From Macrostomum lignano (lineage: Eukaryota), in NCBI GenBank assembly GCA_002269645.1, contig NIVC01004235.1, positions 1 through 53,899 of the forward strand: a stretch of 53,899 nt of DNA, given 5' to 3'. Of the stretch, positions 1 through 53,899 are shown piece by piece. The notes under the pieces are model-generated. The model was not told where the DNA came from and did no database searches. It saw only the letters and a list, made by a program, of their open reading frames with translations. How positions within the stretch are numbered: position 1 is the stretch's first letter; every line of letters starts with the position of its first letter. The translations under genes and the position numbers were made by a program.

Positions 1-1034
1 ATTTCTCCATTGAACTGCTAGCAGTGGAGATGGATAGGCAGTTCAAAGTCTACACTGACTAGATCGATGAAATTTTAAAAGTTTGTTAAAAGCTTTCTGT
101 AACTTTTCGCCAGGGTAGCTAGCTAAGAACTTTGAACTCACTGTTTACCGACTCATGGAGAAGCCAGATAGGTTGATTCATTCGTGAGACAATATTAGCG
201 ATGAGCTAGAAAACTTTCACGACTAAAATTTTAAACGTTAAAAGTCATTTATGATCTGTCAGAATGTCGATTAGCTAACGAACGGCAAAGCAGTGCGGTG
301 TCTCGTAGCTGGCGGTGTTCGTGGTTCGGTGTGGGGATTTTGGACCGGGATTTTCGGGGTTTTCGTGACTGTACAAACTTTTCTAAATTTTCATAGAAAT
401 TAACTTAACTTGATTAAATGTGCTGCTTAAAATGACCAACAAGCCCAATGAGCTAAACTAGAGGCTAATTTGCTATGCCGTGCGGCAATTTATAACGTTA
501 TTACACGTAACAGATGTGTGCACACGAAGATTTTTAATAAGCTTGTTTCCTGATCCCCTGACCCAGTTAAGTAAGCTCGTGTTAGGTCTGCATTTTCGGT
601 TTGCTGCATGAGTTCGGGTTTGGAAGAGAGACGGGTTTAGGGGTTCTCGAATGATGTTCGGGATCGGAATTAACCCCCAACCCCGAAAAAATGGACATCC
701 CGAACAACCCTACCTGTAGGCTGGCCTAAAAGTGTGCTCATGTGCGCATACAGAATTAAAGCCTTAATAAACTGCTATGAACGCCCAAGCTACCAACACC
801 CCCCACCTCTTTACATTAAGGCCTGTGGCAACAGACTCAAATATGGTATTGACTATTGCATGGATAATTAGCTTGTACGCAAATCAAAATCAAGACCAAT
901 CAGCCCTATCGGTCTCCTACTTCACGAAGCTGATTTCAACAGCCACTGAAGGCATTCTTTAACAAACATGCATGTACTCATTTTGAGTTTTTAACTCTGT
1001 GATCCAAAAGGTCATATTTTTATCTTGAAAGTTT

Positions 1035-1720
1035 TCAGTACTTCTTGACGAACTTGGCCCAGCTCGGGTCGGTCTCGATGGCGTCGCCGACGCTCGAGTC
1101 AGCGAAGTCCAGCATGCGGCAGGCGCCGCTGGCCCGGTTGAACAGGACGGCCCGGCACTCCCAGCGCTGCACGCAGAGCCACAGGCAGTGAAGCTCCGAG
1201 CTCACCGAGGCGTCAGTGTAGCAGTAGACAGGACTGATGTTGCCCAGCCTCAGGAACTCCGCTCGCTCCAGGTACTGGCTGTTCGGCGTCGCGATCGGCT
1301 GGCAGACGAATTTTTGTCCCGATTCGCGAGTCTGTCTATCAAGCCAGCTTTGCTGACCGCTACAAAGTCATCGTCTTCCGTTAGGCTGTTCGGTAAGCCG
1401 GTCTTCCAGTCGCTGTTATCCAAAATCGGAAACAGCGAGCCGTTGGCGAATCTCCAGCCGCCGAGACGTGCCCGCCTCAACCAGGAGGTCCGTCACTCCA
1501 ATCAAATAAGCATCATTCCAGTGATTGGCAGCTCGGATGGCAGTCAGGTCCATCAGCAGCTCTCCGCCGATGCCCAGGCACAGTCTGGCTGCGTCGCACC
1601 AGCTGGAAACGCTGTGGTTGTCGCGATGAAGACGCAGCTGCCCAGCCTGTCGATAAAGGGAGCGACGCAGTGACCGGAGGCGGTGGTAATCAGCACTGCA
1701 ACCAGAGCCGGCTGAATCAT
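1035..1720 (-). pseudogene. C-type lectin + PAN/Apple secreted protein, copy 1 (frameshifted; pseudogene or assembly indels)
   Basis: Near-identical to copy 3 over ~1190-1670. ATG at 1720 gives signal-like MIQPALVAVLITTASGHC; ends ...IETDPSWAKFVKKY* (TGA 1035-1037). Relative to copy 3 it has a 1-bp deletion near 1624 (tcgcgatg vs tcgccgatg) and a 2-bp deletion near 1462. Confidence 0.75.
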
Positions 1721-2461
1721 TATTCCGAAATTTGTTTTCTAGCCTTCATGCAGGTGCAGTTAGAAACAGCAAAGTAAAATGACTGCATTTATTTTAAATC
1801 TTTTGCCAATGATGGAAGAGCGTACCCTGCTTATAGTGAGGGACTCTTACTGGCTCCTAGATGCCAGTGTGGGATCTGCATATCGGGTTTCATTGGTTGC
1901 GCAGTCCTCGGGCCTGTGTTGGGAGGCAGAAATGATTCCGTGTGGGTTGGATACAGAGCTCATTTGTTTAAACAATCAAGCCATTAGCATCGATACCCAT
2001 TTTTAAGGGGCAGGGCAGCCCAGCTGTGAACGCTTCTGACTCTCGCTGTTACATACTGTCACATACTCACAGATATGAGGGCCAACCCTCAAGCACTGAG
2101 AGTGCACATGCCTGACGATTAGAAGGTCAGTGTCGCTGTACACCCCGTGTGAGCGTGTGTGTGAGTGCTGTGCTGTGGTACAGTATTGGCGCGCTTGTAT
2201 GCTCAGGAGTCAGTGGAACGGACAGAATTGCCTCAGCGCTATTTGCTTCGTCTCAGCGCCGCAGGATTTCGACAATAAAATCTTCGATGCTACTGAAAAT
2301 ACTGTAGCAAGTGAATTTTTATTAAAACATTATTAACGGTTTCTTTGTGTTTTTTGTCTACTAGGTGCCTCTACTGTATTTAGAACCTTGCCTTGGTAAC
2401 TAAACGCTACTTTAAAAAAATCTTTCAATCATCAGGGCAGTCGATTGCGCGGCACATCTGA

Positions 2462-2606
2462 ACCCATTTTACAGCTGAGTGAACTGAAGCAATGCCGAGT
2501 TAAGTGCTTTTCTCAAAGACACAAATTGTTCAAGTGCGACGAGAATCGAACCCCTGACCTTTCCATCGTGTGTAAGACGCTCTGACCACTAGACTGCAAC
2601 CCTCAC
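2462..2606 (-). mobile_element. tRNA-derived SINE, 5' partial copy
   Basis: Minus strand shows A-box-like TAGTGGTCAGAGC and B-box-like GGTTCGATTC, then CTTCAGTTCACTCAGCTGTAAAATGGG, shared with the copies at 32.1 kb and 51.0 kb. Confidence 0.65.
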
Positions 2607-2881
2607 GCATGCACATCTAACAAACCACGTGCATAGCATTCCTTAACGACTCAACCAAATCATTTAGCAGTACGAGCTAATGAGTGGAGCTCACTTACAC
2701 ATTACAACAGGCTGCAGCAACCAATCAGCTGCAACCAGCCTGCAATTGTATGTTTTCTTTCATTGGTTCAACGCATCCATTTTTTCGGTCCCGTTGTAAG
2801 GATAAATTTTATAATCGTGCAATAGAAATTTCCTGGTTAAATAACAACTCTACCTGACTAAAATATTTGAACTGACGCACA

Positions 2882-3589
2882 ATGGCAGCAAAACGACTTG
2901 CCCAGCTGAGCTTCCTGGCTGCCGGACTGACTGCCCTTGTCTCTGGCGCTTGCGTCGCTCCGTTTATCGACAGGCTGGGCAGCTGCGTCTTCATCGGCCA
3001 CAACCCCAGCGTTTCCAGCTGGTGCGACGCAGCCAGACTGTGCCTGGGCATCGGTGGAGAGCTGCTGATGGACCTGACTGCCATCCGAGCTGCCAATCAC
3101 TGGATTGATTTTTACTTGATCGGAGTGACGGACCTCCTGGTTGAGGCGGGCAGGTCTCGAAGCGGCTGGAGATTCGCCAACGGCTCGCTGTTTCCGATTT
3201 TGGATGGCAGCGACTGGGTGTCTGGCTTGCCGAACAGCCTAACGGAAGACGATGACTTTGTAGCGGTCAGCCAAGCTGGCTTGCGAGACAGACCCGGGAA
3301 ACATGACAAAAAATTCGTCTGCCAGCCGATCGCGACGCCGAACAGCGAGTTCCTGGAGCGAGCGGAGTTCCTGATGCTGGGCAACATCAGTCCTGTCTAC
3401 TGCTACACTGACGCCTCGGTGAGCTCGGAGCTTCACTGCCTGTGGCTCTGCGTGCAGCGCTGGGAGTGCCGGGCCGTCCTGTTCAACCGGGCCAGCGGCG
3501 CCTGCCGCATGCTGGACTTCGCTGACTCGAGCGTCGGCGACGCCATCGAGACCGACCCGATCTGGGCCAAGTTCGTCAAGGTGTACTGA
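2882..3589 (+). CDS. Secreted C-type lectin-like domain + PAN/Apple-like domain protein, copy 2 (235 aa, intronless)
   Basis: Signal peptide; CTLD motifs WCDAARLC..IGGEL, LIGVTD, GWRFANGS, W..GLPN, KKFVCQ; C-terminal C-x3-C-x5-C..FN....C PAN/Apple pattern. Intact ORF. Confidence 0.8.
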   Translation: MAAKRLAQLSFLAAGLTALVSGACVAPFIDRLGSCVFIGHNPSVSSWCDAARLCLGIGGELLMDLTAIRAANHWIDFYLIGVTDLLVEAGRSRSGWRFANGSLFPILDGSDWVSGLPNSLTEDDDFVAVSQAGLRDRPGKHDKKFVCQPIATPNSEFLERAEFLMLGNISPVYCYTDASVSSELHCLWLCVQRWECRAVLFNRASGACRMLDFADSSVGDAIETDPIWAKFVKVY

Positions 3590-4512
3590 CTAATTGAGAA
3601 ACTCCCTTGCTTGTCCTGTGTGTAATATTATATAGACTATATTACAAGCTTTTCGTAATCGCAAATGCTACAAACTTCAGGCAATTCCATACAATTTTGA
3701 TGCCCCTAAAGGATTGGTCTTATGACGACTGCTGCTTGGTTTTTTATATGAATGAAATCTTGGCTATCCATGGTTTTTAGGTTGTAACTTTTAGTAATGC
3801 ATAGTACGAGCTAGATGCAGGCAGTGAAACACAGATAGCAAATAGTATATTTACAAAGCCGACTATCCTAACGAGTATCTAACTTGCCAAAGTGGTGTAA
3901 AAAGTTCAGCTATTTGTTATATTCCTTAAGTTTTCGGTCTTTTTTCCGTTTTCCATCTCTTCTACGAAACAGCGAAACAGACTGCTTTTGGATACGTTTT
4001 TTACTGTCTTTTCTCTAGTTTTCAGCATGTATACCATGCGTCTGAACAAGCGCACCTGTCGCCATGAGAGACTTCTCAAAACATAACTAACTAGCTTTGC
4101 CAAAACCTAACGAGCTTTCCTTGTTTCTCATCCTTTCTTTGTAACAGCTTTGTGAGAAAAATTTTTAGGCCGCAGGTGATATCAGTACAGGTTTGGCATT
4201 GTATGTTATCTCGCGGCATCAATCAATACTTGCATTGCCAGCTTCCATGTCAGGAGAAAGCTTGCTTTTTCTTGACATCCTCTCAAGAAATAGGATTAGG
4301 AGATAGAGTCGATGGTAAAAGACATTGAGAGGCTTTTGTTAGAGATACTGCAGGCTGAGATGAGCTGCCGGTAGCTCCTGCAGTTGCTCAGAGTCCGCAT
4401 AGATCGCGGCGATTCAAAGCTCGAACTTTTGAATACGCTTCTAATGTCAATGATCAACAAGTTTCTGGTAGAATTAGAGAAACTAAATTAGCATATAATT
4501 ATAGGCTGCACT

Positions 4513-4559
4513 CAAGGACAACTGAAGTAGTATATATAACGTGACTTCAGTTGTCCTTG
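4513..4559. mobile_element. 47-bp hAT-like micro-element
   Basis: Perfect 16-bp TIRs CAAGGACAACTGAAGT (4513-4528) / ACTTCAGTTGTCCTTG (4544-4559), 15-bp spacer, flanked by identical 8-bp GCTGCACT (4505-4512 and 4560-4567). Confidence 0.7.
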
Positions 4560-4607
4560 GCTGCACTTTGGTCTGGTCATGTTTTTAAATTGAAAGTTCT
4601 AATCAGT

Positions 4608-4786
4608 GTCATCCAAGACTTTTAAGTCATCCAAGACTTTTAAGTCATCCAAGACTTTTAAGTCATCCAAGACTTTTAAGTCATCCAAGACTTTTAAGTC
4701 ATCCAAGACTTTTAAGTCATCCAAGACTTTTAAGTCATCCAAGACTTTTAAGTCATCCAAGACTTTTAAGTCATCCAAGACGTTAA
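4608..4786. repeat. 18-bp tandem repeat (GTCATCCAAGACTTTTAA)x~10
   Basis: Near-perfect array about 45 bp past the stop of lectin copy 3. Confidence 0.95.
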
Positions 4787-4827
4787 TCAGATCGAGGCCA
4801 AATGAAGTCCAGTTGAAGTTACGCTCG

Positions 4828-5538
4828 CTATTGTTTAATACTTCTTGACAAACTTGGCCAGCTCGGGTCGGTCTCGATGGCGTCGCCGACGCTCGAGTCA
4901 GCGAAGTCCAGCATGCGGCAGGCGCCGCTGGCCCGGTTGAACAGGACAGCCCGGCACTCCCAGCGCTGCACGCAGAGCCACAGGCAGCGAAACTCCGAGC
5001 TCACCGAGGCGTCAGTGTAGCAGTAGACAGGACTGATGTTGCCCAGCATCAGGAACTCCGCTCGCTCCAGGTACTGGCTGTTCGGCGTCGCGATCGGCTG
5101 GCAGACGAATTTTTTGTCCCGATTCGCGAGTCTGTCTATCAAGCCAGCTTTGCTGACCGCTACAAAGTCATCGTCTTCCGTTAGGCTGTTCGGTAAGCCG
5201 GTCTTCCAGTCGCTGTTATCCAAAATCGGAAACAGCGAGCCGTTGGCGAATCTCCAGCCGCTGCGAGACGTGCCCGCCTCAACCAGGAGGTCCGTCACTC
5301 CAATCAAATAAGCATCATTCCAGTGATTGGCAGCTCGGATGGCAGTCAGGTCCATCAGCAGCTCTCCGCCGATGCCCAGGCACAGTCTGGCTGCGTCGCA
5401 CCAGCTGGAAACGCTGTGGTTGTCGCCGATGAAGACGCAGCTGCCCAGCCTGTCGATAAAGGGAGCGACGCAGGCGGCAGAGGCGAGAGCCGCCAGCCCG
5501 GCAGCCAGGGTCAGCCGAAGCAGTTGTTTTGTTTTCAT
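4828..5538 (-). CDS. Secreted C-type lectin + PAN/Apple protein, copy 3 (236 aa)
   Basis: Paralog of 2882-3589. A 1-bp deletion near 4858 (ctggcc vs ctgggcc) changes the C-terminus from WAKFVKKY* (ancestral TAA 4835-4837) to WPSLSRSIKQ*. Confidence 0.8.
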   Translation of the reverse strand: MKTKQLLRLTLAAGLAALASAACVAPFIDRLGSCVFIGDNHSVSSWCDAARLCLGIGGELLMDLTAIRAANHWNDAYLIGVTDLLVEAGTSRSGWRFANGSLFPILDNSDWKTGLPNSLTEDDDFVAVSKAGLIDRLANRDKKFVCQPIATPNSQYLERAEFLMLGNISPVYCYTDASVSSEFRCLWLCVQRWECRAVLFNRASGACRMLDFADSSVGDAIETDPSWPSLSRSIKQ

Positions 5539-6362
5539 GCCTTCGAGCCACCAAAATTGTTAGGCAATGATCTTGCAGAGAATCTCTCTTCTACTGAATT
5601 TATGGGTTGAAAACAGATCTTATTTGTATGAAATTGAACAATGTGTGAGCAGCTGACGGTTCACAGGTTTCTAAGTATCGAGTTTCTCCTTCTCATTCTA
5701 CTACTCAGCTACATGTTCAGTCTATTTGCCCAGCCCAATTTACTTGATGTGGCATAATACAAAATTGACAGATCCCTCAAACATTTAAGGTGGATGCTAT
5801 CTGCATCGCAGAAGCAGAGTCTGAAATACGCGGCCGGCAGCTGAGCACTTAATCAAAGTTGACTGTTTCATGATGAGTTTGCACTCAGCTTCCTACGCAA
5901 AGATCTTCTTAGGAGGTAAAATTTCCACGATGTCGCGCTCTCAAAGACCTAATTTGTCCAGGCAAAGCCTCGTAGGTTTGAATTTGCGGCTCAGAAACCG
6001 AGCTTCTGACAATTACACAGGCGAAGGAGTCTGCAATTTGAAATTACTATTCGCGATGCACTTGAACCAATATTCAAATTCGCACGAAAACTACTATGAA
6101 TTGCTCATTTTTAATACGTTATATTTCGAAGAATGACTTTGCACAGAAATTCCAACGCTGTTCGATTAGCCTAGCAATTAGTAATTAAGTTTGTAAGCAA
6201 ATAAGCAAAAGTTTATTTAGAATAATTGATAGATAGCAATAGAATTGTAAATATTTCAGCTATTGATTTAAGGATGAAGACTTAAGATTAGGATTAAGAA
6301 AAAATATTAAATTTGTTTTAGGATTCATTTTATTTGAATTAACGTTCCCAAAATGCACCGAA

Positions 6363-9300
6363 TCAGCACGGAATCGAGTCGTCCCCTGATCGCATGTTCC
6401 GCATTCGACAGATGAACTGCCGCTTGCAGTCACCTGTGCACGGTTGCTGAGAGCTGGGCAGGTGCGACTTGTGATAGAACCTGCGGGCGTTGATGACGTA
6501 GGAAGCATTTTTGACAGAATGCAGTGTATACAGAATGCTCTTGAGGAGACCAGTCTAATCTCAATGAAATAGTGAGGAAACCAATCTAATCTTAATGAGA
6601 TTTTGATGAGACCAGTCTAATCTCAATGATATTTTAAGGACACTAGTCTAATCTCAATGACATTGTGAGGAAACCAAAATAAATCTCAATGATATTTTGA
6701 CGAGACAAGTCTAATCTCAATGAGATTTAGAGACCAACATCTAATCTCTATGAGATTGTGAGGACTCAAGCCTCATCTCAATGAGATTTTGAGGAAACCA
6801 GCCTAGTTTTAATGAGATTTTGAAGACACCAGTCTAATCTCAATGAGATTTTCAAGACACCAGTCTAATCTCAATGAGATTTTCAAGACACCAGTCTAAT
6901 CTCAATGAGATTTTCAAGACACCAGTCTAATCTCAATGAGATTTTCAAGACACCAGTCTAATCTCAATGAGATTTTGAGGACACCAGTCTAATCTCAATG
7001 AGATTTTGAAGACACCAGTCTAACCTCAATGAGATTTTGAGGGCACCAGTCTAATCTCGATGAGATTTAGAGGACACCAGCCTAATCTCAATGAGATTTA
7101 GAGGCCTCCAAAATGGAATCTAATCTCAGTGAAATTGTGAGTAAACCAGTCTAATCTCAATAAGATTTCGAGGAAAATAGTCATCTCAACGAGATCTTGA
7201 GGACAACAATCTAATTCAATAAGATTTTGAGGGTACCAGTCTCAATAGAACTGACCTGATGTACAGTTGAAATAATTCGTCGCTCTGCTCAAATCTGTCA
7301 ATCAGTTTCGCCCACTCGGCAGGAAACGCGTATCTCAGACCGTAGTCTTTCTGTGATAAAATAGATTAAAAATCTTACTAAAACCTATACATAAATTATT
7401 GTGACAATTTTTCGACATTTCTACTTACAGTAGGCTGATACTCCAGAATCCAAGTCGGATCGCGCTGTTGGCCAGCTTTGTTAGCGTCGGTCAGATTGAA
7501 TATGTAGTTGTAATAGTCGAGCACTTGCTGAAAAATGATTTTAGCTTGATTATCAATTGATGATGCTTTCAGGACAATATAGTATATTATCAATGAGACT
7601 TTGAGGACAATAGTTTGTTCTCAATGGGACTTTGAGGACAATAGTTTGTTCTCAATGGGACTTTGAGGACAATAGTCTGTTCTCAATGGGACTTTGAGGA
7701 CAATAGTTTGTTCTCAATGGGACTTTGAGGACAATAGTCTGTTCTCAATGGAACTTTGAGGACAATAGTTTGTTCTCAATGGGACTTTGAGGACAATAGT
7801 CTGTTCTCAATGGAACTTTGAGGACAATAGTTTGTTCTCAATGGGACTTTGAGGACAATAGTTCGTTCTCAATGGGACTTTGAGGACAATAGTTTGTTCT
7901 CAATGAGACTTTGAGGACAATAGTTTGTTCTCAATGGGACTTTGAGGACAATAGTTTAGCGGTATTATCAACGAGACTTTGAAAAGACATTCTAATGTCA
8001 ATGGGACTTTGAGAAAAAACTAAAGAGGCTCACATCTCTTATGACGTATTTTAAAGCCTAATGAGCGCTAGCCGATATGTATAGTTCGATACTTGATTAG
8101 TGCACTCACCCACGAAGCGTTGGCGTACCCTCCGTCCACTTCGTAAACCCTGTAGCTAGGATTGCCGTCGGTTTTCAGGCTGCCAACGATGTAGGCAGTG
8201 CCGAATGCTCTGGTTGTGTTGGCCGGGTCAAAGTACACCCCGAGTTCGTCGTGGTGCGTGTGACCAAAAAAGTGACCCGTGATGGTGGATTCGTATCTGT
8301 TGGAGGGGCGGGAGATGCTGGGTGGGTTTCAGGATGTACACCGTCCGTGGCTTGACCTTTGACGATATGACTTTTTTTTAACTCTTATCTATCGAATAAT
8401 GTCCAGTTGCTGAACAAATTTAGTCACAAACCTTTCGGCAATTTTGAAATAATTCCACGAATATCCTTTAATCAACTCGGAAGACGGTATGTGGCCAAGT
8501 ATGTGCACCTTCTCGCCATTGCTCTCGGCTCGCTGGAGCACGCCAATTAGCCACTGAAGCTGATCGTCTGGATCCGTGATGTTCTGTAGTATCCACCTGG
8601 AAATTGTTATTTTCTTATTTACCATATTTAAATATGGAATGAAAAAAATGCTTGACTTTAGAGCAATCTGATTTTGATCGAATCAATCAGTTTTAATTCC
8701 GTTAAAAAGCGCACCAATTCAAATTGTTGCCGTAGTTCAAATTTAGCGACACAACTCGAAAGCCGGGGTACAGAAGTTGGGTGTAGTAGCCACCTCTGAA
8801 ATAGTCAGTGTTGGATGTGTTATCAAATTTCGCTGCGTGGGCATTGTGTAGGGGGCACTGTGTAGGGGGCACTTAGGGGGCACTTAGGGGGCACTGTGTA
8901 AGGGGGCACTGTGTAGGGGGCACTGTGTAGGGGGCACTGTGTAGGGGGCACTGTGTAGGGGGCACTGTGTAGGGGGCACTGTGTAGGGGGCACTGTGTGG
9001 GTGCTGCTGAAGGGTTGTTCTGCTGGTGCTGGCTGTGGCAGCTGGCGTTCACTTTGCACTCACTTCAGAACATTTTCCTTCTGATCCGACGGGACCCAGG
9101 GCGACAGGAACTCCCACAGCGCCGGATAGTACCAATCCATCGACTCGTTGCCCTTGATGTAGCGTGGAGGGAAGCTGAAATTACCGTGGGCAGAGCAGCT
9201 TAGCGGTATAAACGTTAGCGGCCATGCACGCGGACGCGAGCTAAATTTTGGGCGATACAATATGGCCAATATTCAATGTTCATTATCCCATAAGCTCACC

Positions 9301-11237
9301 TGTTAACCGGCACGCTCTCATGGTTGCCAAGCGCGGCAACGAACGCCACGTTGGGAAAATATTTGCGCAATAGGGCGGTGAAATTCCGGTAGATGTCGAC
9401 CTGCTGCTCCCGAGTCTGCTCCCACACGTGATGGTCGGGAAGGTCGCCCGTGAAATAGATGGCGTCGAACTGACAGGATTGTAGGTGAGAAAATTTGCAT
9501 CAGTAATAAGTTTATCTTAAGAAAGGAAGTTTGCCGCGTCTTTTAGACAGGTAGGTGTCTTAGAAGAACATTAGTTAACATTAAAAGACAAAGTTTTGCA
9601 TGCTAGACCTTCTCTGTGCGATTCAATTGGCTGAAGATTCGGTCCAAGGACCACCAAGGAAGGTCGCAGTTGTAGTCACCCCAGTAAGCCGCTCTGCGCT
9701 TTGACGTGCCTGGGTGATTCGATTTGAGACAGTATGGAAATACCGTGGAATTACCATGGTAATAACTTTAAAGCTAAATGTACTTTTCTGATTTCAGCAG
9801 GTCCAACCCAAGGTACCGAACAGTTCCAACACAAACTATCAGACAGCTCCAACACAAACTATCGAACAGCTCCAACACAAACTACCGAACAGCTCCAACA
9901 CAAACTACCGAACAGCTCTAACACAAACTACCGAACAGCTCCAACACAAACTACAGTAAAGCTCCAACACAAACTACCGAACAGCTCCAACACAAACTAC
10001 CGAACAGCTCCAACACAAACTACCGAACAGCTCCAACACAAACTACAGTAAAGCTCCAATACAAACTACAGAACAGCTCCAACACAAACTACAGAACAGC
10101 TCCAATACAAACTACCGAACAGCTCCAACACAAACTACAGAACAGCTCCAACACAAACTACCGAACAGCTCCAACACAAACAGCTCTCACTCGGATCTCC
10201 GTCGCTGACCCTGCAGCAAGTCGGCAGCCCGCAGTCGGCACTGGCCCCAACCTTGTACAGCATGTCCACGTGCACGTCGCTAATGTGAGCCACTCGAAGT
10301 CGTCGAGCCCCCGGAGTCGGTGGCTGAATGGGTGTCACAGGCGGCTTAGGCACACTCGGCAGGGTCACATTCCAGTAGTAGTTGAGCTCCGGTATGGTTG
10401 AGTTTGAGCAGCCGCTGCCCAGATACTGGCCGCAGACATTCTCGGGCGATAGGTACACCTTGTCTATGGCGAACTTGAAGATTGGCTGCACGGAATGCGT
10501 TAAGTAAATGACTGGCTTTTGAAGATGTTACCATGAAAAGGTCATACTGAGCCAGGTGTTGAAAGACCTAATAAAAAGCAAAACAGACTGCCTTACCCGC
10601 CACAGGGTGACAACACCGTCGCACACTTGCGCAGCCTCCTTATACTTAATGATGCAGACTAGTTTGGCTATTTCAGGGACGTAGCTTGACTCTGCAAATG
10701 TAAACAAAAGTTGCAATGTTCAAGACAAAACATGTTTGTTGCTGCTGTCTGGAGAATGCATGATGTTCTCAAAGAAGACAATTCAAAACTCAATGTTCAA
10801 GGAATGTTTAATGAATGCTCTCAAAGAAGACAGTTCAGGACACTGTGTTTAAAATAGTTCAGAACTTTCCAGCGTTACGTGTAGTGCTAAGGGAAATTTT
10901 TGGGCTCATGTGAATGTATGACGGAATCGGTTTATGACACAGCTTTACAGACGTTGGACATGTAAATATCCAACAATAAATATTTTACAATTTAAAGTTT
11001 TCGTTAAAAAAAGCTTATCCTGGCCTCACCACCGGAGTCCAGGGCTTTTCTGACCAGAGCTACAAAGTCTTTGCACAGCGAGCACTCAAGTCCCTGCAGT
11101 CTGCCACTGCTAGATAGCCAATTATAGTGGTTCGATGGAGCATTGAAAGCGGCTGGTCTGGCATCCGAGGCGTTCATTAGCACCGCCAGTAAAATGCTAC
11201 CAACCAAAACGACGTTAAGGTACGCTTTCGTCGCCAT
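6363..11237 (-). CDS. SMPD1: Acid sphingomyelinase (saposin B + metallophosphoesterase), 12 exons, ~574 aa
   Basis: Exons 11237-11030, 10691-10597, 10485-10191, 9709-9609, 9469-9300, 9174-9064, 8795-8715, 8596-8432, 8296-8110, 7527-7429, 7350-7256, 6480-6363. All GT-AG with matching phases, total 1725 nt. Signal peptide, saposin Cys pattern, SDVHVD, YWGDYNCDLP, TGDLPDH, GNHE, GHIP, FGHTH, NPSYRVY. Confidence 0.93.
6545..7245. repeat. 31-bp minisatellite (ACCAGTCTAATCTCAATGAGATTTTCAAGAC), SMPD1 intron 11
   Basis: Homogeneous ~6820-7100 with degenerate edges; palindromic core AATCTCA-A-TGAGATT. Confidence 0.9.
7592..8020. repeat. 31-bp minisatellite (CAATGGGACTTTGAGGACAATAGTTTGTTCT), SMPD1 intron 9
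   Basis: About 12 clean units; diverged relative of the intron-11 unit. Confidence 0.9.
8840..8998. repeat. 14-bp minisatellite (GTAGGGGGCACTGT), SMPD1 intron 6
   Basis: About 11 G5-containing units. Confidence 0.9.
9815..10185. repeat. 23-bp minisatellite (AACAGCTCCAACACAAACTACCG), SMPD1 intron 3
   Basis: About 16 units, starting within a few bases of the GTGAG donor at 10190. Confidence 0.92.
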
Positions 11238-11661
11238 GCCTTTAAAATTTGTCGAATCAAAAGCAAAAGTCTTCCAGCTATAGCTGAGTGAAAGTTGTCT
11301 CAGTCGGAGCAAAGCGAACTGGTTTCAACTTGAAGAATTTTTAAAGCACACGCTATCAAAATTTCTTGCCGATAAGAGTGTAGCTGGCAAGCTTGAAACT
11401 GCGCAGAATTTCATTAGCAGTTTATCGGTATACATGATACAATACTGGTGTCACTACAGGTAGGACTCTCTGAGACTTGCACGGGTGGAGAGAAGTTTTC
11501 TTAGAAATTGGACGGTCATTGGCGCCAAAGTTACATTTTACAAGTACAGGTATGCAAGCAGGTAAAGTGCTGTACAATAATTAATTGAAATAAGTGCATC
11601 TTAATTAATCGAGATTGCATGCAATTTAAGGAGCGCCACATTGAAACTTGGAATGCCAGGC

Positions 11662-12710
11662 TCACTGACTAAAGCGTCCGGAGCACAGACTCATGTGTCT
11701 GTTGCACTGACTAAAGTGCATCTGGGGCACTGACTAAAGTGTCTGGGGTACTGACTAAAGTGTCTGGGGCACTGACTAAAATGCATCTGGGGCACTGACT
11801 CAAGTGTCTGTGGCACTGACTCAAGTGTCTGGGGCACTGACTCAAGTGTCTGGGGCATTGACTCAAATGTCTGAGGCACTGACTAAAATGCATCTGGGGC
11901 ACTGACTCAAGTGTCTGTGGCACTGACTCAAGTGTCTGGGGCACTGACTCAAGTGTCTGGGGCATTGACTCAAATGTCTGAGGCACTGACTAAAATGCAT
12001 CTGGGGCACTGACTCAAGTGTCTGGGGCACTGACTAAAGTGCATCTGGGGCACTGACTAAAGTGTCTGAGGCACTGACTAAAGTGTCTGGGGCACTGACT
12101 AAAATGCATCTGGGGCACTGACTAAAGTGTCTGGGGCACTGACTCAAGTGTCTGGGGTACTGACTAAAGTGTCTGGGGCACTGACTAAAATGCATCTGGG
12201 GCACCGACTAAAGTGTCTGGGGCACTGACTCAAGTGTCTGGGGTACTGACTAAAATGCATCTGGGGCACTGACTAAAATGCATCTGGGGCACTGATTCAA
12301 GTGTCTGGAACACTGACTAAAGTGCATCTGGGGCACTGACTCATGTGTCTGGGGCACTGACTAAAGTGTCTGGGGCACTGACTAAAGTGTCTGGGGCACT
12401 GACTAAAGTGTCTGGGGCACTGACTAAAGTGTCTGGGGCACTGACTAAAATGCATCTGGGGCACTGACTAAAATGCATCTGGGGCACTGACTAAAATGCA
12501 TCTGGGGCACTGATTCAAGTGTCTGGAACACTGACTAAAGTGCATCTGGGGCACTGACTCATGTGTCTGGGGCACTGACTAAAGTGTCTGGGGCACTGAC
12601 TCATGTGTCTGGGGCACTGACTAAAGTGTCTGGGGCACTGACTAAGGTGTCTGGGGCACTGACTCATGTGTCTGGGGCACTGACTAAAGTGTCTGGGGCA
12701 CTGACTAAAG
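11662..12710. repeat. 21/23-bp minisatellite (GACTAAAGTGTCTGGGGCACT and GACTAAAATGCATCTGGGGCACT)
   Basis: ~1 kb array with interspersed 21- and 23-bp variants, ~430 bp upstream of the SMPD1 ATG. Confidence 0.95.
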
Positions 12711-13060
12711 CAAGAGTATATATTTCGTATGTGACATGAAAAAACTAGCTTGATAAACTTGCAAGTACACACGGGACAAGACACAAGACATTAGTCTAGA
12801 CTTGCTTCTTTGCGAGTTGGATCGTTTGCTAAAAGACTGGCGTCCATCTGCTTTAGCTGTTTAATATGGTCCACCCTAGTTTACAAGCCTTTGGCTGTCT
12901 GCTCTGGTGAAAGCCACCATCGATTCGAAGGGGAATGGGTGTGAACTGAGCTCTGCAGAAGCATCTCTTCCCTGCCCTTATCAACTCGTCAAACTACTTT
13001 CTGCTCAGCCGATTCATTCCACACTTAGCAAGCCAAACAAACTCAAGCCCAAAAGCAGTC

Positions 13061-13421
13061 ATGCTGAACCACAAGCAAGTGCAAGCCTTTGTGGCCGCGA
13101 TGCTCGTCCTGGCTATGACAGGTGAGAGAGACATCTATGACAGGTTGAGTGCGCATTTGGTAGCTCATTACTATCTATAAAAACGCCTTGCGTCCTAATT
13201 TTAGCTGCCGCCATCGAGGTGCCGGCCGACGAAGCTGGCGATGAGGCAAACCTACGCTGGGGGCGGATACCGGCCGTATTGTAAGGTCCAGTAAGCCTGA
13301 GCCCTGAGGCTTACATCTTTATCGCTGTATGGCAAAGCTTACTCTCTGGGTTGCAGGGAATGGTGAAGGTGTGCCTGCTCTGTACACGCGGATTGTCGCT
13401 GCTGGCTTGGTAGGGAAATAA
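13061..13421 (+). CDS. Candidate small secreted peptide precursor (2-3 exons)
   Basis: Exon 13061-13121 gives MLNHKQVQAFVAAMLVLAMT followed by phase-1 GTGAG donor; intron ends CTAATTTTAG at 13204; exon 2 reads AAAIEVPADEAGDEANLRWGRIRPY(CKVQ*). Further donors at 13280/13285/13290 and a TTGCAG acceptor at 13356. 3' structure ambiguous. Confidence 0.45.
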
Positions 13422-13689
13422 ACTGAAGAAGCAGGTAATTCAGGAGTTCCGCTACAGACTTTATGGCAAAATACATTTTTTGGGTTGTCAGTTCATTATC
13501 CTGATCGAGAGAGCAAGTAAGAAATTATCTGGGAGCTTGGCAAACTTTAATGAAGCCTTAATTTGTTGTTAAAGCCTCGAAAGAATTACAAGTGAACAAC
13601 AAATTCTTTTGAGATTTTCCAAGAAACGGCTTATCTTGACCGATTGCGTGCAAAATTGCTGGCAACTACACATACTACACATCTACACA

Positions 13690-14040
13690 TCACAATGAGA
13701 TTGTGAGGTCACCAGTCTAATCACAATGAGATTGTGAGGTCACCAGTCTAATCTCAATGAGATTGTGAGGTCACCAGTCTAATCTCAATGAGATTGTGAG
13801 GTCACCAGTCTAATCACAATGAGATTGTGAGGTCACCAGTCTAATCTCAATGAGATTGTGAGGTCACCAGTCTAATCTCAATGAGATTGTGAGGTCACCA
13901 GTCTAATCACAATGAGATTGTGAGGTCACCAGTCTAATCTCAATGAGATTGTGAGGTCACCAGTCTAATCACAATGAGATTGTGAGGTCACCAGTCTAAT
14001 CACACTGACTAAAGTGTCAGAGGCACTGGCTAAAGTGTCA
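13690..14040. repeat. 31-bp minisatellite (CAATGAGATTGTGAGGTCACCAGTCTAATCT)x~10 joined to ~2 degenerate units of the 21-bp family
   Basis: Same family as the SMPD1 intron 9/11 arrays; switches at ~14003 to CACTGACTAAAGTGTCAGAGGCACTG. Confidence 0.9.
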
Positions 14041-14897
14041 TGGGTCGCTACTAAATGAAGAAAAAAAGAGCAAAACATAATAGCTTACAAAGATTCAGCA
14101 GTTATTTAAACACACTCTGGCATAGTTTCAAATTAGTAAAATCAATACTAGCTAGTATTTATATATTTCACATGTTGCAGTATTGACAAATTGCAGAATT
14201 CGTCTAGGTGAAAGCTAAACCTTCCCAGCGGAAGGAAACAGATCGAGTTGAAATAAAACAACAAAGCAAAAAGACAACAGAAAATTCTAAAAGTACAAGA
14301 GACAATTCTGAAATCCTTTTCACTGCCACTATCCTAACGATTTCACCATTAATTAGTAGTGGCTGCTGAGAAGAGTAACGTTGCTTAAATCTTTTTTTAA
14401 CAGACACTTTTGGGTCAAGTAATTTAGCTGCCTGAATGAAGAAGTTCCGGTTAAAGGGCGACGAAACACAACCAAAAGACCAATTACGGAACATGCACTT
14501 AAGTAGCTAACGGCAACATTATATCAAGCATGATTTTTAAACAGACAAATAAAAAAATACGGCACGTATTTACAAGAATCAGTTAAATAAATATGTGACC
14601 TTTGGTAGTTCTGACTTGCTAATTCATATAATATTAAACTAATTTTAACATATTGAGGATAACTTATAGTCTATTATTATAGTCTATGACAGTGCATATC
14701 CACACCTTTTCGCTAAACCTTCTAAACTAAACTAAAAGGAATTTACATTTATCTATAGTTGTCAGCAGTTAAAGGGTGAGATGTTATCTGGGGGAGGGGT
14801 GGCTGCTGGCTGCGAGAAAAGTCCAGGGATATACAGTGTAGTGTGTTATGTACACCCAGCCAGCCAGACAGTTGGGCTTTTCTCTTGCCCACTTGTG

Positions 14898-15046
14898 TCT
14901 AACTTTGGACTCTCCTTACTGCTCTCTCATTGGCTGAGCTAGATTGGGCCTGCCTCCTAGGCTGAGTTTCGTCCGTCTGACTTTGATCTCTCTCCTTACT
15001 GCTCTCTCATTGGCTGAGCCAATTTGGGCCTGCCTCCTACGCTGAA
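14898..15046. repeat. ~80-bp tandem duplication containing ATTGG (CCAAT) boxes
   Basis: TCTCCTTACTGCTCTCTCATTGGCTGAGC...TTGGGCCTGCCTCCTA occurs at 14911 and 14991. Confidence 0.8.
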
Positions 15047-15900
15047 TCACATCATCATCACAATCACAAATACCTAATATGTAATTTAGTCCATTCGATA
15101 ATTAACTGCCACATTAGATTTAAGTGACACTGCGCAGACAAACTACTGAAAACAAAGTAGAAGCTCTAATTTTTAAATTATTTTAAACATACAAAGCTAC
15201 AAATAAGAAAATCTGTGCAACTAATAATAGAAGAAATAAATAAATAAAATAATATGCGAAAACGATCTCGCGTAAGTTTTGTTCTGTAGCCTGCTAATAA
15301 CAGAGTAAAATGACATAAAAATAAATACAATAAGCATATTGAGAGCAAACAGACACCAGAAAAAGCAACGAACCCTGAATTTTATTATTTACACAACAAC
15401 AGTTGACCAGAGAAAAAACGACACAAATTTGATAATCTTGATTAAAAAAGTTTTTTCAGACCAAATTGGTAACTACTAACAGTAGTCAGTAGTAGTAAGG
15501 TGTCACAATTGAACTAGAATAATAATACGCACACAGGCAAAGGCAAGAGGCGCCGCTGCAGACAGACAGACATGCTATAGGCGTTAGGTGCTATAGTGTA
15601 TTACATTTCTCATTTGTACAAAACACAACAACGACATGCAAGGAGAATTTGATAAGAACTTAAGAAGTGCCAACTATATTAGAAAGGCTCGAATAAAAGT
15701 AGCGAAAATAAAAAAACATGAACACACGACAGTTGCTGCTTAAGAATTCCAAGAATTTATAGCTCGAAGGCCGAGAAAAAACTGTAACGATTGGGAAAAT
15801 GAAGAGTTTCAATGCGCACACAGACATATTACACAAGCTGCATCGTTGACTACAGGGTTACTGTGAAAAGTACATTAGGCACTTAAAAAAACGGATTAAT

Positions 15901-18900
15901 TCACTGAGGCTGAGGCCGCCTATGCGAACTCTGCTGCCCGAATGCAATTAGCAGATCTTTGATCTTCTCAGAAGTTGGCGTCCATTTCATAAAGCCGGCG
16001 TCATTTTGTAGGAACACAATCAGAGTACCGTGGGCCGACTTCACGTACAGGTCCTCGTCTCTGAGTTTGCGCGTTCGGAATGAGACAGTGCATCGGCTGG
16101 CAGAGTCATCTAAATATCCTTTCATTCTGATACATACACCTGCCTTACCCACTGACCCACCTGTTCCTCTGACCCAACTGTCTTCCCCTCTGACCAACCT
16201 GTCTTCCCCTCTGACCAACCTGTCTTCCCCTCTGACCAACCTGTCTTCCCCTCTGACCAACCTGTCTTCCCTCTGACCAACCTGTCTTCCCCTCTGACCA
16301 ACCTGTCTTCCCCTCTGACCCACCTGTCTTCCCTTCTGACCCACCTGTCTTCCCTTCTTACCCACCTGTCTTCCCTTCTGACCCACCTGTCTTCCCCTCT
16401 GACCCACCTGTCTTACCCTCTAATCCACCTGTCTTCCCCTCTGACCCACCTGTCTTACCCTCTAATCCACCTGTCTTCCCCTCTAACCCACCTGTCTTCC
16501 TCTCTGACCCACCTGTCTTCCCCTCCGACCAACCTGTCTTCATCTCTGACCCACCTGTCTTCATCTCTGACCCACCTGTCTGTATCTCTGACTCACCTGT
16601 CTTCATCTTTGACCTACCTGTCTTCCCTTCTGATCCAAATGTCTTTCCCTCTTCCCCACCTGTTTTCCTCAAATGCCTTCCCCTCTACCCACCGTGTTCC
16701 CTTTGTTTTCCCAACCACCATCAAAATAGCAAATAGTCGCCCACCTCTCCAAGCAGTGCTGCATGCCATTTCGGTAGCTATGCTCAAATGGCAACACGCA
16801 AGTCTGTCGCCGATTGTACGGCGAAGCCTCCAGTCGAACCAGCGCTTCGGTTGGCGGATCGCGCCAATCAGGCAGGAACACCATGAATGACAGAGGGCCG
16901 GTTGCCTCTTTCAGCAGATTCTGCGCGATTAAGGCATTACAAATGTATGTATACACTGCAAACGCTGATACATAAACATTAATTTCTAACGGAAAAAGAT
17001 CTTTTTAGGATAAAAAAGACCTAAAAGGGCCGTTTTGTTGATGTGCCCTAAAAAGGGCCGTTTTAGGACTTCTTACCGGGCTCACGCAGACGACAAGTTG
17101 CAAAATTATTTGCCCTGATAATAAGCAAGAATGTTTGCTGTATGCAAATCTTTTCTCCAGTAAAATCTGACAACGTACGATGATACAGCAAGCTCACCTC
17201 CATGTGGTTGACCATAGCAACCATGAGCTCCTCGGAGAATGGCGGATTAGCTTCAAACGAGCCCTCCAACGGATAAAATTCCAGCACGGGACCACGACTG
17301 CCGAAGTAGCAGTCGGTGTCGGGAAAGGCCGAGCAATACTGCTTAAAGTAGCAGTTCAATGGCGAAGCAAACAGTTCGAATGTGACGCCGAATAGTCGAG
17401 AGATGGCTTCGAATACGGGTATGGGCAGGGCAGCCTGGGTGTTCTGCGACTGCTGGCCTAGAAATGCTTGGTACCTGTTGGAAATGGCCAGGTGGTTTCA
17501 GTCTTAATCCAATGATCAGAGTTGCTAACTATGGTATTGGGTTTTTTAGCTGGGGATCAGTTTCCAGAAACTCCAATGGAATTTCTACCCAGGGGATCTG
17601 GGTCCTTTATAAACTGGATTAGGATTGGAATTAGGATGGATTAGGATCAAGATTAGAACTATTGGGGTAGGGATGGATTATGATAAGGATTGGGATTAGG
17701 ATTGGGATGACTTAGGATTGGGATTAGCATGGATTAGGATCAGGATTGAGATTAGGATTAGGATGGATTAGGATCAGGATCGAGATTAGGATTAGGATGA
17801 ATTAGGATTGGGATTAGCATGAATTAGGATCAGGATTGAGATTAGGATTAGGATGAATTAGGATTGGGATTAGCATGGATTAGGATCAGGATTGAGATTA
17901 GGATTAGGATGAATTAGGATTGGGATTAGCATGGATTAGGATCAGGATTGAGATTAGGATTAGGATGAATTAGGATTGGGATTAGCATGGATTAGGATCA
18001 GGATTGAGATTAGGGTTAGGATGAATTAGGATTGGGATTAGCATGGATTAGGATCAGGATTGAGATTAGGATTAGGATGAATTAGGATTGGGATTAGCAT
18101 GGATTAGGATCAGGATTGAGATTAGGATGGATTAGGATTTAGGTTGGGATTAGGACGGATTAGGATCAGGATTTGAATTATTGGGGTAGGGATGGATTAT
18201 GATCAGGATTGCGATTAGGATTGGGATTTGGATGAATTAGGATTATGGATAACGAGTAGACGTCTAAGTAGATTATTTTGTCGACTTATTCAACAACAAA
18301 TCCACCAACCCTCACCTAGTCAGCATGCACCAGAGCCTTGGGAAGAATTTCTCCATTGATGGATCCTCCTCAGTGCAGTGCAGAGTGTACAGCTGCTGCA
18401 GCTTGGCAAAGACCGACCGGCAGATGCCCTGCTGGCTAGAATTATCCCGACCGTAGCGGACGAACTGCATCCGGTCAGTGCAGCCGGTTTCAACCAGCTG
18501 CTGCTGAGCTGCCGGCCTCGGTGCCGGCGAGCAGATCTGCACCGGGTAGCAGCGAACTCGGCGCTTGGGATCGCCCGACCAGGGTGGCAGGTCCGCCCAC
18601 GGGTCCTGCGGCAGGCGTGTGGTTGGGGTAGGGTGCTACCGATAGTAGTTGAGTAAGGTATTGTTTGAGCAAACTACTGCTCAACTACTTATAATAGGAT
18701 ATAGGAGGCTGGCTCAGCAACTGACACTCTAGGAGGATGTGGGCTGGCCAGCAACTGATGATCTGGGAGGCTGGCCCAGCAACCGACACTCTGGAAGGCC
18801 TGGCCCAGCCACTGAGGATTTGGGAGGCTGGCCCAGCAACTGGGGATCTGGGAGGCTGGCCCAGCAACTGAGGATCTGGGAGGCTGGCCCAGCCACTGAG

Positions 18901-21900
18901 GATTTGGGAGGCTGGCCTAGCAACTGGGGATCTGGGAGGCTGGCCCAGCAACTGAGGATCTGGGAGGCTGGCCCAGCAACTTGAGGATCTGGGAGGCTGG
19001 CCCAGCAACTGAGAATCTGAGAGGCTGGCCCAGCAACTGAGAATCTGGGAGGCTGGCCCAGCAACTGAGAATCTGGGAGGCTGGTCCAGCAACTGAGGAT
19101 CTGGGAGGCTGGCCCAGCAACTGGGGATCTGGGAGGCTAGCCCAGCAACTGAGGATCTGGGAGGCTGGTCCAGCAACTGAGAATCTGGCAGGCTGGCCCA
19201 GCAACTGAGAAGTTGGGAGGCTGGCCCAGCAACTGAGAATCTGAGAGGCTGGCCCAGCAACTGACACTCTGGGAGGCTGGTCCAGCAACTGAGAATCTAA
19301 GAGGCTGGCCCAGCAACTGAGAATCTGGGAGGCTGGCCCAGCAACTGAGAATCTGGGAGGCTGGTCCAGCAACTGAGGATCTGGGAGGCTGGCCCAGCAA
19401 CTGAGGATCTGGGAGGCTGGCCCAGCAACTGAGAAGCTGGAAGGCTGGCCCAGCAACTGAGGATCTGGCAGGCTGGCCCAGCAACTGAGGATCTGGCAGG
19501 CTGGCCCAGCAACTGAGAAGCTGGGAGGCTGGTAGCCCAGCAACTGAAAATCTGATGGGCTGGCCCAGCAACTGAGGATCTGGGAGGCTGGCCCAGCAAC
19601 TTGAGGATACCCTACAAATAAGCACTATGAGCCATTCCTAAAGAACTCGATGATAAACAAACACGAGAAAGGCCCCTCTCACCGTAGGATTAGTAACCTT
19701 GAACAGAGTCTCCTGCAGTTCCCGAACTTTTTTAGCGTACTCAACTGACAGGTGATAGAGTTTAGTGCAGATTTTCTCTACCGACTCTTTAGCAGCCTCC
19801 TCAATATGCGGCTGGCAGGTTCGTTTCAGATGAGCCAACCGCTCCAGACAGTCTTCGTAGGTTGGCATTTTGGCCTGCCGCAGGAACTGATAGGTCTGCT
19901 CCACGTTCCATTTGACAATTTTGCGACTCTCCGGATTGGCTACGCGAGACTCAATCATGGCCTGCAGTGGGTGGATGGTCATCAGGTTATGCTGAGGTGA
20001 ATTTACTAAATGAGACCAACTACAGTGCTTATGGAAACACATTAGATAAGAAATAGCACACAGTGATTAAATATGAGAACTAGTGCACTCACTAAACCTA
20101 AGAAAGAGCCACTTATTAACCCAAAAGAAATGGCACCAATTGACCCCCCTCCCAAGAGAAATGGCACCCATTGACCCTCCCAAGGGAAATGGCACCCATT
20201 GACCCCTCAAGAGAAATGGCACCGATTGACCCCCCCCCCTCCCAAGAGAAATGGCACCGATTGACCTTCCCAAGGGAAATGGCACCCATTGACCCCCCAA
20301 GAGAAATGGCACTGATTGACCCCCGAGATAAATGGCACCCATTGACTCCCCTAGAGAAATGATACTCATTCACCCCCGAAATAAATGGCACCCATTGACC
20401 CCCCCCCCAAGAGAAATGGCACTGATTGACCCCCCGAGATAAATGGCACCCATTGACTCCCCTAGAGAATGATACTCATTCACCTCCGAAATAAATGGCA
20501 CCCATTGACTTCCCTAAAGAAATGGCACTCATTGACCCTTGAGAGAAATGGCACCCATTGACTCCCCTAGAGAAATGACACTCATTGACCCATAGGCCTT
20601 ATGAGAATCTTATAAGACTTAAGAGAAGAAAAGAAAAAATTAATAGCAAAGAAAGTAAATAATCTTAGAAAATAAATATTCACATACACACACTGTGCTA
20701 CTACAAGTAGTTTACTAACCTTGGACGCCTCAGCATACCGATAAAGCTGTTTCTTAGCATCGGCGCTAAGCTTAGGCCGGCACAGTCGCACAGGCAAATC
20801 GTTGATAATCTCCCTAAACAGAGCATAGCTCAATTCGTTATCGCAGTCGCTAGGAAACAGCGGATCCGAGCCTTTGTCGCTCAGGTATCGCTCAATTAAC
20901 CAACGATTGAAACTGTCAGGCGGCGGTTGAATGTTTTCCCTACTGACACACAGCTCCGAATAGTGCTGGCGCAGCTTCGCGATTAGCTGGGCCCTTAGTA
21001 GCTCAGTTTCCGGATGAGGCTGGAACAGTCTCCGGGGTGGCCGTTCCAGCGTCACGCAGTTGCTGTGCACGCTGAAGTTCCAGGCTGCGTCTGAGGGGGG
21101 CAACAGCAGGGCAATGGGCCAAGCTTATGGGAAATGCACAGGCTTGACGAGTGACAGTTTGACAATTGGAGAGTGACAATTGACGAGTGACAGTTTGACA
21201 ATTGGAGAGTGACAATTGACGAGGGACAGTTTGACAATTGGAGAGTGACAATTGACGAGTGACAATTTGACAATTGGAGAGTGACAATTGACGAGTGACA
21301 ATTTGACAATTGGAGTGACAATTTGATATTAAAGAGTGACAATTGACGAGTGACAGTTTGACAATTGGAGAGTGACAATTGACGAGTGACAATTTGACAA
21401 TTCGAGAATTGACGAGTGACAATCAGACAAATGGAGTGACAATTTGATATTAAAGAGTGACAATTGACGAGTGACAATTTGACAATTCGAGAATTGACGA
21501 GTGACAATCAGACAAATGGAGTGACAATTTGATATTAAAGAGTGACAATTGACGAGTGACAATTTGACAATTCGAGAGTGACAATTTGATATTAAAGAGT
21601 GACAATTGCCGAGTGACAATTTGATATTGGAGAGTTGATATTGAAGTATTGCGCCAAACGCTAAGCCGATTAGGCTATACAAAATCCGAGAGGATAAAAT
21701 ACTACTAAACGTATAATAGATCAGACGATTTTTCTGTACCTAGCTAATCCCAAAAATGGTTTTACTGTCACGTGCAAACGGTTTTGCAGCATAAGCCTAG
21801 GCTGATTTTAGGCTAGATATTTTTCAGCAGAGAAACCTAAACTAAAAAAACTATAATCTGAAAGTCGGCTGAATCAGGATGTTACAGACACTGCATTAAT

Positions 21901-22773
21901 ATGCGACAGACACTGTATTATGATGTAACAGACACTATTAGGATGTGACAGCCACTGTATAAGGATGTGACAGACACTATCAGGATGTGACAGCCACTGT
22001 ATAAGGATGTGACAGACACTATCAGGATGTGACAGACACTATATTAGGATGTGACAGCCACTGCATCAGGATGTGACAGAGCTTATATCAGGATGCGACA
22101 GACACTAAATGAGGATGTGACAGGCTGTATAATAATTTAGCAGTCACTGTATTAGGATGTGACAGACACTTTATCAATGATGGGACAGTCAGTTTTTAAT
22201 CTCTTTACCAAGCGCCTGAGGACCGCCAAAGCTTGGTCGCTTTGGAGCCGACGGTCCCTGCTGATGATGGTGATGGTGATGGTTGGGCACAGCAGCCGCC
22301 GGATCAGACAGGGTGCGTTTCACCCCGGGCAGTGCGGCAGTAGGCGGTTCCCACAGAGACTGATTAGTAAGCTTATTAAAATAGTAGGGCCGATTTTCGC
22401 GCTTAGACCAGAATTTCCTCCAGCCAGCAGCTAGCAGCTCTTCGCTGAGATCGTGAGAAGTGGCGCCGCTTCCTCCAACGCCTGCGGCGCCTCCCCCGGT
22501 GGCGCCAAAACCGGCGGCGCCCGGACTTCGAAACGGAGCGCCGGGAGCACCGCCGGGAGTCAACGGCGACGTGACGCAAGTTGAATCGAACGACGACGCG
22601 GTTGAAGAGCTGGACGGATGTCGTTCAGTGCGAATTGGCGCCAGAGGCGGCGGCGACGTGGTTGTCGACGAAGATGCCGACGGATCGACTGCGGACAGCA
22701 ACGGCGGCTGCTGCTCGGCCTGTCCCGAAGCCGGCGTCTCTGCCGCTGTGCTCGGAGGCGCATCGGTTGCCAT
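15901..22773 (-). CDS. PCIF1: PCIF1/CAPAM mRNA cap adenosine N6-methyltransferase, 7 exons, ~711 aa
   Basis: Exons 22773-22209, 21123-20720, 19961-19698, 18605-18316, 17474-17198, 16920-16745, 16060-15901; phases consistent, total 2136 nt. WW domain [28 protein letters not shown]; [19 protein letters not shown]; FASPLNCYF; catalytic NPPF; [15 protein letters not shown]. The exon 2 acceptor (AAG) is the least certain boundary. Confidence 0.93.
16155..16640. repeat. 21-bp minisatellite (CTGACCAACCTGTCTTCCCCT), PCIF1 intron 6
   Basis: About 23 pyrimidine-rich units. Confidence 0.92.
17625..18250. repeat. 56-bp higher-order repeat of TTAGGA-like hexamers, PCIF1 intron 4
   Basis: Unit TTAGGA TTAGGA TGAA TTAGGA TTGGGA TTAGCA TGGA TTAGGA TCAGGA TTGAGA, ~7 clean copies with degenerate flanks. 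Confidence 0.88.
18706..19607. repeat. 28-bp minisatellite (GGGAGGCTGGCCCAGCAACTGAGGATCT), PCIF1 intron 3
   Basis: About 32 units; palindromic core GCTGG-C-CCAGC. Confidence 0.95.
20125..20592. repeat. ~28-bp minisatellite (GAAATGGCACCCATTGACCCCCCCAAGA), PCIF1 intron 2
   Basis: Variable C-run; a block of several units is itself duplicated. Confidence 0.9.
21145..21630. repeat. 36-bp composite repeat (GACAATTGACGAGTGACAATTTGACAATTGGAGAGT), PCIF1 intron 1
   Basis: Built from GACAATT submotifs; begins ~20 bp from the exon 2 acceptor. Confidence 0.9.
21900..22180. repeat. 20/22-bp degenerate minisatellite (AGGATGTGACAGACACTATC), PCIF1 intron 1
   Basis: Alternating 20- and 22-bp units next to the exon 1 donor. 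Confidence 0.85.
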
Positions 22774-24499
22774 GGGAAACGCGGATCAAATATTGATAAG
22801 ACAAATAGATGCCGTTATTGAATAGGACGTCTTGTCAGGTTTTAAAATGAGATTAAAACATAGTGTTTTTGCATGAAATTTATTTCGAATACATTATCAG
22901 TCTCAGTAAAAATGACACGAGGGCTGGATAAGTAACAATTCTTGCAAACTTAACTCAAACAAAAATCTAACAAATTGAGAAAAAACACACTGGAGTAGCC
23001 TCAACTGTAGATAAATTTTGATGGAATAAGTTATTAAGGGTAAATAATTGGTGAATAAATAAATATTTTAAATATTCACTCTATAAAAGTGCAAATTATT
23101 GAACTTTAACCAGCCAGTGCAATATAGTTTTCCACAAAAATGAAGGAAAGTAATGAGGCTGAGGCACTGCCCAAAGCCAATTCAGACAACCAACTGTTTA
23201 AGAGACAGATCTTCTACTACCTACAAGAAATTTGACAGGTGAAAGAGGCATTTGACAGGCCTAGCTTAGCAGCTATGGTTTTCTATTGCAATAATGCACA
23301 TTTATTAATTCAAAATCAATCATCTGCGTTACTTTCCAGATCTGGCTGCCAAAATGTCAAAATTAATTTAAATACATTGTGAGAGGCCTCCTAGCAGAAG
23401 CCTATGTCCTGGCACTCAGGAGGTGGAGTGGATAGATCCATTGCATTAGACTTGGAGGGGGGCTATATTTTAAAAGTATTGTGTACCTACTTAGGGAGCT
23501 TAGATATGAGATCACTGACATCTGTTTTTAAGAATTACCTATAAAAATAGCAATTTTTTCTTTAGTCTCCCATATATTTTAGGCCTAAAATTGACGTATT
23601 TAGGCATATATGTGCAACCCCCCCCCCTGATTTACACTGGCCATGTGACTTACTTTTTGACCAAAAATGTGACTTACTTATGAAAGAAACCCTAAAGCAA
23701 ATGAATGCAATTTTGGGTAAATGGCAGGAGTAACTATGGCTGTCTTATTAAGGATAAATGCCTCATCATCTAATTAGTATTATGTTTGTATTCTTTGGGT
23801 AGGAATTTTTGCAAGTTACCCCTAGTCTACTACAATTTATGGTGGCTGGATTGGCTCTAGGTTGGCCAGCAGTTGTGCATGTATGTATTTAGGCATTGTT
23901 GCAAAGGTTTTGGCTCTTCTTGGCCTAGCTAGATATTTTTTTCAATATATAAAGGATAAAAAAGTTAAAAATGATATTAAGGTTAAGCATAAAAACGAAT
24001 TGGTCAAATAAAAAAGGTATGTTAAATTAGCATTCAGCAAAAAACTAGTTTTCAGCAAAATAATCACACTACACCTGTTTTTAGGCAAAATTTGAACTAA
24101 ATCGGTTGAGCCTTTTAGGAGATAATTGATTTCCTACAAACAAACAAGCAAGATTTTCATTTTTAGTATATGGATATATTATAAAAGTAATAAAAAAATA
24201 GGGATAACTATACAAACTAAAGGTTTTGTAACTTTTTTTAGTTTACTATTTTTTTATAAAGTAAGTTGTTTTTTACTTAGGCAAGGGCAAGTAAGATTTA
24301 GTATAGGTGGATGGACTAATAAAATAGAGTGCAAATAATAAATGGTTTTTAATTTTGAATTATTGCTTCTAATATATTAATACAATAGGAATTTCTATTA
24401 GATCTTTATTAATGTACCAGTAATTTTATAGTACATTAATGTACTATTAATTTGCCTAAAATTTTTCCTATGACAAAAAAATATAGCCATTTTGCTATT

Positions 24500-25892
24500 C
24501 TGCTTCTTAGGCTTATAGGCAATGACTAGGCCCCACTTTGGAAGGGTCTCTATCCTGAAGAAGGGCACCTCTACAAGCCTTGACAACCAATGCAGCATTG
24601 CACTGGAGTGCACGCTGCCAAAGCTGCTAAATGTAGTGTTGTGCAATTGGCTCCTTCCTGTCTTGAACTTGATGCTGCTTGGGCTACAAAGCAGCTTCAG
24701 GCCAGGCAGATCCACCACAGAGCAGATTGTCAAAACCTGCAAGACTCATCTTCAAGCCATGTCTATTGTCTTTATTGACTTCCGGAAGGCCTTTAACTCT
24801 GTCAGCAAGATGGCTTTAGCCTGGCTCCTGGCTCAGTATGGCATCTCCAACACCCTGGTGATGGCAGTTATGGACCTATACCACAACTCCAAGGCATTTG
24901 TTGACTCTAGCAATGGCTTTATGGACGAGTTTGATACCACTTCCGGGGTGCTGCAAGGGGACCTGCTATCTCCCCTGCTTTTCATTCTGGCTGTTGACTA
25001 CATCCTGCACTGCTGCCTTCGAGACAACAACAGCTTTATCCTTGCACCTCAGCGTAGCTCCTGTGATACTGCTATGATGCTCGCAGCCCTTGCCTATGCT
25101 AATAACATTGCGCTGCTATGCCAAGACCCTATAGCAGCCTAGCATACTCTTACTTGACTCTCCAAGGAAGGCATTTGGATCGGCCTGCAGATTAATGCAG
25201 GCAAGACAGAGATACTGCATGTGGGTGCTGACAATGCCCCACTGCTGACCCTGTCCAATGGCAAGGCCATCTCAATGTGCAGCGACTTCTGGTACTTAGG
25301 CACCCTCATGATGAGCCCAGAGGCAATCATTGTGGACAGGAGGACCCAGGCCTGGCACGCCATGCACCACCTCAAGCCAATCTTTACCTCTAGAGTATGG
25401 GACAACCTGAAGATCCACCTGTTCCTCGCTGCCATAGAGCCAAACCTTCTCTATGGCATGGAGGCTGTCCTGATGACAACCACGCGAAAGCAGGCCCTGG
25501 ACATGATGCACTGCAACCTGCTATATAAGGTGCTAGGCGTATGCTACTGGCAATCCTCCTGATGGCCCAGTTGATGGCAAGATCAAAATCGCTATTCCTT
25601 AGTGCCACCCTTTGCCAGCATCGCTAGGCCCTACTGGGACACTTCCTACAACAGTTCGCCTACAAGGGCAACAACCTGCTTGGACTGGCTGTTCTGCACC
25701 CACCAATCAAATGGTTCTCCTGCAGCTAAGGACAGACCCAGACCCTTTGAGACACTTGTTGCCAACTTGGAGGCAATTGGACTGACTTCCCAGACTGCTG
25801 CAACCTGCCCTGCCCCTTTTTTCTGCAATCGTGTGCACATTAGCGCCCCCCCCCCCTCAACCCTAGCATTGTTGTAATGTAATGTAATGTAA
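24500..25892 (+). mobile_element. Decayed, 5'-truncated RTE-like non-LTR retrotransposon (reverse transcriptase)
   Basis: RT motifs FRPGRSTTEQI, VFIDFRKAFNSV, GVLQGDLLSPLLFIL, LAYANNIALL (YADD position), GLQINAGKTE, FWYLG, LLYGME; in-frame stops at 25140, 25155 and 25560; 3' tail (TGTAA)4 at 25873-25892. Confidence 0.88.
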
Positions 25893-27431
25893 TACTAGGC
25901 CCTATGAAAATAACATGCTTTGGGTTTGCTATTTAGGCCCTATAGGCTATATGCTTAAAATCTTATCTTATGCAAGCATATTAGTTTTATGCATTCATTG
26001 GAGAAAGAACTATTTTGTTATTTATACAGCCACTGGAGCAATAACAACTGCCTAGTATTTAAAGGGTAGGCCTAGTTTAAAGCCATAAAGAGACAAAACT
26101 GGATGCTTAATTTAATACAGTGTGTCAACATGTCAATTAAAATAAAAAAATCTAATATATTATTTTTAAGCCTCTACATTCTCTATAATGTGCCTAGGGA
26201 GGGGGGCTATATTTGATTTGTCATGTCATGCCAGTGCCAGGTATCCAGTCAATCCGGCGCCAATGAATCAGGCGATGGCATGCATAGTAGCATGACATGA
26301 GTCATGACAGCAAATACAAAAGTTTATAAAACTTGATGGTATCGGGTGAATGGAAACTAAACAAATTTTAGCATCAAAATATTTTGTGAAAAGTGGTTGT
26401 CACTGCTACCATTCTATTTAACATAAACAGAAAACACGTCTAGGTATTAAAAATACTGCTTTAATAACCACAAAAGCCTGCTGGAAGTTTTTTTCCATGA
26501 AAAACATTTATGTTCGTAATACTCGTTTAAGAGTAAACAAGAAAAGCCTGTATAACAAACATTAACTTTTGTCAGCAGTGATATAATTTTAATTTTTTTA
26601 ATCGAACTTTAATTTTTTTAACAGTTTCTAAAAAGTGCTACTAAAACATTTAATTAAAAAACAATGATTTGTACATACGCTTTACAATTCTAAATTCCAG
26701 GATCCAGTGCAATTCAAATTCGAGTCATTCCATATTGAATGAAGAAGAAAGTAAGTCAGTAAGTGTTGTTTGGTGTGCTTACTAGGCCCTAATCTTAGTA
26801 CCAGAGGTTAGACTGAAGGCTAGCTAGCTGCATTTCGTTAATCTTTATCGTTAATAGTACCCACTACAGCCGTTAATTTTTTGTTGCAATTAGGGCCTAT
26901 TATAATTTATTCTTTCTTTCGGTCTATCAATTATGTAATAATTTATAAAGGCTTGTGTGCCAGTCTGCCAGGCCAGAGTGTAGATTTAACAAAAGAAAAA
27001 ACACTGGCTGAGTGACTTTTTGTGAACGATAAAGTGTTTATAAGCACTTATTAGTCCGAAACTATTGTTCAGATAAACTAAGAAAGAAAAAAAATAGAGT
27101 GAAGTCATAGGTCTACTCTGTCTAGTTAGTCTAGTAGTATTGATAGCAGATAGGTGTAATTAAATAAACACAGTCAGTATTTTCATTTTCTACTAAACAA
27201 AGAGCAACAGCCAAAGCTTGATATGAATAAAGTAAATGTTTTTGGACATAAAAGTGGGACACTAGGAAAGGTCAACAAAGTGTTTGAAATAGAAACTGGG
27301 TAAGCTTTTTAATGATATTTAATTTTTTTTTATCAATTTTTTAGGCCTATTACATGTTCTTTGAAATTATGCTTTTGCTATATTATATTCTGCTAGTTGT
27401 CTAGTTATTTTATTTGCTATGTTATAATTAA

Positions 27432-29052
27432 GGCAGTTGTTAGGCTTATTTGTCCAGTAGTGTTCCGCCGCCGCGAGTTTTGACCTCCGTAACCGTAACC
27501 GTAGCCGTAAGAAAGAAGCAACTTCCGTAGCCGAATTTTGCCGTCATTACGGGCTAAAAAAGTCCGTAACCGTAATTTGCCGTAACCGTAGTTGTAATGT
27601 ATAACAAAAATTGATTTTTTGCATGAAAAGTAGGGCAGACAGAAAAGGACAGATAAAAAGGATAAAAGGATAGCAATAAAACCTACTTGTTGTTCATTCA
27701 TGCATTAATATTCATTTATTTTTTTGTAAATATAATATCTTTATCGAAGTATTCTATAGCATTGTTGTATGCAATTGTGTGCTTGGTGCCTTTTTCAGTT
27801 TTCTGTGTTGTGATTCTGTTTTGTTTTGCTACAATATGAATATATGACTGACGTGCCAAGGTCAATGTGTATGTTTAATATCATTAAATAAATATATGAA
27901 TTTGTTCAAATGAATTTTGAAATTTTGTTCAAAAACTGCTTCAAAATTTCCTATGACTAAAAAATTGCATGTTACATTTTTTCATTTTCATTTTATTGCA
28001 TTGTCTATTGTATTGTCTTCTTTGGTTTCAATCAATTTTCAATCATAATTCATATTCTTATCCTATTAGTATTTATTTAGTATTTCCTTATTAATATTCT
28101 TTCATCCTTATCCTCATAATCTAAATCTAATATCCTATTTTTATGCTAAGGAGCTAAATGCTACATATGGCTAAGAAATAAGAATGCCAGATTCTTAGTC
28201 TCTTGTAGGCTTTGACTGGCTCTCTCTGTCTCGCTGCTATCATGCTATCGCCATGCTATGCTATGCCGTATGCCTAATGAGAAAATTCGTGAAAAAATTC
28301 GTTTTTCATTTTCAAGAAGTTTCGTAGATATTTAGAAACTTAACAAATATAAAAAATAATAATAACTAGTAAAACAAAATGAAAACTGGTTGAAGTTGAT
28401 ATAAAAAAATTCTTTTATAACACTAAACAGTTAAAAATAAATAATTTTACGGCAAATTAATTACGGCAAGTCTAGAAAAATCTCCGTAATCCGTAACCGT
28501 AACCGTAAGCTCAAAATATGTCCGTAACTGTAATCCGTAATGAAAATATGGCTTCAAAAGTGTCGTAGCCGTAATTTGCCATAGCCGTAGCCATAATTAC
28601 GGCGGAACACTATTGTCCAGTGACTGGACAAATAGCAATGTGGTTATTACTTATTTGTCCAGTTACTAGATAATGACCATGCTTTCCTATTCATCCAGTT
28701 AATACCAGACAAATAGGCATTTTGTTATTTGTCCGGTAAAATAGATAATTGCTAAAATATCTATTTCATAAAAACTACAAGGGTAATATTCATAGACTTC
28801 AAAGACTTCTTACTCATATCTTGATTATTATGTTGTTATACTAGTGTGTCTTATACACCAAATTATGCCAAACTGAATACACTGCTTTGCTTATACTAGT
28901 ATAGAAGAAAATTAATCAGTATACGAGAATGAGAAAAGGTCTTAAAAATCTAGAATATTCATCACGAAACAAATAGATACTTGTGTTAGCAATTTAACCG
29001 GACAAATAGCAAAAAGGCTATTCGTCTGGTCACCGGACAAATAACAACTGCC
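27432..29052. mobile_element. MULE/Mutator-like non-autonomous element interrupted by a hAT MITE
   Basis: Ends GGCAGTTGTTA..TTATTTGTCC / GGACAAATAACAACTGCC; identical 9-bp flanks TATAATTAA (27423-27431 and 29053-29061); internal TTATTTGTCCRG repeats in both orientations. About 460 bp without the insert. Confidence 0.75.
27458..28612. mobile_element. hAT-family MITE, 1155 bp
   Basis: Perfect 13-bp TIR TAGTGTTCCGCCG / CGGCGGAACACTA; perfect 8-bp TSD TTGTCCAG (27450-27457 and 28613-28620); clustered subterminal CCGTAA/CCGTAG motifs at both ends; no transposase ORF. Confidence 0.9.
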
Positions 29053-29818
29053 TATAATTAAATGCCCAGTTAGCCTAAAGACATTCTTTCATCTTATAGT
29101 ACCTATATCCTATTGTATAGCTTAGTTTTGTTATACAAAATTGTAAGTAAGAAGTAAAAAAGAGAATAATAAGAATTGAAATAAATGTAGCCAGGTGCAA
29201 AAATCCTACTCATAGTTTATTAAAGCATAGTCCTTATATTCACTTTTATTATAGGGCCTATAATATTCTTAATAGACAATTTGTTAAAACAAAAGTATAA
29301 TTGTTAATCAATTTGTTAGTTAACTGTTAAGGTTAATAGTATATTATAAAATAAAAGTAAGGGGATACCAAGTTGGGGTTTCATGTGCTAATGTATACTC
29401 TACTTATTATTAAATTTTGCACTAATATCTTTGCTAATCTGGGTTTTATTTTTTGCCAGAGACAAGGTGCAAAATCGTACCCTGTGCTTAATTTCAGGTC
29501 TCAGAGTGCAATTTCTCTATTTTCTAATTTCAAGGCAGTGCAAATGAGGTTTTAATGAAAAAATAGGTTATGAGACCATACTTAAACCGCACCCACTTTT
29601 CAATTTCTAGGTGCAATTTTAAAATTTAGGGTGCATATGCACACTCTACGCACAAAAAAATAAACCCAGTTTGCTATTTTCTTTTAGGAATTTCAATTGC
29701 AGTACCCTGTAATGACTTTGTCTATTTGTTCCAATGACTGTCTTTTTGACATTGATTATGATAATGGCTAGATGCGAAATTAAAAGAGTTTTGCTTAATT
29801 TGTTAGACTTAACATTTT

Positions 29819-30755
29819 GGGTACAGGTCACATTGGCAAAAAGACATTTTGGCAAAAGCCAATTGAACTGATATATCAGAATTTAAAATTGTACCTAGTG
29901 TAAATAAAAGTCTAATCAAGAATCAATTCAATCAAAGCCAATTTAGTAAAGCTAAGTATACACAAAACTTAATAGCTACTGCAGTAACAATAATACATGT
30001 ATTCTATATACATTATTATTCTAGTTTAATCTATGTACATATATATTGTACATCTAGCATACATATATGTGATGATTTTAACATGTATTTAGATTGGAAG
30101 CAAGCATTATAAAAACTACTAGCAATACATATATGCATATATGATGTTGCAATTTATAGTGCATAATGAGGCGGAATGCCCTTTTATTTCAATAGATAGA
30201 ATGGGAGCAAAGAGTTTTATGCTGCTTTGTACATATATTTATATTTACACAAACTGCACGAGATTCATGAGGGGCCTAGGGAGGTGCAAATAGGTGGCAT
30301 GGCATGATAGGCTATGCCAATCCCCTGGCTTAGCAAGCCAGCTAGCAGTGTGCAACCACCCCATCTCAGCTAGATAGAGGTTGGAGGGGTTTCTAGTGTG
30401 GCTGCATTGGTGCTACCAGTCGCATACAGTCTGGCCACCACAATATAGTGCTTCATTGTATATTCACAGTTATATGCAATTAATGTTTGATGTTTACATT
30501 TAAACAAATATAGTATCAGAAAATGATACTAATATACTTATATACCATACAAATTACAATATGCTAAGTTATAACTTTTAAATACTAGGTACATATAGTT
30601 CAAATATACTGCCATATACACAAAGTAATTTGGTCAATCAATGATTAAGGTTCCCGCTATTTGTTAACCCCTTTCACTGAAGTGACTAATAATATCTAAC
30701 TCAAGCCTAAATGCCCTTTGCCAAAAGGTCTTTTTTGCCAAAATGACTGTAACCC
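29819..30755. mobile_element. MITE-like element with imperfect ~40-bp TIRs
   Basis: Left end GGGTACAGGTCACATTGGCAAAAAGACATTTTGGCAAAAG; right end reverse-complement GGGTTACAGTCATTTTGGCAAAAAAGACCTTTTGGCAAAGG; flanks AACATTTT / AACATTTC (7/8 match). Confidence 0.6.
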
Positions 30756-30954
30756 AACATTTCTATCTTTACTTTTGTAATATAATACCCCCAATGAACA
30801 TCTTTAATTATAGGCATTAAGTATTATGAAACAAAAGTAAATATAAGGATCCTGTTCTATAAACTTATGTCTTCACTACCGTGACATAACCTCTATTTTT
30901 TAGGACTTCCATTTCTTTATATCTAAATATACTAAATCTTTAAGGTTTATATAT

Positions 30955-30956
<2 letters not shown>

Positions 30957-31036
<80 letters not shown>
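30957..31036. repeat. (GCTT)20 microsatellite
   Basis: Perfect tetranucleotide run. Confidence 0.97.
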
Positions 31037-31038
<2 letters not shown>

Positions 31039-31769
31039 CCATAATGCACTAGAGTTTGCTTGCCTTGACCAATTTTCTTCAAATTTTATACTATTTTCCA
31101 TTGGGAAAATATGGATATTGTAAGATAAAAGAGTGCCAAAAGACAAATAATGTTATACTAAACTAAACTTAAAGGGAATATAATTTAATGTCTTCATATT
31201 CTACAATGCATATGCTTTTTAATTTTAATACTCTAATATTTTAGCATCCTAGTTTGCTTTTTGATTCCTTAGGCCTAGCTTAATAAGGGTTACAAGAAAA
31301 TTTTCCAATAAAAATATACATTGATATGTCATGGTATGGATCTTAGGCCCCCTATTAAAAGGTTTTTAAAGATATATATTTCATAAATATTGGTCTAAGA
31401 ATAAAAAAACTTTGATTATTTACTAAAATAAAATACTATTTTTTATTTTTTGAAGGAAAAAATCCTTTGTTTTTCCCATTTTTAATTGCTCACTGGACCC
31501 TCTAACCTTGGTTTGTACTAGAAAGTTTCTAATATGATAAATTACCTTTTGAACTTAAGTATTAGTCATTTTCTTAAACTTATTTTGCTTGTTTATTATT
31601 TCAAAAATCTGGTTTTACATTGAAATTGATATTGTAGCTTATATGTTAGTAACTAGTATGTCTTCCCTAGAGCTAATTGTTTAGGGCAGTAACACACTCT
31701 CTTAGTCCTGGTGTGTCCAGTGATTCTAATTCAATTTTATCACAAGGCTTCTTTTTTATTAATTTTTAG

Positions 31770-34700
31770 GCTGCAGCTTGTAGTGCAAAACAGTGGATAC
31801 AGCAGTGGACAAAGGGCGCATCCTCAGGTTGGCCATTTCACCCAGGTAGCTTTTGATCAGTCTGGGCAGCGCCTTCTGGCTGCCGATCATCTCGGCCACT
31901 TTTATCTGTTCGACTTTGGACGCGGCAGGTTTGTGTAAACTTTTTTAAAGTATGCTTGCTTGGAAGTCTCAGATACAATTCGCTAGTCTCTTTCATCTAA
32001 TGGGTCAGTGAGCTCTCCCCAGCAGCTCGCACCACGACAGCCCTGCTCAGCAACATTAGTTTGGAGCTTCTGTGTCAGGGCCGTTGTTAATGTGTGCGCT
32101 CTACTCTCTCCCCACGAGAGGGGTTGTAGGGACTGTACTGTAGCCGTGGGTTCGATTCCCGATCCCACTCGGAACACTTAACTCTGCATTCCTTCAGTTC
32201 ACCCAGCTGTAAAATGGGTGCCAGCATTAGCTGGGGTAATTGAGGGTGTGTGGCGACCCCCAGTCCTTGGAATAGCTGCGGCTGAGCTGTCGGTTGCACA
32301 TCTGCCTATTAGGGCAGGTGTAATCAATTATTATATAATTATATCATCTGTCCCCAGATTCGAGCACGTCCTGCACACCCGTCACCCGTGCACTGCGCTC
32401 TCCTTCGGCCTCCGAGATCGTCGCCAATTTCTCGCCGCCTTAGCCGACGGCGATGTCCGCCTGCTGGCAATCGGGCAGAGCGGCTCGGGGCCCGCCAGCG
32501 AGCTGGCAACTCTCAGCGGGCACTCTGCCGCAGTTACTGGCATCAGCCCTCATTCTGGCGGTCGCTACGTGCTCACCACAGATCCCGACGTCACCCTGCT
32601 GTGGGATGTCGACGCTCGGTCTAGACTGCGTCGGTTGAGCGTACGCGAAGATGTGCAGTTATTGCTAGCCAGCTTTGTGCCAACTAGGAATTTGATCTTG
32701 ACCGCCTTTCGCGACGACAGCCTGTTTCTGTGGGACTCGGAGACGCTGCAGTGCAGGGGTCAGCTGCCCACTCCGCCGCCGCCTCTGCAGCTGTCCGGAT
32801 TGTCCACTGGCGCTGAGGGTAAGTGGCCGGATGCCAATATGTCAGACGGGATTATCTCTGGTGCGGCTCTTGCTTTTTTAATCCTGTGACTCTTTGTTCT
32901 TTTCTGATGATTGTTTTCCTCTTATTTCAGGCCTAAGACTTTGTTTTGATATTTTCCAGCCCATTGTTCTCCTATTGTTCAGGCTCTTTGTTCTGGTGTT
33001 ATTCCAACTCTTTATTCTTATGTTTTTCCAACTTAGTCCGACTCTTTGTTCTGGTATTATTCAGGCTCTTTGTTCTAATACCTATTGTTCCAACTCTTTG
33101 TTCTGGTATTATTCTGACTCTTTGTTCCTGTTTTATTCAGGCTCTTTGTTCTGGTACCTATTGTTCCGTCTCTTTGTTCTGATATTATTCCGACTCTTTG
33201 TTCTGGTGTTTTTCCGACTATTTGTTCTGGTGTTTTTCCGACTCTTTGTTCTGGTGTTTTTCCGACTCTTTGTTCTGGTGTTTTTCCGACTCTTTGTTCT
33301 GGTGTTTTTCCGACTATTTGTTCTGGTGTTTTTCCGACTCTGGTCTGGTACCTAATATTCCAACTCTTTGTTGTGGTACTCCTTTATGTGTCACTCCTTT
33401 AAACGTGGCAATAATCGATCCGTCAGTCTTTGTTTAACCTATCACTCATTTATGTATTCAATATGCTTTCTCTTAGATTTTCACTCAATTTTGACTCGCT
33501 ACTCGCTAACCAGTCATTCCCTCTGGCAAAATATCCACAGCCGAGCTGGGCCCTCGCTATCGCAGCCTGGACTTCACACCCGACGGTCGCCAGCTAGTAG
33601 CCTGCGGTCGAACTCGACAGGTGCACGTGTGGGATCTGGATAGCCTGCAGATGGCCAGGGTTCTGGAGCTGCCAGCTAGTGTGGGAATGCAACTCTGCCC
33701 GCTGAGACAGGTGATGAGGGAGTGCAGCTGGATTCATTTATCAGATTTTTTAGGTTCAGGTGATTTGGTTTCAGATTTTGTAGGTTCAGGTGATTTGGTT
33801 TCAGATTTTGTAGGTTCAGGTGATTTGGTTTCAGATTTTGTAGGTTCAGGTGATTTGGTTTCAGATTTTGTAGTTTCAGGTGATTTGGTTTCAGATTTTG
33901 TAGTTTCAGGTGATTTGGTTTCAGATTTTGTAGGTTCTGGTGATTTGGTTTCAGATTTTGTAGGTTCAGGTGATTTGGTTTCAGATTTTGTAGGTTCAGG
34001 TGATTTGGTTTCAGATTTTGTAGGTTCAGGTGATTTGGTTTCAGATTTTGTAGGTTCAGGTGATTTGGTTTCAGATTTTGTAGGTTCAGGTGATTTGGTT
34101 TCAGATTTTGTAGGTTCAGGTGATTTGGTTTCAGATTTTGTAGGTTCTGGTGATTTGGTTTCAGATTTTGTAGGTTCAGGTGATTTGGTTTCAGATTTTG
34201 TAGGTTCAGGTGATTTGGTTTCAGGTTTTGTAGGTTCAGGTGATTTGGTTTCAGATTTTGTAGGTTCAGGTGATTTGGTTTCAGATTTTGTAGGTTCAGG
34301 TGATTTGGTTTCAGATTTTGTAGGTTCAGGTGATTTGGTTTCAGATTTTGTAGGTTCAGGTGATTTGGTTTCAGGTTTTGTAGGTTCAGGTGATTTGGTT
34401 TCAGATTTTGTAGGTTCAGGTGTGATTTGGTTTCAGATTTTGTAGGTTCAGGTGATTTGGTTTCAGATTTTGTAGTTTCAGGTGATTTGGTTTCAGATTT
34501 TGTAGTTTCAGGCGATTTGGTTTCAGATTTTGTAGGTTCAGGTGATTTGGTTTCAGATTTTGTAGGTTCAGGTGATTTGGTTTCAGATTTTGTAGGTTTA
34601 GGTTTGCAGACTCCATGTGAAACATGAATTTACTTTGACTTCTCCACACCTGTCAGGTGGCCTTTGCCAGCTCGCCTGACGCTGTCAGATCCGTGAATTT

Positions 34701-37700
34701 GCCTGAAACTGAAGCTGATGCTGGATTGAATTCTTCATCTTCGGCCCAGCATCAGCGGCGGTCACTTGCTCTACTAGCCGTGGCGCATTCGGGCGGCGTT
34801 GTCTGCGTCAGCCTGGGCGCCGGCGGCGGCAGGTCATCCGGTGCAACCCTGACCAATCGGCTGCAATCGGCCGATAGTCACGTGACCAGACTGGCCGTGA
34901 CAAAAGATCGCCTAGCATTGGTAAACTCTGGGCAGCTGTTGATCCACTGTCTGACTACCGCGCTGAGACCCGAATCTGCCAGGGCGGCCATGAGTGCCAG
35001 GGCGGCCGCCAATGCCGCAGCTGCTGCCGCGGCGGCCGCTGATGCCGCAGCCTGGCCGGCGACTGAGCCCGTGACGGATCGGACAGACCGGACTGCTGCG
35101 ACAGCTACTGACTCCGGCGGAGACACTGGCAGGACCTATACGATTGTGTCTGGCAAGGCTGCTGCTGCTGGGGGCGGGGGTAAGAACGTGTCTTCACATT
35201 GTCAAACTTCTCAAGTTTTAAGCTTGTGAGTTATAAGTTAATAAGTTACCCTAGGCAAGCTAGTGACCTGAAATTTCATTATTCAGGTGCGAGTTGAGCC
35301 GAGATTAGCCTTGACATCTCAGCAATTCCCCCTATGAGCCTTGGCATCTCAGCAATTCCCCCCATGAGCCTTGGCATCTCAGCAATTCCCCCCATGAGCC
35401 TTGGCATCTCAGCAATTCCCCCCATGATCCTTGGCATCTCAGCAATTCCCCCCATGAGCCTTGGCATCTCAGCAATTCCCCCATGAGCCTTGACATCTCA
35501 GCAATTCCCCCCATGAGCCTTGGCATCTCAGCAATTCCCCCCATGAGCCTTGGCATCTCAGCAATTCCCCCCATGAGCCTTGGCATCTCAGCAATTCCCC
35601 CATGATCCTTGGCATCTCAGCAATTCCCCCATGAGCCTTGGCATCTCAGCAATTCCCCCATGAGCCTTGGCATCTCAGCGATTCCCCCATGAGCCTTGGC
35701 ATCTCAGCAATTCCCCCATGAGCCTTGACATCTCAGCAATTCCCCCATGAGCCTTGACATCTCAGCAATTCTCCCATGAGCCTTGGCATCTCAGCAATTC
35801 CCCCCATGAGCCTTGGCATCTCAGCAATTCCCCCATGAGCCTTGGCATCTCAGCAATTCCCCCCATGAGCCTTGGCATCTCAGCAATTCCCCCATGAGCC
35901 TTGACATCTCAGCAATTCCCCCATGAGCCTTGACATCTCAGCAATTCTCCCATGAGCCTTGGCATCTCAGCAATTCCCCCATGAGCCTTGGCATCTCAGC
36001 AATTCCCCCATGAGCCTTGGCATCTCAGCAATTCCCCAAGATCCTTGACATCTCAGCAATTCCCCATGAGCCTTGGCATCTCAGCAATTCCCCCATGAGC
36101 CTTGGCATCTCAGCAATTCCCCCAAGATCCTTGACATCTCAGCAATTCCCCCATGATCCTTGACATCTCAGCAATTCCCCCATGATCTTCGACATCTCAG
36201 CAATTCCCCCATGAGCCTTGGCATCTCAGCAATTCCCCCATGAGCCTTGACATCTCAGCAATTCCCCTCCCCCCCATGATCTTCGGCATCTCAGCAATTC
36301 CCCCATGAGTAGGCAAACTGATACATATGCATTTACTTCATTTCAGTGTCTCCAACAAAGTCTTCAAAGCAGCAATCGCAGCAGCAACAGCAGCAGCAGT
36401 TGCCGCAGCCCCAGCCGCTAAATCGCAAGAGGCTGCGAGCCATACTGCAGGAATTCGGACAGTTTCCTGGAAAATACCGCCTATTAATTTGGAAGACTCT
36501 GCTTCAACTGCCAGAGAACACCGCCGCTTTTAATGCGCTCTATAACAAAGGCATCCATCCCGCGTTTCTCACTCTGCAAGACCGATTCCCTCTGCGTAGC
36601 AACAAGCTGGGCAGGGTGTTGCAACGGTCTCTGAGCTGCGTAGCTTTCTGGAGTCCTCTGTTTGGCGAGGCCGACTATCTGCCTTTGCTAGCGTTTCCGT
36701 TCGTTAAACTGTTTCAAAATAGTCAACTGCACTCTATGGAAGTGCTCATGACTGTGCTCACTAACTGGTGCGGTCATTGGTTCGAATATTTTCCCAATCC
36801 GCCATTGAATATTCTGGCAATCATTGAGAATCTAATTGCCTATCACGATAAGGAGCTCTATGCTCACCTGTGCGCCAGGGGTGTCACCTCGGAGATTCTG
36901 GCTTGGCCGCTGTTGCAGACTCTGCTTACGGAAGTATTGACTAGAGAAGAATGGCTTTCCGTGTGGGACTGCCTGCTGTGCCATCCGCCAGGCTATCTGC
37001 TGTACTTTGTGGCCGGGTTTACTCTGCTGAGTAGGGGGCCGCTGCTGCGCGCTACTGAGGTTTGTTAATAAGTAGTATCTGTCGTGTGCTTGAGTGTGAA
37101 CCGTTTTCTTAATGCTTGTTCAGAGATTTCTGTTTTAACTGTGGGATTTTGGATACAAATTATGTAAATTCGGGATCTGCAATATGGCATTCCGGATCTG
37201 CAATATGGGAATCGAAATCTGCAATATGGGATTCGGGATCTGCAATAATTTGATTCGGGATCTGCAATATGGGATTCGGGATTTGCAATATGAGATTCAG
37301 CATTTGCAATAATTGGATTTGGGATCTACAATATGGGATTCGAGATCTAAAATAAGGCATTCGGGATCTGCAATATGGGATTCGGGATCTGCAATATGAG
37401 ATTCGGGATCTGCAATATGAGATTCGGGATCTGCAATATGAGATTCGGGATCTAAAATAAGGGATTGGGGATCTGCAATATGGGATTCGAGATCTAAAAT
37501 AAGGCATTCAGGATCTCCAAAATGGGATTCGGGATCTGCAATATAAGATTCGAGATCTGCAATATGAGATTCTGCATCTGCAATATGGGATTCTGGATCT
37601 GCAATATGAGATTCGGGATCCGCAATATGAGATTCTGGATCTGCAATATGAGATTCAGGATCTACAATATGAGATCCTGGATCTGCAATATGAGATTCGG

Positions 37701-40009
37701 GATCTGCAATATGAGATTCGGGATCCGCAATATGAGATTCTGGATCTGCAATATGAGATTCGGGATCTACAATATGAGATTCTGGATCTGCAATATGAGA
37801 TTCGGGATCCGCAATATGAGATTCGGGATCCGCAATATGAGATTCGGGATCTGCAATATGAGATTCTGGATCTGCAATATGAGATTCGGGATCTGCAATA
37901 TGAGATTCGGGATCTGCAATATGGGATTCGGGATCTGCAATATGGGATTCGGGATCTGCAATATGAGATTCGGGATCTGCAATATGAGATTCGGGATCTG
38001 CAATATGAGATTCTGGATCTACAATATGAGATTCTGGATCTGCAATTTGAGATTCGGGATCTACAATATGGGATTCGGGATCTGCAATTTGAGATTCGGG
38101 ATCTACAATATGAGATTCGGGATCTGCAATATGAGATCCGGGATCTGCAATATGAGATTCGGGATCTGCAATATGAGATTCGGGATCTGCAATTCGGGAT
38201 TCGCGATCTGCAATACGGGATCCGGGATCTACAATATGGGATCCAGGATTTAGAATATCTGATTCGGGATTTGGCAATAAAGAATCTTTGCATCTAGGAT
38301 TTAGCTATCTGATACAAGTTTTAGGTACAAGATTAGTGAGTACCTTTTGGATTTAATCAATAGTAATCGATATCAATGCGCACAGGTGCGCGAATTCGAG
38401 CTGTACTATCGCCAGCCCGGTTGCCTAGGCGCCAGGGATCTGGTGAAGCAGGCCCGCCAGCTCAGGACTCGAACTCCGGCTGAGATCTGTCCCTGTCGTC
38501 TGTTGCCCGCATTCGCACCGCTGGGCGGGCCGCAGTACCCGCTGTTCAATCGCTATCCGGTGTTTATTGTGGACTATCAGGTTGGTGGTGCTACTTGTAT
38601 AATTCCCATCTTGGCTTAAAATAAAAATTAAAGCAATAAACCTTGGGAATTCCCCTTTGCGATAAACCTTGGGAATTCCCCTTAGCAATAAACCTTGGGA
38701 ATTCCCCTTAGCGGTAAACCTTGTGAATTCCCCTTAGCGGTAAATCTTGGGAATTCCCCTTAGCAATAAACCTTGGGAATTCCCCTTAGCGGTAAACCTT
38801 GAGAATTCCCCTTAGCAATAAACCTTGGGAATTCCCCTTAGCGGTAAACCTTGGGAATTCCCCTTAGCAAGTACGAGCCTTAGGAATTCCCCTTAGCAAT
38901 AAACCTTGGGAATTACCCTTAGCGGTAAACCTTGGGAATTCCCCTTAGCAAGTACGAGCCTTAGGAATTCCCCTTAGCGATAAACCTTGTGAATTCCTCT
39001 TAAAAATGAACCTTTAAGAATTCCTATTAACAGCGGACCTTGGGAATTCCTCTTAAAATGAACGTTGGGGAATTCTGCTAACAGTGAACCTTCTGGAATT
39101 CCCCCTAACAATAAACCTTAAATATTTTTTTAGAAATCAAAATTAAAAACCATCTTAAAAGTTAAACTTTTAAAATGAGAAATATGTCGAAGTTTAAAAT
39201 AAAGCTTTCTAGAGTTCCAGCCTTTGTAAGGAATTCCCCGATTGGTTCCTAAAAAAATACCCCCTGAACTCATGCAGGTGCGCGAACGCGATCGACTCCG
39301 CGAAGAGGAGCGCCGCTACCTGGAGGAGCGCCGGGCCCTGGAAACAGCCCAGCGTCGTTCGGAGACTCAACGAGCTGAAGAGGCCGCCTGGTGCCGCCAA
39401 CAGGAGCTCCTGCTGGCTGCCGAGGAGCGTCGCCGAGCGATGCTCGCCCAGGAGGAGACGACTCTACGCGAGCAGCGACGCCAACTGGCAGCAGAGCAGC
39501 GTCGGGCCCGAGTTGACGAGTTGGCCGCTCTCACTGCTCAACGGCAACGACTGCGAGCGCTGCAGTCCCGACATCGTCAGGTTGAAGCTCAACGCTTAGG
39601 CGACCAGCTGGGCCGTCGGCAGCGACAGACGACCGCGGCTGATCTTGAAGATGACATCATAGACGACGAAGCTGACGGCCTTGACGATGACTACGATGAC
39701 AACGGCTCGCCGGGATTGATGCCGCAGTCTGGCGGCGCCAGCGCCGGCTTCGGCTTGGTCTCCGAGCTGGAAGGCGTCTGCCAGGACAATGGTCGCCTAG
39801 AAGCCGACGTTGGTCGCCTATTGGACCGGCTGCAGGCCGCTAGAGACCGGCTGAAAACCAGCGGTAGTGCCGCGGTCAGGAAGCAAAAATCCGGTCTTAA
39901 TGCTGGCACTGCCGCGTCCCTGCAAGCCGCTGTAGCGGCCGCCGCTGCTAACGCTGAAGGTCATGACGATGACGATGCGACTACCACGACCAGTCAATCT
40001 AGCTACTGA
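31770..40009 (+). CDS. TBC1D31: TBC1 domain family member 31 (WD40 + TBC + coiled coil), 5'-partial
   Basis: Exons 31770-31928, 32358-32818, 33541-33710, 34657-35179, 36347-37059, 38386-38580, 39278-40009; all GT-AG with consistent phases, ~983 codons. VAFDQSG..LLAADHLG, LNRKRL.AIL..FGQFPGKYRLLIWK.LLQLPEN, ADYLPLLAFPFVKLFQN, NWCGHWFEYFPNPPLNIL, FIVDYQ|VRERDR. The start-codon exon was not found. Confidence 0.88.
32130..32345 (+). mobile_element. tRNA-derived SINE copy in a TBC1D31 intron
   Basis: B-box GGGTTCGATTCCC, body CTTCAGTTCACCCAGCTGTAAAATGGGTGCCAGCATTAGCTG...TGTGGCGACCCCCAG, 3' TGTAATCAATTATTAT tail ending ~12 bp before the acceptor at 32357. 5' boundary uncertain. Confidence 0.7.
32945..33345. 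repeat. 24-bp minisatellite (CTCTTTGTTCTGGTGTTTTTCCGA), TBC1D31 intron
   Basis: Degenerate at the 5' side and homogeneous at the 3' side. Confidence 0.9.
33740..34600. repeat. 30-bp minisatellite (GTAGGTTCAGGTGATTTGGTTTCAGATTTT), TBC1D31 intron
   Basis: About 28 near-perfect units; 2-bp insertion near 34421. Confidence 0.96.
35300..36308. repeat. 29/30-bp minisatellite (GAGCCTTGGCATCTCAGCAATTCCCCCCAT), TBC1D31 intron
   Basis: About 34 units with variable C-run. Confidence 0.95.
37165..38280. repeat. 21-bp minisatellite (ATTCGGGATCTGCAATATGAG), TBC1D31 intron
   Basis: About 50 units. Confidence 0.95.
38638..39115. repeat. 26-bp minisatellite (AAACCTTGGGAATTCCCCTTAGCAAT), TBC1D31 last intron
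   Basis: About 14 clear units then decay; palindromic core GGGAATTCCC. Confidence 0.92.
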
Positions 40010-40067
40010 GGCGCTGAGCTTTGAGGGGTGATCCAATAAGTAGGAAAAATATTCAAGTGCGAATATG

Positions 40068-40472
40068 GATGGCAATATTGTCTATGACTTTGAGTGAAGA
40101 GTGAATGGCAATATTGTCTATGGCTTTGAGTGAAGAGTGAATGGCAATATTGTCTATGACTTTGAGTGAAGAGTGAATGGCAATATTGTCTATGGCTTTG
40201 AGTGGAGAGTGAATTGCAGTATTGTCTATGGCTTTGAGTGAAGACTGAATGGCAATATTGTTTATGGCTTTGAGTGGAGAGTGAATGGCAATATTGTCTA
40301 TGGCTTTGAGTGGAGAGTGAATGGCAATATTGTCTATGGCTTTGAGTGGAGAGTGAATGGCAATATTGTCTATGGCTTTGAGTGGAGAGTGAATGGCAAT
40401 ATTGTCTATGGCTTTGAGTGGAGACTGAATGGCAATATTGTCTATGGCTTTGAGTGAAGAGTGAATGGCAGT
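40068..40472. repeat. 36-bp minisatellite (GAGTGAATGGCAATATTGTCTATGGCTTTGAGTGGA)x~11
   Basis: Starts ~60 bp after the TBC1D31 stop; palindromic CAATATTG core. Confidence 0.95.
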
Positions 40473-41415
40473 ATAGAGTTCTCTTCATTGGATTTCAATA
40501 GCTATATTAACTAAATGTAGACATTTTCATTGTTTTAATTGTTTGTAAAGAATACAGTTAATTAAATAATGAATGGAATTTTATTGTCATTAATGTCAAC
40601 AGCCTCCGTTCCATTCTTTGCTTATTTTTAATGCCAATTATTTCTACTGTCTTGTTTGCTTTTTTGCGAATTTTCTTTTAGTGTGTAATTCATTAGAATA
40701 GATAGTATCCAGCCTACTAAGGACAAGTAGTATAATAAGGTATAAGAATAAAGTATCGTCAGCAGTACTCTATATAATATTAATAATATTAAATTCTCAC
40801 ACATTGCATTCCAAACGCTGCTGTGCATAGCGGGTTACAAATACATGTTTTTCAATTACAAACTTATGTGTCTGAGGTAGCTTCTCTATGTATGAAATTA
40901 GCATCACTGGGTGATTCAACAGTACATATTTAATAATATTTGTCTTTTAGAGCATTTAAAAGCCCTATTTCCAACATAATTTTATTGCAAAAGACTAAAC
41001 TTATTGCAGGTCTGCTTTTTTACAATTGATCGGCTGGTCCAACCTGTATGTACCGAATATGCTACTTAAATTTGTCGACGCACAAGTAGTAACATACGAA
41101 TATTTGCTGTGCGCTTTTTTATTTAATAAATCAATCGATTTTGTTTTATTATTGCTTTAATATGGCCTCCTGTTGTAAATTTCATATAAAATTAAAATAG
41201 GCTTGTCCCAACGCGATTAAACCCCCCATCCCACTACTCTCAGTGCTTTACTCTGCCCCAATCTAAGCAGATTATCCCCGATGTCCCACAACCTAGCCGC
41301 TCTAATTTATTAAGAAGAGTTAACTTCATTTGCTTTCAGAACCGCAACAGCATTGCTGCATGGAGTTGAGTTATCAAAGACAGACAGTTGTTCAGTCATA
41401 TTGACCGGCTAAACT

Positions 41416-43494
41416 ATGGCAGAATCTGCAGACGAATCGTCAGTCAGTGACAGCCTCGATGCAGGCCATGCCGCTAGTAAGAGAGCTGGTAAAGAAAAGC
41501 GCTCGCCCAAGCGCTACCACTGCCCGGACTGTCCACCGTTCAGCAACGCCTACGACAACGGATTCCGTCAGAAGAAGCAACTGGCCGCTCACCGAGCTGT
41601 GGTGCACAAAGCGTCAAGCCTGTGCCTGCCGTGTCCTCATCCTGGCTGTCATCGACTGTTCGTCTGCCAGTCGAAGCTGGCCCGGCATCAGCGTCGGCAC
41701 GCCGTTCGTCGGTGCCCCGACTGCGACGCTGAATTTGTCGGCTACAGCGCTCTGCGTCGGCATCGCGCTTTGGAGCATCCGGCAGAGATTGACTGTCCAC
41801 AGTGCGGCGTCCGTCTGGCTTGCAAAGCCCTGCTAAAAGGCCACTTGAACTCGGCGCATTGCTCTAATAGTTCCACTGAAGCTGGACCGTCAACTCCTCG
41901 GCATTCTTGTCCTTACGTTGGCTGCGGCAAAGCGTACACTCTAGCTAGAAATTTGCAGCAGCACATTCGATCGCGTCATCTTGGAGTCAGATTTCCTTGT
42001 CCAAGGCCAGGATGCAGTTATAGTCTGTGCACTCAGCAGAAACTGAAGCTGCATTTGACGCTGCACGATCAGGTGATTTCTAAACATCTTTTCAGAATAT
42101 TAGTCTCAGAGAGTATTGAGGTCGCCTTGGATGGACTGCCAAATCCATGTTTTTAATACATCGGTCACAACGGGTTTTTTGTCTATGGCCACAACGTGTT
42201 TGATGCACAACAACCTACGTGCGTCGTCCGGAATGTTCTGACAAGTTCTCACACAAAAAGAAATCGGCACATTTCTTCTATGATTTCTTTAAATTATTCA
42301 GATAATCTCTAAAATCTCTAATAAATGCTCTCCTTAGATTATTATAGATTAGGACAATGATTAAATTTTCACGAGTGGCGAGCCACTAGTCACTCAAATT
42401 AATCATTTTCTGTGACAAAACCACTTGTACCATTGTCTACCTCCAAAACCATAGACAATCTACCATTGTTTGTCTCCAGAACCATGGACACAAAATAACA
42501 TTGTCTGTCTCCAGAACCATAGACACAATCTACCATTGTCTGTCTCCAGAACCATAGACACAATCTACCATTGTCTGTCTCCAGAACCATAGACACAATC
42601 TATCATTGTCTGTCTCCAGAACCATAGACACAATCTACCATTGTCTGTCTCCAGAACCATAGACACAATCTACCATTGTCTGTCTCCAGAACCATAGACG
42701 CAATCTACATTGTCTGTCTCCAGAACCATAAACACAATATACCATTGTCTGTCTCCAGAACCATAGACACAATCTACCATTGTCTGTCTCCTGAACCATA
42801 GACACAATCTACCATTGTCTGTCTCCAGAACCATAGACACAATCTACCATTGTCTGTCTCCAGAACCATAGACACAATATACCATTGTCTGTCTCCAGAA
42901 CCATAGACACAATCTACCATTGTCTGTCTCCTGAACCATAGACACAATCTACCATTGTCTGTCTCCAGAACCATAGACACAATCTACCATTGTCTGTCTC
43001 CAGAACCATAGACACAATATACCATTGTCTGTCTCCAGAACCACAGACACAATCTACCATTGTCTGTCTCCAGAACCATAGACACAATCTAAAATTATTG
43101 CACACATGACTGCGCCTTTGACGTCACTAGCTTTGCAGTTAGCTCAGTCTATGGTACAAGTTCGGGTGTCTTCGAAGATTCAACGATGCATTTAACACAA
43201 TAAACGCACTGTGTCATGCAAAAATTTAAAGTATACGCTGACTTTTTTGTTCCGCAGGGCCGGGTAATGCCGCCGCCCCGGCAAGCTCGCAAGAAAAAGT
43301 CTCGCAAAGCTGAAACGCCCAGTAGAATTGGCCTACTGGCCAAAGAAGACAGTCGCGCTTCGAAGCGGAGGAAGCGCAATCAAATAAGTCGCGAACGTCA
43401 GCGACTAGATTCCAATGCTTCGTCAGTTGAGTCGGCGAATTCATCGGGCGCCGGGCACGAGAGTGACAACAGTCTGGTTAGGCTGGTGGTCTGA
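41416..43494 (+). CDS. C2H2 zinc-finger protein, TFIIIA-like with six fingers (~297 aa)
   Basis: Exon 41416-42072 (donor CAG|GTGATT) plus exon 43258-43494 (TTCCGCAG acceptor, in phase). Six C2H2 fingers ending LHDQ, then a basic tail (RKKKSRK, KRRKR). In-frame TAA two codons before the ATG. Confidence 0.8.
42470..43090. repeat. 35-bp minisatellite (CCATTGTCTGTCTCCAGAACCATAGACACAATCTA), zinc-finger gene intron
   Basis: About 17 units. Confidence 0.95.
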
Positions 43495-44519
43495 GGCTTG
43501 ACATTTCAATAACTGTTAGGACTATCGGCATTTTTAGTATGAAACTTCGTATTGCGTATTTTAAGACGCTTAAATATCAGGATATTAATGAATAAATGCA
43601 ATTGATGCAACTGCTTGAATTTGTACTCTAACAAAAGCTTTTATGATTCGGCTTCAATATTTATTTTATTTGATTGTCTTTAGTCCGTCTTGAATTTAGC
43701 TTTTCAGTAAGTAAGTATACTGGCTCCTACTGTAGAATGTTCAAGCCCTTTTAAGGTTGTATTTAAAACAAAAATTGAAGTAGCTTGTATTTTTCGCGTA
43801 TTATTGAGATAAGTCTAGTTTATTTTTTATAACATGGGTAAACATATAATGCAGTAAAAAGTACCTGTCGTACTCGTAAAAGACACTAAATATTGCTTAG
43901 ACATAATCATATCGGAATAAAGTTAAATCAGTATTTATCCAAAAATGTGCTTTGTCGAAGCTTTTGAAGGTCATTCTGAAGGACAACAGACTTTTTAAAA
44001 TCACGTTCTCAGAGGGTCCATGTGTTTGTTTCGCAATTTCTAGATTGACAAAAATTATGAATTTGCACAAAGTAGACAATTTAGAAATTTTAATTTCCTA
44101 CTCATTACTATTCGTACTTTAGCGCAAGTCAAAAAGTTTTTAGACACTCATCAAATCTCTACATCTGTTCATTTGGTTTAAGCAAAAAATTACACGCAAA
44201 AGAACTATGTGCAAAAAAGTCAGAACTAAAATTTCTTTATCGGCCCAATGGTAAACCATGTAAACAATTTACTTTGGATTAACCAGATTCAAAGGAGAGA
44301 TCCAAAATGAGGAAAATGGGCTGAGTTAATGCTGTAAAGATTAAGTCTTAGTAAAACTTTCGACCATAGACTAGACTAGAGGCAGCAGTTGTCTTGAGTG
44401 TAGCGTTCTGCCACCCTGGATTAAGTCAACTTCTGAGATCACACTGACTGCAAAAAGGCACTGTACACTTACATAAGTGTACATGTATGTTTACTTATGT
44501 AATCAGCAACAGCTTAACC

Positions 44520-44760
44520 CCCCCCACAACTCACGCTGCCACACGGGCCAAAACTTTCTTGCCATCGGGAAAGGAACTGAAAGAGGGGATGTTTCGCAAA
44601 GCGATCCGCACATTTAAACAGGCCGTCAGATGCTCTCCAGACATGAACCCCATCGAGCAAGTCTACGGGACCTTCGTAAAGCGAAGAATTCAGTAGGGAG
44701 CCCCGCAGAATGCTGAACAGTTTGCACAGGCGGTTCTGAATGCCTGGAAGTACCAGACAT
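44520..44760 (+). mobile_element. Tc1/mariner transposase C-terminal remnant
   Basis: CSPDMNPIEQVY...KRRIQ*GAPQNAEQFAQAVLNAW matches the SPDLNPIE..W..LK motif region of Tc1-family DDE transposases; interrupted by a stop. Confidence 0.7.
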
Positions 44761-45447
44761 CCTTAACTTAGCGTCCGTTGAAGGGGCTGGGGTTAGCTGT
44801 CGCTGAATATATATATACTAAAGGAAAACAAAATAAAGCAGACATATTATAGTTAATGGAGGGAATAAGGATTGCTTAAATTAGACTGTGACGTACGCAG
44901 GAAGGTTTGCCCATCATCATCAGACTTTCACTCCGTATGTCACAGACTTTATTTAAGCATCCACGAAAGTAAAAAAGCAATTTGCTCATCAAATAATCGT
45001 AAAATACAGTTAATTGTGTATGCAGTGCCAAGGTGGTTAATCAAACCTAGAGATTTCACGCTAATTAAGAAGTCATTGCTGGAAACTGACAATCTATGAT
45101 TCCACTGGATCTGATTGAAAGATGACCCGATATTTGCATCAAAGGAGAAGCGAACTTAAGCACTGACATAAAGCCTGAAGCTGAGCTCCGGACCAAAGCG
45201 AATGCGATCGGTAACTAGTCAGGCCAGTTGGCCAAGACATCCCGAGAATCCAGGTCCCCTTACGCTCGTACCTGGATTCTCGACCGATTGCAGTCGGTCT
45301 TGCCCAGAGCAGAACTTTTACGCTTTATTTTTCGCTGCTTAAGTTTACATCTCTTTTATCTAAAATTAGTTCATTTCCAGCAATGAGCAACCTGTTTATG
45401 AGATACTATATAGTTAAATTTTTTCTCAGCACCTGGCACAATCGGGT

Positions 45448-46638
45448 CTAAATAATGCAATGACTGAGCGGCAAAATGTCTTTAGCCAGTTTAGACTTGT
45501 CGAAGCTGTATTTCACTCGATAGCTTGTGTGAAGAAACCTGTGCACCCCGTATGTAACATTCCGGTTGATTGGTCGCATCTCGAATTTCCTGCTCGCTAG
45601 TAAATCGCAGTGCTTAATTTGCACCGGCTTCATGGTCTTGCGATGCTTTGAGCACTGATTTTTGGCGATGTTTTGAGCATACCCGGAATCCCAAATTGGT
45701 TGAAACTGGTCAGGATCGGCCAGGTGCAATTCGCCGCAATCAGCTTGACTAGAGTTTGACTTCGAACATTTGTCAAAGAAGTAATTCAGCATTAGCGGTC
45801 CAGTTATGTGAATTGCCTTGTTTGGGTCACCAAGGGTCCCAGTTTTCTTGGACCATTGCGATTGGAACCAGGGCGGCCAGGCGTTGAGCACGTATTCCAA
45901 GAACTTGTGACGGGCCTGCGTCATGAAGAGCGCATTGCTCAGTAGCTGAGTCCGCTTGTACATGTAGTAAATGTGCTCAATGGGCTCCTGCGACCACACA
46001 GCCGAGTATTGTAGCAAAAAGCTGGTAATATTTCTTAGCAAATTGACGTCCAAGTCGGAGTACACGCCGCCGACATGGTGCAAGATGATCAACCTGCCGA
46101 TGTCAGACCTCATTATGCCGGCCTTTAGTTTCTGGTAAAACGGTCTGAGGCTCTGATAGTGCATATCGAGTAGCTTGTTGATGTCTTTGTCCTCCCAGTA
46201 CATGTAGGCGAAGGAATCTCCTAGCACTTTGCGCCACGAACGCAGCATTTTGTGGTGCTTCTTCAGTACTCTCTGATCGGCGTTGGTCCAGTGGATGACT
46301 GGCGGTATCCTGTTCGGGAACAGAGACTGGACGTCGCGACAGCGCACGCTTCCGTTTCTCAGCAGTGCCAGATTAGCAGCATCGGGTTTGTAGTCTGGTT
46401 GAAGCTTTACCATTGTCAGGACTCGCTCGAGTTTCGAACTATTCGATGACCTCGTCCAGAAAAGATGCTGTCCGATATAACTAGCTGATTTTCTTCCGCT
46501 ACTCAGCCACATGGTAGCAACTATGCAAATCAGCAGAAGCAGAGAGAAGCGGAACAGCAGTCGAGTTAATTTACCGTGCTTGCTATAGAAGCCCATGCTT
46601 TGAAAGACGCGACATACCAGCATCATTTTAGCTGTCAT
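45448..46638 (-). CDS. GT32-type (Gly_transf_sug, DXD) glycosyltransferase, type II membrane, 396 aa, intronless CDS
   Basis: N-terminal TM (LLFRFSLLLLICIVATMWL); IPPVIHWT, YMYWEDKDI, RSDIGRLIILHHVGGVYSDLDV, LSNALFM, ITGP. Probable 5' UTR intron (acceptor ~46648, donor ~46767). Confidence 0.85.
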   Translation of the reverse strand: MTAKMMLVCRVFQSMGFYSKHGKLTRLLFRFSLLLLICIVATMWLSSGRKSASYIGQHLFWTRSSNSSKLERVLTMVKLQPDYKPDAANLALLRNGSVRCRDVQSLFPNRIPPVIHWTNADQRVLKKHHKMLRSWRKVLGDSFAYMYWEDKDINKLLDMHYQSLRPFYQKLKAGIMRSDIGRLIILHHVGGVYSDLDVNLLRNITSFLLQYSAVWSQEPIEHIYYMYKRTQLLSNALFMTQARHKFLEYVLNAWPPWFQSQWSKKTGTLGDPNKAIHITGPLMLNYFFDKCSKSNSSQADCGELHLADPDQFQPIWDSGYAQNIAKNQCSKHRKTMKPVQIKHCDLLASRKFEMRPINRNVTYGVHRFLHTSYRVKYSFDKSKLAKDILPLSHCII

Positions 46639-48099
46639 CGCTCATAGCTGCAACATATTTTTAACGGTTAGGCTCTACAATTTTTCTTTGATTGAAGTGC
46701 ACTCCATCGCAGAAGGTAGACAGCAAATTGGAATAAAAATTCGGCTCCGAGTCAGAAGGCAATTTTCACCTGAACAGAATCCTTGACGAGCAAACGAGGC
46801 AAAGAACTGGGAAAACTTTCAAACGCCTTCTTCCTTACTACTTCTCTGTCGCCTTTCTCCCGCCGCTTTTAATGTTTGCTTTAAGCCAGCCCTCCGATGC
46901 AGCGAGGGAGAGAGCTCGATTCTCGGTGTGAGCTTGGGAATAGGCTGCCGCTTTTTACTAGCTAAGTCTTCTTGGGAGGACGCATGAGGCAAGCAGACTG
47001 TACAGGACAGGCAGTGGGTAGAGAGGGAAGTGCTGAGTGGTGACAGGCAGAGCAGAAAAGCGTTCGTGGACGCGTTTGTCACCGATTGGCCAGAAATTAG
47101 CCGGAGTTTGCAGCTGCAGTGTTTTTAGCCCACGCATTTTTTAAAGAGTCGCGCATTTCAATAATGGTTTACAGTTGGAATGTCTATCTGCTCAGTCAGT
47201 GCACGTGCAGGCAGTGCGTGACGGCACGAGAATTGGTATTGTTACACGAATGGGAAAACCAAATTTACGATCTCAAAGCAGACTCCGATCCTAGTTGGCT
47301 GCAAACCAAAACGCTAGGAATTATACAGTATATTTGCAAGGAGATCCGGTGGGTAGCTTTTTTATCAAAGCGGCAGAGTGACCCAAAAAGTTAATTATAG
47401 TCAATTTAGCTCTGGATAGATAATCACAAAATAATCAATTCATCAGCATTCAAGACCGTCGTGATAGACTTGTACAACAAGTCTTTGGGAAGATTTGCTT
47501 CTTGTTTGTCTTTTCTTCAACTGTGAAGCAAAACTTTAGCGAAAATCGCTTTCTATTTCACTGAGCCTTGACTAAAGGAATGAAGATTTCTTATATTCAA
47601 CTTCCTCACTTTAATTTCACTCGGCCCAGTACATGTCGATGTGACTAAATCCTGTTATTCTTGTACGAGCTTGTATATAAGAAAACATGCCTTGAAATGT
47701 GTGACGAATCTCTCCGATTTCTGGTTCCGATAATCTATCGATCGATTTGTCCTTAAATTGCTCCATTTGCCGGATACTCGAGTAGGTCTTAGTTGAACTC
47801 GTGCTAATTGAACTTCCTGCTTTGAAGGAGCTCAGCATGCTGCTACTTCCCTACTATCTTTCCTGAAGAGTCTTTTTAACGCCGTCTTAGACCAACTTGT
47901 AATAGTACTACCAAGGATTGTAATAATCTTATATTTTAGTTTGAAATGTAGCTACCGGAATCCATTGCCAGCGTTTATTTTTCTTACAATCGATCCGTCT
48001 GGCAAAATGCATCTTTCTCTAAGCGTTTTAAATTGTCTTAATATTCACTCTTCTAAATGTAAACATATGCTTTCTAGAAATAAGATTTACTCGAGCTTC

Positions 48100-48254
48100 G
48101 TCGAGTAAATTACTCGAGCTGATGGCCTCGTCCAGGAGTGATTCTGTCTGATATATCTAGCAGACGAGCCTGATTTTCTTTCTCTACTCAGCCACATGGT
48201 TGCAAAGATGCTCATCAGCAGAAACAGAGAGAAGCGAAACAGCAGTCGACGCAT
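48100..48254 (-). pseudogene. 5' fragment paralogous to the GT32 gene (TM anchor and stem only)
   Basis: MRRLLFRFSLFLLMSIFATMWLS aligns with TRLLFRFSLLLLICIVATMWLS. Nucleotide similarity continues through a frameshift to the ..WTR..KLE segment, then stops. Confidence 0.65.
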
Positions 48255-49805
48255 TGTTCACATTGTTCCTTTCCGATCGTGTAGTATCGTTCCTAAGCGC
48301 CGAAGCAAGTTGTAGTCTTTTGGTTAGCTATACCATTTTGCAGCCTAGTTAATACTGCGAGCGTGCATTAACACTGAGCTGTTGTGTATGCTCTAATTTT
48401 ACTGTTGCGTATACAACGCTTGTTAATTTTAATCAGTTCATTTGTTTTATGCATTACAGTGCTTATGTCTATGTGCTTGACTTGAGTGCTCTTATTGAGC
48501 TGCGACTAAAAGAGAAAGAAATAACAAGTCACGGCTGCAGGATAAAATGTAAAGTACGCTGGTAACTCGCTTCAATTAAACATCACGGACTTCGATTTTT
48601 AATATCGTTAATTTAGAAGAGTCAATCGAGACTGGAATTATAGTCATCGTAGAAGAAGCAGAGGACATAACATGAGCATCTTAGCCTTCCAGCCCATGCA
48701 ATCTGACATAAGCATCTCCAGTGCGTCGCCGTTTGAAGAAGACGAGTTACCAGGGTCGCAAAGTAGTCTGTGAAGAGTAAACTTCCTGTTCAGTATTAAC
48801 TTGTAGTTACATGTAGAATTCAGACTGCTTTCTTTTACTGTATTTGACGATTTAATTCTTTTTATTCTGAACTTCCCCTGTAAATCTAATAATAAAACTG
48901 AACGTGCATGAACAATGAAAAAGCTCCCGCATCTGCTAACCTATCGCAGTTTAGCCAGGGGGGGGGGAATAAAAATATCCGCTCTTTTGTCTTCCCCCTC
49001 TTTTAGCGCTGTATTTCACTGCTTGCTTCAAGCCCAGTTCTGCGAGATTGTGTGGGTAGAAGTGCTTTGGGCTGGGGAGTAGACTGAAGTTTTGTATGAG
49101 GCCATGCTGAATAGGGGTGGAGCAACCACTAGGCCAGCTTCACAGAGAGGCGGCTATGCAGTCAAGGACGGGGTTATAAATGAATTGCAATTTTCTATCA
49201 CTCAGTTTAATCTTATTCGCAATTAAGCTGCTAATAAATTGCTAGATCGTCAGTAGGATACAAATGAAAAATGTTTGAGGCCTAACCATTGAAATTACTT
49301 TAGCTTTCAGTTCCTTAGTTAAAAATTATTGATTTTGTCCGCAGAAAACCTGAGAGGTTTTAAGCCTTCGCTAGTCAGTCGACTGTCCATCCTCCCCCCA
49401 GAGCAAGTGCGCGCGACTCTGGAGCACGTGCTCCGTCTCTCTCCCATCCACCGTCCTCTTGCTAGCCAGCCTGCTGTAACCATGGCAATAGGCCCTCCCT
49501 TGCTAACAAACAGTGTTTCCTCAAGTTTGCCCCCTGCCTCTTCCCAACCTCTCTCTCGGCAAGGAGGCCCAGACCCAGAACTTGGAGTTGTTATACTTTT
49601 CCCTGATCCCCCATCCATCGTTCTCAAACAACTGTAGGATTTCACAGGGATAAAACCGAAATAGCTCGGAATTATCACTTGAGTGAAATCTGATGCAGGG
49701 ACCTGACTATTTTGTGTGTAAACTCTAAAGTTCTGCAGTCAGGCTACAAGTTGGTCTGGCTCTAGGCCTCCTTGCTCTCGGTCACTCTCGCTAAGCCCGT
49801 AGTCT

Positions 49806-49840
49806 CCGTCTCTCTCTCTCTCTCTCTCCCTCTTTCCCTC
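49806..49840. repeat. (CT)n microsatellite
   Basis: Short CT run. Confidence 0.8.
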
Positions 49841-50917
49841 TCCCAGTCTGTTTCCAGCTTCCATACACGTTAATTTTGGCAAACTGTATTCTATGCAGCC
49901 CTCAAAGCAACGCGGTTGATTTTTTCGTCTGTCGGTTCTGCCCCACATTTCTTTGTTTTAACTTTTCCAATTTATGGAACTGTTTCATACAGCTTTATAT
50001 ATCCCATACGGTAATATATTCCATTCCGGGTAATCTCACTATTCAATTATTCATTTCATCCTGCATAGGTTTATTTTATGTATCCATCAGTTGCCATTTA
50101 TTTGGACATCAGTTCCAGTGCAAATAAATTAAATAAGTGCAAATAAATGAAATAAGTGGGAATAACATATACTTATCTACCTCGACATCTCATGCCACAT
50201 AACCACCTTTTATGCTTGAAAAATAAGCAAAAGGCATGTTTTTTTTCGATTTTTAAACCCTTAAGAATTTATCCATTTTTTAGTCAGGACACATACACTT
50301 CTGCAAGTTTCATAAAAATCGTTTGATCCGTTTTTTTTCTAAAATCAATCACACAGAGACAACCTGTTCAACCGGTTCCTGATCAACCGGCTGGTGCAGA
50401 CGGCACTTTTGCATGTTCGCGGTTCCTGCACGCGGTACTGAAACAAGCAATATTCCTCATATTAGTACACCTGGTGAGAAGGTTGAAACTATAGTATTGA
50501 TTAAAACGATAGGTAATTAGACCATTTTTTCTAGCCTCTGTACGGATGATTAATCCTCTGCCATCAACTGAGCTCACGTCTCTTTCATTCATCGACTGTT
50601 TCTCTACACCCGTACCAACTGAGTCCTTTGCACTTCTTAAGCATTAATTCAACTCACCCGCCTTTCTCCCAAACCTTCCATTATTCCCAGTGTCTCGCCT
50701 AACCTTCTCTCTGGCTCTTTCTTCTCTCGCAACAACATTTTCCTGGTGCATAGGGGGAGTCTTTGAGGCAAAGTTGAGAAAAAAGCTATGAAGTATTTTG
50801 CTTGCTCACCCCACCCCCCATTCCCAAAAGCACATGCTAGTCTCAAATTTTCATTGGAATTCCGTCTAGAATGGTTGACAGTAATGTCGTTTCGTCTGCC
50901 ATTAAATTTTTATAATT

Positions 50918-51215
50918 AAATCAATAATAATAATAATTGATTACACGTGCGGGCCTGCCCTAATTAGGCCAGATGTGCAGCTATTGCGCGGCGCATCTGA
51001 AGACTACGTGCGGCTGTTCAGTCTGGGGGTCGCCACACGCATCCTCAATTACCCACAGCTAATGCTGGCACTCAATTACCCACAGCTGGGTGAACTGAAG
51101 CAATGCAGAGTTAACTGGTTTGCTCATGAATACAAGTTGTTCCGTGGGATCAGGAATCGAACCTCTGACCTTATAGTCGCGAATTCGACGCTCTGACCAC
51201 AGGGCTACATGTCCC
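50918..51215 (-). mobile_element. Near full-length tRNA-derived SINE (~290 bp)
   Basis: Minus strand: GGGACATGTAGCCCTGTGGTCAGAGCG (A box), GGTTCGATTCC (B box), body shared with the 2.5 kb and 32.1 kb copies, 3' TGTAATCAA(TTA)n tail. Confidence 0.75.
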
Positions 51216-51462
51216 TTATTAAGTTAAAATAAAGAGTTTGAGCTCAGTGGGAGCCTTCCCAATGGTTTTTTCTTATCTTTAGATGTTCAAAAGTACTAAA
51301 AAGTTCACGTAAGGGTACATATACATGTAATACATGTATACATGTACATATTCATCAGCCACTGCACACAGATTCACACACACATATGCATAGGTGTATA
51401 GATGTAAAGTACTCATCCGCGCGTTCTGAGGATCATCAGAACCAGAACGGGAGTGTCTATTC

Positions 51463-51467
<5 letters not shown>

Positions 51468-51517
<50 letters not shown>
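51468..51517. repeat. (CT)n microsatellite
   Basis: About 22 perfect CT units. Confidence 0.95.
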
Positions 51518-52683
51518 CCACCCAGCCCCCCACTCATTGTTTTACGTTTTTCACGTTTCCAACACAAGAGAAAAACATTTCCGGGTAAATCCACGTCATC
51601 GTATTCTGTATTTCTTTTAAGTCATTGTTTTCCACCGTTATGAATGACATCTCCTGCTGGGAAATGCAAATCATTTCGCCTCCCCGGCAGTAGTGCATGA
51701 CCTCCCGCCCATGCATTTTCCTTTGCCTTTCGAGGGGGTATTGAGTGATCCTCCCAGTGGGCGATTGCACTACCGCATGTCGTAGTCTTGGGGCTTGTTA
51801 GGGAATATTTTTTCTCAGCTCGCCCCTGCCCAAAAAACTGAGCTTTCACTCCGTGCCGGGCCTCTCCTGCTCTCTCTTTCTAGGAAATCGAGAAATTGTG
51901 CATTGTCGGTTTTCCTCTGCCCTAAGAAATCCATTAGTTGCGCGGAGACAAATGTCTGTCAATAGACTGAAGCCACATACCAAAATATGAATACCTCGAT
52001 CCTGCTGCAGCCAATTATTGAAGCAGACTGCAGTTTAGCTGCAATTGAGTTTGTAATTTAAAAGCTTCAATTAACCCCCAAATTTAATTTTGATTAAAGT
52101 ATAATTAAAAAAATCTGATTTCGCTACTTATAGTAGAGTGTATAGCAAATTGTCAGTAGCGTAAATTCGAACATTTGTAGCTGAAATTGAAACAAAACAA
52201 TTTGATCTTTTGAACATTGTTAAAATTATGTTGGACGAGAAAAATGTCACATTAATTCTAGCTAAAACATGCATGTATACTAACATTGTTGCAACAACCC
52301 ACACAACAAGGCCAACATGACAAGTAGTTTTGTCATGTACATTGTTTTCTGGCTTAATGGCACTTCATGTTTCCGCCTATAAGTGGCCGGAGTCCACAAA
52401 GTTCTGAGCCTTTGAACAAAGGTGAGCAGAATATTTATGATTAGAGTTTTTGCCATCTCGAATTAGTCTTATCAAATAATTAACATCAAAGGAACTCCTA
52501 CAATTGGATAAACAGCTCTACAGATCCTTTAAAGCCTTTCAACCAATCAGCGATGCGGCGGCTGCTTTAATTCTCCCGTTAGAACTACGAGTACAGTTTG
52601 ATAATTTTCCAGTAAGGCTTCCAGCTTCAGGGTCTATAATTGCAGCCAGAGAATAGCCTATATTATAGCAATTAAGCGGCTGA

Positions 52684-53899
52684 ATGCATCAGCTCAAAAG
52701 AATGTTCCAGCGTTCCACTGTACACGGCTTGGCGCACGCCGCCAACGCGCATAGTAGGTTGGGCGAGATCTTCTGGGCCACGCTCTGCTTCAGCGCTGCT
52801 AGCATTCCTGTACAATGTGTCCTTCACTCTGCAGCACTATCACTCCTTGCGATGCTGACCTCGTACTTTAGCAACGCTGAGTTCACTGACTGGCCACTTT
52901 ACCTTCTGCAACCAGGTGCCAGTGAGCCTATCGGATCCTGACCAGCTGCAAGATGGCAATTGAAACTGAATAACGCGTCGAGGTATCAAAACTCCAGCGC
53001 TATGATTGAGTTCTTTCGTTGTTCGCGAGAGCGAGATAGTCAACTCTAGCACGATCACTGACGACGATAGCTGCTGGTGAATTTGACTCTTGCACTGTCC
53101 ACAAGAGCTTTGGCCGAGAAAGGCACCGACCCTCGACGGATGATCTTTCGCGTAGCTTACAACCGAGGTCAAAGGGCCATTGCGCTCAATGTGCAAATTG
53201 ACAACAACAGCGAACTGCTGCACCTCACTGCAGAGAATGTCACCTCGACTACCTGGTTTGGCCGCTACCGCCTGCCGTGCCACACTATCCAGATCAAACG
53301 ATTGGCCCTCTGGCCAACGATACTCACCAGCTCGTGTCGATGTTCTTCTTCATCATGAACGACTTTCACTCGTATAAAAAGTTTAACTCGGCTTACTTTC
53401 ACCAGGGCACCGGATTTATCTTCACGACCCAGACACTGTGCCATCTGGAGAGGCATCCTTATTGTACCCGGCATTCCCACATCAACTTCAAAGCCGTGGT
53501 CACTCACCACCTCAGAGAGAAGAGAAACTGTCGCGAATCCGAAGTCTACGTTGATATGTACGGCACCAGTCTGGAGCAGTCGCGTCGGGTGAAGCTGGAC
53601 TACAACCTGTGCAAATTGTACGTTCGGCCAAGCAGTACTATCAGTCCTGCCACTGCTACACACCGTTTCTGCCGCGTGTTCAAATTCGACAATCTAACCC
53701 GCCTGTGCTTCAACATGACGGAGTACCCGAACGCCACTATACTGGAGAACGCTCTCTGCTTGGCTCGGGTCTACACGCAATTCTCCAACGAGGCCACATT
53801 CGAGCGGCTGCTAAGAGATGAGTGCTCGCACGTGAAGCAGACCATGTGCGTGCGAACCGAGTACAACACCGAGAGCTCGGACTACATGTGGCCGGAACT
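52684..53899 (+). pseudogene. DEG/ENaC (ASIC/degenerin) family channel, multiply frameshifted, truncated by window end
   Basis: Pre-TM1 STVHG motif, TM1 IFWATLCF..., post-TM1 FTFCNQVP (frame change ~52897), Cys-rich thumb CHCYTPF, and C..V.QTMCVRTEYNTESSDYMWP at the window edge. About 5-6 frame changes and no introns seen. Confidence 0.7.

What the first reader, a model, noticed from the sequence alone, without database searches (positions are those of the whole stretch)
23100..31700. Sharply bounded CpG-depleted transposon block: possible repeat-targeted hypermutation
Between the CpG-rich PCIF1 first exon and TBC1D31, CG nearly disappears. By eye there are about 4 in 23.1-24.5 kb, about 20 in the ~50% GC RT (1.4 kb) and about 12 in 29.0-31.7 kb, versus over 20 in a 0.9-kb AT-rich stretch at 15.0-15.9 kb. 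TA-containing words (CCTAGG, CTAG, TATA) are abundant. The block is almost entirely TE remnants, while genes and intronic minisatellites keep their CpGs. This points to a genome-defence process marking TE blocks, either dense cytosine methylation with deamination or a RIP-like mechanism, which is established in fungi but not, to my knowledge, in animals.
Basis: partly seen in the sequence, partly recalled or inferred. Interest (0 to 1): 0.85.

Follow-up and report, generated by a model that had tools for sequence, protein, structure and literature searches.

The report
CpG-decayed transposon spacer in a flatworm
Two stretches of junk DNA between two flatworm genes have lost about 80-85% of their CG dinucleotides through the mutation pattern that DNA methylation leaves, not through a fungal-style repeat-mutation system, which makes this an ordinary mechanism seen in a species whose methylation map is unknown.

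Summary
The window is contig NIVC01004235.1 of the flatworm Macrostomum lignano (assembly Mlig_3_7).

With tandem repeats masked, CpG observed/expected (o/e) is:
- Sub-block A (22919-26254): 0.18.
- Sub-block C (29035-31816): 0.15.
- Sub-block B (26255-29034): 0.85, or 0.53 without two CCGTAA repeat clusters.
- The rest of the window: 0.89.

The deficits in A and C are far beyond chance (P about 1e-26 and 1e-14).

The only element with relatives for comparison is a 5'-truncated LINE reverse transcriptase (RT) fragment (24519-25895), and it shows what happened:
- At family-conserved residues it carries 31 C:G>T:A transitions against 1 A:T>G:C. Of these, 23 are at CpG, split 12 C>T and 11 G>A.
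- Ten arginines became Cys, His, Gln, Trp or stop; none of nine relatives shows this.
- Third-codon C or G is lost only next to G or C. It is not lost in CpA/TpG (the RIP context) or TpC (the APOBEC context).
- Intact relatives have CpG o/e 0.93-1.02.

This is the footprint of germline 5-methylcytosine deamination. Published reviews say M. lignano keeps DNMT1 and DNMT3. RIP is rejected. Whether transposable elements (TEs) as such are the target, and the TE origin of most of A and C, remain unproven.

The parts
22189..22773 (-). PCIF1 first coding exon (ATG at 22773; WW domain), CpG-rich left flank of the spacer
   Evidence: Pfam WW 6e-10. The downstream ORF 20582-21103 matches PDB PCIF1 6IRV at 1.8e-42. 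CpG o/e is 1.27 for 22300-22773.
22919..26254 (.). Sub-block A: strongly CpG-depleted (24 CpG, o/e 0.18)
   Evidence: A-left 22919-24518 has o/e 0.10, the LINE 0.22, and 25896-26254 has 0 CpG against 10.5 expected from base composition (c*g/n).
24519..25895 (+). 5'-truncated, dead non-LTR (LINE) reverse transcriptase fragment with a 3' (TAATG)n tail at 25875-25894. The reading frame is broken by stops at 25140 and 25155, frameshifts near 25554 and 25745, in-frame stops inside the shifted segment, and an 18-nt in-frame deletion.
   Evidence: RVT_1 3e-12. Homologues reach 57% aa identity. tblastn frames are. It is the only RT-like stretch in the window.
26255..29034 (.). Sub-block B: not depleted overall (58 CpG, o/e 0.84), and 0.53 without the CCGTAA clusters
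27443..28634 (.). MITE-like element. Its inverted ends are TTATTTGTCCAGTAGTGTTCCGCCG and CGGCGGAACACTATTGTCCAGTGACTGGACAAATA. Subterminal CCGTAA/CCGTAG repeat clusters at 27460-27600 and 28440-28610 hold 29 CpG (o/e 1.96).
   Evidence: Read from the sequence. There are 17 intact CCGTA and 4 intact TACGG motifs, against 5 TpG/CpA variants.
28704..29044 (.). Palindromic element carrying the ACCGGACAAATA motif. Decayed copies of the same motif (CTGG, TTGG) lie at 25998 and 26033 in sub-block A.
   Evidence: Inverted repeat I1 and self-match 28704-29030. The alignment of 25960-26100 with 28960-29100 shows all 3 CpGs of the B/C copy as TG or TA in the A copy. Motif list.
29035..31816 (.). Sub-block C: strongly CpG-depleted (9 CpG, o/e 0.14), with a CpG-free run of 937 bp at its right end
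29814..30760 (.). Second MITE-like structure: inverted arms 29814-29864 and 30709-30760 (81% over 53 nt)
   Evidence: (I4, I5, I8). No CpG in either arm.
31770..31929 (+). TBC1D31 coding exon (AG acceptor, no ATG), where CpGs resume. It is the right flank of the spacer.
   Evidence: Sequence. TBC1D31 identity comes from UniRef-named hits to 36346-37068 and the called gene model with WD40 + RabGAP-TBC. The first CpG after the gap is at 31817.

Best explanation
The roughly 8.9-kb spacer lies between the divergently transcribed PCIF1 and TBC1D31 genes of Macrostomum lignano. It is old, largely non-coding DNA that contains a dead LINE fragment and small inverted-repeat elements.

Two parts of it (A and C, 6.1 kb together) have lost about 80-85% of their CpGs. 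The loss came through CpG>TpG and CpG>CpA transitions that accumulated where the DNA now lies.

The most likely cause is that this DNA has been densely CpG-methylated in the germline, by the DNMT1/DNMT3 system the species is reported to retain. Spontaneous deamination of 5-methylcytosine to thymine then removed the CpGs at roughly ten times the rate of other substitutions.

The middle part (B) is less decayed, probably because it holds younger insertions. The flanking genes, exons and introns alike, show no such decay and were presumably unmethylated in the germline.

**Shown:** the deficit and its boundaries; for the LINE, the direction, context and strand symmetry of the substitutions, and that they post-date the element's death.

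**Inferred:** that methylation is the cause; that the AT-rich parts of A and C decayed in the same way; that B is younger.
For: 1. **The deficit is real and matched for GC.**
2. **Changes at conserved residues of the LINE copy.** At 152 family-conserved residues the copy differs at 42. Of 37 single-step changes, 23 are CpG transitions (12 C>T, 11 G>A), 8 are other C:G>T:A, 1 is A>G and 5 are transversions.
3. **Leave-one-out control.** The window copy has 31 GC>AT against 1 AT>GC, and 10 Arg>Cys/His/Gln/Trp/stop. Nine relatives have 0 such Arg losses.
4. **Opportunity-corrected test.** CpG sites make up 33% of the nonsynonymous C:G>T:A opportunities but take 23 of 31 hits (binomial P 2.5e-6).
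5. **Ancestor-free test at third codon positions.**
   - C before G is 0.19, against 0.66 in three intact relatives (P 1.8e-10).
   - G after C is 0.12, against 0.48 (P 9e-5).
   - C before A, C or T (0.70-0.82) and G after A, G or T (0.61-0.77) are not lower than in relatives.
6. **Relatives and simulation.** Intact relatives have RT CpG o/e 0.93-1.02 at 57-60% GC. The window copy has 0.22 at 52% GC, with TpG+CpA o/e 1.49. Simulating 78% CpG-only decay of the relatives reproduces GC of 0.51-0.54 and TpG+CpA of 1.46-1.59.
7. **The changes post-date insertion.** The copy is 5'-truncated. Conserved and catalytic residues were hit (YADD>YANN, not at CpG; Arg>stop at 25155 by a CpG transition).
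8. **Non-LINE DNA of A shows the same direction.** All three CpGs of the motif copy at 28998-29034 are TG or TA in the copy at 25998-26034.
9. **Flanks lack the signature.** Exons have o/e 0.58-1.27 and unique non-coding DNA 0.74-0.93. Between the two near-identical contigs, CpG transitions are only about 2.6x other transitions (10 events).
10. **Literature.** M. lignano retains DNMT1 and DNMT3 and has low-level 5mC (PMC11292947, PMC9246332, PMC10658182).
Against: - No methylation data were available here, so the link to 5mC is an inference from the mutation spectrum.
- The direct substitution evidence covers only 1.4 kb of the 6.1 kb that is depleted. For A-left and C no ancestor is available.
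- In the AT-rich parts the TpG+CpA excess is small (o/e 1.13-1.15, against 1.11 outside and 0.99-1.07 in B). That is less than a recent in-place decay from o/e 0.89 would give.
- A and C share further dinucleotide peculiarities that CpG decay explains only in part: GA/TC o/e 0.70, CC/GG 1.3-1.4, and an excess of the word GTGCA.
- An inverted-repeat element inside the spacer keeps CpG o/e 1.96 in its subterminal repeats, and the SINE-like element at about 32.1 kb keeps its CpGs. So not every repeat here is decayed.
- Reported 5mC levels in the adult worm are low.
Confidence: 0.75

Rival explanations
1. The AT-rich parts of A and C arrived already CpG-poor. For example, they could be fragments of repeat families whose source copies are CpG-poor, or DNA of different compositional origin. 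They would then not have decayed at this locus, and only the LINE fragment would carry a local decay record.
For: A and C share a dinucleotide signature of their own: GA/TC o/e 0.70, CC/GG 1.3-1.4, GpC 1.5 and enrichment of GTGCA. CpG-only decay does not fully reproduce it. The TpG+CpA excess is weak in the AT-rich parts. No ancestor or other copy could be found.
Against: The LINE embedded in A decayed after insertion. The motif copies in A are TpG/TpA versions of CpG-bearing copies 3 kb away. Depletion runs through unrelated sequence types right up to both gene flanks. A CpG-poor source family would itself most simply be explained by methylation.
Confidence: 0.15
2. A RIP-like, duplication-triggered cytosine-to-thymine hypermutation acted on the repeats, as in Neurospora and other fungi.
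For: TpA/ApT is 0.99-1.07 in A, B and C, and TpA o/e is higher in the spacer than elsewhere. Five of the 8 non-CpG transitions at conserved residues lie in CpA/TpG context.
Against: (CpA+TpG)/(ApC+GpT) is 1.33-1.90 and the composite index is negative. TpG+CpA is in excess, not deficit. At third codon positions C before A and G after T are retained as in intact relatives. TpA/ApT is just as high in the non-depleted part B. No second copy of the block sequences is seen in the 75 kb available.
Confidence: 0.02
3. An APOBEC/AID-type deaminase edited the LINE cDNA or DNA during retrotransposition.
For: There is a strong overall C:G>T:A excess (31 against 1).
Against: The changes are strand-symmetric (12 C>T, 11 G>A at CpG) and confined to CpG. 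C after T is 0.61 against 0.66, and G before A is 0.86 against 0.68 in relatives, so TpC/GpA sites are not depleted. The non-LINE DNA is depleted too.
Confidence: 0.02
4. The deficit is a by-product of low GC content or chance.
For: A-left and C have only about 31% GC, so absolute CpG numbers are expected to be low.
Against: o/e corrects for base composition. GC-matched outside windows have a median of 0.83 and a minimum of 0.37, against maxima of 0.19-0.25 in A and C. Poisson P is 1e-26 and 1e-14. The 51%-GC LINE is equally depleted.
Confidence: 0.01

Closest known systems
CpG decay of methylated DNA by 5-methylcytosine deamination, as in vertebrate bulk DNA and old LINE/SINE copies next to CpG-island promoters (established knowledge)
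   Same: There is a CpG-specific, strand-symmetric loss to TpG/CpA at roughly ten times the background rate. Arg codons are lost to Cys/His/Gln/Trp/stop. The depleted DNA is bounded by CpG-rich gene 5' regions. Other contexts show no loss.
   Different: Here the depleted fraction is the exception, not the rule. Unique DNA in the rest of the 54-kb window, including introns, has o/e about 0.89. The species is an invertebrate with reportedly low global 5mC.
Mosaic invertebrate methylation: gene-body methylation and, in some species, methylation of TEs (described in PMC11292947)
   Same: It shows a patchwork of depleted and non-depleted DNA in a species that keeps DNMT1 and DNMT3.
   Different: The footprint is the reverse of the canonical invertebrate pattern. 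The gene bodies here (PCIF1, TBC1D31, a C2H2 zinc-finger gene, a glycosyltransferase) show no CpG deficit, while the TE-bearing spacer does. Only one locus was examined.
Repeat-induced point mutation (RIP) of fungi
   Same: It concerns C:G>T:A transitions that inactivate a repeated element, with TpA/ApT near 1.
   Different: The context is CpG, not CpA. TpG/CpA is in excess rather than deficit and the composite RIP index is negative. No duplicated partner is seen.

Membership tests
5mC-deamination CpG decay | CpG observed/expected well below that of equal-GC sequence of the same genome | tested here: met
   A 0.18 and C 0.15 against 0.89 outside. GC-matched windows: 0.12-0.18 against a median of 0.83.
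5mC-deamination CpG decay | Reciprocal excess of TpG+CpA | tested here: inconclusive
   Clear in the LINE (1.49, against 0.97-1.11 in relatives, matching the simulation). Only 1.13-1.15 against 1.11 in the AT-rich parts.
5mC-deamination CpG decay | Polarised substitutions are CpG>TpG and CpG>CpA in similar numbers (strand symmetry) | tested here: met
   12 C>T and 11 G>A at CpG among 37 single-step changes at conserved residues. P 2.5e-6 against opportunity. LINE only.
5mC-deamination CpG decay | No comparable loss of C/G outside CpG | tested here: met
   Third-position C/G fractions in non-CpG contexts are equal to or above those of relatives.
5mC-deamination CpG decay | Genome encodes maintenance and de novo CpG methyltransferases | not tested
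   The genome could not be searched with these tools. Reviews state that DNMT1 and DNMT3 are retained in M. lignano (PMC9246332, PMC11292947). The primary paper (Wasik 2015) was not readable here.
5mC-deamination CpG decay | The surviving CpGs of the region are methylated in the germline | not testable with these tools
   Needs bisulfite or long-read methylation data.
RIP (fungal repeat-induced point mutation) | C>T preferentially at CpA, giving a TpA excess and a CpA/TpG deficit: (CpA+TpG)/(ApC+GpT) about 1.03 or less, composite index above 0 | tested here: not met
   Index 1.62 (A), 1.33 (C), 1.90 (LINE). Composite index -0.63, -0.26, -1.13. CpA/TpG sites are retained.
RIP (fungal repeat-induced point mutation) | Acts on sequences present in two or more copies in the genome | tested here: inconclusive
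   No other copy in the window or in 21 kb of the sister contig. The rest of the genome was not searchable.
APOBEC/AID-type editing | Strand-biased C>T or G>A in TpC/CpC (GpA/GpG) context | tested here: not met
   Symmetric and CpG-bound. TpC and GpA third positions are not depleted.
Non-LTR retrotransposon (LINE) | RT domain of the RVT_1 type, 5' truncation, 3' end with a simple-repeat tail, no LTRs | tested here: met
   RVT_1 3e-12. Homology starts at residue ~250 of ~690-aa relatives. (TAATG)n at 25875-25894. No flanking direct repeats. The endonuclease part is absent from this truncated copy.
MITE / TIR DNA transposon (27443-28634) | Terminal inverted repeats, target-site duplication, many genomic copies | tested here: inconclusive
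   Inverted ends and subterminal repeats were read from the sequence. A target-site duplication was not established and the genomic copy number was not testable.

The most novel reading that the evidence does not exclude
In Macrostomum lignano the sparse 5mC made by DNMT1/DNMT3 is directed at transposon-rich intergenic DNA rather than at gene bodies. This free-living flatworm would then use a TE-silencing type of CpG methylation, with CpG-normal unmethylated genes. That departs from the canonical invertebrate gene-body pattern and comes from a phylum where most studied lineages have lost DNA methylation altogether.
Probability: 0.35. Interest if true: 0.6.

Novelty: new member of a known kind. 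Interest (0 to 1): 0.35.

Why it matters
[quoted passage not shown] M. lignano is one of the few flatworms that kept DNMT1 and DNMT3.

This locus gives a clear evolutionary footprint. Some DNA in its germline has been methylated heavily and for a long time. At this locus that DNA is a TE-bearing spacer, while the neighbouring housekeeping-type genes show no footprint.

That yields a cheap, sharp prediction for existing bisulfite or long-read data and for DNMT knock-down in a transgenic-ready model. It also removes the more exotic claim of an animal RIP-like system.

Tried and rejected
1. **Reaching the same spacer on the sister contig NIVC01000392.1.** This would have allowed polarising recent substitutions.
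   - The look-up needs an exact gene product within 10 kb. The PCIF1 exon-1 ORF and the RT ORF are not on record.
   - The TBC1D31 products differ between the contigs (1009 vs 1000 aa), so the spacer stayed out of reach.
   - The sister contig differs by only 0.7% in unique sequence, so the test would have had low power anyway.
2. **TE coding remnants outside the LINE.** Six-frame Pfam scans of 22920-24520 and 29051-31770 found nothing. tblastn of 24 RT proteins and two neighbouring ORFs found only the one LINE.
3. **Dispersed repeats.** The block shares no dispersed repeats with the rest of the window or the sister contig.
4. **RNA genes.** Rfam and tRNA scans of the window found none.
5. **A corrected error.** I first read the RT as free of frameshifts. 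tblastn showed a shifted segment at 25556-25744 and an 18-nt deletion, and the analysis was redone on the three in-frame pieces.
6. **RIP and APOBEC contexts.** Both were tested explicitly and rejected.
7. **CpG-only decay as the sole cause of the GA/TC and CC/GG signature of A and C.** It explains this only in part, and the remainder is unexplained.
8. **The primary paper on M. lignano methylation (Wasik et al. 2015).** It could not be opened, so only reviews are cited.
9. **The M. lignano proteins** were not returned by the homology search, so DNMT genes could not be inventoried.


Full report
**Origin of the window**

An intact 396-aa ORF (45448-46638, minus strand) is on record on two contigs of assembly GCA_002269645.1. 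One of them, NIVC01004235.1, is 53,899 bases long and is the window itself.

The accession series NIVC00000000 is the Mlig_3_7 genome of the free-living flatworm Macrostomum lignano (PMC5730564).

The second contig, NIVC01000392.1, carries the same gene order. In about 13.6 kb of aligned unique sequence it differs by 94 substitutions (0.7%), and otherwise by indels and minisatellite length. This fits the redundancy reported for the assembly: 180 Mb in duplicated blocks at least 95% identical.

- PCIF1 has a WW domain in exon 1, and a downstream ORF matches PDB 6IRV at 1.8e-42.
- TBC1D31 has UniRef-named hits and a gene model with WD40 and RabGAP-TBC domains.
- They are transcribed divergently, so the finding covers the spacer between their 5' ends.

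**Check of the observation**

About 21% of the window is minisatellite, and an array has or lacks CG simply according to its unit. I therefore masked tandem arrays before comparing.

| Segment | Coordinates | CpG observed | CpG o/e | Poisson P against outside rate |
|---|---|---|---|---|
| Outside the spacer | rest of window | - | 0.89 | - |
| A | 22920-26250 | 24 (120 expected) | 0.18 | 1.6e-26 |
| B | 26251-29050 | 59 (62 expected) | 0.85 | not significant |
| C | 29051-31810 | 9 (55 expected) | 0.15 | 2.4e-14 |

- In GC-matched 500-bp windows (GC<0.40) the outside median is 0.83 with a minimum of 0.37. The maxima in A and C are 0.19 and 0.25.
- All CpG-free gaps of 250 bp or more outside the spacer are minisatellites.
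- So the deficit is real and unusual for this locus, but it consists of two sub-blocks, not one.
- Half of B's CpGs sit in two CCGTAA repeat clusters (o/e 1.96). The remainder of B is intermediate at 0.53.
- The boundaries are as sharp as CpG spacing allows. The last CpG on the left is at 22918, about 150 bp upstream of the PCIF1 ATG. The first on the right is at 31817, inside a TBC1D31 exon.

**What the spacer contains**

- The only coding remnant is a LINE reverse transcriptase fragment at 24519-25895 (RVT_1).
  - It is 5'-truncated: homology begins near residue 250 of roughly 690-aa relatives.
  - It ends in a (TAATG)n tail.
  - It is dead: stops at 25140 and 25155, a frameshifted segment at 25556-25744 with further stops, and an 18-nt in-frame deletion.
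- B holds a roughly 1.2-kb element with inverted ends and subterminal CCGTAA repeats (27443-28634), and a palindromic element at 28704-29044.
- C holds a pair of 53-nt inverted arms about 850 bp apart (29814-30760).
- Six-frame Pfam scans of the rest of A and of C found nothing. No part of the spacer recurs elsewhere in the 75 kb available.
- "Almost entirely TE remnants" is therefore plausible but shown for only about a third of the spacer.

**Mechanism, from the LINE copy**

The copy was 5'-truncated on arrival, so it has evolved without selection since insertion. Any departure from residues that are invariant in the family records mutation at this locus. I aligned its three in-frame pieces with nine relatives (34-57% identity).

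*Changes at conserved residues*
- At 152 columns conserved in at least 80% of relatives, the copy differs at 42.
- Of 37 single-step changes, 23 are transitions at CpG (12 C>T, 11 G>A), 8 are C:G>T:A elsewhere, 1 is A>G and 5 are transversions.
- Ten conserved arginines have become Cys, His, Gln, Trp or stop.

*Leave-one-out control*
- The same procedure applied to each relative gives no such arginine losses and no directional bias (0-9 GC>AT against 0-7 AT>GC).
- The window copy gives 31 against 1.

*Opportunity-corrected test*
- I used the DNA of three intact relatives.
- CpG sites make up 33% of the nonsynonymous C:G>T:A opportunities at these columns, but they took 23 of 31 hits (P 2.5e-6).
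- That is a per-site rate about 6-fold higher before any correction for saturation.

*A test that needs no ancestor*
- Among pyrimidine third positions, C is kept at 0.19 when the next base is G. It is kept at 0.70, 0.79 and 0.82 before A, C and T.
- The relatives show 0.66 before G, and 0.78, 0.58 and 0.71 in the other contexts (P 1.8e-10 for the G context).
- Among purine third positions, G is kept at 0.12 after C, against 0.48 in relatives (P 9e-5). After A, G or T it is kept at 0.61-0.77, not lower than in relatives.
- Survival of about 0.27 at CpG, against no measurable loss elsewhere, implies a rate difference of roughly an order of magnitude.

*Composition*
- Intact relatives have CpG o/e 0.93-1.02 at 57-60% GC. 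The window copy has 0.22 at 52% GC, with TpG+CpA o/e 1.49.
- Simulating 78% CpG-only decay of the relatives reproduces those values.

From established knowledge, a CpG-restricted, strand-symmetric, roughly tenfold-elevated transition rate is the signature of 5-methylcytosine deamination. Unmethylated genomes show at most a small CpG effect.

**Rivals**

*RIP*
- RIP predicts CpA>TpA, a TpG/CpA deficit and a positive composite index.
- Observed instead are a TpG/CpA excess, an index of 1.33-1.90 and composite values of -0.26 to -1.13.
- CpA and TpG third positions are retained as in relatives.
- TpA/ApT near 1 is shared by the non-depleted part B, so it is a property of this AT-rich spacer, not of the depletion.

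*APOBEC-type editing*
- It predicts strand bias and a TpC context. Neither is seen.

*GC content or chance*
- Excluded.

*Imported composition (the remaining serious rival, partial)*
- The AT-rich parts of A and C may have been CpG-poor on arrival.
- In its favour, TpG+CpA excess there is small (1.13-1.15 against 1.11 outside).
- Also in its favour, A and C share other dinucleotide peculiarities that CpG decay explains only in part: GA/TC 0.70, CC/GG 1.3-1.4 and an excess of GTGCA.
- Against it, the motif ACCGGACAAATA and a neighbouring CpG, present at 28998-29034, appear as TpG or TpA versions at 25998-26034 in A (3 of 3 sites).
- Also against it, depletion runs through unrelated sequences up to both gene flanks.

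**Why B is different**
- Its CCGTAA motifs are about 80% intact: 17 CCGTA and 4 TACGG, against 5 TpG/CpA variants.
- The rest of B has o/e 0.53.
- Differences between its two subterminal repeat regions are again largely CG against TG/CA (family D3).
- The simplest reading is the same process acting for a shorter time on younger insertions.
- Protection of B from methylation cannot be excluded.

**TE-targeted or position-dependent?**
- This single locus cannot tell.
- The flanking genes show no footprint. Exons have o/e 0.58-1.27, mostly 0.9-1.0, and unique non-coding DNA has 0.74-0.93.
- Between the two contigs, CpG transitions are only about 2.6 times other transitions in the flank (10 events).
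- A SINE-like element about 300 bp beyond the right boundary keeps its CpGs.
- TBC1D31's first recognisable exon (31770-31929) starts at an AG acceptor and has no ATG. Part of C may therefore be intron or outron rather than intergenic. The genome paper reports that 38.8% of M. lignano genes are trans-spliced.

**Comparison with what is known**
- The mechanism is the classical one. Reviews state that M. lignano retains DNMT1 and DNMT3 and has low-level 5mC (PMC11292947, PMC10658182). [quoted passage not shown]
- I found no later paper describing it in the library searched.
- The footprint here, a depleted TE-bearing spacer next to CpG-normal gene bodies, is the reverse of the canonical invertebrate gene-body pattern. 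It resembles TE- or heterochromatin-directed methylation.
- That is a lead from one locus, not a finding about the genome.

**Verdict**
- The methylation-deamination reading is supported and the RIP-like reading is rejected.
- This is a known kind of process seen in a species where it has not, to my knowledge, been described.
- Interest is moderate (0.35). A specialist would not be surprised by the mechanism. The implied target preference in a flatworm is directly testable with existing data.

Noticed in passing
window 36255-53899 vs L003 (NIVC01000392.1, record 379188-400378): The right third of the window recurs on a 635-kb contig with the same gene order. Substitution divergence in unique sequence is only 0.7%. 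Most differences are indels and minisatellite copy number. TBC1D31 is predicted as 1009 aa on one contig and 1000 aa on the other. This is a haplotig or a very recent duplicate, in line with the assembly's reported redundancy.
   Followed up: partly
window, 23 arrays (e.g. 11663-12710, 18742-19608, 33741-34603, 35307-36309, 37168-38279): About 21% of the window is minisatellite (periods 14-36), much of it inside introns of PCIF1 and TBC1D31. Arrays at 6541-7242, 7566-7957 and 13689-14008 share a related 31-bp unit. Several long ORFs in the window are only translations of these arrays.
   Followed up: partly
window 2882-3589 (+) and 4828-5538 (-); also 1035-1705 vs 2915-3589: There is an inverted duplication of a secreted-looking gene of about 235 aa with a weak PAN domain. 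The arms are 652 nt at 94% identity, and a further set of inverted repeats lies to the left.
   Followed up: partly
window ~32090-32230 (+) and ~2400-2560 (-): Two tRNA-derived SINE-like copies have a B-box-like GGTTCGATTCC and share a 45-nt core (GCACTTAACTC.GCATT.CTTCAGTTCAC.CAGCTGTAAAATGGGT). The copy next to the depleted spacer still carries several CpGs. ARAGORN and Rfam call nothing there.
   Followed up: partly
window 31770-31929: The first recognisable TBC1D31 coding exon begins at an AG acceptor and has no in-frame ATG. An upstream coding exon must therefore lie somewhere in or beyond the spacer. It was not located.
   Followed up: no
window 22919-26254 and 29035-31816: The two depleted sub-blocks share further compositional oddities besides CpG. 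GA/TC o/e is 0.70 (0.97 outside), CC/GG is 1.3-1.4 (0.89 outside), GpC is about 1.55, the word GTGCA occurs 19 times against 5.6 expected, and TAGGC 20 times against 7.8. Simulated CpG decay explains only part of this.
   Followed up: partly
window 27460-27600 and 28440-28610: Dense clusters of CCGTAA/CCGTAG hexamers (CpG o/e 1.96) sit just inside the inverted ends of a roughly 1.2-kb element. They look like subterminal transposase-binding repeats of a DNA transposon family. The transposase and superfamily are unknown.
   Followed up: partly
window 30955-31037: There is a perfect (TTGC)n microsatellite of 20.8 copies inside sub-block C.
   Followed up: no
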